Below are positions 1 through 64,000 of a stretch of DNA of 64,000 nt, one piece after another. The stretch spans positions 29,082 to 93,081 of the IMG/VR virus record IMGVR_UViG_3300037322_000275. The stretch is one strand, 5' to 3'. The stretch comes from a virus. The notes below the pieces were generated by a model. That model did not search any database. It was not told the DNA's origin and was given only the letters and a program-made list of their open reading frames with translations. The position numbers and the translations under genes were made by a program. The stretch's first letter is position 1. Each line of letters opens with the position of its first letter.

Positions 1-3000
1 ACATCCTGAGATTTTAAGAATGGCGGAGGAACTTAATGTTTCTCCTGCTGTTTTAGGAGCTAAAGTAGGTGTGTGGCAAGAAAAAAATAATGTAGAAGAT
101 AGATTTCCTACAAGTGAAGAAGTGTTAGCTTATAATGAAGTAAACATGTCTTTAAAAGCTGTAGATATATTGTTATCCGATAAAGCTAAACAAGTATTTG
201 ATAAAGGCAAAAAATCCAATTGGGATTTAAATAAAACATTAACAGAACTTCAAATACCTAAAGATCAAAAACAATTAATATTAGATAGCGGTAAAACGAC
301 AATTGATAATATTGTTACAGATTTATTAGCTAATTATAGCTATACAGTAGAAATAAATACTGCTAAATACTATAATAGGAATAATGAAAATAATTCATCT
401 TTTTCTGTTGAAGAAGATATTGGAATGGAAGGTCAATCTTTTGGATGGACAATTGTAAGCAATGGAGAACTTGGCAACGTAAGCGGTTTAACAGATAATT
501 CATTTAAAACCAAAGAAGAAGCAGAAGCGTATTTAAAATCAACAAAGAAAGAATCGTTGTTAAACACTAAACATTATTCTAATCTTACAGTTCCAGGTGG
601 TACTAACTATACAGAAAATGAAATAGCTACACCTGCAATTACTCCTAGTATTAAAGGTCATGCTCGATTTGCTACAGATAATGGTATAGGTTGGTTTAGA
701 AGTGATGATAAAGCACGTATTGAAGAAGTAAGAATAGGAAAAGCTTTTGATAAAGGTTATTTAACTGAAGAAGAAAAAGAAGAATACTTTGCGGAAGGTA
801 ACAGTCAAAGAGATTTAAATGAAATGTTAAAAACACATAAAGGGATTGAAACTTCTAAAGCACAAACAGGTATCACTAAAACAAGACGTATTCTTGAAGT
901 ACAATCTGATTTATTTCAAAAAGGTAGGGATAAAAAAAGTATAGTTAAACCTAAATATAATAATATAGGTGTTAGAGAAGATGAGATTAATCATAATAAT
1001 AAGACTTATATATTATTACCTCAGGGTTATTTTGAAGATTCTGATGATAATTTAGTTATAAGTTCAAAATTAAATGATACTAATTCGTCGGATATCCAAT
1101 TAGTTAGAGCTAAGGAAAATAATTATCTTACTATTGATGATAACTTGTATGAAATATTAGAAAGTAAATCTTTACAAGTTAAAGATAGAAATAATGCAGA
1201 AAATGAAATTAAACCTCAAAACCAATTCTTACAACTTCTAAACAAGGACAATAATTGGGTTAACTTCTTTATAAAATCTATCATACAAAATAGTGCTAAA
1301 AAAGGTTATGAAAAAGTGTTATTTCCTAGTGGTGATACAGCAGCTAAAATAGAAGGACATGAAACTGTACAAGGGTTTATAGATACTAAAGAAGCTAGAA
1401 TCAGGATTTTAAAAGAATCTCCATCTATATATTATAGATTTTTAGATAAAGATGGTTTTACTGAAACTCAGTATTTAAATATTAAATATGCAGAAGAATA
1501 TAAAAAAAATCATAATAAAAATTGGAAAGTAATTGATTTAACTAAAGAAAATAATATAAAAATAGCTCAATTAGAAAAAGAAATAGAAGATGCTAAAGCA
1601 GGTAAACTTAAAATATCCAGTGTAGCTAAATTTTATGAAGAAACTGTATTTAATGTATTAAAAAAACAAGGGTATAATCCTGTAAGAATTACTGATGAAT
1701 ATGGTAACAGTTGGTATAAAGTAAATATTGAAAGCAAAAGAGACAACTCTATGATATTTATGAATAGAGCTAAACTCAAGACTCTTGAAGGTTCTAAAGA
1801 AAATAAATTAGATTGGACAGACAGTACAGAACAATTAACAACAGTTAAAGAAGAATTTGTAGATTATAGCAAAGAAAATGCATATGTATTGTTTGCTAAT
1901 AAACAGGGTAAAATTACAGCTGACGAAGTTTTGGATAATATCTTAAATAATTTTTCAGATTTTTCTGAAATTGGTTTAGAATTTATTCAGAAAGCTAAAA
2001 ATTTAATTAGTAAATCTGGAGTTAAAATTCAGTTTGTTAACGAAAGTGTGTTTAGTGATAAAGACGTAATTATGGACTTTGATGCAAGTAGTAACACAAT
2101 ACGTATCTCTAGAACTAGATTGTCTGAATTTGATACACAAACAGTTGTCAGTACTTTTTTACATGAACTTGCACATAGTCAAACAGCTGAAGCATTGTTA
2201 AATCCTGTAACTTTTGAACAACAAGAATTTAAGTTACTTATTGATAAAATGTTTTTAAAATACAAAACTCAATCTAACAACAGTGGAAGTTATGGTTTTA
2301 AAAATACAATGGAATTTGTTGCTGAACTATACTCTAATCCTGAATTTAGAAAAGAAGTTGAAGCTTTAGATAAAAGTTTTTGGAATAAATTTATTGATGC
2401 TGTACGCAGATTATTTGGTTTTAAAAAGAATAATGAATATACAAAACTAATAAACGAAATTACTGAAAAAGTAGAATCCGATCAATCTGAATTTAAAGGT
2501 ATTAGAAATCAAGTTATTTTTGAAAAAAGAACTACCTCTAGAAACAAAGCTCAAACTATTGAAGACAAATTACAAAAGACTTTAAATAAAGCTAAAGACA
2601 ATTTAGACAATCTTTTAAATCAAAGTAAAGCCTACAAACGTAAGAATGAAGAAAAAGGAAAAGCTTTTGAAAAACACATACAGGAATTGATTGATGAAAT
2701 TGAAAAAGTTAGTTTAATTGATCAATGGAAAGGTGTTTCTATATATGTAAAATCAATGCTTAATACAATTAATCAATTAAACGATAGATTAGACAAAGAA
2801 GATTTTACTAAAGAAAATGGTTTAGAATTGATAGATTCATTTAGAACATACATGTCTACATACGATTTAGTAGAAGATGTTAAAGATTTAGTTACTAGTT
2901 TAACTAATGAAAAAATTGACGAAGTAGGTTTAGAAGAAATCAGTCAGTTAAAAGCAATTTTGAAAGACACTGTTGGTGGACATGCTATTTTAGAAAGTCG

Positions 3001-5632
3001 TTTTAATTCTAAACTTTCTGTAATATTAAAAACTACAATAAATAACATCAGATATTTACCTGAAATTGAAGACGATTGGAGAAAAAAGTTAGCTGTTGAA
3101 TACGCTAAACAAGGTATTACAGGTATCAGTAAGACAGAATGGGTTGCTCAACAAATGAATAATGCATACAAAGACGAAATACAAGAAGATCTAGATAACT
3201 ATGTAGATAACTTGTTAACAGGTGTTGGTACAGACATTTCTGCTGCCTCTGCTTTAATTTTAGATGGTATTAATAATAATTCCAGACTTGTTAGTATTGT
3301 AATGAATTTTATCACTCAAGCCAGAAATAAAATTATTGAACAAACTACTGAAGGAGATATTAAAGAAAACAAACTGTTTACTGCATTAACTAATGAAAAA
3401 GGAAAAAATGCTTCTACTAAAAAACTTTATGGAAACATTTATGACCAGGATTCTGCAGGTAACACAACTCTTAAAGGTGAATATTCAATCAAGTTTAAAG
3501 AAAAGTTTGATCTCTTAAGAAATAAAGTAAGTAGTACTTTAGAAGAACGTGGTAGATCGTCTAAAGAATTTAAAGCCGTATTAGTTGAATATCGTAAATG
3601 GTTAAAAGAAAATACAGTTTACAAAAATAAAAAAAGAACACCTGTTGCTAAATGGAAAAATGACCTGTCTAAATTAACTAAAGTTGAAAAAGAAATTTTG
3701 GATTACTTTATTGAAACAACTAAATTAGTTGATGAACAAACCTATGGCATACAGTCTTTAATTGTAGATGTTAAAGGTGCAACATTTTATACATTACCCG
3801 CAGTAACTAAAAGTGATTTAGAAAGAGTTGTAGACGGTAACGCAAAAGGTTTAATTAAAGATAAGTTAAAAGACATTGGTTCAATTAGACCTGACGATAT
3901 TGGTTACGATAAAAAGAATTTAAACAGTAAAGGTGAAATTGTTAGATATCAAAGAGTTCATTACAGAGGTAAATTATCTTCAGATCAACAGTCTTTAGAT
4001 TTATTTACAGTTAATCGTTTAAACCGAGTTAATGGTCTAAATTACAAAGAAAAAAATGCAATTGTATTACAAGTTGAAGCAATTAAGTTAATTGCTAAAA
4101 ACAAAGAATACTTTCTTAAAAATCCAGGTGGTAAAAACATACACAATATGTATTCTACTAGAGAAAAGGAAGGAACTCAACGAGGTAATAAATCTAACGA
4201 GTTTAAAATGATCGACAATATGATTGAAAAAAATATATACGACATTTTACACATTACTTATGGTAATGTAGGACCTATAGATTTAAATAAGGCAATTAGT
4301 ATCACTAACGGTTGGGTTGCATCAGTAGGTCTGTCTTTAAATGCTTTTTCTGCAGGGGCTAACATTTTAAATGGACAAGCTCAGATATTTTTAGAAAGAA
4401 TTGCAGGTAACCATTTAACTAAAGGTTCTGTTACTAAAGCACATAAAATGTATACTTCTGATTTAGGTGGTATAATGAAGGATTTTGGTAATCCAATTAA
4501 AACTTCGTTTGTTAATCAAGTAAATCAAATGTTTGATACTTTTGGTGGGTTTAGTGTAAAGCAACAAGAATTTATCAAAAACACAATTGCTAAAACTGTA
4601 ATTAATTCAGAAACACTGCAATTTATGCATGAAGGTGGTGAACACTATCTTCAATCAATAATGGTTATGGCAACACTAGAATCAATTAAGGTAATGGATT
4701 CTAACAATAACTACATTGGCAAAGACGGTAATGTGACAACTAAAGATAAAGCTGCTTCTGTTTTAGATATGTTATCTAAAGATAGTACAGGTTTATTGAA
4801 ATTAAGTGATAAAGTTGTTTATTCAGACAGAAATTTAAATTCTAAAATAAATGAAGGTGGTAAAGAGCAATTATTACTCTTTGTAAAAAAGAAACTCTTT
4901 GATACGATGGGTAATTATGATTCTAATTTACAACCCGAACTTTACAGACACTGGTATGGTAAGTTAGTAATGTTGTTTAGACGTTATTTAATACCACAGT
5001 TGGTAACTAGATTTAGAGGTGTTTCTACAGCTTTTGTTTCTGAAGAAAATTTAGAAGATGGAGATATTCATTTTAATGACGCATTAAGAACAACTGAAGA
5101 AGGTTCATACGTTAGTGCTTTAAGATTTTTAAGACATGGTATATATCCTGCATTAAGAAAGTTAAAATTTGACTTACTCAGTACTAATTGGAATGAACTA
5201 GATGATGACAAAAAAGCAGGAATAAAGAAAACAGTTGTTGAACTAGCATTGACTTCTGCACTTTTACCATTAATAGGTTTATTAGCTGCAGGTGCAGCAG
5301 GTGATGACGACGACAAAGAATGGTTATTTACAATTGCATTTTTAGCAAGAAGATTAGAATCTGAATTATCACAATTTAGAGATCCTAGAGAAGCAACAAA
5401 AATTACTAAATCACCAATTCCTTCGTTGAGAGTAATAGAACAAACTTTAGATATACTGGATTATTTATTACCTTGGAATATTACGGAAGTAAATGATACT
5501 TATCAATCTGGTAAAAATAAAGGTGAACTCAAAATCAAAGTTAAAGCTATCAAATTAATACCTATAATAAGTAAACTAGAAATAACTTCTGAAGAACTTT
5601 ATAAAGGTCTTGAATCAAAGTACGGAAAATAA
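1..5632 (+). CDS. Giant virion cargo (ejected) protein of crAss-like phage with zincin metallopeptidase domain and C-terminal hydrophobic segment; probably 5'-truncated by window edge
   Basis: >=1870 aa; frame is open upstream of ATG 20. HELAH...EFVAE zincin motif; C-terminal LALTSALLPLIGLLAAGAAGDDDD...RLESEL resembles crAss large cargo proteins. Confidence 0.7.
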   Translation, partial: HPEILRMAEELNVSPAVLGAKVGVWQEKNNVEDRFPTSEEVLAYNEVNMSLKAVDILLSDKAKQVFDKGKKSNWDLNKTLTELQIPKDQKQLILDSGKTTIDNIVTDLLANYSYTVEINTAKYYNRNNENNSSFSVEEDIGMEGQSFGWTIVSNGELGNVSGLTDNSFKTKEEAEAYLKSTKKESLLNTKHYSNLTVPGGTNYTENEIATPAITPSIKGHARFATDNGIGWFRSDDKARIEEVRIGKAFDKGYLTEEEKEEYFAEGNSQRDLNEMLKTHKGIETSKAQTGITKTRRILEVQSDLFQKGRDKKSIVKPKYNNIGVREDEINHNNKTYILLPQGYFEDSDDNLVISSKLNDTNSSDIQLVRAKENNYLTIDDNLYEILESKSLQVKDRNNAENEIKPQNQFLQLLNKDNNWVNFFIKSIIQNSAKKGYEKVLFPSGDTAAKIEGHETVQGFIDTKEARIRILKESPSIYYRFLDKDGFTETQYLNIKYAEEYKKNHNKNWKVIDLTKENNIKIAQLEKEIEDAKAGKLKISSVAKFYEETVFNVLKKQGYNPVRITDEYGNSWYKVNIESKRDNSMIFMNRAKLKTLEGSKENKLDWTDSTEQLTTVKEEFVDYSKENAYVLFANKQGKITADEVLDNILNNFSDFSEIGLEFIQKAKNLISKSGVKIQFVNESVFSDKDVIMDFDASSNTIRISRTRLSEFDTQTVVSTFLHELAHSQTAEALLNPVTFEQQEFKLLIDKMFLKYKTQSNNSGSYGFKNTMEFVAELYSNPEFRKEVEALDKSFWNKFIDAVRRLFGFKKNNEYTKLINEITEKVESDQSEFKGIRNQVIFEKRTTSRNKAQTIEDKLQKTLNKAKDNLDNLLNQSKAYKRKNEEKGKAFEKHIQELIDEIEKVSLIDQWKGVSIYVKSMLNTINQLNDRLDKEDFTKENGLELIDSFRTYMSTYDLVEDVKDLVTSLTNEKIDEVGLEEISQLKAILKDTVGGHAILESRFNSKLSVILKTTINNIRYLPEIEDDWRKKLAVEYAKQGITGISKTEWVAQQMNNAYKDEIQEDLDNYVDNLLTGVGTDISAASALILDGINNNSRLVSIVMNFITQARNKIIEQTTEGDIKENKLFTALTNEKGKNASTKKLYGNIYDQDSAGNTTLKGEYSIKFKEKFDLLRNKVSSTLEERGRSSKEFKAVLVEYRKWLKENTVYKNKKRTPVAKWKNDLSKLTKVEKEILDYFIETTKLVDEQTYGIQSLIVDVKGATFYTLPAVTKSDLERVVDGNAKGLIKDKLKDIGSIRPDDIGYDKKNLNSKGEIVRYQRVHYRGKLSSDQQSLDLFTVNRLNRVNGLNYKEKNAIVLQVEAIKLIAKNKEYFLKNPGGKNIHNMYSTREKEGTQRGNKSNEFKMIDNMIEKNIYDILHITYGNVGPIDLNKAISITNGWVASVGLSLNAFSAGANILNGQAQIFLERIAGNHLTKGSVTKAHKMYTSDLGGIMKDFGNPIKTSFVNQVNQMFDTFGGFSVKQQEFIKNTIAKTVINSETLQFMHEGGEHYLQSIMVMATLESIKVMDSNNNYIGKDGNVTTKDKAASVLDMLSKDSTGLLKLSDKVVYSDRNLNSKINEGGKEQLLLFVKKKLFDTMGNYDSNLQPELYRHWYGKLVMLFRRYLIPQLVTRFRGVSTAFVSEENLEDGDIHFNDALRTTEEGSYVSALRFLRHGIYPALRKLKFDLLSTNWNELDDDKKAGIKKTVVELALTSALLPLIGLLAAGAAGDDDDKEWLFTIAFLARRLESELSQFRDPREATKITKSPIPSLRVIEQTLDILDYLLPWNITEVNDTYQSGKNKGELKIKVKAIKLIPIISKLEITSEELYKGLESKYGK

Positions 5633-5640
5633 AGGGTCTA

Positions 5641-5680
5641 AAAAAAAGCCACAGTAACCAATTAAGGTCGCTGTGGCTTT
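5641..5680. terminator. Intrinsic terminator between convergent cargo and thyA genes (likely bidirectional)
   Basis: AAAGCCACAG...CTGTGGCTTT hairpin flanked by A-run and T-run. Confidence 0.8.
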
Positions 5681-5691
5681 CTGCATTTAAT

Positions 5692-6777
5692 TTACATAGG
5701 TGCTAGCATCTCAGCTTTAATTGCTGGATATGATTCATAATCTTTTAATTTAAACATATCTATTCTCAATTCTTTAAAATATTCATCTAGAGTTAAAATT
5801 TTCATATTTACAGCATTTGTTGCTATGTCAAATTCAGGATGAAATTCTAATTTACATTTATTATGTTTATTGACATCTTTATTAAGTTGTTCTTTAATAG
5901 CTTCTATATGTGAATCATAAATATGAACATTAGATAAATCACCAATTAATTCACTAGGAACCATATTAGTTAATTTACCAATTACATTAGCTAATAAACC
6001 GTATGATGCAATGTTAAATGGTAACCCAAGAAATGTATCAACACTACGCTGATGCCATTTTAAATCAAATGTATACTTAATATCGGTATCTGCTTCTTTT
6101 CCCCAATTTCCTGAGTTGTGAATTCCACTTTTAGAAGAGTTATTAATTTGATATCTTTTTATGTAGTTTAAAGGTCTAGGAATAATCTCAAAAGCCCAAT
6201 GACAAGGCGGTAAAGCCATTTCATCTAATTCAGCAGGATTCCAAGCTGTAACTATATGTCTACGAGACATTGGTTTATCTTTAAGATTCTGAATTAAACT
6301 AGATATTTGGTCTAACTTAATAGGTAACCATGTTATATTGTTATATAGTATTGGTGCTGACCAACTTTTCCATTGAGCACCATATACGCTGCCTAAATTA
6401 CCAAATTTTATTTTGTCTAAATGTTTAACATTATTGTTTTTAATATATTCTATAAATTCTTCTATATTATATACAGGATTATCAGAAGTTTTTAAATACC
6501 AATTATAAGCATCTTTATCCCAAATATGAATATTATTATCTACAAGATATTTAATATTAGTATTACCTTTTAAAAACCAAATTAATTCACCTACAATTCC
6601 TTTCCAGTACAATTTTTTAGTAGTAATAGCTGGAAACCCGTCAGTTTGTAAATTATGCCTAAATTCGTAAGAACTTACTTGTTTGCACATTACATTTCTA
6701 CTTTCGTCTTTATAATCATAACCCTCCTCAAGAATTTTCTCAAGGAGTGTATGATATGTGTAGTCTATTCTAGCCAT
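5692..6777 (-). CDS. thyA: Thymidylate synthase
   Basis: TTKK, LGSVYGAQW, SRRHIVTAWNP, LPPCH (catalytic Cys), QRSVDTFLGLPFN, HIY motifs. Confidence 0.97.
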   Translation of the reverse strand: MARIDYTYHTLLEKILEEGYDYKDESRNVMCKQVSSYEFRHNLQTDGFPAITTKKLYWKGIVGELIWFLKGNTNIKYLVDNNIHIWDKDAYNWYLKTSDNPVYNIEEFIEYIKNNNVKHLDKIKFGNLGSVYGAQWKSWSAPILYNNITWLPIKLDQISSLIQNLKDKPMSRRHIVTAWNPAELDEMALPPCHWAFEIIPRPLNYIKRYQINNSSKSGIHNSGNWGKEADTDIKYTFDLKWHQRSVDTFLGLPFNIASYGLLANVIGKLTNMVPSELIGDLSNVHIYDSHIEAIKEQLNKDVNKHNKCKLEFHPEFDIATNAVNMKILTLDEYFKELRIDMFKLKDYESYPAIKAEMLAPM

Positions 6778-7162
6778 TATCTTTATCTACTTCTAAAAAT
6801 TTATTGCCTGACCAATATTCTTGATGTTTTTCTTCTTCACTATAAACTTCAATTTTATCAATAATACTAGCCATTTTTAATATTAAATAAATAACATTAT
6901 CTCCAAACTTTTCATTTAATACTGCTATTGTAGGTAATTTATTTTCAACCAAATCATTAGTTATATCGGCAATAGATATTTCATGTTTTAATAGAAAACC
7001 ATCTAATACTTTTTCTCTAATTAATCCACTACGTTGTGAACCAATATCAAAATTATGAAAAGGATTATTGTTTCTACGGTATTCTTTACCTTTTACAACT
7101 AAAGTTTCTCTAATCCCATTTAAAAAGATATCAATTACTTCTTCAAATCTGTTTTCTGTCAT
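6770..7162 (-). CDS. Alpha-helical nucleotide-modification-associated (DUF1599/Nmad1-like) protein
   Basis: KGKEY...PFHNF...KHEISIAD...EKFGD pattern; next to thyA and MazG. Confidence 0.45.
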   Translation of the reverse strand: MTENRFEEVIDIFLNGIRETLVVKGKEYRRNNNPFHNFDIGSQRSGLIREKVLDGFLLKHEISIADITNDLVENKLPTIAVLNEKFGDNVIYLILKMASIIDKIEVYSEEEKHQEYWSGNKFLEVDKDNG

Positions 7163-7305
7163 TTTATTGTTTTTAAAATATCACACTTTCTGTAAGTAGT
7201 TATGTCAAATGTAACCCCAGATTGTGAATTATTACATCTTGTTTTATGAATTAACTTTCCATTTCTGTAAATGTAAGACTCGTTATCTATTATTTTAGAC
7301 CACAT
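7159..7305 (-). CDS. Small hypothetical protein (48 aa, not in ORF track)
   Basis: MWSKIIDNESYIYRNGK...KTIK*; fills the gap and overlaps both neighbours. Confidence 0.5.
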   Translation of the reverse strand: MWSKIIDNESYIYRNGKLIHKTRCNNSQSGVTFDITTYRKCDILKTIK

Positions 7306-7987
7306 CATAATCAATAATATTACCATTACTAGTTAACTGATTAAGTTTACCGTGTGTAATGACAGAACCATTGCTATATAAGATGTTGTGTTCTGCTAAT
7401 TTCAAAATTCCTGCATTTACAATATCTTCACTACTGTGAATGTGTCCAAATAAACACATTTTTGGTTGAACTCTTATTACATTGTTTTTTAGGGCTCTGT
7501 CACCATTTTGATCTAACCTGTGTGTTTTATCATAAGAAAGATCTAATATTCCTTTAGGTGGTCCGTGAACAACTAATATGTCTGTTTCAACAGGTATTTG
7601 TTTCCAGATATTATCCATCTTAAATCTACTTTTTTGAAAGTGCCAGTCACCATAACTTGGTGTATATGGAGAACCATAAAAGTTGATACCCTCAATCTGA
7701 AGAAATTCATCTTGAAGATATATAATGTTTTCTGTTTGACAAATTGTTCTAAAATCTTCTGTATATCTTGAAACATATGTATCATGATTTCCTGCTACTA
7801 ATATTTTTGTTGGAATTGGTAAGCCTGAATACCATCTTATAAAAGAAGCGGTTTCAGTTTCATTTCTATACAGATCTTTATAGTTAGTAAAATCACCTGA
7901 ATGAATGACAATGTCTATGTTTTCAGGAATAACCAACAGATCGTGATATCCATGTGTATCACTAATGTGCCATATTTTCTTAATCAT
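7295..7987 (-). CDS. Calcineurin-like metallophosphoesterase
   Basis: DTH, GD, GNHD, HGPP, GHIH motifs. Confidence 0.92.
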   Translation of the reverse strand: MIKKIWHISDTHGYHDLLVIPENIDIVIHSGDFTNYKDLYRNETETASFIRWYSGLPIPTKILVAGNHDTYVSRYTEDFRTICQTENIIYLQDEFLQIEGINFYGSPYTPSYGDWHFQKSRFKMDNIWKQIPVETDILVVHGPPKGILDLSYDKTHRLDQNGDRALKNNVIRVQPKMCLFGHIHSSEDIVNAGILKLAEHNILYSNGSVITHGKLNQLTSNGNIIDYDVV

Positions 7988-8268
7988 ATTTTTCCAGGAT
8001 ATTCTTTGTTTTTTAAATAAGTTTTAAATTTATTTATTTTAAAAACAACACGTTCTTTAATTGATTTTTTGTTAAAAAGTTTTTCAAGAATTTTTATTCT
8101 TATTTTAACATCTCCAATTTCATCAATAATTTCTTTAATTTCTACTCTATCAGGTTTGTTGATATATTGTGTTAGAACTAATGATAATTCTTGAAGTTCT
8201 TCAGAAGCTTTCAAGAGATTATAATTATAATCATTTGATTTAGCTAATTTTTTTATTGTTTTATTCAT
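7984..8268 (-). CDS. MazG-like nucleotide pyrophosphohydrolase
   Basis: EELQEL...IIDEIGDV motif; start at MNKT (8268) preferred. Confidence 0.75.
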   Translation of the reverse strand: MNKTIKKLAKSNDYNYNLLKASEELQELSLVLTQYINKPDRVEIKEIIDEIGDVKIRIKILEKLFNKKSIKERVVFKINKFKTYLKNKEYPGKI

Positions 8269-9496
8269 CACTTTCTGTGTTTTTTGTGTATTTGACAATA
8301 CAATCTTTTAAGTCAATACAATCTATAATGTTATATTCATTAAAGTTTTCAATAGCTTTATTCAACCATTTTTCTTCTTGAGTATTTTTTGTTTTAAATA
8401 TAAAAACACTACCTACTTTATCTCCGTTTAATCTTGCTCGTCCTAGCATTTGAATAAATTTACCCTCTACACTGTAATAAGAATGTAAGATAACGTTGTC
8501 TAAATCGCTTAAATTTGCTCCCTGCTGTAACTTCTTAAAGCTACCAATAACTTTTATTTTGTTCTTGTCAAAGTTGCTTCTAATGAGCTCGTTTGCGTCT
8601 TTACTATTTCTAGATGAAACAGTATTTTTAGTTATTTTTAACAGTGAATCAATACTATTAGCAAAAACAATAGACTTGCCATTAATTACATTTAATAATA
8701 ATTTAACAGCTTTATTTTTAGATTCTAGAGTGTATAAAAGACTTTTTCTTTTGTTTGAAGATACCAATATTTTTAGGTTTTTTATTTTTTCAAACTCAAA
8801 AAAATCTTCATTTTCCTTTGGTTCTGAAAAAAGCAATCTTTTGAATTGATTGTCCCAATATTCGTAAGCTTTTTCTTCTGTCTGTAAAAAAGGTTTAAAT
8901 TTACTCCCTGCTTTAACTGTTTTTTCAACTTTTTCAAGTTCGTGATTAACGATGTAAAGATTAAGTTTCCTACTTGTGTTATTTATTTGTCCTTGATTTA
9001 CCGTGTATACAAAACAAGTTGGTGCAAAAGCATCTAAAAGATTACCTTTAGTTACTACTTTGTCATCGATTGTATACTCAATATCTCTATTAATTGTTGC
9101 AGACAATCCTAAAATAGCATCGTATGTATTGTTTAAATAAAATTGAGAATACACAGGAGTTAAGGAATCGTGAATTTCATCTGCAATAACTAAACCAAAG
9201 GATTTATCTTTCCATTTACAAACAGTTTGATAACATTGAAATTGTAAGTGATAATCTTGTAAAACATTTCTGTCAAACATTTCGTTGTATTTAACAATAT
9301 CTTTAATTAAGTCTGTTTGACGGTCTACTTGTTCTGCTAAAAATAAGTGTGTTTTACCATCATTTTTAGGCATTGTGTATAATGCATGCAAACTACAAAA
9401 AGTTTTACCTAATCCTGTAATTAAGTTTAGTGTTCCTTTTTTGTCAGATTCTAACCATTTTTCAACAGCTTTTTCTTGAATTTCATCTCTTGTCAT
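8261..9496 (-). CDS. Superfamily 2 (DExH) helicase
   Basis: TGLGKT, DEIH, SAT, QMLGRAR motifs; start at MTRD (9496) preferred. Confidence 0.9.
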   Translation of the reverse strand: MTRDEIQEKAVEKWLESDKKGTLNLITGLGKTFCSLHALYTMPKNDGKTHLFLAEQVDRQTDLIKDIVKYNEMFDRNVLQDYHLQFQCYQTVCKWKDKSFGLVIADEIHDSLTPVYSQFYLNNTYDAILGLSATINRDIEYTIDDKVVTKGNLLDAFAPTCFVYTVNQGQINNTSRKLNLYIVNHELEKVEKTVKAGSKFKPFLQTEEKAYEYWDNQFKRLLFSEPKENEDFFEFEKIKNLKILVSSNKRKSLLYTLESKNKAVKLLLNVINGKSIVFANSIDSLLKITKNTVSSRNSKDANELIRSNFDKNKIKVIGSFKKLQQGANLSDLDNVILHSYYSVEGKFIQMLGRARLNGDKVGSVFIFKTKNTQEEKWLNKAIENFNEYNIIDCIDLKDCIVKYTKNTESDE

Positions 9497-9507
9497 ATTT
9501 TTAAATA

Positions 9508-9664
9508 AAAACAATAGCTCGGGTACTTTCAAGCATCAATACCCGATATAATAAGCTACACTACTGTTTATTAAAAAAGACACCTACAGCTTCACTATAC
9601 ATTTCACCGCAATTACAAATCGCAGTATAGTATTTTGGGTCTTTTAAGGTTTCTGAGTGTCTTT
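9508..9664 (-). other. Two adjacent structured intergenic RNA elements
   Basis: Minus-strand stems AAAGACAC/GTGTCTTT enclosing CTATAC/GTATAG and TGCGATT/AATTGCG; separate hairpin TCGGGTATT/AGTACCCGA. Confidence 0.45.
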
Positions 9665-9704
9665 AATTTTGTGCTACTGTAAACCTTTTTTCACACTTTG
9701 TCTA

Positions 9705-9926
9705 TTACTTTTTTTTAATTCTAGCTTGAGCTTCTTTAAGACCTCTACTAAAAGAATCAGACGCGTTTTGATCTTTATTTGCGTCTTTCATTAACTTTTG
9801 AGACATTTCAAAATCTTTACTTTGATAAGCTGCTTGCTGTTTACTTGAAGCTTCATAGGCGAGAGAATCTCTTTTTTTTTCAGCTTCTTCTCTAGTAAAA
9901 AGTTTTTTCTTTTTTGGTTGTTCCAT
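9705..9926 (-). CDS. Small basic helical hypothetical protein
   Basis: 73 aa ORF with A-rich start context. Confidence 0.6.
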   Translation of the reverse strand: MEQPKKKKLFTREEAEKKRDSLAYEASSKQQAAYQSKDFEMSQKLMKDANKDQNASDSFSRGLKEAQARIKKK

Positions 9927-10004
9927 ATATATAATTATTAATTAATATTTAACATTGCAAGAGTGTAAATCCAGCATTTTTTTCCTAAATAACTGTAAGT
10001 TATA

Positions 10005-10559
10005 TTATTCATTGTTTTTTGCAATTAACTTGCACATATTTATAAAATATTCGTTATTATAAATTCTTTTCATCATATTTATATCCTTATGAACCCACTG
10101 TACATTATTTTCAGTATAACCAAGAGAAGAATCTATTCTATCTAAAGAGGCTGTATAAGATTTGTCGGAATTTATTATTGGAAATTTTATTTCCATACCA
10201 CTTAATTTGCATTTTTTGTTTTGAGATAAAAATAAATTCCATGCAAATTCCTTTGTAATTAAAAGATCTACAGAAGATCTTCTTCCTTTTTCTCCAGTTG
10301 CACTTCTTACAATGTGATGGTTCCAAAAACTTCCAGATATTTCTCCAATACCAGACCAATTATTTGATTGGTTTCCTTTTTTGTTAGCACAACCGCAAGA
10401 TATTGTAGATCCTTGTCTTAAATGCGTTAAAAGAACATTAGTTTTATTTCCACATTCACAATGACAAACATACCTGTAATGACCGTTTCTTGTTTTGGAA
10501 TGTTCTTCAATTACTGTTAACTTATTATACACTTGACTAATAGGATTTATCTTTTTCAT
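10005..10559 (-). CDS. Free-standing HNH homing endonuclease
   Basis: N-terminal CHCECG...SCGC domain; C-terminal SLDRIDSSLGYTENNVQWVHKDINMMK. Confidence 0.85.
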   Translation of the reverse strand: MKKINPISQVYNKLTVIEEHSKTRNGHYRYVCHCECGNKTNVLLTHLRQGSTISCGCANKKGNQSNNWSGIGEISGSFWNHHIVRSATGEKGRRSSVDLLITKEFAWNLFLSQNKKCKLSGMEIKFPIINSDKSYTASLDRIDSSLGYTENNVQWVHKDINMMKRIYNNEYFINMCKLIAKNNE

Positions 10560-10578
10560 ATATTATATATTTAACTTA

Positions 10579-10609
10579 CAATATACAAAAAAGATTTCAC
10601 AAATCCTAA
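10579..10609 (-). promoter_or_regulatory. Bacteroidota-type promoter for the HNH gene
   Basis: TTAGGA-N18-TATATTG. Confidence 0.7.
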
Positions 10610-10644
10610 TTATTTCACATTTATTTTATATGTTACTAGTGTTA

Positions 10645-12507
10645 TTAAATTTCACAACCATTTGGTCCTCCACAAGCTAAGTTATCTGCAAGTACAGTGT
10701 TGTCTTCAATTTCTACAACTTTAGTTAAATCAACATCTTTCAATGTTTTCATCATATTGTCGTATACTTCTTTAGTACAATCTTCAAATGGAGTTTGTTT
10801 ATACGTACCACCATTGTAAGGTAATACAGATAAACCATTATAGTAATCTTTATTTACCCACATCCATTCTCCTACAATTTTCCATTCATCAGGTCTAACA
10901 GATACTGTACATGATACATTATGAGTGTTTTGACCTTTTAAATGACCATTTTTAACCCATTCTTTAGAAATTAATTTTACTCTTTCTAATGAATCAATTG
11001 TAGATTCATATCTTGTTATTGCACCTACAGGAGCTTTCTGAGGAACTGTTATAACAGCTGTTGTTTGAGGACTAAAGTATTCATCTTCAACTAATTCTGG
11101 GTGATTCAAACTTAAATATTGATAAATACTCTCGTTCTTTGCAACCCTCATTCTTCTTAAATAATAATCATTATGCCAAGCATGAATACCTGAAGACGAA
11201 CCTACAACTAAAGATGTAGTTCCTGCAGGTTTTACAGCAGTTGTTCTTGTAGCTTGATTAATATTTAGTTCTAATGCAAGTGCTTTGTTTTGTTCAATAA
11301 CAATTTCAGTAGCTTCTTTATAATTTAGTGTTAAATTATATTCTGAAGCAATACCTGTCATTGACACACCTAATAAAGCATCTTTTTCTGTATTTTTTCT
11401 CCATATATCACGAAGATAATGAAAATCTGTATACGAAGCTTGTAAGGTAGCTATAAAAGAAGCTGCCTGAGCTCTACTGTTTAAGTCTTCTTGAGATTCA
11501 ATATTTGACATATTAATTTCTACAAGATTACAGAATTGATTTGGTCTAAGTGCAATTTCACAACAAGGGTTTGTTCCCCAGTCTTTATCATTAGTTAGAT
11601 AAATTCCTGGTTCACCACTACCTGATGCTTCAATTCTTTCCCAGACCTTATCAAATGTTTTTTTGTCAATTTTATGACGTAGCAACGTAACAGAATTATT
11701 TGAACGACCTCTTTGTGGATTGTTTTCCCACCAATTACCAGCTTTACAATTTAACATTGCATCACTATCTAGATCAAACAAACTAATCATTGCAGCTCTA
11801 CGAATTCCACCTGCTAATACTGCATCTGCAATATGACACTGAATGTCATGACACTGAATATCTGTTAACCTTGTTCCTGTTTCTTTTTCTCTAAGTATTG
11901 CTTCAATTTTAACTAAAGCAATTCTTAAAGGTTCAGGTCCTGGTGCTTTACCACCTGCTGTTACAAGTACTGCGCCCTTAGGTCTAATATCTGATAAATC
12001 AAAGTTTACATGTTGTCTTATACCACCTGTATAAGATTTAAACAACATTTTTATTGCATCTGCCCAACCAATAATACTATCCTGAACAACATATCTTTTA
12101 TTTTTTTGATAATCAGGCAATCTTATCTCTGGTAATTTTTCTATATGATGATTTTGGACACTATATCCCACACCTGTACCACCCAATAGCAAAAACATCG
12201 TTTCACTGAAACTGTGAATGCTATCAACTGGTAAAAAAGCACAATTATAGATTCTTGCATTGTTTAATTCTATTGCTCTACCACCAAACTGCAATGAACG
12301 CATTGAAGGTAGTACCTTTTTTGTTATTACATATTCTTTATAAATTTTTTCAATATTTGATTTAAGTTTTGGATATTTTTTAATATGCATCTTCATGTTT
12401 CTATCTACTAATTCTTCCCAAGTTTCCCTCCTTTCTTTGTGAGGTAAAAACTTTGCGTATTTTGTGTAAATAGTAATTTCTGACAGTATTTTTTTATCTA
12501 ATTCCAA
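10645..12507 (-). CDS. nrdJ: Class II (adenosylcobalamin-dependent) ribonucleotide reductase
   Basis: YNCAF, GGTGVG, AGGIRRAA, TNPCCEI, KPAGT, C-terminal CGGPNGCEI; no beta subunit in the window. Confidence 0.93.
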   Translation of the reverse strand: MELDKKILSEITIYTKYAKFLPHKERRETWEELVDRNMKMHIKKYPKLKSNIEKIYKEYVITKKVLPSMRSLQFGGRAIELNNARIYNCAFLPVDSIHSFSETMFLLLGGTGVGYSVQNHHIEKLPEIRLPDYQKNKRYVVQDSIIGWADAIKMLFKSYTGGIRQHVNFDLSDIRPKGAVLVTAGGKAPGPEPLRIALVKIEAILREKETGTRLTDIQCHDIQCHIADAVLAGGIRRAAMISLFDLDSDAMLNCKAGNWWENNPQRGRSNNSVTLLRHKIDKKTFDKVWERIEASGSGEPGIYLTNDKDWGTNPCCEIALRPNQFCNLVEINMSNIESQEDLNSRAQAASFIATLQASYTDFHYLRDIWRKNTEKDALLGVSMTGIASEYNLTLNYKEATEIVIEQNKALALELNINQATRTTAVKPAGTTSLVVGSSSGIHAWHNDYYLRRMRVAKNESIYQYLSLNHPELVEDEYFSPQTTAVITVPQKAPVGAITRYESTIDSLERVKLISKEWVKNGHLKGQNTHNVSCTVSVRPDEWKIVGEWMWVNKDYYNGLSVLPYNGGTYKQTPFEDCTKEVYDNMMKTLKDVDLTKVVEIEDNTVLADNLACGGPNGCEI

Positions 12508-12525
12508 ATATTTTGTTTTAATTTA

Positions 12526-13083
12526 TTATTTTGTGACAACATAGTCACTTTCTCTAAACGTTTCATTTTTGAGTTCTATAAACTCTCCTAATTCTTGATC
12601 TACATTAAGTTTAACTCCTAATCCTAGTTCTATTTCTTTTTTGAGTTTTTCTTCTTTGTATAAAATTTGTTTTAACTTGACTAAAAATTTAATACCTAAC
12701 GGATTGCCAGAATATACTTGTCCCCAAAATCTTAAAATCAGTTGTTTTGCATCTGTTTTAAATTCTGAGTATTTACTGTTTTTTAAACAGTAATATTCAT
12801 GCAAGTATTCTTCTGGAAATTTAAATATATAGAGAACTTTATTTCCTAAATCTATGTTTTTTACAAACAGCTCGTTATTTGTGAGCTTGTTTTCATAATG
12901 TGTAAACTTAGGATCTTTAAAGTTAAATTCATATAGTAAACAAAAACAATCTAAATGCTTGCTTTTTTCAACAAACATATAGGTGTTAATTAAAGACGAC
13001 ATGAATTTTATATCTAAATCTAAAACTTCCGACATCAAAGGTAATAGATACGACTTTGATTTAGTGTATTTTTTTTTATTCAT
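12526..13083 (-). CDS. Hypothetical phage protein
   Basis: 185 aa, co-oriented and coupled to neighbours. Confidence 0.75.
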   Translation of the reverse strand: MNKKKYTKSKSYLLPLMSEVLDLDIKFMSSLINTYMFVEKSKHLDCFCLLYEFNFKDPKFTHYENKLTNNELFVKNIDLGNKVLYIFKFPEEYLHEYYCLKNSKYSEFKTDAKQLILRFWGQVYSGNPLGIKFLVKLKQILYKEEKLKKEIELGLGVKLNVDQELGEFIELKNETFRESDYVVTK

Positions 13084-14120
13084 TAATTTACTTCTATAAA
13101 ATCATCATTTAACATTAGGTTTCCATTACTTTGATAAACTTCTTGACTAAAGTCGTAAAGTTTATTTTTCCAATGATAATAAATTAAGTCAAGATTTTCA
13201 TCAAGTCCTTTATATTTATAACCCGCCTTAGTTGTAAAACCATTAATTGCCGCATTATGCCATTTATCACCTATTTCAAATACGTGAGGAACTTTTTCAC
13301 CTCTACCTATGAATATAAATTTAAATGGTGCAAGTTGGTAATTAATTAAATCTAACTTTCTACAAATACTATCAAATGCTTTAACATATACTGCTTCTTG
13401 AAAATAGTAACAATATTTTATAAAACTTTTGGTAAATTCGTCAGCTCTTGAAGATCCTGTCTTAATGTCTTCCATATAAACAATTTTATTTGAATGATCT
13501 ATTGACATTTTGTCAATGATTCCTCTTAATGTAAAATTCTTGTATTCATATGTAAACGTGTATTGATAGTGATTTTCAAAAGTATTGTTGAACAAATGCG
13601 TTGTGTGTTTGTGATTCAGTAATAAACTTACACATTCTTGAGCATCATCATTTTCCCTTTGAGTAACTACAACTTTATCTCTGATTTCAGATTTTATTTT
13701 AACATAATTCCAAAATTCTGGTAAATCAAATTTCTTAATTAAAGTTTCATCTAGTTTGATGTTACTCCAAAAAGCATTATGTTTTACAATCTTTAGAATT
13801 GTTTCTTTATCTGGTACAGTGTCATAGTTTTCTAAAACAATATCACATAACGAACCTAATGTTGCTGTTGGCTTGTTATCATCATAGATAACATATGTTT
13901 CTTTAAAAACATTATTTCCTGTAACTCTATCTACTAATAGATCATCACATAGTGAACCAAACCTTAATCCATTTCCATCTGGATTAGATGGTCTAATTAA
14001 AGCCTTAGGTCCATTTCTATCAAAATCACTAATTCGTGAATAAGAGAGCTTTAAATCAATTTGCTCTTCTTTATTGAGTAATTGACTTAATTTGTTTTCT
14101 TCTGTATTTTCTATTTCCAT
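13083..14120 (-). CDS. PD-(D/E)XK exonuclease (RecB/Exo VIII-like)
   Basis: LSYSRI, FGSLCD, GIIDKMSID...EDIKTG, YYFQEAVY. Confidence 0.8.
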   Translation of the reverse strand: MEIENTEENKLSQLLNKEEQIDLKLSYSRISDFDRNGPKALIRPSNPDGNGLRFGSLCDDLLVDRVTGNNVFKETYVIYDDNKPTATLGSLCDIVLENYDTVPDKETILKIVKHNAFWSNIKLDETLIKKFDLPEFWNYVKIKSEIRDKVVVTQRENDDAQECVSLLLNHKHTTHLFNNTFENHYQYTFTYEYKNFTLRGIIDKMSIDHSNKIVYMEDIKTGSSRADEFTKSFIKYCYYFQEAVYVKAFDSICRKLDLINYQLAPFKFIFIGRGEKVPHVFEIGDKWHNAAINGFTTKAGYKYKGLDENLDLIYYHWKNKLYDFSQEVYQSNGNLMLNDDFIEVN

Positions 14121-14373
14121 TTATTACAATTAGTTCAATTACAATGTCCATTAAACTATCTATTTTTTTGTACTGAACTATAGATGTACCATTGTCATAT
14201 AGAAACTCTTCTTTTTCTAAACTATTTTCAAATTTTTCATTAATATAATCTAAAAACAAACGAGCTTCATTGTATTTATTATTAATAATATTACCAATAA
14301 ATCTAATGTACTCTTTTTCAGTAAATATAAAAATTGATAACTCTTTAATTCTTTGTAATTGTTTTTTTTTCAT
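14071..14373 (-). CDS. Hypothetical protein
   Basis: 100 aa ORF in operon. Confidence 0.6.
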   Translation of the reverse strand: MKKKQLQRIKELSIFIFTEKEYIRFIGNIINNKYNEARLFLDYINEKFENSLEKEEFLYDNGTSIVQYKKIDSLMDIVIELIVINGNRKYRRKQIKSITQ

Positions 14374-14375
14374 TT

Positions 14376-14816
14376 TTAATTTATTTTAATCCAGACTCCT
14401 GGATTTTCTTTATCAATACTATATGCATTATTTTCTATTTTTAAAGCATAAGGTAAAACACAATCCATATTATCATCATCAATAATATTATGTGCTGTAA
14501 GTAAATCTAAAATAATTTGAACAATATTATGAAAATCAATTTTTCTTCTGCTATCTCTAACAAAATGAAAACCTATTTCTAGAGGTAACACTTTTCCTTT
14601 GATGTTTTTTTCAAACTGTGTTCTCAATTGTTCAATTAAGTTAGGTCTATTTACGTAACCCTTTACTTCTTGTTTACTTGAAGAATACGATTGTATTCCT
14701 AATTTTGTAATGTAAGCTTTAGAAGTCTTAGACATAAAACTCCCACGACTTGTGTTTATTCTGCTATTTTTTGAAGATGGTACATTAAAAGGTATCCATA
14801 TTAAGTTGTCATTCAT
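14376..14816 (-). CDS. RusA-like Holliday junction resolvase
   Basis: VPSSKNS...RRKIDFHN...LDLL...IDDDN pattern. Confidence 0.7.
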   Translation of the reverse strand: MNDNLIWIPFNVPSSKNSRINTSRGSFMSKTSKAYITKLGIQSYSSSKQEVKGYVNRPNLIEQLRTQFEKNIKGKVLPLEIGFHFVRDSRRKIDFHNIVQIILDLLTAHNIIDDDNMDCVLPYALKIENNAYSIDKENPGVWIKIN

Positions 14817-14838
14817 ACTGATTATTATTATATTTCTA

Positions 14839-14870
14839 CAAATATAATCAATATAAATGACAATTCCTAA
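14839..14870 (-). promoter_or_regulatory. Bacteroidota-type promoter
   Basis: TTAGGA-N18-TATATTTG. Confidence 0.75.
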
Positions 14871-14885
14871 TATTTAATGACTTAA

Positions 14886-15572
14886 TTACCAGATAATTTC
14901 TCTAATACCGTCAGATCTTAATATACTGTTTACTTGATTAAAAATATTGTTTGTATTACAAAGTTCTTTTTCAGTATTTTCAAAAACATAGTGTTTCTTA
15001 TTGTCAATGTACTTTTTAAAATGTTCATTACCTTGTTCTAAAAACAAAAATACAATGTTTTCTTTTTCTTCATTAATTGTGTATATAAACTGTCTTACAA
15101 AGTTTTTCCAATATTCAGAATGATCTTCACCAAATTTCCATGTTAAAGAAGTATTTAGCATTAGAACACCTTGGTTAGCCCACCATTTCATAGTATTGTC
15201 AAATTCCTGTGTGTCTTCATAAACTGTATCATTTACACAATTTATGATTTTTTTGTTTATGTCAGGAATTATTTGATTTAAATGTACATCAGAAACACCA
15301 TAAGCTAAACCGTTTGTTAAATATGTAGGTCTTAAACCAAAACATACAACTTTTAGTTTATCAAAAGGAGTTTTTCTAAAACAATTAAACAACTCTTCTT
15401 TCTTTGGATACACATTAACATGATTTTTGTAATATTCATCTATAAAGACAGCAAGATTATTCATATAAGAAGTACAAAGAAGATTTTTAGACAACGGTTT
15501 TGCCCAATCTTTCAGCAGTACACTGTAATTTGATTTAAATACAGAAGTTTCTAATTTGTGTTCTATTTCCAT
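14886..15572 (-). CDS. Uracil-DNA glycosylase family 1-like protein with degenerate catalytic motifs
   Basis: VYPKKEELF, TPFDKLKVV, NGLAYG, WANQGVLMLNTSLT retained; GQDPY replaced by GLRPTY; HPSP absent. Confidence 0.8.
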   Translation of the reverse strand: MEIEHKLETSVFKSNYSVLLKDWAKPLSKNLLCTSYMNNLAVFIDEYYKNHVNVYPKKEELFNCFRKTPFDKLKVVCFGLRPTYLTNGLAYGVSDVHLNQIIPDINKKIINCVNDTVYEDTQEFDNTMKWWANQGVLMLNTSLTWKFGEDHSEYWKNFVRQFIYTINEEKENIVFLFLEQGNEHFKKYIDNKKHYVFENTEKELCNTNNIFNQVNSILRSDGIREIIW

Positions 15573-15580
15573 AATTAATA

Positions 15581-17419
15581 TTAAATTGTTTCAGAGTCTA
15601 AAGCTAGTGGAGAATCAACAAAAAGTGATGCTGCTTGATCTGAAAAACCCATAGAAACTAAAGAAGTTTTTCTGGATTTTTGAGATTTCGCACTACTTTG
15701 TATGTAGGACGTGAACTCATCACTTTCTAATGGTTCATTAGTATTTAAAGATTGTTTAGGATCATAAATACCTGTAAAAAAGTTATTATCTTTTTTACGA
15801 ACTTCTGTAGGTGTTTCATATCCTGTAGATTTTTCATAATTTAAACCTATAAATCCAATATAATCAGAACCCTTTGAAGAAATATAATTTGAATAATCTG
15901 TTTTAGAATAAAAATCTTTAGAGTCTTTCCAATTAATAAGTCCTCCATTTTTTATTTTTGATTCATCACCAAGGACAAGTCCATGTTTGTTTTGTGATTC
16001 TGTGGAAATTCTTCTGTTCTGCAAGTATTTAAAAAGTGATTTTCTTAAATAACTTTTTGCAATACCATTAGACAAAGAAATATCTATAATTGAAAATATA
16101 CCTTTTCTTCCGTCAAAAAAGTTTTTATCTTCTAAAATCTGATTTTGATATTTTTTTACAAAATTAACTAGAATAGAATTTAACAAAATAAAACTTATAA
16201 TTTTGTCTATATCATATGTTGGTGTATGAATTCTAAATTCAATTGTTGTTTTGTTTCCAAAAATTAAAGGAATCAAGTTGTGTATGTGATATCTTGTATG
16301 CACATTCCATTTTTGAGAACCTTGTGGATCTCTTGGATGAACAGATACATTATCTAAGTTACAACCTACCTCATTAAAACTTTGACCTTCTGACAAATAT
16401 TGATATAAAACATTAAAGTTTTGATCAATGTTTGTTGGCGTAATTTGAGTATCTAATTTAGAAACTAAAGAATACGCAGGATAAGGTGCAGAATAGTTCT
16501 TGTTTTTTAAACCAAAGTTATACTTTTTGTAGATTGGAAAATAAGAAAACATTTCATCTTGTATTTCACAAGTAAACTTAAAAAATGCAAGAATAAATTC
16601 CTTTGTTCTTGGTATGTTTCCTAAATGTAAATGTAAGGAACAAGTGTCATCAAATGTTGTTTTTTCATTTAAGATTTCTAATTGGTCAACAACTGTTTGA
16701 AGACCTTTTTCACCTCTTAATGGAATTGTAACATATTCAATACCTGAAATAGAACCATCTCTTAAGGGAATTAGTCCTACTCTATCTGTAATTCTTTTAG
16801 GTATAAATCCTTTAACTGTCTCAAATTCTAAACCAAAACTTAAATCTTCTAAAACATTTCCATATTTTTTGATATCTTCTGAAATAACACCATCATACAA
16901 GTTGTTATAAATCTCTGAATAATGAGAAATAAGACCCTTTGAGTCATAAGGTAAACTTGTCTTATATTCAGATCTTGGTGTTGAAATTCTTCCAAATTCT
17001 CTTGCTTGTAATCTAGAAATGTGGTAGAAGTTACCATCTGCAAGTCTTTCTCTATAGAAATTATTGTTTTTTAAGGAATCCGCATCAAACAGTAATTTTT
17101 GTTCTCCGTTTTCTAACGTTATCACAGATAGTGTTTCTTCTTGTTTAAAGTAACCTTCAACTAAAGAACCGTCTTCATTCACACAAACAATACCTTTTGT
17201 TAAGTGAGGTGTTAAAACGTCGTAACTGTTGATTGTAAAGTTATAGACAATAGAATCAACACCTAAAATTCGATACTTGTTTTTTACTAAATAACAATCT
17301 CCTGAATTTTCAATTAATGGGTCTCCTACTTTGTAGTAGTTTCCATTAATAAGTCTACAGTCTTGTGCTAATTCAGTATTTCCTAGAGGTGTAATCACTC
17401 TCTTTTGTTTATCTTTCAT
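15581..17419 (-). CDS. COOH-NH2 ligase (amidoligase, glutamine synthetase/GCS-like fold)
   Basis: FGLEFE, RDGSISGIEYVT, TCSLHLHLG, RYHIHNL, TIEFRIH; start at MKDK (17419) preferred. Confidence 0.85.
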   Translation of the reverse strand: MKDKQKRVITPLGNTELAQDCRLINGNYYKVGDPLIENSGDCYLVKNKYRILGVDSIVYNFTINSYDVLTPHLTKGIVCVNEDGSLVEGYFKQEETLSVITLENGEQKLLFDADSLKNNNFYRERLADGNFYHISRLQAREFGRISTPRSEYKTSLPYDSKGLISHYSEIYNNLYDGVISEDIKKYGNVLEDLSFGLEFETVKGFIPKRITDRVGLIPLRDGSISGIEYVTIPLRGEKGLQTVVDQLEILNEKTTFDDTCSLHLHLGNIPRTKEFILAFFKFTCEIQDEMFSYFPIYKKYNFGLKNKNYSAPYPAYSLVSKLDTQITPTNIDQNFNVLYQYLSEGQSFNEVGCNLDNVSVHPRDPQGSQKWNVHTRYHIHNLIPLIFGNKTTIEFRIHTPTYDIDKIISFILLNSILVNFVKKYQNQILEDKNFFDGRKGIFSIIDISLSNGIAKSYLRKSLFKYLQNRRISTESQNKHGLVLGDESKIKNGGLINWKDSKDFYSKTDYSNYISSKGSDYIGFIGLNYEKSTGYETPTEVRKKDNNFFTGIYDPKQSLNTNEPLESDEFTSYIQSSAKSQKSRKTSLVSMGFSDQAASLFVDSPLALDSETI

Positions 17420-17439
17420 ACTTTTTAGTAAGTTTTTTA

Positions 17440-19470
17440 TTATTTTAATATAAGTGACGAAATACAATCTACAATTTGTTCTAGTATAACTATACATTCT
17501 TGTGCTTTTTCGTTTTCTCGGTAATCTTGTAAAGACTTCTTTAAATCTATTATTTCTTGAATAGGCTCTGTTAGAGATTCTCCAATTAATTCCAGTATAA
17601 AGTCATCCGTTTCTTTATTATTGTTAATCTCAGTACTTCCTGAGTCATGTAAACTTTTTAGGAAAGCTTCATCGTTTTGAGCAAGAACTTCTTTCTTTTC
17701 TATTTCATTTTCTTTAACAGTAATTGTTTCTTCAATTGTCAAAATGTTATTTATTGCTTTTTTTATTATAGGATTTTCTTTAGCAAAACTAATTGGAAGT
17801 TGAATCACACTTGCTTCTTTCTTTATAAAAGGAAATTTAACATCTTCTCTGATTACAATTTTGGTAAGTATACCTTTTTCAATAGAATATATTTTTTCAC
17901 CACCTAAATAACAAACACCACCATTTAATGTGTTTGCAGGTTCACCATTAAACAAGATTTTAGATTCTGCACTTGTCTTGTCATTACCTTTGGTAATGTT
18001 AATAACAGGATGTTTTGAAACATAAGAAAGTTCTCTAAAACTTAAATACTCACCAGCTTTTAAAATTGCTTTTTTGTGATGCATTACAGAATAATCAATT
18101 GCAGATTTCATCATAACACCTTCAACAAAATAAAAATATGCAGGATTCTTAGATCCATTTTTGTAAGGAATAAAGTCTGTACTTTCTGTTTTTACAGCAT
18201 TAAATGAGTTTTTTTCTGCATTAAAGAATAAACCTTTGTACCATTCAATTTCTTTATCTGCATTAGATATTGTTTGAGAAATGTGTTTAAAACCAAAGTT
18301 TTTAATGTAAGTGTAAATTCCATTTATACTGTGTCCATTTGAATAGTATCTAAATTTATTAAAGTAAATACGTGAACCATAATCTGAAGTATCTTTTATT
18401 GTTTTTTCGTTGTGAATATTCAAGTCATTTTCAGATCTTAAAGAAGGAAAGTTTTGAACGTATTCGTTTCTTTTGTTTGCTCTAGCATTGTTGTAATTAA
18501 CAGAATCATTGTAACCATCGTTATCATAAAATCTTTCATCACAATGACTGAAGTTTTGATTTAAATTTGTAGGTGCCTTATAATTAGCATACGTTTGATT
18601 TTGTGTTATTTTTTCTCTACTAATTTTCCAAGTCTGTGCTTCTTTAAAATTACCATCAGTAACACAATAAACAACATTGTTTTCAATCTGAAATGAATTT
18701 TTATCATCAGCACCAATTGCTTGTAAACTATCTAAAAGTGAAGAAACAAACATGTTGTTTTTAGACTTTAAATAAACACACAAAGGTCTTTCTAGCTCTA
18801 CTTTAGAATGCATGTAATCGTATTCCTTTGAAGCACCTGAAAATAAGTAAATTTTATTAGGTGCTGCAGTATAAGACCACACTAATGCTGCAGTTCCAAC
18901 GTAGTCACTTAACACTCTAAAGTTTTGTTCTTTGTAAAGAATTTCAAGTAATACTTCACTATCTATTTTATCTCTTGTACTAACAGGAGTGCTGTAGTTG
19001 TCTATTTCCTTTAACTCTATATTATACTTTTCAGCAAGTTCTTTATGATTCTTTAAAGTTCCATTATGTACACCTACAAATGCATATCCTCTATTGTGTT
19101 CCAGTTCACCAAAACCAAAGGGATGTGCATTATTTAAAGATATCGCATGTCCTGCACTTGCTTGTCTTGTATGACCTATAATGGTTGGAAAGTGTTTAGG
19201 TTTTAAATTTCTGTTTTTTATAAAATCTGTATAAAGTTTATCTTGGTTTACACCATGATGTATTTCACCATCAAAAGTCACACCACATGAATTTTTACCT
19301 CGTTCTACATTATATATTCCTAGAATATTGAATTCAGAAGTAGATATTGAACTTGGCAATTTTGTTGCTTGTGCAAAAATTCCACAGTTTAACGTTAAAT
19401 GTCTTGTTTTTGAAAACAAGTTTATCAAGATTTGTAAGAATGCAAATATTATTATTCCAAGTATTATCAT
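17440..19470 (-). CDS. Class II (Ntn) glutamine amidotransferase with N-terminal hydrophobic extension and large unknown C-terminal region
   Basis: CGIF (Cys29), RGKNSCG, GHTRQAS, NAHPF, HNGTL, DSE. Confidence 0.88.
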   Translation of the reverse strand: MIILGIIIFAFLQILINLFSKTRHLTLNCGIFAQATKLPSSISTSEFNILGIYNVERGKNSCGVTFDGEIHHGVNQDKLYTDFIKNRNLKPKHFPTIIGHTRQASAGHAISLNNAHPFGFGELEHNRGYAFVGVHNGTLKNHKELAEKYNIELKEIDNYSTPVSTRDKIDSEVLLEILYKEQNFRVLSDYVGTAALVWSYTAAPNKIYLFSGASKEYDYMHSKVELERPLCVYLKSKNNMFVSSLLDSLQAIGADDKNSFQIENNVVYCVTDGNFKEAQTWKISREKITQNQTYANYKAPTNLNQNFSHCDERFYDNDGYNDSVNYNNARANKRNEYVQNFPSLRSENDLNIHNEKTIKDTSDYGSRIYFNKFRYYSNGHSINGIYTYIKNFGFKHISQTISNADKEIEWYKGLFFNAEKNSFNAVKTESTDFIPYKNGSKNPAYFYFVEGVMMKSAIDYSVMHHKKAILKAGEYLSFRELSYVSKHPVINITKGNDKTSAESKILFNGEPANTLNGGVCYLGGEKIYSIEKGILTKIVIREDVKFPFIKKEASVIQLPISFAKENPIIKKAINNILTIEETITVKENEIEKKEVLAQNDEAFLKSLHDSGSTEINNNKETDDFILELIGESLTEPIQEIIDLKKSLQDYRENEKAQECIVILEQIVDCISSLILK

Positions 19471-19492
19471 TGTTTTTTATTTTTATTTATTT

Positions 19493-20293
19493 TTATACTA
19501 ATTCTGCAACTTTTGAAAGAGAAATTAAACTCAATAATTTAGTAGCTAACTCTCTATTGTTTGTGTTAATAGCTTCTACAATTTGATCTGCATACTGACT
19601 AGCAATATCTTTTACTTTACCTGAATTAACTAATTCAATAGCTTCTAACGTAGAGTAATAAGCCCACGTAAGTAATTCATCATTTACAATCCAGAAGTTA
19701 CTTAAAACACGGTATTCAACACCAAAGTTTGTAAATCTAAAACAACCTGCTTTACCATACATTTCTTTTCTTCTGACATCACTATCTAAAAGAACAGATT
19801 GTAAACCTAAAACAATATCCATTGCTTTAATAAGTTCTTCTTGAACTTCCTCTGTAGGATCATCCCAACCTATTGCAATATGTCCACCTGCACTTCTTAA
19901 ATTTAAAGAAGCATCTCCTGCGGGATTAACACTGTATGACCAAACATCAAAGTCAGGCTCACAACCAATTGCTTTTGCTTGATCTGAATCAAGTTGTTTG
20001 TCAGAAAGTATTGCAGATGCTGAAAAGTTTAGTTTACAGCCAATACCTGTAACAAATACATCTAAATAATCTTTTACAAAATTATGTTCTTTAATCCATT
20101 GTTGTAGACTATTACAAGGTGGAATATTATATTCTATTAAAACATTGTCTTCCTGTACTGCATGACCGAGATTTGTAATTTTACGAGGTTTATATTTTGT
20201 ACCACCAATCAATCCTACAGAAGAGATAATTTCTCCATCTTTTTCTAAAAACATTTCTGGATCAGAACCTAAAGTTATATTTTTTATTTTCAT
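19493..20293 (-). CDS. phiEco32-like COOH-NH2 ligase type 2
   Basis: GSDPEMF, QEDNVLIEYNIPP, GCEPDF, RSAGGHI, RRKEMYGKAGCFR, GVEYRVLSNFW. Confidence 0.9.
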   Translation of the reverse strand: MKIKNITLGSDPEMFLEKDGEIISSVGLIGGTKYKPRKITNLGHAVQEDNVLIEYNIPPCNSLQQWIKEHNFVKDYLDVFVTGIGCKLNFSASAILSDKQLDSDQAKAIGCEPDFDVWSYSVNPAGDASLNLRSAGGHIAIGWDDPTEEVQEELIKAMDIVLGLQSVLLDSDVRRKEMYGKAGCFRFTNFGVEYRVLSNFWIVNDELLTWAYYSTLEAIELVNSGKVKDIASQYADQIVEAINTNNRELATKLLSLISLSKVAELV

Positions 20294-20300
20294 TTTTGAG

Positions 20301-21158
20301 TTACTTTTTATTAATTAAATATTCTTTTACTAAAGATAAACACATATCTTTTGTTTTTTGAGGACAGTTAGGATATTCAGGGTGACCTTGAATACATAAT
20401 GCTTTTGTATTAGGATAATATACAATTTCACATTCTAAAAAATCTGCAGATCTCTTTATTTCTTCATCATTTCCATTTAGATATGTTGAACTGTTAAAAT
20501 ACTTAGAATGAGCAATAATTTTGTAGTTTAATTGTGACATTTCAAAGGGAAACATCATTTGATGATGTGTTGAAGTTATTTCATAACTCTTTCCTTTTTG
20601 GTCTTCTATTTCATGGTTTCTACCGTGACCTGTAACGTGTTGGATCAACTTACCACCAGAATAAACTGTTAAAAATTGAGAACCTCTACATATTCCTAGT
20701 TTTGGTACGTTATAGTAATTATTCAATATTGATTCTTCAAGATTATCTCTTGTTTTGTTACAACTTGTATATTTACCTTTATTTTCACCATAAATTTCAG
20801 TAGAAACATCTTCACCACCTGTAAACAAAACTAAATCTACTTTTTCTGAATTTATCTCACCATGTTTTAGAACTGTAATGTCAAAACATTCAGACAACCA
20901 TTTTATTTCTTCTTCTGCAGAATTGTTGTTTGCAACTAAAATGTTTAAAGCTATCTTTTTTTTATCTACAGGATTTTCATGTTCTTCATCAAAACCGTTT
21001 TCCACAATATATTGTGCTTTTTCTTTATGCCCAATACCAGGAATTTTTTCATAATCTTGTGCAGAAATACTATGATTAATGTAATTTGCAATTTGTTCTT
21101 TATCGTTTTGAAATGCTTCCTTTATAGAGCAAAGAAACATTTTTAAATTATCTTCCAT
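20301..21158 (-). CDS. Class I GATase / peptidase C26 (gamma-glutamyl hydrolase-like), copy 1
   Basis: TGGEDV, GICRGSQ, STHHQ, QGHPE (Cys-His-Glu triad). Confidence 0.88.
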   Translation of the reverse strand: MEDNLKMFLCSIKEAFQNDKEQIANYINHSISAQDYEKIPGIGHKEKAQYIVENGFDEEHENPVDKKKIALNILVANNNSAEEEIKWLSECFDITVLKHGEINSEKVDLVLFTGGEDVSTEIYGENKGKYTSCNKTRDNLEESILNNYYNVPKLGICRGSQFLTVYSGGKLIQHVTGHGRNHEIEDQKGKSYEITSTHHQMMFPFEMSQLNYKIIAHSKYFNSSTYLNGNDEEIKRSADFLECEIVYYPNTKALCIQGHPEYPNCPQKTKDMCLSLVKEYLINKK

Positions 21159-21159
21159 T

Positions 21160-21522
21160 TTATCTTTTATTTTTTATTATACACATTACTCTTTTACTTC
21201 TGTTTGTACTTATATATGCTTGTTTCAACAAAAAATCATTCTTATCAAAACAGTTTTCAATAGTTTCCAGATATTTTTGACAAAATTCAATTACAAAATT
21301 TCTGTTTTTACCAATAACTTTAGTTATTTCTCTAAATTGTTCAAGTATTTTTTCTCTGTCTTCTAAACTAAACAAAGTTTCAATTCTACCTATTGTACAG
21401 TGTTGACAGTTGTAAAAAGGAGATTCACTAACTAACAAAGCACCATATTTATTTGAGTTCCATGTTCTTGGAAAGGTAGCATTTATTAAAATAAAGTCTT
21501 CTTGTTTAATAACATTATCCAT
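21160..21522 (-). CDS. Hypothetical protein inside the ligase cluster
   Basis: 120 aa; SESPFYNCQ...YISTNRSKRVMCII; weak similarity to the C-half of 30232-30834. Confidence 0.7.
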   Translation of the reverse strand: MDNVIKQEDFILINATFPRTWNSNKYGALLVSESPFYNCQHCTIGRIETLFSLEDREKILEQFREITKVIGKNRNFVIEFCQKYLETIENCFDKNDFLLKQAYISTNRSKRVMCIIKNKR

Positions 21523-22363
21523 TTATTTTACGTTTAATAATTTTAGGAATTTCTTCAATATATTTTTTAGCACATACAGACAATTCTCCACTACCATTAT
21601 CCATAGATGAAGCACTATTACATTCTAGTAATATAAAATCTTGATATTCTCTTTTATCACCATTTTTATCTATAGGTGATTGAACTTTTACATCAAAAGA
21701 AAGTAAATCAGCACCTATTGCTACTAAGGCATTTACACAATTTGCAACAATATCATCCCAACTATTTGGTTTGTAAAATTCAACAGAATCTTCTAAAAAC
21801 CACACACAAATATCATCGTGTCTTCTCCACTTTTGGTCTTCAGGTACATCTTTTTTTAATGCTTTTCTACAAGTGTAAAAACAACCATCTTCTGTGATGT
21901 GTAATCTGAATTCGTGACCATAGTTAAAAAACTTTTCAAAGATGTAATTATTTACATTTTTACCAGTTTTCCACTGTTGAAATTCTTCTATAGATTTAAT
22001 TAATGTGTTACCTCTACCTTTAGAACCAAAGTGAGATTTTGCAACAATTGGAAATTCTGGAAGATTGTTTTCTTCAGCTGTTAAGTCACTTCCAGAAAGC
22101 CACATTGCTGTCTTAATACCTGCTTCTGTAAACTTCTTTTTCATCAGTAATTTAGAAGCTGAATTCTTAATTGATTCAACCGTGTTAATTTCTACACGGT
22201 TACCTCCATTTGCTATTGTGTCTCCACATTCTGTTGACGAGCCAAGTCTTATTACAGAACGAACTGAAGACAATTCAATATTTTTTGATTTCAATCTAAG
22301 ACAATCGTGTGAAGGATGTCTTGACAAGACTAATGGTCTAAATAAAGTGAGTTTCTTTTTCAA
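21515..22363 (-). CDS. ATP-grasp amide/peptide ligase (RimK/YheCD-like)
   Basis: PIVAKSHFGSKGRG, FEKF, EFRLH, FDVK, LECNSA. Confidence 0.88.
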   Translation of the reverse strand: MKKKLTLFRPLVLSRHPSHDCLRLKSKNIELSSVRSVIRLGSSTECGDTIANGGNRVEINTVESIKNSASKLLMKKKFTEAGIKTAMWLSGSDLTAEENNLPEFPIVAKSHFGSKGRGNTLIKSIEEFQQWKTGKNVNNYIFEKFFNYGHEFRLHITEDGCFYTCRKALKKDVPEDQKWRRHDDICVWFLEDSVEFYKPNSWDDIVANCVNALVAIGADLLSFDVKVQSPIDKNGDKREYQDFILLECNSASSMDNGSGELSVCAKKYIEEIPKIIKRKING

Positions 22364-22364
22364 T

Positions 22365-23054
22365 TTAGTTGTTTTTTAAAGTTAAAAGATAGTGGATACA
22401 GGTTACTGAAAATTTGTCATAAATTTCCTCAACGTGCCACTGTGTTGTGATTGCAGGGTAATTTGGTAAATAGGATAAAGCTTCAATTTCTTGAGTATAT
22501 TCTTTTACTTTAACATCTTTTGGTGCATAATAACCAAGTACAACAGCATTTTCAGGAACTGAAGCAACTGTTTGATGGTGAATACTGTTTACACTAAAAG
22601 TTTGATTTGATAATTCAGGTATTTCAAACACATTGTTTGTGCAATGTATTTTGTGAACAAGATCTTTCCTAGAAGAAGTATTTTGTTCGTGATGCATATC
22701 TTGTTTTATTTTAGCACCAAAATATACAGCTAATGATTGATGACCTCGACAAGTTCCCCAAATTGGGGTTCTTTGTGCAATGTACTTTGGTAAAAGAACT
22801 TGATCAAATCTTTCTCTGTACATACATGGTGCACCAGTACTAAAGTTAATGTCTTCACCTGGTTCCAAGTATCTCCACGGTGCAACATCTGGACCACCTG
22901 GCAATACCAACAAATCTAAATCTCTGACTTCTTTATCAAATGGAGTTATCAATATAACTTCACCAAAGTAACTAAAGAAATTTACATAAGGTAATGTAAT
23001 TCCAAAACTATTTCCACCTGTTAATACGTGTCCTACGATTCCTATTTTTTTCAT
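22365..23054 (-). CDS. Class I GATase / peptidase C26 (PuuD-like), copy 2
   Basis: LPGGPDV, GTCRGHQ, VNSIHHQ, QWHVE. Confidence 0.88.
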   Translation of the reverse strand: MKKIGIVGHVLTGGNSFGITLPYVNFFSYFGEVILITPFDKEVRDLDLLVLPGGPDVAPWRYLEPGEDINFSTGAPCMYRERFDQVLLPKYIAQRTPIWGTCRGHQSLAVYFGAKIKQDMHHEQNTSSRKDLVHKIHCTNNVFEIPELSNQTFSVNSIHHQTVASVPENAVVLGYYAPKDVKVKEYTQEIEALSYLPNYPAITTQWHVEEIYDKFSVTCIHYLLTLKNN

Positions 23055-23070
23055 CTTTTTTGTATTTTTA

Positions 23071-23241
23071 TTATTTTTTATTTATAATTTTATCTTGCTC
23101 TGTTAAAGAAATACCACTAAGTTTATTAGACAGTAACCCACACGTTACACACCAAGTTACACCAAATTCATTATCTCTTAATTTGTGTTTACCTTTATCA
23201 CATTGAGATCTTCGTAACCAGTATATTTCTCTTGTTAGCAT
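23071..23241 (-). CDS. Small putative zinc-binding protein (56 aa, not in ORF track)
   Basis: MLTREIYWLRRSQCDKGKHKLRDNEFGVTWCVTCG...; C-x4-H-x11-C-x2-C. Confidence 0.55.
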   Translation of the reverse strand: MLTREIYWLRRSQCDKGKHKLRDNEFGVTWCVTCGLLSNKLSGISLTEQDKIINKK

Positions 23242-23303
23242 ATTTTTATTATTTTTAATTGTATTGTACAGCTTTACCTTATTTCTGTAGAATGTTGTCT
23301 TTA

Positions 23304-23792
23304 TTAGTCAAATAAAGTACATTTTTTATTTTCCCACCAGAACAACAACATTCCTTCGTTTTTTTTGTTAAATTTTTCTACGTAATACTCAGGAGTAAAT
23401 ATGGCATCATCTTGAACGTATAAAGAAGCAAATGTAAAGTTTGTAACACTAAAATCTACAAGAGTATCGTATAACGTCTTAAAATTTCTGCCTCTAAGTA
23501 CACCACTATCAATAAAAATGTAATGTGTATCTTTTTGTAAATCAAAGACAAAATCTTTACAATAACTTGGATATTCTTTTTCAAAAGGAGTATTGGGAAA
23601 GGGTATATCAAAATTAATCATTGTTAAAGGATTATCAAAATATGCATGAATTACTTGTTGCGAAATAATAGACGAATAATCTGGACTACAATTTACAACT
23701 ATTGTATTTCTAGTTACTATAGGTTTTAGCCACTCTATTAATTCTTTAATATCTCTTTTTTCTTTTTTTTGATTTATTTTAAAGTATTTCAT
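23304..23792 (-). CDS. Type I phosphoribosyltransferase-like protein
   Basis: YIFIDSGVLRGRNF resembles a PRPP-binding loop; FASLY...TPEYY and C-terminal FWWE as in HPRT/XPRT-like proteins. Confidence 0.6.
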   Translation of the reverse strand: MKYFKINQKKEKRDIKELIEWLKPIVTRNTIVVNCSPDYSSIISQQVIHAYFDNPLTMINFDIPFPNTPFEKEYPSYCKDFVFDLQKDTHYIFIDSGVLRGRNFKTLYDTLVDFSVTNFTFASLYVQDDAIFTPEYYVEKFNKKNEGMLLFWWENKKCTLFD

Positions 23793-23804
23793 AGTTTTAG
23801 TTAT

Positions 23805-24209
23805 TTAATTATTACTAAGACTTCGGTATCGTGTTTTCAAATCTCTAAATTCTTTCCAATCTCCAGATTCTACTAATTGAGACGCGGGTATTTCATCTAC
23901 ATATACATAAGTAGATGCTTCACCATAAGGTGTGTTAATTTTAATTTTGTCATAAAATGTGGCAGGTCTATCTTGAGAATAACCTTCTAGACCATCTATT
24001 CGTGAAGCTTCTAAAGCATCTACTTCATAGACTTCCATAACTACAGGTGTTGTACCTTCCTGTTTTAATCCTGGATAGCCTCCTAAAGAATATAAGGAAT
24101 ACTCAGGTTCTGTTGTGAAGGTTCCTAAGAATTTAGCATGTGTTAAATAATGATCATTTCCCATGTCTTTTCTAAGTGAGCCATAAACACTAACTAATCT
24201 TTTTGTCAT
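23805..24209 (-). CDS. Gamma-glutamylcyclotransferase (AIG2-like)
   Basis: VYGSLRK, GGYPGL, EVYEV, IDGLEG (catalytic Glu), SGDW. Confidence 0.9.
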   Translation of the reverse strand: MTKRLVSVYGSLRKDMGNDHYLTHAKFLGTFTTEPEYSLYSLGGYPGLKQEGTTPVVMEVYEVDALEASRIDGLEGYSQDRPATFYDKIKINTPYGEASTYVYVDEIPASQLVESGDWKEFRDLKTRYRSLSNN

Positions 24210-24220
24210 TTTTTTTATAT

Positions 24221-24823
24221 TTAAGTTGTTATATTCTTTTTTGAAAGTATATCTGTGTAATGTTCACCAAGAGTTGTTTTTTTTTCAGTAATTGTCTGTA
24301 AAAAATCAACCCAATCGCCATCTCTAACTAAAACGTCAGACTTAGTAATTGTACCTTCCCAAAAATAAATAAAAATTTCACCAAAAGGTGATCCTACACA
24401 GTGTCTTGTAAAGTAGTTGGTTTCAGGAAATATGTTACCTTCATCAAATCCATTAAATAAATCTAAAGTTTCTAGAACACTTTGTGTAACTGAAAATACT
24501 TCAACTAAAATAGAATGATCACCTTTAACTAAAGCTGAAATCATATCTATATCAATTTTATACAACGAATATTCAGGTTCTGTGTAATAAGAACCTACAA
24601 AAAGAGTATCCATTCCTTTTCTTGAAATGTCTCGGTGTTCAACAGTTGATTTTCTATAGTCACCATAGAAACCTACTAAAAATCTTTTTTCCATGTTATT
24701 ATTTGTTGGTTGTTTTAATTGTCTTTTTTCTTCTCTTTTTTTAAGTCTATTTTGTGTTTTGGCTTTCGCCATTTCACTGTACTTTTCTTTGTTTTTAGTT
24801 TTTGCTCTTTTACTTCTTCCCAT
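24221..24823 (-). CDS. Second GGCT-like protein, degenerate, with basic N-terminal extension
   Basis: FYGDYRK, TEPEYSLY (shared with neighbour), VEVFSV, LDLFNG (no Glu), DGDW. Confidence 0.75.
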   Translation of the reverse strand: MGRSKRAKTKNKEKYSEMAKAKTQNRLKKREEKRQLKQPTNNNMEKRFLVGFYGDYRKSTVEHRDISRKGMDTLFVGSYYTEPEYSLYKIDIDMISALVKGDHSILVEVFSVTQSVLETLDLFNGFDEGNIFPETNYFTRHCVGSPFGEIFIYFWEGTITKSDVLVRDGDWVDFLQTITEKKTTLGEHYTDILSKKNITT

Positions 24824-24824
24824 T

Positions 24825-25859
24825 TTAAAAAGGTAATAATGTTTCGTATAATAATATTTGTTTTGCTGCATCTTTACCAAAGTTTTTTACTAGATCTGAA
24901 GGATCTTTTGACTGATATGTTGTTGGAATAAAACAATCAACAAGTCCAAAATCTTTAGAAATTTTATCTGCAAACTTTCTTCCCCAGTTAATTTCGGCAT
25001 CAAAATCATTGTCATATAGTAATGAAATATCTTTAAAACGATCTTTCAACTGATCAAAAACATGTCTTTTTGGTAAAATGTTTTCACATTGTAATGCTAC
25101 AGAAGGTAATCCTAATAAACTATCGATAACCATAACATCTTTTAATGACTTAGTAATTACTAAATCTGCTCCTTGTTGTGGAAGTTGTTCCCAACCTTGC
25201 CATACAGAACTGTCATGATTAGTTATCCATTTAAATTTTTCATTAAAAGGTTGATATATTTTGTATGTTTCAACTTTGTCTTTAATTTCTATAAAAACGT
25301 AGGCATGCTTATCTGCAAGATATGGTGTGTCATTTATAAAAAAGTAATCTATTGCTTCTACTCTATATTTTTCAAGAGTTTTTTTACTTATTTCAAAACT
25401 TTCCCAAAATAAAACATCATGTACTTGCCACTTGCGATTTCTTTTTTGAATCTTGTAACTTACTGACTTTGCAATTAAATCTGTTCTATTTAGTTTAGAA
25501 AAATTGTTGTTTAAAAGTTTTGTTTTTTCCATTTTTTTTAGAACAAAAAATTCTTCTAACTCAAAATCTACACCAATTTTACTCAATGCTTCCCAATAAG
25601 TTAAACTGAATTTCATTTGTACAAACTTTACAAAGTCTCCACCACCTAATTTAAAGTCGTTAAAACACACTTCATTTCCTTCTCCAATAAAGAAACCAAA
25701 AGAAGGAGTTCCTTCATTTCTAAAAGGAGAAATATTTGGTTTACCACCAATACTAATATCAAAATCAACATATTTTCTGTATATATCAATATCTTGATAA
25801 TGTTGTAATATTCCTTTTTTGGAAATCATTTCCTTTTCTACATTTAAATCTATTTTCAT
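24825..25859 (-). CDS. DNA primase (crAss-type DnaG/TOPRIM)
   Basis: SPFRNEGTPSF (Cys-less Zn-finger-like), ITKSLKD, LYDND, KDPSD. Confidence 0.85.
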   Translation of the reverse strand: MKIDLNVEKEMISKKGILQHYQDIDIYRKYVDFDISIGGKPNISPFRNEGTPSFGFFIGEGNEVCFNDFKLGGGDFVKFVQMKFSLTYWEALSKIGVDFELEEFFVLKKMEKTKLLNNNFSKLNRTDLIAKSVSYKIQKRNRKWQVHDVLFWESFEISKKTLEKYRVEAIDYFFINDTPYLADKHAYVFIEIKDKVETYKIYQPFNEKFKWITNHDSSVWQGWEQLPQQGADLVITKSLKDVMVIDSLLGLPSVALQCENILPKRHVFDQLKDRFKDISLLYDNDFDAEINWGRKFADKISKDFGLVDCFIPTTYQSKDPSDLVKNFGKDAAKQILLYETLLPF

Positions 25860-25897
25860 ATTAAACTTTTCATAATTTATTTAACTTTAGTTAATAT

Positions 25898-25992
25898 TGA
25901 TGTCGAGACAGGATTCGAACCTGTACGAGAATAAACCATTCCTTTTATTTCTCTATCTGTTAATTAGCGTCTACCAATTCCGCCACTCGACA
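25898..25992 (-). ncRNA. tRNA-like element with Leu-type D arm and no canonical anticodon arm
   Basis: Acceptor TGTCGAG/CTCGACA; D arm GCGGAATTGGTAGACGC; T arm ACAGG-TTCGAAT-CCTGT. Confidence 0.7.
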
Positions 25993-26030
25993 ACCATTAT
26001 AGATTATTTACTAATCTACAATATTATAGA

Positions 26031-26600
26031 TTATCCCCAAGGATCATCACTTTTTTTAGCACTATTTCCATCAGAGTCAGGAAGTGGTGCATCTGCAACA
26101 GGTCTTTCCATAATATCTGTGGCAGAACTTTTTAATCTACTGAATTCTACATTTGTAGGTTCAATAAAATTAAAAGTTCTTAATCCTAGATATTTAGCCA
26201 GTTTTTGTTGACCTACATAACCGTAGGTTACAAACACATTAACTTTTACACCTTCACAGTTGTCTTTAATAATTTTAAATAAACTATTTACAGCTTCACT
26301 GTAACTGTTAACTATAGGATACACAAAATCTGCAGGTAAAACTGCTTTTGCAATTGACTTAATTCTTTGAATTGTTTGTGTCTGACGTTTTTCATCATCT
26401 GACTCATCAAAGTAAAAGCCCTGATTGATAGGTGTACCACCTGAATTATCTGTTACAATTAACTTGTAAGGTGGGTTTTTGTCTGGCTCGTCAGCTTTAC
26501 GTTTTTCTATGCTAACTAAAACATTTTCTACTTTTCCAGCAGATCCATTGTTGAATACTGAGATTGCAGTATTATCGTAATCATTTAAATTAAAGCTCAT
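26031..26600 (-). CDS. Putative single-stranded DNA-binding protein
   Basis: Follows the AAA ATPase; beta-rich body with flexible acidic tail ending DDPWG. Confidence 0.6.
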   Translation of the reverse strand: MSFNLNDYDNTAISVFNNGSAGKVENVLVSIEKRKADEPDKNPPYKLIVTDNSGGTPINQGFYFDESDDEKRQTQTIQRIKSIAKAVLPADFVYPIVNSYSEAVNSLFKIIKDNCEGVKVNVFVTYGYVGQQKLAKYLGLRTFNFIEPTNVEFSRLKSSATDIMERPVADAPLPDSDGNSAKKSDDPWG

Positions 26601-26671
26601 ATATTATATTTTTATTTATTTGGCGTGTATGTATTACTTTTTATAGAAGTATAACTATTGTTTATTTATTT

Positions 26672-27433
26672 TTAAATAAAAATTTGTGACCAGTCAATTG
26701 TTAGTTTACCAGAATCATCTGATTCAATTAATGTGATCTTTTTATTTTTTAAATGCTCACTACGTGAACCACAAATTAAAGAGTCTGAAGGTGTAAAGTT
26801 AACGATTGTTTTGTTTTCATCTCGATATAAATATCCAATCGCATCTACTTGAGAACATAAGATTGACGCGGATTTACCTATTAAATCGAGACCTCTTTCA
26901 GTCATTTCTTTTCCTTCTTTTTCTACAAATTTATCTTTTAAATGTCCTAAAATAATTAGTGTTTCAAAACAATTTTCTAATTCTTCTAAAACCATCCATA
27001 AAGCTTTTCTAGTGTATTGATAACCTGCTCCATTTGGGAGTTGAGTAACATCATCACCAATCCAATTACGACCTTGAGCTGTTTGAGTGTACAACTTATT
27101 TGCGACTACTAAAACCATATCTTCAAGTGCTGTAACAGTATCGATTGCACCGTATTTGTAGACATAACTACCTTTTTCTTTGTTTGCTTCTTGTATTTTA
27201 TTAATTACTTCTTTTAGAATGGAAATAGGTGCTTTATCGCTTTCTTTAGCTAATTTTAGAACGTCAATTTTCATTGCTTCTACAAAATTTGCACCTCCTT
27301 CTAAGTCTATCAATAAGCAATTTTCTAAAGAACTTAAAGCTTGCGTTTTTCCAACTTTAGGTTTACTAAATAAAATCAATTTTTTTGGATTAATTCTATC
27401 TATCTTTCCTTTTTTACTTGGTAATTCAATCAT
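26672..27433 (-). CDS. AAA_24 / Sak4-like ATPase
   Basis: SKPKVGKT Walker A, IDLEGG, IDTVT, LGH. Confidence 0.85.
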   Translation of the reverse strand: MIELPSKKGKIDRINPKKLILFSKPKVGKTQALSSLENCLLIDLEGGANFVEAMKIDVLKLAKESDKAPISILKEVINKIQEANKEKGSYVYKYGAIDTVTALEDMVLVVANKLYTQTAQGRNWIGDDVTQLPNGAGYQYTRKALWMVLEELENCFETLIILGHLKDKFVEKEGKEMTERGLDLIGKSASILCSQVDAIGYLYRDENKTIVNFTPSDSLICGSRSEHLKNKKITLIESDDSGKLTIDWSQIFI

Positions 27434-27504
27434 TTTTTATCTTCCGACCTACCATATACCTCTAATTAATTGTTAATAACTAATTTGTATATTTTTGTAA
27501 ATTT

Positions 27505-27978
27505 TTAAATATTTTTCATTTGTAAATCTAATTTAGGAAACAGATCTGCAATATTATAATCTGCAAAACAACTAGACCTTCCATACCGACATAGTGATCT
27601 CAAATTTGATTTTCTTATGTTTCCACAATAACCAATACTAAGATATACTCCATCTTTGTTTTTTTCCTTTTCCACATTTAATAAATGTGTAATTGATTCT
27701 TGTATTGTAATTTCTGGAAAATAGTTTTTTGATAGCTTAAAGAAATCATCAAAACTACGGTACTTATAATCGTTTTGTGTTTCACAATGTACCTGATTGT
27801 CTCTGTAAAAAGTACTTTTTTGTTCTCTTGGTAATATTCCTCTTAATCCAAGTCCAAAAAGATTTCTAAAAATATCATCTAATGAATCAATAATAACATC
27901 TTCTCTAAATTTTATTTTTCTTACTTTTGAAAAATATATTTCAACATCTTCAATTGTTTTTACATTTCGTTTTATCAT
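27505..27978 (-). CDS. Unknown paralog family, member A
   Basis: STFY...HCE...KYRSFDD...KNYFPE...GYCGNI. Confidence 0.75.
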   Translation of the reverse strand: MIKRNVKTIEDVEIYFSKVRKIKFREDVIIDSLDDIFRNLFGLGLRGILPREQKSTFYRDNQVHCETQNDYKYRSFDDFFKLSKNYFPEITIQESITHLLNVEKEKNKDGVYLSIGYCGNIRKSNLRSLCRYGRSSCFADYNIADLFPKLDLQMKNI

Positions 27979-28535
27979 TATTTTTTATTAAAGAAATTAT
28001 GAATTGGTGAGTATTTTTCTTCACTAAATTTAAAATTTTCTAGTTCTTCTGTTGTTCGTAACTTTAAATCACTTTTTTCATTATTTCTGAGGTCATGATT
28101 TGTATTGTTTACAGTAAAAAAAACTTCGTTATAACTTTCCATAAGACTTAACAAAAAATCTTCACTATCTTTTTTATCTGTAAAACTTTTAAGAAATTTA
28201 ACAGTTAATCTGTGATTTGAGTGACCTTGTTCAAAAAGAAACCTAAATAAAGTAGTAAAGATTTTCAACATATAAAAATCTTTAAAATTGCTAACTTTAA
28301 TGTGATCTTCTGTACACCATTCAATAATACATTTGAAAATCTTTTCTAACATTAAGATGTATTCTTTTGTATACGCTAATGTTTCTTTTCTTAAGAAATA
28401 CTTTAATTCTAAAGCACAATCTTTATCAAAGTCTGTTTTTTGAATTCTAGAGTAACACATTGCAGACGATTCTAGACAATTTATAGAACCATATTTAAAA
28501 TAAACATAGTTTTCAGAAAAACTATGATCTTTCAT
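27978..28535 (-). CDS. Hypothetical protein
   Basis: 185 aa; MCYS...LFRFLFE...NTNH. Confidence 0.7.
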   Translation of the reverse strand: MKDHSFSENYVYFKYGSINCLESSAMCYSRIQKTDFDKDCALELKYFLRKETLAYTKEYILMLEKIFKCIIEWCTEDHIKVSNFKDFYMLKIFTTLFRFLFEQGHSNHRLTVKFLKSFTDKKDSEDFLLSLMESYNEVFFTVNNTNHDLRNNEKSDLKLRTTEELENFKFSEEKYSPIHNFFNKK

Positions 28536-28553
28536 TTGTTTTTTTTCTCATTT

Positions 28554-29660
28554 TTATTTGTTTTTTATAAATTTGTATACTTTTTCCATTTTTTCAGTGT
28601 TTTTTGAGTCAGGTAATTCTGAAAAAAAGTTAACTGCGCCATCAAAATATAATGGACAAACATTACCTGCACCACCGTCACGACTACCCATGATTTCTAA
28701 AAATCTAATATTGTCTTTTAATTGTTTAATATCGTATCCAAAGTATTCAGGAATTTCATGACGATAAGGACTAAATAAACCAAGCATGACATTTGCATCT
28801 CTACCTGTAAGTTTATTATCACCTAGACCATCCATTGTGGGTTTAAGACGATTTGCCTTTTTGTTTTCAATACCTTCCTGTGCAGAACTCTGCTGTTGTA
28901 TAACTACAGGTATATAATTAAATCTGTTTCTAAGCTTAATTAAATAGTCTGAAGATAATACTGAAATACTTTGATGAAGATTCATTTGTTCACCATTTCT
29001 TTTTTCTGTTGAAATAAGTGAAATGTGGTCAATAACAATCATTACATATTCATCAGGATCGTTTGCTTCATAATAGTCCTCAATAGTTGTTGTTTTACCT
29101 TTAATTTCAATGTCACGGTAATGTAATTTACCATTAGCTAGAGCATATTCTCTAACTAGGTTGTACATACCAAAACCATTTCTAATATCATCTACAAACT
29201 CTACAACTTCTTCAATTTTGTCAAAGTATTCTTTATATTTTGAAAGAATTTGTAAAACTTCTTCTGAAAGAACCTTTTTTGAATTTGTAGATTTTAAATC
29301 TGTTGGTGAAATTCTAATTCCTTCTTTAACATACAGAATATTTGCAAAACAAGATAACATTTTTTCTTCCTTAGACATTTCAAGACTAAAGTAAAAAACT
29401 TTTAATCTTATGTTAAGACCATTATCTAGTATTTGTTGTACTGTATTATAAAGAAATAACCAGTCTGTGATTTGTGTTTTACCAACCTTCTGGTTTGCTG
29501 AAATTAGGTAATACTTACCTTGTTCTATTCCTGGTGAACTGTTTTCAAATCGAGGCAATCCCCATGGAATACAGTTCACTTTACCATCTAATATTCTTTC
29601 TCTCTTTTGTTTTATATTACTATAAACTCTTGAAAATAAACTATCATTTTCTTTTTTCAT
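28554..29660 (-). CDS. dnaB: DnaB-like replicative helicase
   Basis: ANQKVGKT, FSLEMS, IDHISL, VIQQ, DANVMLGL, SRDG. Confidence 0.88.
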   Translation of the reverse strand: MKKENDSLFSRVYSNIKQKRERILDGKVNCIPWGLPRFENSSPGIEQGKYYLISANQKVGKTQITDWLFLYNTVQQILDNGLNIRLKVFYFSLEMSKEEKMLSCFANILYVKEGIRISPTDLKSTNSKKVLSEEVLQILSKYKEYFDKIEEVVEFVDDIRNGFGMYNLVREYALANGKLHYRDIEIKGKTTTIEDYYEANDPDEYVMIVIDHISLISTEKRNGEQMNLHQSISVLSSDYLIKLRNRFNYIPVVIQQQSSAQEGIENKKANRLKPTMDGLGDNKLTGRDANVMLGLFSPYRHEIPEYFGYDIKQLKDNIRFLEIMGSRDGGAGNVCPLYFDGAVNFFSELPDSKNTEKMEKVYKFIKNK

Positions 29661-29740
29661 TAATTTTATTAGTGTTTACTAATAATCTCTTTGATTTTTG
29701 TTTATTTGTATAGTTTTTAATAATTATTAAGATTACTAAA

Positions 29741-30250
29741 TTATTTGTTCATCAATTCTAGAATGTTATTCATTGAATAATGTCTATCTCCTTTTTCTTG
29801 CAATCTGTTTTCACTTGAAGAATAATTTATTACAAAATTTTTGTCAATAGACCAGCAGTTATCACTAGAATGCAAGACCCAACCACCTGCTTTACCACAA
29901 AACAAAAAACCATATCTCATGTTGTGATATGCGTTGAAACGAGTTTCTGAAATAATTTGTTTCAAATATCCTGCAACATCTTTATCTGTAGCGTCAAAGT
30001 ATGTCTTACAGATGTTTACTATATCAAAGAAAGAACGCACTTGGCAACTGCATTGGAGATTCGAAAATTCCTTGTTGTAATACGTTTGTGGCACACCATA
30101 AAAAGAATTATATTTTGTTTTTTTTAAAAGCATGCTTCTTAAAAATAAATCTAAAGTTGTGAGACGAATACCGTTTGATCTAATATCTAGTTCAGAAAGA
30201 TATAATTTTTCAAAGGGAATCTCTTTTTTCTCTACTTGTACATCATCCAT
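29741..30250 (-). CDS. Unknown paralog family, member B
   Basis: TYYNKEF..LQC..VRSFFD...KTYF...LFCG...EKGDRHYS. Confidence 0.75.
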   Translation of the reverse strand: MDDVQVEKKEIPFEKLYLSELDIRSNGIRLTTLDLFLRSMLLKKTKYNSFYGVPQTYYNKEFSNLQCSCQVRSFFDIVNICKTYFDATDKDVAGYLKQIISETRFNAYHNMRYGFLFCGKAGGWVLHSSDNCWSIDKNFVINYSSSENRLQEKGDRHYSMNNILELMNK

Positions 30251-30834
30251 AACTTAATATTGTTTTCACTGTTGGGATTAATTATTGTTTGTGATACAAT
30301 GTCTGAAATTTCATCTAAAGCAGGTAATATATCTTCATCAAAATCTACATTTGTTGAAAACAGAGCTATTGCACACTTTTGTTGACTAACTGAATATTTT
30401 ATTACCTTTTTGAAAATACTTCTTTTTAGTTCAATACGATCACTATCAACAGTTGGTACTTCTTCTTCAATACTTGAAATTAAATCATTAATTCCCTGAA
30501 ATTCAATAATGCCACAGGAAATAGTTGATTCTGATGCAGAAAGAAAACACAATTCTAGCTCTACAAATTCTCCATCATTATCTGTAAAAGCAGAACCATC
30601 TTCTGAAATACTTGCAATTACTTGAGCTTCTGTTAAAGATATAACTACATTTGACTCTTCTTCTAGTGTAATATTATTCTGAACTTCTTCAAAAAAATCT
30701 TTAGAATATCTAACAAGTTTTAAAGAATCATTTTGTAAAAAATAATAATTACCTTCTGTTTTAACTAAGTTATATTCTTTATCTAAAGTTATCTTGTAAG
30801 GTCCTTCATTAATACATTTAATTTTTTTGTCCAT
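30232..30834 (-). CDS. Hypothetical two-domain protein
   Basis: N-terminal small beta domain (KIKCIN...TLDKEY); C-terminal SESTISCG...INPNSENNIKLW. Confidence 0.7.
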   Translation of the reverse strand: MDKKIKCINEGPYKITLDKEYNLVKTEGNYYFLQNDSLKLVRYSKDFFEEVQNNITLEEESNVVISLTEAQVIASISEDGSAFTDNDGEFVELELCFLSASESTISCGIIEFQGINDLISSIEEEVPTVDSDRIELKRSIFKKVIKYSVSQQKCAIALFSTNVDFDEDILPALDEISDIVSQTIINPNSENNIKLWMMYK

Positions 30835-30874
30835 TTTTTTTTAGTTTTATTGTTTTTTAAATATTTAAAGAAAA

Positions 30875-31282
30875 CTATAATTCTTCATTCATTGTATAGA
30901 AATTTTCTAAACTATAGTTATCTACACCTTTTTTAGTATAAAAATGCTTTATGCTATAGTCACTGATCCACTGTGCACTCTTGTTTAATGCATACTTTAC
31001 AACAACTTTGTTTACTTCTGTGCAATACACTAAAATAACAAATGAAGACTCCTTCATTATTGTGTGTATGATTTTTACAACAGCTTTTAAGCTAGTATTT
31101 TCAAATCTAGATAAAACAATAGAATGCAATTCAGTAATACTTCTAAATTTACCGCTGTCACACTGTAATTTTGTACATTCTTTATCGTGATAAGATTTAT
31201 AACTTACACCTCTAAGAAAAAATCTTATCAGCTGTGTTCTTGTTCTTGTTTTAGGAACGTCTAATTCTTTAACGTAAATCAT
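30875..31282 (-). CDS. Unknown paralog family, member C
   Basis: SYHDKE..LQCDSGKFRS...VYC...KKGVDNYS. Confidence 0.75.
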   Translation of the reverse strand: MIYVKELDVPKTRTRTQLIRFFLRGVSYKSYHDKECTKLQCDSGKFRSITELHSIVLSRFENTSLKAVVKIIHTIMKESSFVILVYCTEVNKVVVKYALNKSAQWISDYSIKHFYTKKGVDNYSLENFYTMNEEL

Positions 31283-31689
31283 TTTTCATTTTTGATTATT
31301 TTTATTAATTCTTTAAGACATCTTAGTTCTGCTTCTTCGTAGATTTCATCTGTTCTGTAAGGGAATATATCTACAATTAATCCTTTACTAATAGTATCAG
31401 GGATTGTTCTACCATGTGATATGTAAACAGTTTTACCATCACTTAGCGTTTTTGATGTTATAGAAACATTTATATTATACTTTTTTCTAAACCATCTAAA
31501 AGCTTGTTGATAAAGAGGTACTGGAAATTTCATCCAATTTAATTTTTTTTCAACTTTACAAGTATGGATAACTAATTGATCTTCTTGAAAATCTTTATTA
31601 GCAAAACTATATAAAGCTAAACAATACTCATCAAATCCTAATTCTTTTAAAGCTAATGCTTCTTCATAAGGAATAAATTCTTTTTCCAT
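31279..31689 (-). CDS. Hypothetical phage protein
   Basis: KEFIPYEEALALKELGF...PLYQQAFRWFR...YEEAE, a pattern I recognise from Bacteroidota phages. Confidence 0.7.
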   Translation of the reverse strand: MEKEFIPYEEALALKELGFDEYCLALYSFANKDFQEDQLVIHTCKVEKKLNWMKFPVPLYQQAFRWFRKKYNINVSITSKTLSDGKTVYISHGRTIPDTISKGLIVDIFPYRTDEIYEEAELRCLKELIKIIKNEK

Positions 31690-31726
31690 AATTATTTATA
31701 ATTTTATAAACATTTTTCATCTTTAT

Positions 31727-32332
31727 CTATTTAAGTGTTGTTGTCCAGTCTTCACTTGAAAAAGAAGATTCATCTATAAAGTTAGATAGTCTACTAGTTT
31801 CGTGTTTACCATCTTTTTTATATATAAAGTAATCAGCTTGCTGAAGATATTGGTAATTATCTAACGAATCAATGTATACTTTCGCAGCGTTTAAAACATC
31901 GTCTTTTGAATAAGAAGGATTGCTAAAAAACCATCTAGAAAGTTTATCATAACAACTGTCATGACTACCCATACTACCAATTTTTAATCCTTTCCATAAA
32001 CTACGATATTCTTCCGTAAATCCAGACAAACCATTTTTAACTTCTCTTGTAGATTTCTTAACAACCTTTTTTTCTTTTGTTGTATTTAAACCTTCTATTT
32101 CTAAATAATCTATTAATAAATTACCTTTTTCTCTAATAATTAATATTTCTTCATTGTTTTCTAATATTATTTTTATAAAGTTTTTATTTTGTAATTCTTT
32201 TTTAACACTATCTACAACTGAATAACCTACAAGAGGATACTTAATTGTAAGTAATGTCAGAAACTCAACTAATGAAATATTAGAATTATCTAGAAAATTA
32301 AAATCTAAAATTAATGCTAATTTGTTTTTCAC
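31727..32332 (-). CDS. Putative replication initiator / helicase-loader-like protein
   Basis: wHTH-like N-terminus; C-terminal EYRSLW...YSKDDVLNAAKVYI...YLQQADYFIYK. Confidence 0.5.
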   Translation of the reverse strand: MKNKLALILDFNFLDNSNISLVEFLTLLTIKYPLVGYSVVDSVKKELQNKNFIKIILENNEEILIIREKGNLLIDYLEIEGLNTTKEKKVVKKSTREVKNGLSGFTEEYRSLWKGLKIGSMGSHDSCYDKLSRWFFSNPSYSKDDVLNAAKVYIDSLDNYQYLQQADYFIYKKDGKHETSRLSNFIDESSFSSEDWTTTLK

Positions 32333-32352
32333 TTGTTTCTAGTTTACTAAAA

Positions 32353-32643
32353 TTATTTTTCTTCAGTTATAATAATACTACTTGGCGTAAGATTTCTAAT
32401 ACCATTTGTAGTGTTGTACACCTGTATTGTATTATTGGTTTTTTCAATAATTTTTGAAGGTGTAAGTTCTTTGATACCATTTGTTGTATTGTATACATTT
32501 GTGGTATTGCCGTTTGTTTGTATTACTTGTGACGGTGTTAAACTTCTAATACCGTTTTCTGTTTTATAAACTTCTGTTGTTTTTTGCTGAGCATTCACGT
32601 TACAAAACGTAAATAATACAATCAGCAATAATATTTCTTTCAT
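32353..32643 (-). CDS. Secreted protein with three ~25-aa repeats
   Basis: Signal peptide MKEILLLIVLFTFCNVNA-Q; repeat VYxTxNGIxxLTPS x3. Confidence 0.75.
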   Translation of the reverse strand: MKEILLLIVLFTFCNVNAQQKTTEVYKTENGIRSLTPSQVIQTNGNTTNVYNTTNGIKELTPSKIIEKTNNTIQVYNTTNGIRNLTPSSIIITEEK

Positions 32644-32644
32644 T

Positions 32645-32734
32645 TTATTTTTTTTTACGAAGAAACCACGCAATGGCGATTATCAATAACAGGTAACCAA
32701 ATACCATGTCAAAGCCATAAATTGTTTCTTCCAT
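32645..32734 (-). CDS. 29-aa single-pass membrane peptide (not in ORF track)
   Basis: MEETIYGFDMVFGYLLLIIAIAWFLRKKK*. Confidence 0.5.
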   Translation of the reverse strand: MEETIYGFDMVFGYLLLIIAIAWFLRKKK

Positions 32735-32925
32735 TATAATTCATTTTCAAATTCAAAATCATCTTCATTCATTGAAAAAAGATAATCACTTTCCAGTTCA
32801 CTTGTAACAACTCCTTCAGCTTTACATAAAGTACAGTCTTGATACTCAAATCCTTTTTTACCATTTGCTTTAGGTTGCATAATTTCTTTAGCACCTAAAC
32901 ACTTTGGACATCTTTTATTTTTCAT
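32734..32925 (-). CDS. Small DnaJ-type zinc finger protein
   Basis: CPKCLG...CTLCKAEG. Confidence 0.7.
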   Translation of the reverse strand: MKNKRCPKCLGAKEIMQPKANGKKGFEYQDCTLCKAEGVVTSELESDYLFSMNEDDFEFENEL

Positions 32926-33178
32926 AGTTAATTCTTTCTTTTAACATTGATGCGGCTAAAACATATGATCTTTTTGCTAAAGTTTCATGATTTTTTATCA
33001 TTTCAACTCCTGCAGAAGAACCATGACAAGTTGACAACAATCCTTGCATTGCGGAATTTGCAAAATAATCCAGCAAAGTCATTCCTTTCTGAATATCATA
33101 TATTACGTTTTTTTCTTGTACTACAGTTTTATTAACGTCTAATTCAAAACTTGGAAATGCATTAATATTGTTTTTCAT
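32915..33178 (-). CDS. Hypothetical phage protein
   Basis: AFP...GMTLLDYFANSAMQG...SYVLAASMLKER. Confidence 0.7.
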   Translation of the reverse strand: MKNNINAFPSFELDVNKTVVQEKNVIYDIQKGMTLLDYFANSAMQGLLSTCHGSSAGVEMIKNHETLAKRSYVLAASMLKERINYEK

Positions 33179-33377
33179 AATATTTTATTTTATTTGATTC
33201 TAATATCCAATTTTCATTGTTAATTTCTAAATAATCCATGATTTGAAATATAGAAACTTCCATGTCTAAATCTAATTTAATATGTTCCGAAATTAATATA
33301 GGATTAGTAACACTGTGTTCTTCCATAACTAAATCTATTGCAAAAACATATTCTGGTTGATTAATTGTCATTTTCAA
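33162..33377 (-). CDS. Hypothetical protein
   Basis: 71 aa ORF overlapping both neighbours. Confidence 0.55.
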   Translation of the reverse strand: MKMTINQPEYVFAIDLVMEEHSVTNPILISEHIKLDLDMEVSIFQIMDYLEINNENWILESNKIKYYEKQY

Positions 33378-33627
33378 TTATTTTATCAATTCTATAAACT
33401 GAATTTAATGTTTCAAATGTGTTTTCATCAATAATTTTAGTTACTGGTGACGTTGATATACCTCGAAGATGAGGTTTACTATAATGAACTGGAGCTAAAT
33501 TAAATCTTTTACCAACAATAGGTGGTTTGGTAAAAATACCTTCATAGTGATCTTCTAAATCTCCATATCCTGTTTTACCATGAACAGGTTTATCAACAGA
33601 TCCTAATTTTTTAATTTTGTACTTCAT
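33361..33627 (-). CDS. Hypothetical phage protein
   Basis: PPIVGKRF...STSPVTKI...FETLNSVY. Confidence 0.65.
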   Translation of the reverse strand: MKYKIKKLGSVDKPVHGKTGYGDLEDHYEGIFTKPPIVGKRFNLAPVHYSKPHLRGISTSPVTKIIDENTFETLNSVYRIDKIIENDN

Positions 33628-33649
33628 AATTATTTAAGTTTATTAATTA

Positions 33650-35668
33650 TTAAAATAATTTTAATTGATTAAAGTTATTTATCTCATCAATTATTCTCTG
33701 TGTTTTACTAATGTAGTAAGAATAATTAACGTTGTATTCATTAAAAGGTTTCTCTTCATAGTTGTTAAACAATATGACACCTTCACCTACATTTACATGC
33801 ATCATTGTAGCATCTCCATAAATTAAAAGATCGATACTTTTTATTAATTGATCTTCACTTAAAGGTTTCCAATTAGGGTAATCTTCTCTATTGTGTTTAG
33901 AAATTAATTCATTTGTTAATCTATCTCGATCTGTTTCAGAATAAACTTTTGATTTCTTTTGTTTAAACAAATATAGACCTTTTTTACTAAAATAATATCT
34001 ATTCAATTGTTGTTGAACTTTTCCACTATGAAATACAGCAAAATCTTTACCTATTTTATTAGATTTACAATAATCATAGATATGTAGTTTGTATTTTTCA
34101 GGATTACTAATAAACTCACCTGGTGAAATATTATTAATATAATAGTTGTGTAAAGCTTTTGATATTACTAACTCGTCTGTTGAATCACCTAAAGGAATTT
34201 CTTTCTGACCTTTTTCATTAAAATCTAATTTAAAGAAACCTTTACGTTTGACATCACCAGATTTAGTTTTACATATATAGTTATTTACATTTTTATATAT
34301 GATTTTATCGTAATGTTCATGTTCTAGATCTAATTGAAATTTATTACAAACCATATTAAGAATATCTTTATACTGTTGAATCTGATGTTTTGGAACAATC
34401 ACTTCAATACCGTCAGTATTTGCTGAAACAACTTGCCAGTTATTAATTAAACATGATTCAATACATTTAGTAAGAATTAATTGACCAATTAGTCTCATTC
34501 GCATTGCACCTTCAGGAAAGTATAACCAACCATGTTCCATATCCAGTAAACCTGATGTTGAATTAAGAATTAACTTAAAGAATGTGTCTTTTTGTTTTTC
34601 TTTTGCTTTTTTAGCAATAATTCTTTCATCTTTTACTTGAATATATTTGTTTAGAACTTCAGGAAATCTAATACATTTATAATTTATTATTAAATTAGGA
34701 TATAAAGAAGCTACATCAGAAGTTAAAACATCATAATCATCATTACCTTGATATTGTTCATTTTCATTTATAGAATGTAAACCACCAACACCATAGGTTA
34801 ATCGTATAGAAGTGTTATTGTAATTAACTAACAGTTCTCTACTGAATTTATCTTTTGACTTTAATATGTCATTCCACAATTCTTTAAATATAGGAAGTTT
34901 AAATTCAGGATCAAAACCTTTTAACACATCGTTAAGATACATGTCACCTTTCTCAAATCTTTGATTTCTTACATAAAAAGGTTTTTTATGTGTAATTCTA
35001 CAATAATCTAAAAGTAATGCTTCAGAAGCAATCTTAGTAGCATCCATAGACCAACAGTCAATACCATACTCTTTAACAATGTTTGCACGAAGTTTGATGT
35101 CATCCTGCATTTTAATAGTAAGTAATTCAAGAATACCTAAATCATGTGTGTAATTATAATAACGTAACTTTGGTAACTGATCTATTGTTAAGACAGAGTC
35201 GTGTCTATAAGGTAATTCTTGAACAACAGGATAACCTAGTTGAATACCTAAAGACTTTAAACTGATTTTTTTGGATATTCTTAACATCTTAGACCAATAC
35301 GCAAATAAATCAATATCAATCCACTTTGTCTTTAAATATTTAACTTTTTTAATTTCGTCATCTTGATAATTTTCACCATAAATTATTTTATCTGAAAAAT
35401 ATTTCAAACTTGAAGTTACATTTGCCCAATTTAAATCTTGATACTTGCTGTAATTTAACAACAAATATTTAATAACTTGATTGTCGTAATGTATACCATT
35501 AAAACTAATTAAAAAACCTTCATAATCTAAAAACCAATTGTAAATTTCTTTTAATTCATTTCTTTCTTCACTAATTTCGTAAAAAACAATTTCTTTTGTG
35601 TCAAGGTTTTTAATTCCAACACAAAAGAAGTTGTGAAAACATTCGATATCATATAATTCTTTTTTCAT
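33650..35668 (-). CDS. Family B DNA polymerase with 3'-5' exonuclease
   Basis: YDIE, FNGIHYD, DVASLYPN, KLILNSTSG, NTDG, KRKG. Confidence 0.93.
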   Translation of the reverse strand: MKKELYDIECFHNFFCVGIKNLDTKEIVFYEISEERNELKEIYNWFLDYEGFLISFNGIHYDNQVIKYLLLNYSKYQDLNWANVTSSLKYFSDKIIYGENYQDDEIKKVKYLKTKWIDIDLFAYWSKMLRISKKISLKSLGIQLGYPVVQELPYRHDSVLTIDQLPKLRYYNYTHDLGILELLTIKMQDDIKLRANIVKEYGIDCWSMDATKIASEALLLDYCRITHKKPFYVRNQRFEKGDMYLNDVLKGFDPEFKLPIFKELWNDILKSKDKFSRELLVNYNNTSIRLTYGVGGLHSINENEQYQGNDDYDVLTSDVASLYPNLIINYKCIRFPEVLNKYIQVKDERIIAKKAKEKQKDTFFKLILNSTSGLLDMEHGWLYFPEGAMRMRLIGQLILTKCIESCLINNWQVVSANTDGIEVIVPKHQIQQYKDILNMVCNKFQLDLEHEHYDKIIYKNVNNYICKTKSGDVKRKGFFKLDFNEKGQKEIPLGDSTDELVISKALHNYYINNISPGEFISNPEKYKLHIYDYCKSNKIGKDFAVFHSGKVQQQLNRYYFSKKGLYLFKQKKSKVYSETDRDRLTNELISKHNREDYPNWKPLSEDQLIKSIDLLIYGDATMMHVNVGEGVILFNNYEEKPFNEYNVNYSYYISKTQRIIDEINNFNQLKLF

Positions 35669-35710
35669 TTAATTGTTTTAGATGAGTCATATCTTTAAAA
35701 CAAACAAGAA

Positions 35711-36160
35711 TTAATTAACTGTCTGAAGATCGTTAATTTTTTTACTATTTTTTTCTTTAACCATTTTAAACAAAGTAAACCATGAATATTTTGAATTACC
35801 TTTTTCTGTACTTACCTCAGTTGAAGCATAATTATTGTAAAGCATTACACTTCTTGAAATATCACCACAAAACATTGTATATAAATTTTTTGAAACACCA
35901 GTTTTTATACATTTAGGTTTTAAATTAATTAATTCATTCATTAATTCAACAACTGTTGTTTCAGGGTAATAAGTTGTAATGATTTCAAACACTTCGTCAA
36001 AAGATCTATATTTTCCTTCTTCACATTGTAACTCAAGAAAATCTGAATCTGTATACGAAGAAAGACTTGTTAGATATCCTCTTCTAAATGTAGACGAAAA
36101 CAAAAGTGTTAAAAATTGCTTTATTGTTTCCTGTTTTTCGATTTTTACATATAATGCCAT
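35711..36160 (-). CDS. Unknown paralog family, member D
   Basis: SYTDSDF..LQCEEGKYRSFDE...TTYYPE...MFCGDI...EKGNSKYS. Confidence 0.75.
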   Translation of the reverse strand: MALYVKIEKQETIKQFLTLLFSSTFRRGYLTSLSSYTDSDFLELQCEEGKYRSFDEVFEIITTYYPETTVVELMNELINLKPKCIKTGVSKNLYTMFCGDISRSVMLYNNYASTEVSTEKGNSKYSWFTLFKMVKEKNSKKINDLQTVN

Positions 36161-37101
36161 TATTTGTTAATTTTAGTTTTTACTAATTGTTTTAAAGATT
36201 CTGTAATAGTTTTATAATTGGAATTGTTAATATTTAAACAATTTTTAATAATATCATTTAAACTTAAACAAGGTTTGTTTATTAATATATATTCTTCAGC
36301 CTTTTTTTTAGTAAAAAAAGTTAAAAGTTTACAATCTCTATAGTAACTACTGGCTGTTTGTTCACAAATATTGGTTTTATCTTTATCATTAAATGGTGTT
36401 ACTAAAACATAAAATTTATCACTTTCAAAAATATCAATACCCTCTTCTGTTGTAAATAATGGTTTTTTAACTTTAATCTCAACAGGATATGATCTTCTAG
36501 CTTTCTCTAGTAAAGATTTTTCTTCAACTACTTTAGTTTCAATAAAATGTTCAATTTTATCAATACCAATACCGTAAAGTATATGTAATTCTGTAATAGC
36601 ACAAACGTTATTTAAATCATTTGTATATCTAAATGCTAGTATTCTAGATTTAATACCTCTATTAATACCATTAAAAGGCGTTACTGAGTCACCAACATGA
36701 AATTGATTACCTTCATTGTTTTGAACTTCAAGAATTACTGCTTTGTCATAGATTGTTTTACGATCACTTACTTTTATTACTTTGAACCAAGGTAATGGTT
36801 TAATTTCTTTAGTTTTTTTTACAAATGATTTCATAGCTTCACTATATTCTACATATTTATCTAATTTGATACAGGTTTCTAACCAATGTTTTTTTTCAGC
36901 TTTAGCTTTTCTAAAAACATAAGAATCTCTATTGAAATCACCATATTTAAATAGTTTTTTAAAACTTCCATTTTGATACACATTAAAACAGTTTTTAATG
37001 TCCTTTTCTAACTTAAATATATAAACAAGAGAATTACTTTCTGCAGTGTAAATTTCATCTTCAATTAAGTCTTTTTTTTCTATAATTTTCATAATTTTCA
37101 T
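36160..37101 (-). CDS. Hypothetical protein
   Basis: 313 aa ORF with A-rich start context. Confidence 0.7.
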   Translation of the reverse strand: MKIMKIIEKKDLIEDEIYTAESNSLVYIFKLEKDIKNCFNVYQNGSFKKLFKYGDFNRDSYVFRKAKAEKKHWLETCIKLDKYVEYSEAMKSFVKKTKEIKPLPWFKVIKVSDRKTIYDKAVILEVQNNEGNQFHVGDSVTPFNGINRGIKSRILAFRYTNDLNNVCAITELHILYGIGIDKIEHFIETKVVEEKSLLEKARRSYPVEIKVKKPLFTTEEGIDIFESDKFYVLVTPFNDKDKTNICEQTASSYYRDCKLLTFFTKKKAEEYILINKPCLSLNDIIKNCLNINNSNYKTITESLKQLVKTKINK

Positions 37102-37247
37102 AATTTTTATTAATTAGTTATTGTTTTTTTTTATTCACAATATAGCTGTTAAAATAAATTGGCTACTAATACATATCTGATTTCGCAGTTACATATTTTC
37201 ACCAATTTAAAACTAACTAAAACATCTTTAAAATAAATTAAAGACTT

Positions 37248-37332
37248 AAACCAAAATTATGAAATTTAGTTTGTGGACGATTGGGGAATCGAACTCCTGT
37301 TTTCAAATCTGTCACCTAACAGACTACCGCCC
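37248..37332 (-). ncRNA. Minimal tRNA-like element followed by an anti-AUG hairpin
   Basis: Acceptor GGGCGGT/ATCGTCC + A; one central hairpin; GGAG-TTCGATT-CCCC T arm; then AAACTAAA-TTTCATAAT-TTTGGTTT. Confidence 0.55.
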
Positions 37333-37339
37333 TTTTAAT

Positions 37340-37570
37340 TTATAACCAACGAGGTGGTTTTTCTGGAAACCCTGGCAGTTTAAATTTAATATAATACAGC
37401 CAAACCACTATAGATGGTAATATAGTTATACTGAAAAATAAATTAAGTCTTACATCTTCCCATGACCAAATGTTTTCATATCCAGTGCTAGAAATTACTA
37501 ATTTTTTGTTTAAATAATAACAAATAATTACAATTGCTAAATATATTAGTATTCCGATAAATGTTTCCAT
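37340..37570 (-). CDS. Small two-TM membrane protein
   Basis: Two hydrophobic segments. Confidence 0.65.
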   Translation of the reverse strand: METFIGILIYLAIVIICYYLNKKLVISSTGYENIWSWEDVRLNLFFSITILPSIVVWLYYIKFKLPGFPEKPPRWL

Positions 37571-37685
37571 AATTTTTAGTTTTAGTTATTTTTTAATGCA
37601 TTTTGAAGATCAACTTTGTTAAATAAATGAACAAACACAATTTCACCATTAGAGAACAATAATTTTATCATTTTGTTTTTGATTT

Positions 37686-37940
37686 TTAGTTTTTATTCAA
37701 CGATAACCACTTTTTAAATTCATCAAAACAGTTCAATGATATTAAATGTGCGTTATCAATATAGGGTTTACTAGAACCCTTGTAATTTTTAGAATTAGAT
37801 TTAGCAAAATGTTTTTTCCATTCACTTGTTTCTGCAAATCTTAAGAACAAGACATTTAAATCTTTTTCTCTTATTTCTAAATGTTTTGATATATAGTTTT
37901 TTACACCATATAAAGATCGTAATTTATCTACAATACTCAT
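37686..37940 (-). CDS. Hypothetical protein
   Basis: 84 aa ORF. Confidence 0.6.
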   Translation of the reverse strand: MSIVDKLRSLYGVKNYISKHLEIREKDLNVLFLRFAETSEWKKHFAKSNSKNYKGSSKPYIDNAHLISLNCFDEFKKWLSLNKN

Positions 37941-38050
37941 GACATACAGTTTTTAATTATTTAGGTTTAAAGGAGTAAAGTTAATTACTCCTCAACCTGT
38001 TTTTACATATACCGTCCATTTGATTAAGCTACGGTAAAAGAGCTGACGAA

Positions 38051-38122
38051 AAGATGAAGACAGGATTCAAACCTGTGTTTCTACTGGTTGTAGAGTTCTT
38101 AAACGCTAGAGGACATCATCTT
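38051..38122 (-). ncRNA. Degenerate tRNA-like element
   Basis: Closing stem AAGATGA/TCATCTT; T arm ACAGG-TTTGAAT-CCTGT; TCTAC-AACCA-GTAGA hairpin. Confidence 0.45.
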
Positions 38123-38304
38123 TAAAATATTTTCAGTGGAAAACTTATTATCTGAAATTTCTTCGAGAGCTTTTGCTCAAGTCCCAATATTTTATTCTAA
38201 ACAATAAATCTAATTTACTATACATTTCTGATTAAATTTATTGGTTAATAATTTTCTTTAATTTAGTTCTTTAAATTCTTTATATAAGTAATCAATTGGA
38301 TTAT

Positions 38305-38640
38305 TTAACTGAGTTTTGTTTTGCTTAATTCATTAAACATTTTCATTCCAATATGTTTTGTTTCAATCTTTTTGATTTTAACAGGGATAGTCCAAGTCGC
38401 AGACTTATCATCAAATCTAAAGTTGTTTAAAACAAAATTCCAGTACAATTGCCAAAGATAAGTAAAATGTGGTCTAGTTAAATAGCCACTTTTGTTGTAC
38501 TTGTTTTTGATGCTACTGAATTCATTTTGTTGCACAAGACGTAATTGTTTAAATATCCCTACTGATTCAACAGCCCTTAACATTGACGTAACCTTAATTC
38601 CTTGGTATCCTTCTTTTTGTAATTTTGTAATTGTTGTCAT
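38305..38640 (-). CDS. Hypothetical protein
   Basis: 111 aa ORF. Confidence 0.6.
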   Translation of the reverse strand: MTTITKLQKEGYQGIKVTSMLRAVESVGIFKQLRLVQQNEFSSIKNKYNKSGYLTRPHFTYLWQLYWNFVLNNFRFDDKSATWTIPVKIKKIETKHIGMKMFNELSKTKLS

Positions 38641-38890
38641 AATTTTTTTCGTTATTTATCACACTGTTGATGTGACTAGTTAAATAAAGTTTATTTTTTT
38701 CACGAATTAGTGATGGACGCTCTGCATTTTCTATACAGAATCCATCACTTTTGTTATTAGAAACATTCATGTCATTAATTAAACTAAGGTTATTAGGTTT
38801 TACCTTTTTTTTAGTATTGGTTGATAATGAAACAAACAATACAATAAGTAAGAAACAAATGATTCCACTTATAAGTATTATTGATTCCAC
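38594..38890 (-). CDS. Membrane-anchored hypothetical protein
   Basis: N-terminal TM helix. Confidence 0.6.
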   Translation of the reverse strand: MESIILISGIICFLLIVLFVSLSTNTKKKVKPNNLSLINDMNVSNNKSDGFCIENAERPSLIREKNKLYLTSHINSVINNEKNYDNNYKITKRRIPRN

Positions 38891-39279
38891 TAGCTTGCAA
38901 TATCTATAGATACATTGTATCTGATTTTCATTTTAGTGTTTTTAAACTTGTCAACAACCATTGCTTGAAATTGTGATTTCTGGTTTTTAAAAGCACCATT
39001 GTTTTCTTTTCTAAAATCTTTGTAATCTTTTTTAGCATTGTACTTTTCAATTTTACTAAATTCAGATACGTTTTCAACCTTTTCAGGGCTTTCAATAGAT
39101 TCTAAACTAAAGCTAGTTGCTTTTTTGTCGTAAGCTGTAGTTTCAAAAAGATTGTTTAATTGATTTACAGATACTCTACGACCTTTTGAGTCAAACAAAC
39201 ATTCTTTGTTGATTGGTTGTAAAATTCTAGTACCGTCTTCAAAGTTGTAAGTTACTGTTGTAATTTCTTGATTGTTCAT
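38890..39279 (-). CDS. Hypothetical protein
   Basis: 129 aa ORF. Confidence 0.65.
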   Translation of the reverse strand: MNNQEITTVTYNFEDGTRILQPINKECLFDSKGRRVSVNQLNNLFETTAYDKKATSFSLESIESPEKVENVSEFSKIEKYNAKKDYKDFRKENNGAFKNQKSQFQAMVVDKFKNTKMKIRYNVSIDIAS

Positions 39280-39321
39280 AATTTTAATGTTTAAGTTAGT
39301 TAATTTTAAGTTTTTATTTTG

Positions 39322-39819
39322 TTATAACATGTATTGTATTTTAAATCCTGCATTTTGTCGGTATCCTGGATCACCTCCTGTAAATTTAAAGTCTTCTCTG
39401 TAATCATTAGATAATCTAATACCTATGTTAAATTTTGTTGATGGTATATTCCATAGTATATTTAGTTCTTGACCAAACAAGGGATAAATAATATCTGCTC
39501 GTTTAATAAATCCACCACGTATTCCTATTGTATATCTCATTTGTTTAAAATAACCACTAGTAAAGCTTAAACCTACACCACCTGCTAAATCTATATAACC
39601 ACCTTCTAATGCTGGAAGTATTTGTGAAGCAACTTTTACATAACCAAAGTTTTCTTCATATTCAAATTCAAATATTAAATTTGGTGATCTCTTTTCCAAT
39701 GTTGGTTTAGGTTCAACTGTAACAGAAACGTTAGTTCCTGAAGTTTCACTAAATCTAAATCCTTGTGCATATACTGATATATTAATCAATAACAATGCAA
39801 TTAATAATTTTGTTTTCAT
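39322..39819 (-). CDS. Putative small outer-membrane beta-barrel protein
   Basis: Signal peptide (..SVYA-Q), amphipathic beta-strands, terminal strand AGFKIQYML. Confidence 0.6.
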   Translation of the reverse strand: MKTKLLIALLLINISVYAQGFRFSETSGTNVSVTVEPKPTLEKRSPNLIFEFEYEENFGYVKVASQILPALEGGYIDLAGGVGLSFTSGYFKQMRYTIGIRGGFIKRADIIYPLFGQELNILWNIPSTKFNIGIRLSNDYREDFKFTGGDPGYRQNAGFKIQYML

Positions 39820-39990
39820 TTTTGTTTATTTTTGATTAATTTTGTTTTGGATGTAGTAAAAGATAATTAAAAAAATAAACACATTATAAGATTTACTCAA
39901 GATATAATTGATTGGCTATATCTCTTTCAAAGATGTATTGAATTGTTTAAAATTCAAACTCATAATGTGTTTTTAAAATATTGTATATAT

Positions 39991-40191
39991 TTAAAGAACG
40001 TCACATTTTAAAGTGTTTTGTCTCACTATTCCAAAAACTCTTTGCCCAAATTTCAGTGAGGTAAGTTCTTTCGTTGACACATTGCAATGTGGAAAGATTT
40101 TAGACTTACATTTACAACAAACACAACTGCTGATACAGTTTTCTAATGTGTATACAGCACGCCATATACATTCATTATTGTTTGTCTTCAA
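39991..40191 (-). CDS. Small Cys-rich hypothetical protein
   Basis: 66 aa with 8 Cys; start codon weak. Confidence 0.35.
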   Translation of the reverse strand: MKTNNNECIWRAVYTLENCISSCVCCKCKSKIFPHCNVSTKELTSLKFGQRVFGIVRQNTLKCDVL

Positions 40192-40212
40192 TCAAATAGT
40201 TTAATTATATTG

Positions 40213-40416
40213 TTAATTTCTTTTTCTCGAACCTACTATAATACAGTAGATAAGATTAATGTTTGCAAGTACTCCAATTAATGGAAAACTCGGCAATTCT
40301 TTAGGACCAAAGTTAAGTCCTAGTACAAATGTAAACACCACTATTACTAGTGATATAATGAACCATGTTTCCCAGACAGTTTGTTTGCTGTCTGAGTAAG
40401 TTTTAGTTGCTTCCAT
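40213..40416 (-). CDS. Small two-TM membrane protein
   Basis: Two hydrophobic helices. Confidence 0.65.
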   Translation of the reverse strand: MEATKTYSDSKQTVWETWFIISLVIVVFTFVLGLNFGPKELPSFPLIGVLANINLIYCIIVGSRKRN

Positions 40417-40419
40417 AAT

Positions 40420-40617
40420 TTATTCGTCTTTAGATGCTTCGTTAATAATCATTATTGCAAAACAAACACTCGTACATATTCCAAGAAATTGACATATCCA
40501 ATGAAATATTGTGTAAGTTTCAAATTCAAAAGCTGTACCTAAAGTACAAAGCCCTTCAAGTGCTATCAATAGCAATAAACTTAAAGATATTGCAAATACA
40601 TATTTTATTGTTTTCAT
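40420..40617 (-). CDS. Small two-TM membrane protein
   Basis: Two hydrophobic helices. Confidence 0.65.
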   Translation of the reverse strand: MKTIKYVFAISLSLLLLIALEGLCTLGTAFEFETYTIFHWICQFLGICTSVCFAIMIINEASKDE

Positions 40618-40628
40618 AATTTTTTGTT

Positions 40629-40799
40629 TTAGATGTTATTTTTTCCGTAGTTATATATTCTCGATATTAATAAACTGAAAAATAGAGATATAGATATATT
40701 ATATATCCAGTCAATATTATCACTTAGTTTACAATCAATAATTGTATACATACTCATGTAAAAAAGAAACAACCATGCAATTGTTTTAAATTCCTTCAT
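40629..40799 (-). CDS. Small two-TM membrane protein (56 aa, not in ORF track)
   Basis: MKEFKTIAWLFLFYMSMY...; start context CTAAAACAAACAATATTATGAA is the same as at 41108. Confidence 0.55.
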   Translation of the reverse strand: MKEFKTIAWLFLFYMSMYTIIDCKLSDNIDWIYNISISLFFSLLISRIYNYGKNNI

Positions 40800-40823
40800 A
40801 ATATTGTTTGTTTTAGCTAGTAT

Positions 40824-41108
40824 TTATTTCCAATTATTATCATCATTATTATAAGAATTATGATTAGAAATTAATTTATTTACTTCATTATTACTTGTAA
40901 TTAAAATATTTTCTCTAATTTCAGCAGTAATTTCAAATGGACTATTAATTGAGCTTTGTTCAATTGAATCCACATACAGTTGATCTACTTTAGCTACTGC
41001 TAATTCGTAGCTGTCATACACATTGATCAAAACCTCATGTCTATGTGACATATAATGTTCTGGAGTATCATTATCTATTGTAATCGAATAAACACTATAT
41101 AATTTCAT
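40824..41108 (-). CDS. Hypothetical protein
   Basis: 94 aa ORF. Confidence 0.65.
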   Translation of the reverse strand: MKLYSVYSITIDNDTPEHYMSHRHEVLINVYDSYELAVAKVDQLYVDSIEQSSINSPFEITAEIRENILITSNNEVNKLISNHNSYNNDDNNWK

Positions 41109-41833
41109 AATATTGTTTGTTTTAGTTGTTAGTTAGTTTATTAAAATACTCTTAACTATTATTGAGTATACACATCATTTAAATAGAACCAAATACTTAG
41201 GACATAACCTTTAGTATTAACAAAGGGCTGATGAGTTAAAATTATATGTAGATAGTGGTTAAAATGTAACCATTATTTGTAGATTGTTGGTGATTATGTA
41301 TTAAAATTTGTATAATCGTCGTTATTAATGACAGCAATTATTACAATAAATACAGAAATTATAATGATATAAATCATGTGAATTGTTATTAAATGTTAGT
41401 GTAAAAGCTATAGATTATTAACAGTGTGTATTAGTTTAGTCAGCGATAAAGTGTGATATTGTGGGATTGAGGTTATACAAGCCTTAACAAACCCAGTCAT
41501 ACTGCGACTTAACAGAGGTTCTACTGTGTTTTATCTTTATAATAATCACGTATTACAGAGATTACAATCGCAACAACCACAATGAACCCACCTACTATTG
41601 TATTTATTAAAGTGTCTTGAATTAAGTCCATAATATTGGTGATTTATTAATGTATATATATTAAGGTATAAAATATACCACCTAAATGAATAATTTGAGA
41701 GAGACAAAGTAGTTAGTCAATTCAAATTAAAACACATTTACGAAGTTAGTGTTATTAGGTGGTCTATTTATAATGTGATCTATTGAGTCTATTTATACTG
41801 GGATACAAAAGTAACTTCCAGAGTCTAGTGTGT

Positions 41834-41865
41834 AAAAAAAGAAATAACCTCCGAAGAGGCTATCT
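41834..41865 (-). terminator. Intrinsic terminator with C(UUCG)G tetraloop
   Basis: ATAGCCTC-TTCG-GAGGTTAT followed by TTCTTTTTTT on the minus strand. Confidence 0.85.
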
Positions 41866-41869
41866 AGGT

Positions 41870-42193
41870 TTATGCGTCTGCTTCAACTCCGTCTTCAACA
41901 GTCTCACGCTTAAGTTTACCTGCACCTAAGTCTTTACGTAATTGTAAGAACTCAAGAACACCAACTTTAGTGATAACAGTTGTTTGCACGTTATCAGGAT
42001 ACTCTGGATCTGTGTGGTTATCACATAGATAAAGAGCATTTTCTTCAAAGTTTCCACGTTTAAACATGGTACCATTGATAATAGACCCTTTAGCAACACC
42101 TGCAACGATGTCACCGATGAATGGCATGTGATCATTGTGATCTGCTTTGAAAATGTCTGTGTTAGACGTCTGTGTAAATTTAGCTATGAACAT
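41870..42193 (-). CDS. Hypothetical protein, first gene of the minus-strand block
   Basis: Start at MFIAKF (42193) preferred; own terminator; GC appears higher than neighbours. Confidence 0.7.
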   Translation of the reverse strand: MFIAKFTQTSNTDIFKADHNDHMPFIGDIVAGVAKGSIINGTMFKRGNFEENALYLCDNHTDPEYPDNVQTTVITKVGVLEFLQLRKDLGAGKLKRETVEDGVEADA

Positions 42194-42373
42194 AATACGA
42201 TATTTTATGAATTGTGGTCGAGTCACGACATCAACAATTCTGGTTATGACAAATACTCCGACGAGTACCTCCCAAAATTTGAAAAGAGTGGGGTGAGTTT
42301 TAGGTTATAAAGCGCTTTCAGTCAATATAAAATTTCAAAAATAAAAAAAAAATAAAAAAAATTACCACTTTTG

Positions 42374-42404
42374 TTAGGATATGTGGAATTAATTTTGTAT
42401 CTTG
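42374..42404 (+). promoter_or_regulatory. Bacteroidota-type promoter
   Basis: TTAGGA-N18-TATCTTG. Confidence 0.7.
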
Positions 42405-42419
42405 CATAAAATTAAAATT

Positions 42420-42794
42420 ATGGATAATTGGTATATTAATAATAAAGAACGACAAAACAAAAAGTCTGTAGAATACATGAAGTTAAAAAGACAAACTGAT
42501 CCTTTATACAAAATGAAGTGTAATTTAAGAAGAAGAATTAGAAATTTAAAGTTAACAGATAAACCTTCAACTTTAGATATATTAGGGACTGATTATAAAA
42601 CAATATTTGATCATATTGCAAGTAAGTTTTTAAACACAATGAGTTGGGATAACTATGGACAATGGCATATAGATCATATAACACCGTTGTCAAGTGGGAA
42701 AACTGATATTGATAAAATAAAACTAAGTCATTATACTAATCTACAACCTTTATGGGCTAAAGATAATTTAAGTAAAGGTTGTAGTATTACATAA
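42420..42794 (+). CDS. HNH endonuclease
   Basis: WHIDHITPLSS...HYTNLQPLWAKDNLSKG. Confidence 0.85.
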   Translation: MDNWYINNKERQNKKSVEYMKLKRQTDPLYKMKCNLRRRIRNLKLTDKPSTLDILGTDYKTIFDHIASKFLNTMSWDNYGQWHIDHITPLSSGKTDIDKIKLSHYTNLQPLWAKDNLSKGCSIT

Positions 42795-42871
42795 AAGCTA
42801 TTAATAATCTACTTAAAACTGAAAATAAACCATAAATAATTAGGAATTCTTAATTAAATGTTGTATCTTTG
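42793..42871 (+). promoter_or_regulatory. Promoter with upstream AAAAGCTATTAA box
   Basis: Box at 42793; TTAGGA(42840)-N18-TATCTTTG(42864). Confidence 0.75.
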
Positions 42872-42886
42872 TAGCTCAATAAAATA

Positions 42887-43156
42887 TCTTACTTTGAAAG
42901 ATGCTCTGCTGGATACCATAAATTTGCTCCAGTATCAAAGGGTTAAGTAAGAATCTGGAATCCAATCGTTCCCAATAATTCAAGTATGTAAATTGATTTA
43001 ATAAATAGTGTCACGAACTAAAAATGCTTTAAATAGTAGTTAAATCTTGGATAATGCACTGTTTACATTACAAGAAGAAGTTAAAATATGACGGTTTATG
43101 CAATACACATCAGTTTGCATATAGGGATTTCTATATCTAGTTGTTAAATTAGATAT
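42887..43156 (+). ncRNA. Putative structured leader / ncRNA
   Basis: No ORF in the track; multiple nested stems directly downstream of the promoter. Confidence 0.5.
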
Positions 43157-43188
43157 TAAATATTTAATTAATTAAATTATTATATATA

Positions 43189-43731
43189 ATGGTGTATTTT
43201 ATATCAGATGGTATCTATACTAAAATAGGTAAAAGTAAAACTCCTTTAACTAGGATTAAAGATTTACAAACAAGTAATGCAAATAAATTATTCTTTACAC
43301 ATTTATTTGATGTTCAAGATAAATATGAAAAAACATTACATAAATTATTTAAAAATTTTAAAACAGAATCAAATAATGAATGGTTTAATTTAAAAGACGT
43401 TAATATTGAACATATATTAAAAGGAAATTTATTTAGCATTCCTCAATTTTTAGATATTAAATTAGCAACTTTTAAAGCTTCTCAATTTAATACAAAAGAA
43501 CTAAAAGTTTTTAAACAAAATCAAAAAGTTTTAAGTTTAGAAACTTATGAAAAAAGTAAAGTTAAAAAAATAATAGAAGATGTTAAAGATTGTTTAAAAA
43601 ATAAAAAAAAAACAAGAATATCTTACTATAAATATATTGTTGATTATGGGTTTACAAAAGAACAAATTTCTTTTTTTATAAAATCAGCTCAATTAAACAA
43701 ATTAGTTGCAAAACATAATAATAATATTTAA
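43189..43731 (+). CDS. T5orf172 / GIY-YIG-like protein
   Basis: VYFI...KIGKS...RIKDLQT...EKTLH...EWF. Confidence 0.8.
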   Translation: MVYFISDGIYTKIGKSKTPLTRIKDLQTSNANKLFFTHLFDVQDKYEKTLHKLFKNFKTESNNEWFNLKDVNIEHILKGNLFSIPQFLDIKLATFKASQFNTKELKVFKQNQKVLSLETYEKSKVKKIIEDVKDCLKNKKKTRISYYKYIVDYGFTKEQISFFIKSAQLNKLVAKHNNNI

Positions 43732-43756
43732 TTATGGTTATGGGAATCTTATATTT

Positions 43757-43789
43757 AGACCTTTTACTTATGTATTAGGTCTTTTTTTT
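43757..43789 (+). terminator. Intrinsic terminator
   Basis: AGACCT...AGGTCT followed by T-run. Confidence 0.6.
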
Positions 43790-43817
43790 GCTTTATTTTA
43801 AAATAAATCACTTTTTA

Positions 43818-43849
43818 TTAGGATATGTCAAATATATGTTGTACCTTTG
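43818..43849 (+). promoter_or_regulatory. Bacteroidota-type promoter
   Basis: TTAGGA-N18-TACCTTTG. Confidence 0.75.
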
Positions 43850-43881
43850 TATAAGAAATAAAGTAAATGAAAAACATATAA

Positions 43882-44067
43882 ATGAAACAACCTAAATTTA
43901 ACATAGGAGATAGAGTATATCATAATACTCCTGATTCAGAAGAAGGTCTTATAATGGATATATTGTATTCGTTAAGATATAGAGAATATGTTTACACTAT
44001 AGTTGTTGGGTTTGAACATAATTATGAATGTTTAGAAGATGAACTAACAGACGAAAAAGTATTTTAA
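43882..44067 (+). CDS. Small SH3/KOW-like protein
   Basis: PKFNIGDRVYH...G.I...EDEL. Confidence 0.6.
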   Translation: MKQPKFNIGDRVYHNTPDSEEGLIMDILYSLRYREYVYTIVVGFEHNYECLEDELTDEKVF

Positions 44068-44192
44068 TATGAATGAAGAAGAAAGAATATATTACAATGA
44101 TGAATGGAATGCTAAAGATTTAAAGTTTCCAAAAGTTACTAAAGAAATAAGAAATGATGAATTTTATAATAAGTACTGTAACAAAAAAATAA

Positions 44193-44471
44193 ATGATAAT
44201 AGACATACAAAATAAACACGACGAAATAGAACAAGAAATTATAGATAACCAAAAAAGTATATTTAGTCTTTATAACTACTATACAAAGAAATGGAAAGGT
44301 GATAGACTAAATGATATTAACGTAGGTCTATTTTTAAATGATTCACAACAACCTACAGTACAAATCTTTGTTAGAAATAAAACAGGTTATATTAAATCAC
44401 ATGTTATATTTAATAAAGTAGGGGATTCAATAATAGACACTAACATTATAAATTATAAACTTAATGATTAA
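44193..44471 (+). CDS. Hypothetical protein
   Basis: 92 aa ORF in coupled operon. Confidence 0.6.
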   Translation: MIIDIQNKHDEIEQEIIDNQKSIFSLYNYYTKKWKGDRLNDINVGLFLNDSQQPTVQIFVRNKTGYIKSHVIFNKVGDSIIDTNIINYKLND

Positions 44472-44670
44472 AGCTGAATCTAAAGAACAAGATAGAATTA
44501 ACAGTATTAAAAAAGCAAGTGAGCATTTTGATCAAAAATCAATTAATCCTAAAGAATTAGAATATTGGAAGAATATATTTCCAACTAAAACAGATAAAGA
44601 ATTAGAAGTTTACAGAGTAAAGTGGAGTAATGAAAATCCTAAATATTTAAAGTTTAAAAATATAAAATAA
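44464..44670 (+). CDS. Hypothetical protein
   Basis: 68 aa ORF. Confidence 0.6.
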   Translation: MIKAESKEQDRINSIKKASEHFDQKSINPKELEYWKNIFPTKTDKELEVYRVKWSNENPKYLKFKNIK

Positions 44671-44921
44671 TGTCAACATATACAAAAAACGGAGCAAGAC
44701 AAGTTAAACTCCAACAGAAAGTAAAAATTAAAAAACAAGTAAAAGAATTTTATACTAGAGTAGAACAGATAAACGAAATTTCAAAATATTTAGTTACATT
44801 AGAAGATAAAGTAACTGAAGACAACATTGATGCTATTGTTTCTGAATTAATAGGTAGAGAATTAGATAGTCTTGAAAAAACAATGATATTAAGTAAATTA
44901 AACAGTTTAAATGAAACATAA
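44670..44921 (+). CDS. Hypothetical protein
   Basis: 83 aa ORF. Confidence 0.6.
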   Translation: MSTYTKNGARQVKLQQKVKIKKQVKEFYTRVEQINEISKYLVTLEDKVTEDNIDAIVSELIGRELDSLEKTMILSKLNSLNET

Positions 44922-45195
44922 GATAACACTCAGCAATATTTATAATTATCTAGAGGGAAATTCTCAACTAATACTAGAAAATCTAAATATACAACCTCAA
45001 CATTTAAAAGAACAAATCGCATACAGAAGATTAATATGTAAAGATGACTGTATGAAGACAGGAAAATGTATTAAATGTGGTTGTGAGTTTTATGGTAGAA
45101 CTTCTACTAAAGAAAGCTGTAACAGTGATAGATTTGGAGAACTTGTTAATAAAACAGAATGGGATAAATTTAAAGAAATAAATAAAATTGAATAA
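44911..45195 (+). CDS. Cys-rich metal-binding protein
   Basis: RRLICKDDC...CIKCGC...SC. Confidence 0.65.
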   Translation: MKHKITLSNIYNYLEGNSQLILENLNIQPQHLKEQIAYRRLICKDDCMKTGKCIKCGCEFYGRTSTKESCNSDRFGELVNKTEWDKFKEINKIE

Positions 45196-45388
45196 TACAT
45201 ATACAACAATAGAAAAAGATTTAAAAGTTGCTTTAGATCAAGTAGATAATTTTAAAACTAAAATGGAATTGTTTTCAAGTAAATATCCCAGTTTTAAATA
45301 TAATGTAGTAATAAATAAAAAAGATGAAGACTGGATTACAGAATTAAACATATATAACAATGAAGAAAAACAAACTCAAACATCTTAA
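45188..45388 (+). CDS. Hypothetical protein
   Basis: 66 aa, TTG start. Confidence 0.5.
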   Translation: MNNTYTTIEKDLKVALDQVDNFKTKMELFSSKYPSFKYNVVINKKDEDWITELNIYNNEEKQTQTS

Positions 45389-45674
45389 AAGCCTATACAA
45401 GCATGTAGAGTATTATAATAAACTTGGACCTTTTCCAACATATGATACTTCTTGGGTAAACGATATTAAAAACATAATTAAAGAAATGGAACAAGACAAT
45501 AAAAAAGACTACGATGCAGAACCAGTTGTAGCATGTAAATACTGTAAAAGTTTACACATTATTACAGATGAAGATGTAAATAATGTATGTATGAGATGTG
45601 GGTCAGTTAATGAAATTAAAGAATTTGAAAATATTTATAAATATAATGACTTTGTAAATGACAAAAATACCTAA
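45360..45674 (+). CDS. Zinc-finger protein
   Basis: YDAEPVVACKYCKSL...CMRCGS. Confidence 0.7.
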   Translation: MKKNKLKHLKSLYKHVEYYNKLGPFPTYDTSWVNDIKNIIKEMEQDNKKDYDAEPVVACKYCKSLHIITDEDVNNVCMRCGSVNEIKEFENIYKYNDFVNDKNT

Positions 45675-46317
45675 TACAGAAAAAAGAGGATTGAGAACAG
45701 AGCCCAAATTAAATGTAGATTTAAACGAAGAGCAAAAAGAGTTTGTTGAGTTGTTTTATCAATATGACGTAAACTTTCTTTTAGGAGATTTTGGTTCAGG
45801 TAAATCTTTAGCTGCTGTACACACTGCAATTAAAGCTTTTAGAAAAAAGCAGTTTGATAACATATGGATTACAAGACCTATGATAAAAAATAGTTTAGCT
45901 GCTTTACCTGGAACATTAGAAGAGAAAATGGCACCATATACATACCCTATAATTCAAAACTTAGAAGTATGTCAAGGTAAACCAACAACTGAAAAGATGT
46001 TAAAAGATGGTTTAATTAAAGTAATGCCTATTGAAGTAGCTAAAGGAATTACATTTATTAAATCTGTAGTTATTGTTGATGAATTTCAAGATATGGAATA
46101 CGGTGACTTTAGAACAATACTTACCAGATTAGGTAAAGACAGTAAAATGATTTTTTGTGGTTCACTAGAACAAGTAGATAAACAAATTAACAAGAACAGT
46201 TGTATTTACAAAATACTAAAACTAAAAGATAGTAATTTAGTAGGCTACAAAACATTAAAATCTAATCACAGAAATTCAGTGCTAGTAGACATTATTAAAT
46301 ATTTAGAAGATGGGTAG
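45658..46317 (+). CDS. phoH: PhoH family ATPase
   Basis: GDFGSGKS, ITRP, LPGTLEEK, VDEFQD, LTRLG, NHR. Confidence 0.92.
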   Translation: MTKIPNTEKRGLRTEPKLNVDLNEEQKEFVELFYQYDVNFLLGDFGSGKSLAAVHTAIKAFRKKQFDNIWITRPMIKNSLAALPGTLEEKMAPYTYPIIQNLEVCQGKPTTEKMLKDGLIKVMPIEVAKGITFIKSVVIVDEFQDMEYGDFRTILTRLGKDSKMIFCGSLEQVDKQINKNSCIYKILKLKDSNLVGYKTLKSNHRNSVLVDIIKYLEDG

Positions 46318-46467
46318 TATAAGAAATATTAAAATTATTATGGATATGTTTAGAGATTGGGATAACGATTGGAAAAGTTTTGATTTAGGTTTTAGTAAAA
46401 AACCAATCAGTGCTCAAAAATTTATGGCATTAATTTCTAGACATTATAAAATAAAAAGTAAAAAAAA

Positions 46468-46851
46468 ATGAATAATATAAAAAGTGCTACACTAAATGTT
46501 AAATTAAAGAATTTCTTTTTTAGGTATGTTGAATTCTTAAAACCTTTTCACAACTTAACAAATCAAGAACAAAAAGTAGTAGCTTTATTTTTATATTATC
46601 ACTATAAGTTAGGTAAAGAAATAACAAATAATAAAGTACTATGGAAAGAAGTCTTTGATTACGACACAAGAAGATTGATTATTGAAGAAGTGGGAATGCA
46701 AGATAGTGTGTTACAAAATATATTAACTTCTCTTAGAAAAAAGAAAGTAATTATTGACAAACAGATATCTAAAAATTATATTCCCGATTTATTAGATGAT
46801 CCTAAGTCTTTTGTTATAACTTTTAACTTCAATATTAATTATGAACAATAA
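46468..46851 (+). CDS. Putative winged-HTH DNA-binding protein
   Basis: LTNQEQKV...IIEEVGMQDSVLQNILTSLRKKKVI. Confidence 0.55.
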   Translation: MNNIKSATLNVKLKNFFFRYVEFLKPFHNLTNQEQKVVALFLYYHYKLGKEITNNKVLWKEVFDYDTRRLIIEEVGMQDSVLQNILTSLRKKKVIIDKQISKNYIPDLLDDPKSFVITFNFNINYEQ

Positions 46852-47149
46852 GATAGAAGATTTTAAGGTAAAAAGAATAATACATACAATAGGGTTAAAC
46901 AACAATTTAACTGACGAACAAATTAAAGAAATAATTGAATCTCAATTTAGATTTACTTATCAAGAAATAAAAAAGTTAAAATTAGAAGGATTATCTGATG
47001 AAGAAATGGATAATTTAAAAACGACGTTTTATTACAAATATATAGGTAAGCTATATACAGATAATAAAATAATAAAAGGTCATGAAAATAGACTTAATTA
47101 CTTAAACAATCAAATTAGAAAAAAGAATGGAAGAAAAGAAGAATCTTAG
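46841..47149 (+). CDS. HU/IHF-like DNA-binding protein
   Basis: IIHTIG...LTDEQIKEIIESQF...FYYKYIGKL. Confidence 0.55.
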   Translation: MNNKIEDFKVKRIIHTIGLNNNLTDEQIKEIIESQFRFTYQEIKKLKLEGLSDEEMDNLKTTFYYKYIGKLYTDNKIIKGHENRLNYLNNQIRKKNGRKEES

Positions 47150-47525
47150 TAGAGAAGAAATTTTAGAAATTATAAAAGTGTTTTCAGAAAAGCCAATGTT
47201 TGGAAAAGTGATTATCACGTTAAATTCAGAATATGATGAAGACGAAAATGAAGATGCTTTAGATTTTTCTAACAATGTCATGTCTGAATTTCAATATGTC
47301 ATTGCTGTTGGGGAAAACGTAAAACAAATTGAACCAGGAGACCTGGTTAGAGTAGATATTGAAAAAATGACAACTAAAGAAATAAATCCAAACAATTCGC
47401 ATGAAATGTTATCAAGTATTAAACTATCTCCTATTGTTTATGGAGATTATGTTTTTGCAATACTTGAAGACCGATTAATATTAACAAAATTTACTAACAC
47501 ACAAACACTACAGACAAATGAATAA
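47127..47525 (+). CDS. groS: Co-chaperonin GroES-like protein
   Basis: KPMFGKVII, VIAVGENVKQIEPGDLV, ILEDRLIL. Confidence 0.7.
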   Translation: MEEKKNLSREEILEIIKVFSEKPMFGKVIITLNSEYDEDENEDALDFSNNVMSEFQYVIAVGENVKQIEPGDLVRVDIEKMTTKEINPNNSHEMLSSIKLSPIVYGDYVFAILEDRLILTKFTNTQTLQTNE

Positions 47526-47835
47526 ATTATACTCACAAATCACGTCACTAATTATTGTAACTGCTTTAGCTATTTCTTTTGCTTTTGGAATTGTTGATCT
47601 AGCAACTGTTGTTTCTGCATCTACTGCAATTCTAGGTATTATCTATGGTTTATATAAACAGTATGAAACAGACGCTATTGCTGCATCATTAGAAAGTAAA
47701 GAACTAGAAAATCTAGAACTAAAGTTTGAAATAGAAAATATTAATAGTTTAAAAACACCTTTAACATTTACTACAACGGATTCTGTTTTAGACAAAGTAA
47801 AGCGTACAAAGAAAGTACAAAAACCTAAACAATAA
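47518..47835 (+). CDS. Two-TM membrane protein, possible holin
   Basis: Two N-terminal TM helices and a charged basic C-terminus. Confidence 0.5.
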   Translation: MNKLYSQITSLIIVTALAISFAFGIVDLATVVSASTAILGIIYGLYKQYETDAIAASLESKELENLELKFEIENINSLKTPLTFTTTDSVLDKVKRTKKVQKPKQ

Positions 47836-48401
47836 TGAATGGTTTTATATTAAAAGATGGAGTTCTCAGCGTTGAAGATCAATGCTGGGGACTTTCTCCA
47901 TTTAAAAAAATACTGAAAAGAGATAAAACTCGTAACAAAGATATGTCTTTAAAAGAAATGTTATTTGTGTATTATTATGCAGATATTAAATCAGATTATT
48001 TAATTATACCTGATTTAAAAGAAAGAACTAAAGAAATAATAAATGATGTTGAGTTACCTAGTGATTGGAAAATAGATAATGTTATGGAAGAAGCTATTAT
48101 TTTTTATGAAAATAGAAGTTTAACTGTCATTGGTAAACTATACAGAGATGCATTAACTTCTGTACATGAGATGAGTGAATATCTAAAGAAAACAGGAGAA
48201 CTGTTAAATGAACGTACTGCTAATGGTGGAACTGTTACAACACTGTCTATGATTGCAGGAACTCAAGAAAAATTACCAAAAATTATGCAGAATTTAAAGA
48301 TTGCAGAAAAAGAAGTGCTAAAAGAAAAAAGCGAACTGGAAGGAAAGATGAAGGGTAAACAAACTTTTGGAATGTTTGAAGAAGGATTAAATATTGATTA
48401 A
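47835..48401 (+). CDS. Putative terminase small subunit
   Basis: Helical 188 aa protein upstream of TerL; called from position only. Confidence 0.5.
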   Translation: MNGFILKDGVLSVEDQCWGLSPFKKILKRDKTRNKDMSLKEMLFVYYYADIKSDYLIIPDLKERTKEIINDVELPSDWKIDNVMEEAIIFYENRSLTVIGKLYRDALTSVHEMSEYLKKTGELLNERTANGGTVTTLSMIAGTQEKLPKIMQNLKIAEKEVLKEKSELEGKMKGKQTFGMFEEGLNID

Positions 48402-49911
48402 TATGGAAGAAATATATTTTAATAAAGAAGGTAGAGATAAACTAATAGAAGGTGTTAATAAACTCAATCGAGCAGTGTCTTCTACTATGGGTCCAAATGG
48501 CAAAAATGTCATTATACCTGATAGAAAAACAGGAGAATATAGAGTTACTAAAGATGGGGTATCTGTAGCTAGAGAAATTTTTTTTAAAGATTCATTAGAA
48601 AACATTGGTGCACAATTAGCTAAACAAGCAGCTGAAAAAACTGTAGAAGATGCAGGTGATGGAACAACTACAGCTACTGTATTAACTACTGCTTTTGTTA
48701 ATAACCTTTGTTCTTTTGAATTTAAGGATATCAATACAGCTTTTAATGAAATAATACCTAAAGTTATAGAACAACTAAAACTAAACTCAAGAAAGCTAGA
48801 ACACAAAGATATTACACACGTAGCAAGTATTTCAGCCAATAATGATTTACAAATTGGAGAATTTATACAGAATGCTTTTAATCATTCAGATATTGTAAAG
48901 ATAGAAGAGAGTTCTAATACAGAAGATGTATTAGATACACTACCTGGAATATTACTTCCTGTGAGTTACTTTTCTAAACATTTTATTAACAACCCTTCTA
49001 AAGGAAGTTGTGAACTTACAAATGTCAATACATTAATTATAGATGGAAAGTTAGAGAAATTAGAAAACTTTAGATCAATACTAGAACTGACACAACAACC
49101 CAATAATTCACTATTAATTATTGTAGAAGATATACACGAACAAGCATTGAGAAAACTTGAAACTTTTGTTTTATCTCAACAATTACCAATATGTGTTATT
49201 AAATCACCAGGTTTTTCTAGACATCGTAAAGATTTACTAGAAGACCTTTCAATCTTTACAGGTAGTACATTGATTACAGATTTAACCAAAAGCTATAACA
49301 CAAACATTCTTGGTAAACTACAATCTTGTAAGATATCTAAAAACAGTAGTATCTTAGTTAAAAAAGAAGATATTGATGTATCTGAAAAATTAAATGTTTT
49401 AAAAACATTATTTAAAGATAAAGACCTTACTAGTTATGATAAAGATTTAATTAAACAAAGAATTGAATATTTAAAAGGTAAAGTGTCAATTATTAAAGTT
49501 GGTGGTAAAACAGAAACTGAAATGAAAGAAAGATATGACCGTTACGATGATGCAGTTAAAGCAGTAGCTTGTGCATTAGAGGAAGGTATTGTAGAAGGTG
49601 GTGGTATTGCTTTATTTAAAGTTCAATCTAAATGGTTAAACAATGAAAACAAAACAAATACGTCAAATTCAAATGAAGACATAAATAAATGTGTTTACAG
49701 ATGTTTACTTGAACCTGCTATTAAAATCTTAGAAAACAAAGTCAATACTACATATTCACTTACTTTTGATTTAGGAATAAGTATGTTTAAAGAAAATATC
49801 ATAGACCCACTTAAAGTTACAAGATGTGCATTATTGAATGCAGTAGCTGTAGCTAAAACAATCTTAAGCACAGAAGCAATTGTGTTAAACCAAAACGAAT
49901 GGATGAAATAG
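48394..49911 (+). CDS. groL: Chaperonin GroEL-like protein
   Basis: TMGPNG, TKDGVSVA, GDGTTTA, KSPGF, RYDDAV, EEGIVEGGG, IIDPLKV. Confidence 0.93.
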   Translation: MINMEEIYFNKEGRDKLIEGVNKLNRAVSSTMGPNGKNVIIPDRKTGEYRVTKDGVSVAREIFFKDSLENIGAQLAKQAAEKTVEDAGDGTTTATVLTTAFVNNLCSFEFKDINTAFNEIIPKVIEQLKLNSRKLEHKDITHVASISANNDLQIGEFIQNAFNHSDIVKIEESSNTEDVLDTLPGILLPVSYFSKHFINNPSKGSCELTNVNTLIIDGKLEKLENFRSILELTQQPNNSLLIIVEDIHEQALRKLETFVLSQQLPICVIKSPGFSRHRKDLLEDLSIFTGSTLITDLTKSYNTNILGKLQSCKISKNSSILVKKEDIDVSEKLNVLKTLFKDKDLTSYDKDLIKQRIEYLKGKVSIIKVGGKTETEMKERYDRYDDAVKAVACALEEGIVEGGGIALFKVQSKWLNNENKTNTSNSNEDINKCVYRCLLEPAIKILENKVNTTYSLTFDLGISMFKENIIDPLKVTRCALLNAVAVAKTILSTEAIVLNQNEWMK

Positions 49912-52163
49912 AAAACTTATATAAAATGAATTCTTATCAGACACCTTTAACTGAGGAGCTGAAAAAGAATCTACATCGAGAAGTTTGGTCTGAATTAGTA
50001 GACATGATTAATTCTATTACTTTTGTTAAAAATTTAATAGCTGTTGAAAATGTTCGAAGTTATGCCAAAGATCAAGTTAAATCTGTAGATTATAATGATG
50101 GTAGGATTGAAGTTAATTTAACAAATCCTCACATACTTAATGATATGGATTTTTTTAGAGAAAGAGCTCTTTTCTTTGAGAAACATAAAAAATACACACA
50201 CCTTACACCTAATCCAAATCCTAAATCAGATTATGGTTTATTTTGGAAAGAAGAACTTCGTAAATGGAAATATGGTTTAGTTAGACCTAGTGATGGCGAA
50301 TGGATTCCTGGAGAATTATATTTCTATTGGAACTATTCACCAATATGGTTAGTAGAAGAAGCAGGTACACAATCTGATGGAGCAAAATCTCAAGGAGAAC
50401 GTTTATACAAATTTGCAAAACCTTGGTTAGGTGACTATTTGTTTCACCATTATGTAGAACAAGCTAAACGTAGAGGTAAACATGGTAAAATGCTTAAATG
50501 TAGAGGTGTTGGTGCAAGTTTTAAAGCTGCATCGTGGAGTCCTCGTAATATGTATATATATCCAGGATCAGGTAATCCTAACTTTCACCTAGCATCAGAT
50601 AAAGGTTTCTTGTCTGGAGATAAAGGAATCTGGGGTAAAATTGTAGATTGTTTAGATTGGATTGCTGAAAACACACCTCTTCCTAGAATGAGAACTGTAG
50701 ATAGAGCAGGTAGTACATTAGAAATACAATTAGGATTTAAGGATGAATATGGTACTCGTTTAGGTTTATTATCTTCAGTACATGGTATATCATTGAAAGA
50801 TAATCCCGATAAAGCAAGGGGTATTCGTGGACCACTAATACATTATGAAGAAGACGGTCTTTTCAACAACTTAGAAAAAGCATGGAATGTAAATAGAAAA
50901 GCTGTTGAAGATGGTAATACAACATTTGGTTTTATGATTGCCATGGGAACAGGTGGTGTTGAAGGTGGTTCATTTGAAGGTTCAGAAAAATTGTTTTACA
51001 GTCCTGGAGCATATAATGTATATGGTATACCTAATGTTTTTGACAAAAATGCAAATGGTGAACAGTTATGTGGTTTCTTTTGGGGAGCATATATGAATCG
51101 TAAGAATTGCTATGATGAAAAAGTTGGTGAACCTGACATTATTAAAGCACTGATAGAAATTCTAAACGATAGACATCTTGTTAAATATAGTTCAATAGAT
51201 CCTTCTACAATTACTCAAAAGAAAGCAGAAGAATGTGTTACACCTCAAGATGCAGTTATGCGTACAGAAGGAACAGTGTTTCCTGTATCAGATTTAAAAG
51301 ATTATCTTGAAACAATAATGGTTAGAAAAGAATCTTTTTTAGCAGAACATTTTGTTAGTGAACTTGTAAGAACTGGTGAAGGTAAAGTAGAATGGAGATT
51401 AGCTAAAGATAGATTTCCATTACGTAGTTACGATAAAGATGAAGCAAACAGACAAGGTTGTTTAGAAATTTTTGAAATGCCTAAAACAAATGCAAACGGT
51501 GAAATTCCTTATGGTAGATATATATTTGGAATTGACCCTATTGATGCAGATACAGGACCTTCTTTATTTAGTATTATTGGTCTAGACACCTTTACAGACA
51601 GAATTATTTGTGAATATACAGGTAGACCAAAGTTAGCAGAAGAAGCGTATGAGATTGCATTAAGAACAATTGAGTTTTATAATGGTCAAGCAAACTATGA
51701 AAAAAACTTAAAAGGTCTATTTAGTTATTTTGACAAAAAAAACGCATTACACCGACTATGTGATACACCACAAATATTAAAAGACATGCAATTAGCAAAA
51801 GGTGGTGGTTATGGTAATAATTCAAAAGGTACTACCGCAAATAAAGAAGTAAACAAATGGGGTAGAAAATTACATGCTGATTGGATGAACACTCCTGTTT
51901 TAGGTGATGACACTGGAAAACTACGTTTGCACACAATACGAGGTCTTGCACATATTGACGAATGTATTAGGTGGAATTCAGATGGTAACTTTGATAGAGT
52001 GTCTGCCGCGGGAATGTTATTTATATTGAGAGAAGATGTTTATAGAATTACAAAATCTGCTATAGATAATCAAAACACGGCTTCTACAAACTTGAGTAAT
52101 GATACTTTCTTTAACAAGAACTACAACTCTAAAAAAGCTATTAAAAATCAACACATATTGTAA
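49899..52163 (+). CDS. terL: Terminase large subunit
   Basis: KCRGVGASF (Walker A-like), IHYEEDG (Walker B), GTGG, GIDPID and NFDRVSA RNase H-fold nuclease motifs. Confidence 0.9.
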   Translation: MDEIENLYKMNSYQTPLTEELKKNLHREVWSELVDMINSITFVKNLIAVENVRSYAKDQVKSVDYNDGRIEVNLTNPHILNDMDFFRERALFFEKHKKYTHLTPNPNPKSDYGLFWKEELRKWKYGLVRPSDGEWIPGELYFYWNYSPIWLVEEAGTQSDGAKSQGERLYKFAKPWLGDYLFHHYVEQAKRRGKHGKMLKCRGVGASFKAASWSPRNMYIYPGSGNPNFHLASDKGFLSGDKGIWGKIVDCLDWIAENTPLPRMRTVDRAGSTLEIQLGFKDEYGTRLGLLSSVHGISLKDNPDKARGIRGPLIHYEEDGLFNNLEKAWNVNRKAVEDGNTTFGFMIAMGTGGVEGGSFEGSEKLFYSPGAYNVYGIPNVFDKNANGEQLCGFFWGAYMNRKNCYDEKVGEPDIIKALIEILNDRHLVKYSSIDPSTITQKKAEECVTPQDAVMRTEGTVFPVSDLKDYLETIMVRKESFLAEHFVSELVRTGEGKVEWRLAKDRFPLRSYDKDEANRQGCLEIFEMPKTNANGEIPYGRYIFGIDPIDADTGPSLFSIIGLDTFTDRIICEYTGRPKLAEEAYEIALRTIEFYNGQANYEKNLKGLFSYFDKKNALHRLCDTPQILKDMQLAKGGGYGNNSKGTTANKEVNKWGRKLHADWMNTPVLGDDTGKLRLHTIRGLAHIDECIRWNSDGNFDRVSAAGMLFILREDVYRITKSAIDNQNTASTNLSNDTFFNKNYNSKKAIKNQHIL

Positions 52164-52210
52164 GATAAAAGAAAAATCACTTTGATTATTACTTTTTATT
52201 TTGTATATTG
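52133..52210 (+). promoter_or_regulatory. Portal promoter with upstream AAAAGCTATTAA box
   Basis: Box at 52133; CTTTGA(52180)-N18-TATATTG(52204). Confidence 0.7.
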
Positions 52211-52233
52211 CAAAGTTAATAAAAAAAAACTAG

Positions 52234-54648
52234 ATGAACACGAAAATAAACACAATACCATTACCTCGTCAAAGACTTCCCTATTCTCAAAAAAATAAAG
52301 AATGGCGAAAAGATAATGTTGATTATTCTGATACACATTCGTATTACCATAATGAAGGAGTTCGTAAAGACTTAAAAAATAAAATCATAAATTTAAACCT
52401 ATATAACGGTATCTTAGATCAAGAAGATTTGTTAAAAGTAACAAACCCAAATCATTTAGATGCTTCATATGTTTATGATGAAATACCACACAATCCTATA
52501 ATTGTTCCTAAAATTGATTTATTAGTTGGTGAAGAAATTAAAAGAAGATTTGATTACTCAGTAATTGTAACTAATTCTGATGCAATTTCTTCAAAAGAAG
52601 AAGACAAAAAAAGAATACTCTTTGAAAAATTAACTTCAATAATTCAATCAAATTCAGATGAAGAACAAATAAAGTTAAAGATGTCAGAACTTGACAAGTA
52701 CATGAAATACACTTGGCAAGATCTTCGAGAGAAAATGGCTAATCAAATTTTAAAACATTATTATCAAGAACTTAATTTTGCAGAAAAATTTAATAAAGGA
52801 TTTAAAGATGCTTTAATTATGGCTGAAGAGATATATCTTTTAGATATAGATCACGGAGAACCTACAATGGAAAAACTAAATCCATTAAAAGTTAGAGCTG
52901 TAAGAAATGGTAATTCAGACAAAATTGAAGACTCTTCTTTAATTATTATTGAAGATCACAAGTCACCAAACTACCTTATAGATAAATACTATGATGAGTT
53001 AAAACCTGAAGAAATTGATTATCTTACAGAATACACAACAAGTGGAAAAAGTAATTATTCAGATGACCATAATAATCACACATTACTAAGAGATGGTCAA
53101 GAAGGACTCTTTGCTAGAAAAGATACATACAATACTTTATTTGGTATTGCAGAACTAAATGGTCATACTTTTAATTCAAACTATACAGACGATCAAGGTA
53201 ACATAAGAGAATTTATTGTTAGATGGAAATCATTACGTAAAGTTAAGAAAATTCAGTACTATGATGAATATGGTGAAACACAGTTTAGATTTGAATCTGA
53301 AGAATACAAAACAAACAAGACCTTAGGTGAAGAAGAAACTGCTTTTTGGATTAATGAATCCTGGGAAGGAGTTAAGTTAGGTAAAGATATTTATCTTAAA
53401 ATGAGACCTAGACAAGTTCAATACGTAAAAGCAAACAATCCTTCAAAAGGACATTTGGGAATAATTGGTCAAATATATAACACAAACCAAGGAAAAGCTG
53501 TATCTCTGGTAGATAGAACTAAAAATTTCCAGTACATGTATGATGCAATGTTTGACAGATTAAACAAAGCAATTGCTACAAATTATGGTAAAATATTAAA
53601 ACTAGATTTAGCAATGGTTCCTGCAAACTGGGAAATTGAAAAATGGATGCATTTTGCTGTAGTAAATAAGATTGCAGTAGTAGATTCATTTAAAGAAGGA
53701 CAACACGGAGCAGCAACAGGTAAATTATCTGGAAATCTTCAGAATCAAGGAGGTTCTGTAATGGACATGGAAACAGGTGCATATATACAACAACATATTC
53801 AGTTACTTGAGTTCATTAAAATAGAACTTGGTGAAATTGCAGGAGTTTCAAGACAACGTGAAGGTCAAGTTGCAAATAGAGAAACCGTTGGTGGTGTAGA
53901 ACGTTCTGTAAATCAAAGTTCACACATTACTGAATATTGGTTTATGTTACATGAATCATGTAAGATAAGAGTGTTAGAAGCTTTTCTTGAAACAGCTAAA
54001 GTTGCATTAAGAGATACTGAAAACAAAAAAGTTCAATATATATTAGATGATCAAACAATTGAGATTCTTAATATGGAAGGTGAAACGTTTTCAGAATCTG
54101 ATTATGGAATTCTTGTTACAAACACACCTAAAACAATGGAACTTGAAAATGCAATAAAACAATATGCACAAGCATTTATGCAGAATGGTGGATCAATGTC
54201 AACTATTATGGATATTTACTTTAGTCCTTCACTGATGGATATGCGACGTAAATTAGAAAATGCTGAAGAAGAAATTTCTAAAAGAAATGCGCAACAAGGT
54301 GAAGCACAAAACAAAATTGCAAAAGAAACACTTGATTATACAAAAGAACTAGAAAAGCAAAAACTAGAATTAGAAGATACCAAAAATCAGAGAGATAATG
54401 ATACTCGAAGATATGTTGCAGATATGAATGACAATTTTAGAAATTCAGGATCTCAAGATAATAACGATGATGGTGTAAATGATTATTTAGATATAAATAA
54501 ATTTAATTTAGATGTTGAAACAAAAAAGAATGAATATCTAGTTAAAATTAAAGCACTAGACAACGACATGAAAAAACATAAAGATGAAATGGAATCTAGA
54601 AAAGTAGATCAGTCAATTGCAAAGATCAATAAAAAGAAAACTACGTAA
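52234..54648 (+). CDS. Portal protein
   Basis: 804 aa after TerL; LPRQRL, IVPKIDLLVGEE, AGVSRQREG as in crAss portals. Confidence 0.85.
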   Translation: MNTKINTIPLPRQRLPYSQKNKEWRKDNVDYSDTHSYYHNEGVRKDLKNKIINLNLYNGILDQEDLLKVTNPNHLDASYVYDEIPHNPIIVPKIDLLVGEEIKRRFDYSVIVTNSDAISSKEEDKKRILFEKLTSIIQSNSDEEQIKLKMSELDKYMKYTWQDLREKMANQILKHYYQELNFAEKFNKGFKDALIMAEEIYLLDIDHGEPTMEKLNPLKVRAVRNGNSDKIEDSSLIIIEDHKSPNYLIDKYYDELKPEEIDYLTEYTTSGKSNYSDDHNNHTLLRDGQEGLFARKDTYNTLFGIAELNGHTFNSNYTDDQGNIREFIVRWKSLRKVKKIQYYDEYGETQFRFESEEYKTNKTLGEEETAFWINESWEGVKLGKDIYLKMRPRQVQYVKANNPSKGHLGIIGQIYNTNQGKAVSLVDRTKNFQYMYDAMFDRLNKAIATNYGKILKLDLAMVPANWEIEKWMHFAVVNKIAVVDSFKEGQHGAATGKLSGNLQNQGGSVMDMETGAYIQQHIQLLEFIKIELGEIAGVSRQREGQVANRETVGGVERSVNQSSHITEYWFMLHESCKIRVLEAFLETAKVALRDTENKKVQYILDDQTIEILNMEGETFSESDYGILVTNTPKTMELENAIKQYAQAFMQNGGSMSTIMDIYFSPSLMDMRRKLENAEEEISKRNAQQGEAQNKIAKETLDYTKELEKQKLELEDTKNQRDNDTRRYVADMNDNFRNSGSQDNNDDGVNDYLDINKFNLDVETKKNEYLVKIKALDNDMKKHKDEMESRKVDQSIAKINKKKTT

Positions 54649-54725
54649 AAGCTATTAAAGACCTTTCAAATATTAAAAATATATTAATTAATATTTGGAA
54701 TTTCTTTATTTTTACGTTATATTTG
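54647..54725 (+). promoter_or_regulatory. Capsid-operon promoter with upstream AAAAGCTATTAA box
   Basis: Box at 54647; TTTGGA(54694)-N18-TATATTTG(54718). Confidence 0.75.
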
Positions 54726-54756
54726 TAAACTTGAAGAACCACATAACAAAATTAAA

Positions 54757-55827
54757 ATGGAAGATGATAATTTAACAATGGGTATTTTTGAAAAAGGTAT
54801 GGAATTAAATCTAAATACTTTTGAAAATTTTGACGATACCACAGATGATGATGAATTAATTACAGATGAGCCTGTAATAGAAAAAGATAACCAAGTCGAG
54901 GACGATAGTTCAGAGGAAGTAGACAAGGAAGATGTTGAAAATGAGGGTGATGATGAAGGTGGTGAATCTTCTTCCAACTTATATTCTTCTTTAGCCACTG
55001 TTGTTTACGAACAAGGTCTATTGCCCTCATTGAACATTGCAGAAACACCAATTAAATCTGTTGAAGACTTGGTAAATGCATTTAAAAAAGAACAAGAGTC
55101 ACAAGCACTAAAGCTTAATGAAGATTTTATTAACAATATTGATGTTAACAAGATTGCAGAAAGTAAAAGAGCTATACAGGACTTAAGTAATATAACTGAA
55201 GATTCACTACGTGATGATTTACAGTTAGCAAAAAGTATAATTAAAAGAGATTTAGAAAATCAAGGTTTAGATGCAAATAAAACATCTAGAATGCTAAAAA
55301 GATTAATTGATTTAGGTGATGACGCTCTTATAGAAGATTCACTAGAAAGTCTTGAAAGTTTAAAAGAATTTGAAAATCGTCAGATTGATATTGAAAAAAC
55401 AAATTATACTAAAAGAATTGAACAAGAAAAAGTTGAACAACAAAATCTAGAAAATAGTTTAAGAGAAACAATATATGATTCTAAAGAATTAATTAAAGGT
55501 TTAAAGTTAACTAAATCAATTCAAGATAAAGTTTATAAAAATATAACAGAAGTAATTGGTAAATCTCCTGAAGGTGAGTTTGAAAACAAATTCATGAAAG
55601 ACAGAAGAGAAAATCCACTTGAATTTGAAACTCGCATGCATATGTTTTATGAGTTGACAAATGGATTTAAAGATTTTACTAAGTTATCACGTCCTGCAAC
55701 ATCAAACGCTGTAAGAGATTTAGAAAAGATTGCAAGACAACAAAAAACCATTGATAATGGAACTCCTTTCTATATGCAAGATTCTAACAGCTACGATAAC
55801 ACAAGTGGACATGTTTTAAACATGTAA
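54757..55827 (+). CDS. Putative capsid scaffolding protein
   Basis: Very acidic N-terminus, coiled coil, between portal and MCP. Confidence 0.65.
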   Translation: MEDDNLTMGIFEKGMELNLNTFENFDDTTDDDELITDEPVIEKDNQVEDDSSEEVDKEDVENEGDDEGGESSSNLYSSLATVVYEQGLLPSLNIAETPIKSVEDLVNAFKKEQESQALKLNEDFINNIDVNKIAESKRAIQDLSNITEDSLRDDLQLAKSIIKRDLENQGLDANKTSRMLKRLIDLGDDALIEDSLESLESLKEFENRQIDIEKTNYTKRIEQEKVEQQNLENSLRETIYDSKELIKGLKLTKSIQDKVYKNITEVIGKSPEGEFENKFMKDRRENPLEFETRMHMFYELTNGFKDFTKLSRPATSNAVRDLEKIARQQKTIDNGTPFYMQDSNSYDNTSGHVLNM

Positions 55828-55920
55828 TAATCATTTACTATTTAGTAAACAATTATAAAATGATTTTGTAGTTACAGAAATCATTTTTAACATAACCGTA
55901 ACAAACTAAAAATAATATAT

Positions 55921-57432
55921 ATGTCAATAGGAAAATGGGTCATGACTAAAGGTCAGGCTTGGAGTGGTATCACTCTAAAAAATCACATTTCGCAATTGTT
56001 TGGTCAATCACCTCAATTGATTTCACCATTAACAACTGTTTTATTACAAAATTCTGGAATGAAAAATTTAGATACAACTCTATCTTTGTTTCCTGAAAAA
56101 GTACTTAACACTGCAGATGATTTTGTATGGAAAGTAGTTGGTAGTGACGAACGAAATATTCCTCTTGTTGAAGCTAGATATAATGGAGCTGTTGTAGATG
56201 TTAACACTGTAGGTGTTGGTGAAGCTAGAGCAACATTTGAATTAGTATTCGCTGAGAAATGGTTTACAAAAATGCACTTGATTGCAGGTCACAGACCAGA
56301 TGTTTACCAAATGAGAATTTTAGAAGACCCTTATGAAGATGGTCAAAATTATGTTTACACATGTGAAGTATTTGGTGGTCAAGAATCTTTAGCTGGTATT
56401 CCAGGTGATGAATTTTTACCAGGAAACAAATTCTCTATTGAAGGTGCTCCTGTTGAAGACGAATTGTCTATTCAAGGTGCAGGTATGGGATTCACTTCTC
56501 CATACTTAATGAGAAACTCTCTTACTTCAATCCGTATGGAACATAAAGTTTCTGGAGCAATGATTGACTGTAAAATTCAACCTGTATATTTTGCAGGAAT
56601 TGAAACAAGAGATCCTAACACTGGAAAAGTTCATAGTTCTACAACTTGGATGCAAGAAGTTTACTGGCAGTTTGAAAAGCAGTTATCTAGAATTAAATCT
56701 AGAACTATCATGTTTGGTAAAACAAACCGTGATGAAAATGGTCGTTTCTTAAATAAAGGTAATGCAAATGTTGAAATTAAAGCTGGTTCTGGAATCAGAG
56801 AACAAATGGAGGTTTCTAACACAACTACTTATAACCGATTTTCTATTCGTTTATTAGAAGATTTATTATCTGAATTATCAGAAGGTAAATTAGATTTTGA
56901 CCAAAGAAAATTCATGTTACGTACAGGTGAAAGAGGTGCTGCACAATTCCACAGAGCTGTAGCTGAAGTTGCTTCAGGATGGGCTGCGTTAGGATTTGAT
57001 AACACAAATCAGAATTCACTAAAGCAAGTACAATCTAAATTTCACGATAATGCATTTTCTGCAGGATTTCAGTTTACTGAATATAGAGCACCTAACAACA
57101 TTCACGTAATGTTAGAAGTAGATCCAATGTATGATGATAAAGTAAGAAACAAAGTATTACACCCAGACGGTGGTGTAGCTGAGTCTTACCGATATGACAT
57201 CCTTTACATTGGTTCAATGGAAGAGCCTAATATCCAGAAAGTAAAAGTTAAAGGTTCTGATGAATTACGTGGTTACCAAGCAGGTATTCGTAATCCTTTT
57301 ACAGGACGTAGAGGTGGTGAAATGCAAACAATGGAAGATTCTGCAACTATGACTGCACTTGTTGAAGGTGTTGGTTCATTAGTAAAAGATCCTTCTAGAA
57401 CTGCAACATTGAAACCAGCAATCATAGATTAA
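55921..57432 (+). CDS. Major capsid protein
   Basis: 503 aa; conserved crAss gene order; GSGIREQ and TGERGAAQFH motifs; followed by a strong terminator. Confidence 0.88.
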   Translation: MSIGKWVMTKGQAWSGITLKNHISQLFGQSPQLISPLTTVLLQNSGMKNLDTTLSLFPEKVLNTADDFVWKVVGSDERNIPLVEARYNGAVVDVNTVGVGEARATFELVFAEKWFTKMHLIAGHRPDVYQMRILEDPYEDGQNYVYTCEVFGGQESLAGIPGDEFLPGNKFSIEGAPVEDELSIQGAGMGFTSPYLMRNSLTSIRMEHKVSGAMIDCKIQPVYFAGIETRDPNTGKVHSSTTWMQEVYWQFEKQLSRIKSRTIMFGKTNRDENGRFLNKGNANVEIKAGSGIREQMEVSNTTTYNRFSIRLLEDLLSELSEGKLDFDQRKFMLRTGERGAAQFHRAVAEVASGWAALGFDNTNQNSLKQVQSKFHDNAFSAGFQFTEYRAPNNIHVMLEVDPMYDDKVRNKVLHPDGGVAESYRYDILYIGSMEEPNIQKVKVKGSDELRGYQAGIRNPFTGRRGGEMQTMEDSATMTALVEGVGSLVKDPSRTATLKPAIID

Positions 57433-57453
57433 GCTTAAAATTAATAATAACAT

Positions 57454-57484
57454 AAGAGGGAATTAAACACTCCCTCTTTTTTTT
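57454..57484 (+). terminator. Intrinsic terminator after MCP
   Basis: AAGAGGGA...TCCCTCTT + T-run. Confidence 0.85.
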
Positions 57485-57520
57485 AAAATCTTTCGGAAGA
57501 AGAAATAAAACTAAAGAAGA

Positions 57521-58381
57521 ATGGAAAAATCAAAAAGTACTTTTACACTACCTGATGAAGTAGTTATAGTAAAATTTATATCAAGACGTAGAGGAATGGC
57601 AGCTAATGTTGATTCTAATCACGTAATTTCAGGAGGAATGTTGTCTAATTCTGTAAAGAAATTTTCAGCACCATTACAACGAAATGGTTCAATTAAAAAT
57701 GTTTTAACAAAAGAAGAAAAAGAACATCTTGAAGAGTTGACAAGTTTAGATCTTTCTATATATAATACAAATTTCTGGAGAGACTTCAGAGTTACATTAC
57801 ATAAAGAAGATGCAAGTAATCGTTTTAACTTAAATAATGCAATAGATTATATCTCAGTTAAAATATTAGAAAGCTATTCTAAAGAAGATATTGCACTTAG
57901 TTGGGCAGATAGAAATAAAAATCAAACATATCAGTTTGCAATTACTCGTGAACATGAAGAAATGATGGAATCTAAAGGAAAATATGATTCTAAAAAAGAA
58001 GCATTTAAATTGTACGGTAAAATTGAAGATGACAAACAAAAATTAATAGGTATTCTTAAATTACTTACTAATAAACCAATATCTAAAGATTCTAAGTTAG
58101 AATGGATACAAAATAAAGTTGAAGAATATATCGATAACACACCTGCACAATTTGTTAATGTTGTTAACGATAAATCTTTTTATACTAAAATGTTAATTAA
58201 CGACGGTATTGACAAAGGTGTTATTATAAAAAATAGCAACAAGTATTCAACAGCTGATGGTTTAGAATTATGTAAAGTAGGAGAAATTGCAACATTTGAT
58301 AATGCCATTACTTTTTTAAATGATGTTAAGAATCAAGAAATTTTTACTTTAATAGAAGCTAAAATTAACAAAATTAAATAA
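57521..58381 (+). CDS. Conserved crAss-like protein downstream of MCP
   Basis: 286 aa; called from synteny. Confidence 0.6.
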   Translation: MEKSKSTFTLPDEVVIVKFISRRRGMAANVDSNHVISGGMLSNSVKKFSAPLQRNGSIKNVLTKEEKEHLEELTSLDLSIYNTNFWRDFRVTLHKEDASNRFNLNNAIDYISVKILESYSKEDIALSWADRNKNQTYQFAITREHEEMMESKGKYDSKKEAFKLYGKIEDDKQKLIGILKLLTNKPISKDSKLEWIQNKVEEYIDNTPAQFVNVVNDKSFYTKMLINDGIDKGVIIKNSNKYSTADGLELCKVGEIATFDNAITFLNDVKNQEIFTLIEAKINKIK

Positions 58382-58383
58382 AT

Positions 58384-59121
58384 ATGACTACTCAGGAATT
58401 TAATAATAAATTTGATATTTACTATAATAATATTGCAGGGCAATCTAATCCTAGTTTAGATGTATATGAAAAATCAGTATATTTAACTAAAGCACAATTA
58501 GAAATAGTTAAAAATTATTATGACCCTGATAGTAATAGAAAAAAAAGAGGATTTGAAGGATCTGAAAAAAGAAGAAATGATTTAAAACAACTAGTAAAAG
58601 ATTATAAAGTTTCAAGTTTTCAACAAAACAGTAATGGAATAAATACTATGTCAAGATTTTATGTAGTACCTTCTGAATTGTTTTTGATTGTAAATGAAAA
58701 ATTAAAAGTTATTTCTAATGATTGTGATAACAACAGAATTATAAACGTTACACCATTTACACATGATGAATACAATAGTCAAATAAATAATCCTTTTAAA
58801 AATCCAGATTCCAATAATGCATGGAGATTAAATATTTCCAACATTAATAATAACAAAGTTGTGGAAATACTTTCTGTATATTCTAGTGTAGAATATCAGT
58901 TAAGATATATCAAATATCCAAAACCAATTATTTTGGGAAATTTATCTGTAATTTATCCTTCAGAAAATTTAACAATTGACAATATTTCAACAACAACACA
59001 GTGTGAACTCGATGAATCAATACATGAAGAAATACTGGACAGAGCTGTCGAGTTAGCACTAAATGATTATCAACCTCAACAACTAGCATCTAAAATTCAA
59101 ATTGACGCTAGGAATGAATAA
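58384..59121 (+). CDS. Head-tail ring/adaptor protein
   Basis: EKSVYLTKAQ...LRYIKYPKPII...CELDESIHEEILDRAVELA; synteny. Confidence 0.65.
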   Translation: MTTQEFNNKFDIYYNNIAGQSNPSLDVYEKSVYLTKAQLEIVKNYYDPDSNRKKRGFEGSEKRRNDLKQLVKDYKVSSFQQNSNGINTMSRFYVVPSELFLIVNEKLKVISNDCDNNRIINVTPFTHDEYNSQINNPFKNPDSNNAWRLNISNINNNKVVEILSVYSSVEYQLRYIKYPKPIILGNLSVIYPSENLTIDNISTTTQCELDESIHEEILDRAVELALNDYQPQQLASKIQIDARNE

Positions 59122-59181
59122 AGAAAATTCAAGTATTTTGAATTAATTAAATTAAGTATTAATAAATAAACAAATCAAATT

Positions 59182-60189
59182 ATGTTTGGACCAAATCAGG
59201 TAGGCGAACTTATGGTAGGTAATGCATCAGCAAGTCAAACGACTGTACCTACTTTTAGAGCATCCGCTACAGATAAACAATTAAAAGTTCTCTCTAAAGA
59301 TGGAACAGTTGCTACATTAGGTAAACCTTTTTATGTACTTCAAAAAGCAACAGGTATTCCTGGTGGTATTGAATTCTCAGATAAAATTGACCCTCGATCT
59401 ATCGACAGAATAACCGTTAAAGCTTATGCTCCTGAAATTTTTGGAGCTGTAAAAGTAGATGGTTTTGCTACGGCAGGCGCTATTGCACCAAAGAGAACTT
59501 ACGAAGTTGAAATTCGTGTAGAAAATCAATTGTCTGTAGAAAATTTTGAAATTCTTCAAGGTTACTATGTTACAGGTGAAGTTATTGGTTCTGATACTGC
59601 CACTACAGTTAGAGATGGCTTATTGTTATCATTAAACAAAAACCTTAAGCGAAGAGGTGACAAAGAATTTACTGCTGTTGCAGATGGTACAGGAATTTTA
59701 ATTACTGAAAAAGAACAAATAAACGTACCAGGTCGTATTGATGGACGTAAGCAATATTTTACAGTTAGAGGTAAAATTTTTGAAAACGTATCAACAAATG
59801 GTGCAGGTTCTAATCTTGGATTCTTAATAGCAACTCAAGTAGTTGTTCCTTTTCCAGGTAATGGTACAGGTAAGTATGCTACAAATTACGAATACTTTGT
59901 TAAAGGTATGAAATATGATGCAAACAGAGAATTTGGATATCCTGCAAATTTTGCAGATGTAACACCATATTATGCGTCTAAAGCAGGAATATATAATGTT
60001 GTTCAAATCAAATACTTTGCAACTCGTACAGAAACTTCTGTTGAAAGACAATATAAAGTTTTAACAATTATTGTAGAAAAAGGAACTAATACTTTAGCAA
60101 ACAACGCTTCAACAAACTCTATTCTTGCAGACATTAGAACTGCAGTTGGAACTTTAGCTGTAGTACCTGCTAATTTACCAGTAGTATAA
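59182..60189 (+). CDS. Putative auxiliary capsid protein
   Basis: 335 aa beta-rich; followed by a strong terminator; crAss synteny. Confidence 0.55.
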   Translation: MFGPNQVGELMVGNASASQTTVPTFRASATDKQLKVLSKDGTVATLGKPFYVLQKATGIPGGIEFSDKIDPRSIDRITVKAYAPEIFGAVKVDGFATAGAIAPKRTYEVEIRVENQLSVENFEILQGYYVTGEVIGSDTATTVRDGLLLSLNKNLKRRGDKEFTAVADGTGILITEKEQINVPGRIDGRKQYFTVRGKIFENVSTNGAGSNLGFLIATQVVVPFPGNGTGKYATNYEYFVKGMKYDANREFGYPANFADVTPYYASKAGIYNVVQIKYFATRTETSVERQYKVLTIIVEKGTNTLANNASTNSILADIRTAVGTLAVVPANLPVV

Positions 60190-60209
60190 TCAACAAATAA
60201 ATTAACCTA

Positions 60210-60247
60210 AAAGGAGTTAAGTGATATTCGCTCAACTCCTTTTTTTT
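60210..60247 (+). terminator. Intrinsic terminator
   Basis: AAGGAGTT...AACTCCTT + T-run. Confidence 0.85.
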
Positions 60248-60260
60248 ATCTTAAAACTAA

Positions 60261-60845
60261 ATGTCAATAATAATAAATAACTTTTCAATAATAAATGACG
60301 GACAATCTTTAGCTATAGATGTTGAAACAAACGTAGGGTTTAATATTTCACATATTAATTTATGGAAAATGGATAACTTTAAAGATTATTCTTTAGCTTA
60401 TAGTTTAGATTACAAACTAGAAGGAATAAATAACAAAGAAGTTTTTATAGTAACAAATGCTGAATTTGGGGTTAACGAATTTACAGATTTATATTTTATA
60501 GAAATAAACAGTACTTATGAAGAAGAACTAAATGTTGAATGTAGTTCTTGTCAAATTCCAGGACTAGGAATAACTTATAATTTAGGTAACTACTATCAAT
60601 GTTTGCTTTCTTACTTTCTAGAATCTAATATTGGTAATTGTACTAATTGTGGTAATGACTCAAGTATAAAAATAATAAACACAATTAATCTTTTACTTGA
60701 CATGGTTGAAAATGCAATTGAAATTGGTTATTATACACAAGCAATATTAATGATAAAGAAATTAAAAAAACTTTGTTTAATTAAAAATTGTAAAGGTTGT
60801 AAACCAATTAGCTGTAACTCTTGTAACAAATTTAAACAATACTAA
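60261..60845 (+). CDS. Putative tail hub / structural protein, Cys-rich
   Basis: CSSC, CTNC and terminal CKGC...CNSC; synteny. Confidence 0.5.
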   Translation: MSIIINNFSIINDGQSLAIDVETNVGFNISHINLWKMDNFKDYSLAYSLDYKLEGINNKEVFIVTNAEFGVNEFTDLYFIEINSTYEEELNVECSSCQIPGLGITYNLGNYYQCLLSYFLESNIGNCTNCGNDSSIKIINTINLLLDMVENAIEIGYYTQAILMIKKLKKLCLIKNCKGCKPISCNSCNKFKQY

Positions 60846-60846
60846 A

Positions 60847-61503
60847 ATGTTAGACATAAATAATAAAGTACATATATCTGTAATTATTAAATCTCTTGAA
60901 AACATTTATAATTATTCAAAAATATACGGTGTATTAAATCCTGAAGATCTAAACTACTTAAACATTATTTACAAACTATTGAATTCCTGTCATCTTGATT
61001 TAACAATTGAACAAATACAAAAGTTAACTGGTATATACGAAAATATAAAAAATGTTTCTAAATTTATATGTCCTGAATTAATTTATCCAAAACATATTCA
61101 AACTAAAACTAAATTTGTTCAAGCAGAATCTGAAGATTGTAATGAATTTACAGTATCAAACAAAATATTTTATTGGGAAGATACAAGACTTGGTGGCTTG
61201 TTTACAATATCAACACTTAGTGAAGAAATAGTAATTCAAAATTACTTTGTTAATAAATTATACAAAACTAAGGAATTATTTAACACAGGAGTAAATATTA
61301 ACTATTTATTAAATAGTAAAAGAATTTATGCTGTCTCTGAAAGTAATACATTAAACTATCAAATATTTGATGTTTCAAATAATTTAAATTTAACTTCATT
61401 TTTTGACTTTCAAATAATTCCACAATTAAATATGACATTAATAATGTCTAATAAAGATTATGCTCCTGAGCAAGTAACAATACGAATTAAAAAAACAAAT
61501 TAA
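60847..61503 (+). CDS. Putative tail structural protein
   Basis: 218 aa in structural operon. Confidence 0.5.
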   Translation: MLDINNKVHISVIIKSLENIYNYSKIYGVLNPEDLNYLNIIYKLLNSCHLDLTIEQIQKLTGIYENIKNVSKFICPELIYPKHIQTKTKFVQAESEDCNEFTVSNKIFYWEDTRLGGLFTISTLSEEIVIQNYFVNKLYKTKELFNTGVNINYLLNSKRIYAVSESNTLNYQIFDVSNNLNLTSFFDFQIIPQLNMTLIMSNKDYAPEQVTIRIKKTN

Positions 61504-61893
61504 ATGATACAATGTAATGAAATTACTCAAAAAGTAAATGAACTTCTTATTGCTTTTTCAAATTGTAAAAAAATAAACAATGATGATTTAATAACTCTTG
61601 TTGAATTAGTTGCCGCAGTTAACACTTGTGCAAATGGAGGACCTAGTTACAACAATGAAATTACAGAATTGTACGAGCCTATTGTTGAACAAACTGTTAC
61701 TTATTTTCCAAATTCTTTTCATAGTTATTCTATAATGGTGTTAGAAGGTGGGATTAAACAAACTATAAATTTATCAGAAATAACATATCCAACAGGAACT
61801 GTTTTAAATACTGAATTTACAAACTTAAATCAAACAACAGTTACATTTAAAATTGTAGCAGGAAGTAAAGTTGTTGTTAAATATTTAATATAA
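61504..61893 (+). CDS. Putative structural protein
   Basis: 129 aa in structural operon. Confidence 0.5.
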   Translation: MIQCNEITQKVNELLIAFSNCKKINNDDLITLVELVAAVNTCANGGPSYNNEITELYEPIVEQTVTYFPNSFHSYSIMVLEGGIKQTINLSEITYPTGTVLNTEFTNLNQTTVTFKIVAGSKVVVKYLI

Positions 61894-61903
61894 AGGAATT
61901 AAA

Positions 61904-62905
61904 ATGGCAAAAATAAATAATGTATTAAATGTATCTCAATCTAGTTTAAATCAAGATAATACAGAACTCTTTAAGCTTGTAAGTATTGTAGGAAATATTG
62001 GTAACGTTTCAAAAAATGCTGTCTTAAACACAATCAACAACGTTTCTGGTTATACAATCACAGAAATACAATCTCTTTGGTTTAGAGTTCAATATGTAAG
62101 TATTGTAGGTGGTGTTAAAATTCTAAGTTCTACTGAACTTTACAAAATAGCAAATAAAGGTAAAGGTGTATATGGTCTTGGTGGTATTCAATTTGAAAGT
62201 ACAGATATTGAAATTGTATCTTCAAATGAAGTTTCAGTAACAGATTATTTAATAAATCCTTTAGTTCAGCAAATTGAGATTTCTGATTTAGAAGGTTTAA
62301 CAATTTCGGAATATGTAAATGCGTTTGTTCCAACTTATATAATTCAATCTCAAGAAATTGCACCTATTTTATTTATAACTCCTGAAGGAAGTTATCTGTT
62401 TCTTAATATAGGAGGCATTTATGGATTGACTGCGTCACAAACAACAGAAAGTGATTTTCAATTAATACCTAATTTTTCAAATCCAAATCAAAACAACATT
62501 AATAGATATATTGAAGTAACTCTTAGTGAAATAGGAATTGAAGACTTTGATGATGAATTAATTACACAACAAGCGTTATATGATTACATTCTTGAAAATC
62601 CTATTAATATTCAAGATATTGAATTATACAAATGGAAAATCACAGAAAATCCAGCACCTGATTTATTAGGATTTGGAATTTACTTAACTCCGTTAAATGA
62701 TGTTTGTGATTATGCTTCACCTATTACAGTAATAATTACAACTTTATATCACAATGGTGTAGAACTTTACCCTGTTGTTGGTGACTCTATATTTGAAGAT
62801 CCAGCAGGTACAATACTTGCAAATCTTAACGCACCATATAGATTACAAAGTGGAACAAACAAACAAATATCTGCAGGTAAAATAGTACCAGGATTTTGTC
62901 TTTAA
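61904..62905 (+). CDS. Putative fibre-associated structural protein
   Basis: 333 aa with a weakly repeated NQ(D/N)N-started module. Confidence 0.5.
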   Translation: MAKINNVLNVSQSSLNQDNTELFKLVSIVGNIGNVSKNAVLNTINNVSGYTITEIQSLWFRVQYVSIVGGVKILSSTELYKIANKGKGVYGLGGIQFESTDIEIVSSNEVSVTDYLINPLVQQIEISDLEGLTISEYVNAFVPTYIIQSQEIAPILFITPEGSYLFLNIGGIYGLTASQTTESDFQLIPNFSNPNQNNINRYIEVTLSEIGIEDFDDELITQQALYDYILENPINIQDIELYKWKITENPAPDLLGFGIYLTPLNDVCDYASPITVIITTLYHNGVELYPVVGDSIFEDPAGTILANLNAPYRLQSGTNKQISAGKIVPGFCL

Positions 62906-62916
62906 AAAAAACAAAT

Positions 62917-64000
62917 ATGAAATATCAAATATGGGAACTTAAAGATTTTCAAAAGGGAAATACAAATGAAACAATTAAAGAAAACTTTGTATTACTTGTA
63001 AATGAAGCTAAACCTGATATTGAACTTCCTACACTTCAAAGCGTTCTAGACAATAATCACGACTTAATTGATGGAATAAACTCTCAAGGTAATAACGCTG
63101 GGCTTGGTAACACTGGATATGATATAAATGCATTTGGTTATCGCGCAGCAAAAGATAATTCAGGAGACGATGTAAATGCATTAGGGGATAGTTCAGCAAT
63201 AAATAATTCAGGGAGTAGAGTAAACGCAATAGGTAGTAGTTCTTCTAATAACAACACAGGTGATAGAGTCAATGCATTAGGTGGTAATTCTGCCAGTAAC
63301 AACACAGGGGATAATATAAATGCAATAGGTAATTATTCAGCATTTAATAACTCAGGGACTTCTGTAAATGCAATAGGTAACAGTTCAGCGCAGAATAACA
63401 CAGCATCTGATGTAAATGCAATAGGTAACGCTTCAGCATTTAATAACTCAGGAAATAATGTAAATGCTTTAGGTAACGCTTCAGCGCAAAATAACACTTT
63501 TAACAACGTTAATCTATTTGGTGATAATACACAAGCAGATGAAGATGGTCAAACAGTATTTGCTAAAACATTTGCAATTTTCGCAAGGTTATCCACATTA
63601 CTTTTAACAGAAACCAGAAAATACATATTACCAGATGAAAGCGGAACAATTGCTTTAGAATCCTACGTAGACGCAAACCAAAATGTAAAGTTATTAGGCA
63701 CAACTTTTTTTGCGGGAACAAAAAGCAATTTTAGCAACTTCGATTCTAATTTTTTTGGACAATTTGCTGGAAACGATGCAACAAATTCATCAGCAAGTAA
63801 TTTCTTTGGATCGTATGCTGGTAACGAAGCAACAGACGCAAACGATTCTAATTTCTTTGGGTCAAATGCTGGAAACAATGCAGCAAATGCGTCATATTCT
63901 AATTTCTTTGGAACTGGTGCTGGATCTGGAGCAACTAATGCAAGCAATTCTAATTTCTATGGGGCATATGCTGGAGATAATGCAACTAATGCATACAACT
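62917..64000 (+). CDS. Tail fibre / adhesin with YadA-head-like beta-roll repeats (3'-truncated, not in ORF track)
   Basis: Open from ATG 62917 to window end; ~16-aa VNA(I/L)GxxSAxNNxG repeats, then ~17-aa SNFFGxxAGxxATxA repeats. Confidence 0.8.
   Translation, partial: MKYQIWELKDFQKGNTNETIKENFVLLVNEAKPDIELPTLQSVLDNNHDLIDGINSQGNNAGLGNTGYDINAFGYRAAKDNSGDDVNALGDSSAINNSGSRVNAIGSSSSNNNTGDRVNALGGNSASNNTGDNINAIGNYSAFNNSGTSVNAIGNSSAQNNTASDVNAIGNASAFNNSGNNVNALGNASAQNNTFNNVNLFGDNTQADEDGQTVFAKTFAIFARLSTLLLTETRKYILPDESGTIALESYVDANQNVKLLGTTFFAGTKSNFSNFDSNFFGQFAGNDATNSSASNFFGSYAGNEATDANDSNFFGSNAGNNAANASYSNFFGTGAGSGATNASNSNFYGAYAGDNATNAYN

Follow-up and report, generated by a model that had tools for sequence, protein, structure and literature searches.

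What do the amide-forming and amide-cleaving genes lodged in the replication module of this virus make or remove, and do they form a system of their own or a version of one already known from other phages? The window, i.e. the whole stretch of 64,000 nucleotides that was analysed (positions 29,082 to 93,081 of IMG/VR record IMGVR_UViG_3300037322_000275), holds at 15581–24823, on the minus strand, 11 co-oriented ORFs between a primase and a UDG-like gene, as an earlier note on this DNA had described; the attribution to a crAss-like phage holds as well. In order of transcription, the features are:

24825..25859, minus: DnaG-type primase, 5' flank (42% identity to phi14:2 g036, annotated DNA primase; weak Zn_ribbon_DnaG match)
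24221..24823, minus: GGCTa, GGACT-fold paralogue, 200 aa from the ATG at 24823 (Pfam GGACT E 1.8e-6, weak)
23805..24209, minus: GGCTb, canonical gamma-glutamyl(amine) cyclotransferase, 134 aa (Pfam GGACT E 3.5e-18; phrog_2520 E 3e-25)
23304..23792, minus: p162, insert, possibly of PRTase-like fold (phrog_29004, a family of unknown function)
23071..23241, minus: zf56, 56-aa ORF with C-x4-H ... C-x2-C (three Cys and one His), window-specific
22365..23054, minus: C26a, Peptidase_C26 / class I amidotransferase-fold, 229 aa (Pfam C26 E 1.3e-22)
21515..22363, minus: RimK-like ATP-grasp carboxylate-amine ligase, 282 aa (phrog_2599 E 1.6e-17; Pfam ATP-grasp weak)
21160..21522, minus: u120, 120-aa ORF (ORFs of 26–28% identity at the same junction in related loci L003 and L004 only)
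20301..21158, minus: C26b, second Peptidase_C26-fold enzyme, 285 aa (Pfam C26 E 1.2e-15; phrog_7218 E 1.4e-32)
19493..20293, minus: COOH-NH2 ligase type 2 (GCS2-like), 266 aa (PF14395 E 1.7e-7; phrog_3815 E 1.9e-75, full length)
17440..19470, minus: class II (Ntn) glutamine amidotransferase, 676 aa (GATase_6 E 9.6e-9)
15581..17419 (ORF to 17497), minus: GS-like Amidoligase_2, 612 aa (PF12224 E 8.6e-5)
14886..15572, minus: UDG-like gene, 3' flank (25–37% identity to UDG genes of phi14:2, cr108_1 and relatives; Pfam UDG E 0.095)

The two flanking genes were named mainly from synteny and from 25–42% identity to phi14:2 g036 and g042, their Pfam matches being sub-threshold. RNR and ThyX are also found in the neighbouring replication module, beside the primase and the UDG. 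Within the block, consecutive ORFs are separated by gaps of 1–62 nt or overlap slightly, and a scan of both strands from 13000 to 28000 returned 7 weak terminator-like consensus sites (versus 2.9 expected), with none conspicuous inside the block. That the cassette and the replication genes are transcribed together in a single compact block is well supported. For nine of the 11 ORFs, the label given in the note was confirmed (Pfam and PHROGs for most of them); its PRTase-like protein had no Pfam match and its Zn-finger no family match.

The cluster is real and not a chance arrangement, since eight of its genes occur in identical order in 10 independent viral contigs. These eight form a conserved unit, found in the same primase-to-UDG slot of the 10 related IMG/VR contigs and ordered as the Glu-less GGCT paralogue, GGCT, C26, RimK-like ATP-grasp, C26, COOH-NH2 ligase type 2, class II amidotransferase and Amidoligase_2. 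The six genes after the two GGCTs fall into three successive pairs, in which the gene of an amide hydrolase-fold enzyme precedes that of an ATP-dependent carboxylate-amine ligase (C26a and ATP-grasp; C26b and COOH-NH2 ligase; class II amidotransferase and GS-like amidoligase), and catalytic motifs are intact in GGCTb, C26a, C26b, the amidotransferase and the amidoligase. The 11-gene system of the earlier note is thereby reduced to eight genes, as the PRTase-like, Zn-finger and 120-aa ORFs do not travel with the others.

These three ORFs (p162, zf56 and u120) are lineage-specific inserts. No Pfam or NCBIfam match was obtained for p162; a 36% Pribosyltran cluster comes at rank 11 among its Atlas matches, its motif FIDSGxLRGxNF resembles a degenerate PRPP loop, and the PRTase-like label is only a lead. 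p162 lies outside the conserved cassette: it is absent from the 10 relatives, and its family recurs in 24 other viral contigs (IMG/VR loci), where no gene of the cassette lies closer than 7 kb. zf56 matched no family and had no homologue in related loci, and u120 had no match in Pfam, PHROGs or NCBIfam.

How new is the remaining unit? It is well supported that 15581–24823 is a crAss-phage (Steigviridae-like) variant of the phiEco32/LUZ24/RIO-1-type amide-ligase cassette, and its five-gene core is the 'amidoligase / peptidoglycan modification' cassette of that type, a kind present in hundreds of phages. Descriptions of the core go back to 2009 and 2013, and the literature regards it as a conserved unit whose function is unknown or hypothesised (PMC5498523, PMC10580990 and work cited therein); a C26 amidotransferase is already known in PA11/CW02/RIO-1-type cassettes (PMC5498523). 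The note's ranking of the locus as its best candidate for a system not yet described therefore does not stand. We found in the literature no experimental characterisation, and no substrate, product or target, of any cassette member from any phage. The COOH-NH2 ligase type 2, the hallmark of phiEco32-type cassettes, was retrieved from 314 phage records (tblastn). The claim that this copy is richer than the core holds against both phi14:2 and phiEco32: Cellulophaga phage phi14:2 has the five-gene core in the identical slot and, unlike 15581–24823, no C26 at all. A seven-gene version is present in cr108_1, and Gordonclarkvirinae are also carriers. In phage tf the cassette is followed by MazG and then by primase/helicase, whereas in the crAss-type order the primase comes before the cassette. 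The hydrolase-then-ligase pairing was observed only in the crAss-type clade; in PA11/CW02/Vibrio-type cassettes, the C26 lies approximately 2 kb from the ligase. New here are the second C26, a GGCT paralogue that has a basic arm and appears inactive, the 28-aa hydrophobic leader ahead of the nucleophile Cys of the amidotransferase, and the C-terminal domain of that enzyme, whose confident model has no counterpart among solved structures.

Among the ligases, the ATP-grasp enzyme (47% identity to phi14:2 g038) has weak NCBIfam matches to purK, rimK_fam and MptN. Amidoligase_2 (36% identity to phi14:2 g041) probably starts at the ATG at 17419 and not at 17497; it combines a conserved N-terminal extension of approximately 190 aa and the catalytic core motifs FGLEFET, GLIPLRDGS, CSLHLHLG and TIEFRIHTPT (alignments A8, A9) with a variable tail of low-complexity appearance, and its close relatives in metagenomes amount to at least 801 clusters. 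C26a, kept in the 10 relatives at 46–64% identity, has the Cys (GTCRG) and H-x-E motifs; its PDB sequence matches include Lin1909 and PuuD, and its best named NCBIfam matches, well under the cut-off in either case, are gamma-glutamyl-CDP-amidate hydrolase and PuuD. C26b, with homologues in 57 phage records, consists of an N-terminal extension of approximately 100 aa and a domain with GICRG and HPE, and its gene immediately precedes that of the COOH-NH2 ligase in every relative and in cr108_1.

The two cyclotransferase folds announced by the note are both GGACT, but only one looks active. GGCTb (39% identity to phi14:2 g037) keeps YGSL and LEGY, while GGCTa lacks both the catalytic Glu and YGSL in each of the nine aligned copies, with LFNGF here and xYxYY in 8 relatives in place of LEGY, and YGDY or YDDY in place of YGSL (alignment A3). 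GGCTa is the first gene of the conserved unit, is present in 10/10 related contigs, and bears a Lys/Arg-rich N-terminal arm of approximately 60 aa, basic in all copies aligned. Judged from these residues, it is apparently non-catalytic and probably not an 'eraser'.

The amidotransferase divides into four parts, with a disordered linker separating the GATase domain from the C-domain:

19387–19470, minus: hydrophobic leader, residues 1–28
18601–19386, minus: GATase domain, residues 29–290, nucleophile Cys29
17827–18432, minus: family-specific C-domain, residues 347–548
17446–17772, minus: helical tail

In its AF2 model (pLDDT 85), Foldseek matches (GlmS, PurF, EgtC, AsnS) cover the N-domain only, whose closest structural neighbours are GlmS, PurF and EgtC, the last a gamma-glutamyl hydrolase. 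The C-domain (pLDDT 92.8) is confined to this amidotransferase family and was undetectable in the tf or Kuravirus counterparts. It would be expected to define the acceptor, but the model has no neighbour in the PDB and no recognisable fold, and therefore gives no clue to what the acceptor is. Such a leader occurs in 7 of 10 close relatives and in approximately 40 of 112 family members.

What could such a set of enzymes produce? GS-like, GCS2-like and ATP-grasp enzymes form amide bonds via acyl-phosphates, and C26 enzymes (PuuD, gamma-glutamyl hydrolase) and GGCT/GGACT/BtrG remove gamma-glutamyl groups. The best explanation for the crAss-type cassette, which we hold tentatively and at rather less than even chances, is the cytoplasmic assembly and trimming of a small gamma-glutamyl-linked conjugate. 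The three ligases would activate carboxylates as acyl-phosphates in the infected cytoplasm and attach glutamate, or units derived from glutamine, to an acceptor amine; the product would be a small (pseudo)peptide or conjugate with gamma-glutamyl linkage. The Ntn amidotransferase would first shed its 28-aa leader, freeing Cys29, and could then either supply ammonia for amidation or cleave gamma-glutamyl amides as EgtC does. Both C26 enzymes and GGCTb would strip gamma-glutamyl groups, GGCTb releasing 5-oxoproline; the gamma-glutamyl group would therefore be a transient handle or protecting group, or else the chain length of the product would be trimmed. The same logic is found in the Puu pathway (PuuA/PuuD) and in the synthesis of butirosin (BtrJ/BtrG) and ergothioneine (EgtA/EgtC).

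The chemistry put forward in the earlier note (ATP-dependent amide formation, gamma-glutamyl/glutamine amide hydrolysis, cyclotransfer) was fairly deduced, whereas its 'writer-eraser' is a metaphor, as nothing was found pointing to proteins as the target. Taken literally, the RimK-like ATP-grasp and the other ligases would tag host or phage proteins with glutamyl or isopeptide groups, the C26 enzymes and GGCT (GGACT-like, with epsilon-(gamma-glutamyl)lysine as substrate) would remove them, and GGCTa would act as reader, which we consider unlikely. GGACT-family enzymes do act on breakdown products of gamma-glutamyl-lysine isopeptides, but their substrate is the free gamma-glutamyl amine and not the intact protein. 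The best PHROG match of the ATP-grasp is annotated as a ribosomal protein S6 modification enzyme, the conserved GGCTa with its basic arm could bind a macromolecule, and protein modification has been proposed for other phage ATP-grasp families by the Aravind group (PMC4431377, PMC7824862). However, three ligase superfamilies with an amidotransferase are more typical of stepwise small-molecule assembly, and we found no conserved candidate carrier or substrate gene in the cassette and no conserved candidate substrate protein in or beside it, the small ORFs being variable and shifting position between relatives. The preferred reading is a small-molecule or precursor product rather than protein tagging, on the weak ground that no protein target was found. 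Against the small conjugate speak also the fact that RimK, after which the matched ATP-grasp family is named, modifies a protein, the limitation of the hydrolase-then-ligase pairing to one clade, and the amidotransferase C-domain, which offers no hint of the acceptor.

Slightly less likely again is the modification of envelope precursors, for superinfection exclusion or lysis timing, with ligases altering peptidoglycan stem-peptide linkages (gamma-D-Glu, iso-Gln amidation, D-Ala-D-Ala-like) and the hydrolases and GGCT recycling them. The Pfam description of PF14395 gives this interpretation too. It is the published and repeated one for the phiEco32 and RIO-1 cassettes (PMC5498523, PMC10580990), and has a precedent in MurT/GatD, a ligase and amidotransferase pair for glutamine-dependent amidation of stem-peptide carboxylates (PMC3267633). 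Moreover, the transmembrane-like amidotransferase leader (approx. one-third of the family) would put the pro-enzyme at the membrane, the site of lipid II synthesis. Nevertheless, genes related to Mur-ligases, transpeptidases or lipid carriers are absent, no signal peptide or transmembrane segment was seen in the translations of the other cassette proteins, and the hosts of the phages that carry the cassette (Pseudomonas, E. coli, Vibrio, Bacteroidota and cyanobacteria) have very different envelopes.

It is improbable that the genes divert host pools of glutamine, glutamate, glutathione or gamma-glutamyl-polyamines to provide nitrogen and precursors for phage replication, with no dedicated product. 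All the activities centre on Gln/Glu amide chemistry, and amidoligase and amidotransferase are annotated as auxiliary metabolic genes in some papers (PMC10580990, PMC10945688). Yet three ATP-consuming ligases of phage-specific families would be a costly nitrogen salvage, PF14395 is essentially phage-only, the amidotransferase C-domain is confined to its family, and the cassette proteins are not close to host enzymes, unlike those of classical auxiliary metabolic genes.

Least probable of all, an amino-acid-decorated nucleotide or modified phage DNA would account for the replication-module location (primase, UDG, RNR, ThyX). In favour are the recurrence of primase adjacency in unrelated lineages (crAss-type; phage tf), the remarkable restriction resistance reported for Gordonclarkvirinae, in which no DNA modification pathway is known (PMC11990801), and the best named NCBIfam match of both C26 enzymes, a nucleotide-linked gamma-glutamyl amide hydrolase (far below cut-off). 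On the other side, base-flipping enzymes, transglycosylases, hydroxymethylases, kinases and DNA-binding catalytic domains are all missing from the cassette, native Nanopore sequencing of Rembedalsseter (a Vicosavirus close to NV1, which carries the ligase) is reported to have shown strand nicks only and no modification (PMC11780129), and the BASEL authors credit the restriction resistance to a dCTP deaminase and a nucleotidyltransferase (PMC11990801).

On the minus strand of the window, between a primase gene and a UDG-like gene, eleven co-oriented ORFs occupy positions 15581-24823, as the earlier note had described; they are separated by gaps of 1-62 nt or overlap by a few bases. The IMG/VR virus record itself measures 93 kb, with an estimated completeness of 92%. 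The DNA sequencing runs carrying this phage are salt-lake metagenomes, and none of the runs listed for it is of RNA. Both flanking genes were identified via synteny, with 25-42% identity to Cellulophaga phage phi14:2 and cr108_1, two classified members of the Crassvirales; the UDG-like gene (14886-15572), which follows the cassette downstream, matches the Pfam UDG family only at E 0.095. Families were assigned to the ORFs of the block from Pfam, PHROGs and NCBIfam, as follows:

24221-24823, minus strand: GGCTa, 200 aa, weak GGACT-fold protein
23805-24209, minus strand: GGCTb, 134 aa, clear GGACT/GGCT
23304-23792, minus strand: p162, 162 aa, phrog_29004, unknown function
23071-23241, minus strand: zf56, 56 aa, Cys-containing, no family
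22365-23054, minus strand: C26a, 229 aa, Peptidase_C26
21515-22363, minus strand: ATP-grasp, 282 aa, RimK-like
21160-21522, minus strand: u120, 120 aa, no family
20301-21158, minus strand: C26b, 285 aa, second Peptidase_C26
19493-20293, minus strand: COOH-NH2 ligase type 2, 266 aa, PF14395
17440-19470, minus strand: amidotransferase, 676 aa, class II glutamine amidotransferase
15581-17419, minus strand: amidoligase, 612 aa, Amidoligase_2

Most of the labels given earlier to these genes agree with the family matches, whereas 'PRTase-like' (p162) and 'Zn-finger' (zf56) turn out to be guesses that correspond to no family match. Promoter-like sites in the region of the block are not above the level of shuffled sequences, and seven weak terminator-like sites were counted on both strands (2.9 expected), none of them conspicuous among the cassette ORFs. 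An Rfam search of window positions 13000-28000 returned no match.

Not all eleven ORFs belong together. Scanning IMG/VR with the COOH-NH2 ligase as query returned 13 loci, ten of which (L003-L010, L012 and L013; mostly on contigs 36-103 kb long) share the window's gene order over the AAA_24 ATPase (253 aa), the 189-aa gene, primase, UDG, RusA and exonuclease. The cassette order in these relatives is GGCTa, GGCTb, C26a, ATP-grasp, C26b, COOH-NH2 ligase, amidotransferase, amidoligase, the eight-gene content being judged where the stored DNA is long enough (L009 ends inside the ligase gene), and these eight genes are 30% to 66% identical between the window and its relatives. By contrast, p162 and zf56 have a counterpart in none of the ten, and u120 has weak ones (26-28% identity) in two only. 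The junctions where these small ORFs sit are hot spots, occupied in other relatives by unrelated small ORFs. Furthermore, the p162 family comprises 69 clusters, and in 24 other IMG/VR loci of this family not a single cassette gene was found within 7 kb, the neighbours being genes such as PhoH, AAA ATPases, dUTPase and clamp-loader. As p162, zf56 and u120 lack conserved linkage to the cassette, the system consists of eight genes, not of the eleven previously proposed: co-occurrence as a unit is borne out for the eight, on ten contigs, and fails for the other three.

Two functional roles were considered for the inserted ORFs and rejected. The p162 motif FIDSGxLRGxNF merely resembles the PRPP-binding loop of type I phosphoribosyltransferases; Pfam and NCBIfam yield no match to the protein even at E 10, and a cluster ranked 11 in an Atlas search is 36% Pribosyltran. 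A PRPP-dependent pathway step was dismissed, since elsewhere p162 and the cassette are not found together. Similarly, zf56 was dismissed as a LysW-like carrier of amino groups serving the ATP-grasp enzyme, as such carriers require an acidic tail and its C-terminus is basic. For u120, Pfam at E 10 gave noise only.

Other insertions were observed in the relatives. An RNA_ligase-family gene (PF09414) lies at the junction of GGCTb and C26a in one of them (L010:6582-7580), and in another (L007:3816-4613) the space between primase and GGCTa is taken by an extra ATP-grasp gene (ATP-grasp_3 / ATPgrasp_Ter). Mobile-looking inserts split cassette genes in three relatives: in L013 (8609-10483), the COOH-NH2 ligase contains a LAGLIDADG ORF (9042-9818), and C26a of L007 (6414-8177) and C26b of L012 (7998-9986) each contain one of two homologous opposite-strand ORFs of 240 aa, 44% identical to each other, with an HTH and an HNH-like motif 'DRIDNSKGY..GN'. 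At the split genes of these three loci, Rfam at gathering score detects no intron.

The core of this unit is not specific to crAss-like phages. Prediction of such a cassette goes back to Iyer et al. 2009, with Hardies et al. 2013 as a further source (both as cited in PMC5498523 and PMC10580990); a seven-gene version in RIO-1-like phages was termed a 'peptidoglycan modification cassette' (PMC5498523), and a possible role in cell-wall modification and superinfection exclusion was put forward (PMC10580990). Experimental work on the product was not found in literature searches. The COOH-NH2 ligase occurs in 314 phage records, among them LUZ24/PaP3/tf-like, phiEco32/Kuravirus, PA11, CW02, Vibrio and Aeromonas phages, and C26-type amidotransferases are an optional member of the cassette (57 phage records). 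The window shares with cassettes of the phiEco32, LUZ24-PaP3-tf, PA11, RIO-1 and CW02 type the PF14395 ligase, Amidoligase_2 with a class II amidotransferase, a RimK-like ATP-grasp and a GGCT, as well as the co-oriented location among early and replication genes of lytic phages. However, gene order is different, the window has two C26 paralogues and an extra GGCT devoid of the catalytic Glu, its amidoligase carries about 200 additional aa at the N-terminus, and only the glutaminase part of its amidotransferase is common with Pseudomonas phage tf. Conversely, tf and the Kuravirus MN03 carry two proteins of about 300 aa upstream and one of about 200 aa downstream of the ligase that have no counterpart in the window; as these are outside the published cassette definition, lacking them makes the window cassette a variant and does not remove it from the type. 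The possibility that the ~200-aa protein corresponds to the N-terminal extension of the amidoligase was rejected, profile comparisons with tf_20 and MN03 gp092 being negative.

Counterparts are also found in phi14:2 (g037-g041) and cr108_1 (gp028-gp034), both of the Crassvirales (Steigviridae, Asinivirinae), in which primase and UDG flank the cassette just as in the window. The order ATP-grasp, COOH-NH2 ligase, amidotransferase, amidoligase is kept, with 29-47% identity, and the amidotransferases have the same C-domain, according to BFVD and HMM searches. Yet phi14:2 has the five-gene core only (GGCT, ATP-grasp, COOH-NH2 ligase, amidotransferase, amidoligase), with neither C26 nor second GGCT, and cr108_1 has a seven-gene version with one C26, two ~300-aa paralogues of unknown function and no GGCT. 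The assignment of the window phage to the Crassvirales rests on this replication module, in which the AAA_24 ATPase (253 aa), the 189-aa protein, primase, cassette, UDG, RusA and exonuclease are collinear with both phages at 25-47% identity. In tf (L042:5172-14768), the end of the cassette adjoins a MazG-like gene and primase/helicase; hence proximity to replication genes recurs in a family unrelated to crAss-like phages.

Thereby, what had been singled out as the strongest candidate for an undescribed system does not hold as such: with its core known in phiEco32-type phages and C26 already an optional member, the window cassette is a widely distributed variant of a known phage cassette, not a new kind of system. 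The true expansion in this variant is the second C26 and the second GGCT-fold gene.

The COOH-NH2 ligase matches PF14395 at E 1.7e-7, above the cut-off, and phrog_3815 over its full length at E 1.9e-75; the amidoligase reaches 23 bits against PF12224 (cut-off 22), and its gene adjoins that of the amidotransferase, as in tf, MN03, phi14:2 and cr108_1. The ATP-grasp (phrog_2599, E 1.6e-17) and the GGACT protein (E 3.5e-18) belong to the same co-oriented, minimal-gap block. A conserved N-terminal extension of about 190 aa and a variable tail distinguish the amidoligase from the tf and MN03 enzymes, both of which lack them; against Pfam at E 10, its N- and C-parts gave noise only. Searches of PDB sequences found no match for ATP-grasp, COOH-NH2 ligase or amidoligase. 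Environmental metagenomes contain the crAss-type variant in abundance, with at least 801 clusters of its amidoligase. When contigs of metagenome-assembled genomes (MAGs) were scanned, only phage-sized or short contigs matched and no clear cellular homologue was found. Three contigs of 96-104 kb with this amidoligase (L044, L048 and L049) are filed in Allosphingosinicella, Peptococcaceae and Clostridia MAGs; binning has probably placed phage sequences with bacteria here, and these labels therefore give no evidence of the host.

The amidotransferase matches PF13522 with 35.8 bits (cut-off 27). At least 90% of 112 sequences keep its nucleophile Cys29, and R102, N136-G137 and D170 are invariant. 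This Cys is preceded by a 28-aa hydrophobic leader (window 19387-19470), a helix in the AF2 model, and no start codon adjoins it in the window gene, so activity would require processing. The leader is found in seven of ten close relatives, the remaining three beginning with Met-Cys; among the 112 family representatives, 64 begin with Met-Cys and about 40 have a leader of 27-30 aa. In phi14:2, the amidotransferase g040 also has a leader before the Cys, whereas that of cr108_1 begins directly with Met-Cys. Since Ntn enzymes need a free N-terminal Cys, the leader looks like a removable, possibly membrane-anchoring propeptide.

The structures closest to the N-domain of this enzyme are those of GlmS, PurF and EgtC, a gamma-glutamyl hydrolase. 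The C-domain (residues ~347-548, window 17827-18432) is restricted to proteins with this glutaminase in front of it, forming 176 representative clusters, and gives a confident model when predicted alone (pLDDT 92.8, pTM 0.89). Comparison of this model with the PDB revealed no counterpart (best Foldseek E 2.2; best VIA-align Z 2.4 over 48,161 chains), and its profile matched PDB sequences at chance level only (E 0.22). BFVD returned the phi14:2 and cr108_1 orthologues only, and tblastn phi14:2 only; for the C-part of the protein, Pfam at E 10 gave noise and Atlas no usable match. With the family HMM, tf_22 aligns over positions 1-177 only and the annotated MN03 gp090 is undetected, and hhalign of the C-domain profile against the tf and MN03 amidotransferases gave probabilities of 0.1 or less. 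We consider the modelled C-domain a candidate new fold. A predicted complex of amidotransferase residues 29-548 with amidoligase residues 1-478 gave no verdict (score 0.00), which speaks neither for nor against binding.

The two GGCT-fold proteins differ in their active sites. GGCTb and its orthologues keep both the YGSL motif and the catalytic Glu (LEGY), whereas GGCTa carries in their place YGDY and LFNGF (window copy) or YDDY and xYxYY (relatives), and none of the nine copies has a Glu at the aligned position. GGCTa keeps the fold (Pfam E 1.8e-6), and a Lys/Arg-rich N-terminal arm is present in every copy aligned. Judging from these residues, it probably does not perform catalysis of the known cyclotransferase kind; being conserved, it is presumably functional all the same. 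The translations of C26a (GTCRG with HVEE) and C26b (GICRG with HPE) contain the motifs of the Cys-His-Glu triad; Pfam C26 matches them at E 1.3e-22 and 1.2e-15, respectively, and the closest enzymes are PuuD-type hydrolases. The N-part of C26b gave only noise against Pfam at E 10.

All families of the unit act on glutamate/glutamine amide bonds. It combines three unrelated ATP-dependent carboxylate-amine ligases (GS-like, GCS2-like and ATP-grasp) with three Cys-nucleophile amide hydrolase folds and one intact gamma-glutamyl cyclotransferase. The gene order forms three successive pairs of hydrolase fold then ligase; this pairing is specific to the crAss-type clade, and we give it little weight for that reason. 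The same combination of enzyme folds is found in cellular pathways where a gamma-glutamyl handle is added by an ATP-dependent ligase and removed by a C26, GGCT or Ntn enzyme: the Puu pathway (PuuA, GS-like ligase; PuuD, C26 hydrolase), butirosin synthesis (BtrJ, ATP-grasp; BtrG, GGCT fold) and ergothioneine synthesis (EgtA, GCS-type ligase; EgtC, Ntn amidotransferase-fold hydrolase). Indeed, EgtC and PuuD are among the structure or sequence matches of the cassette proteins. However, the phage proteins are not orthologues of these enzymes, all matches lie far below family cut-offs, and the cassette has none of the tailoring enzymes that come into play in the cellular pathways once the handle is on and before it is taken off.

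As its closest functional analogues attach and then remove a gamma-glutamyl handle, we tentatively favour, at somewhat less than even odds, a cassette whose enzymes would step by step put together, and trim, a small conjugate with gamma-glutamyl linkage, acting in the cytoplasm while the phage replicates. The interpretation offered earlier is supported in part. Families, motifs and conservation are observed, and the substrates, the sequence of reactions and the purpose of our favoured pathway are inferred. A more specific scenario, which we regard as doubtful, would have the eight-gene cassette produce a new gamma-glutamyl-linked metabolite or adduct that the phage requires while replicating, for host takeover or counter-defence; the C-domain would be a new substrate-binding fold selecting the acceptor, a self-cleaved membrane propeptide would switch the enzyme on, and the dead, basic-armed GGCT would serve as binding or delivery subunit.

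Other targets could be envisaged. Tagging of proteins appears unlikely, as a conserved substrate gene was not found. The published guess, modification of envelope precursors, fits the membrane-type leader of the amidotransferase but draws no support beyond it, and we give it little credit. Metabolic re-routing seems very unlikely. The least probable is modification of nucleotides or DNA: primase is again a neighbour of the cassette in tf, and Kuraviruses show an odd resistance to restriction (PMC11990801), but no DNA-acting domain exists in the cassette and native Nanopore sequencing of a Vicosavirus relative with this type of cassette reported nicks only (PMC11780129).

The phiEco32-type cassette is among the most widespread phage enzyme sets without a known product, and identifying this product would provide functional annotation for hundreds of phage genomes. 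The five-, seven- and eight-gene versions offer a natural dissection of core and add-on enzymes, and the crAss-type variant has a cultivable representative in phi14:2, whose five-gene core is the smallest version and occupies the same position. Two features are concrete and testable, namely a C-domain without solved-structure match and a nucleophile Cys behind a recurring hydrophobic propeptide.

Finally, ARAGORN predicts a tRNA-Leu(CAG) of 94 nt on the minus strand (window 25899-25992), between the 189-aa gene and primase. It gives no match to the Rfam tRNA model at E < 0.1, and this copy may be degenerate or unusual. The same slot holds Rfam-positive tRNAs in three relatives (L013, L012 and L007), the match in L007 spanning 130 nt.
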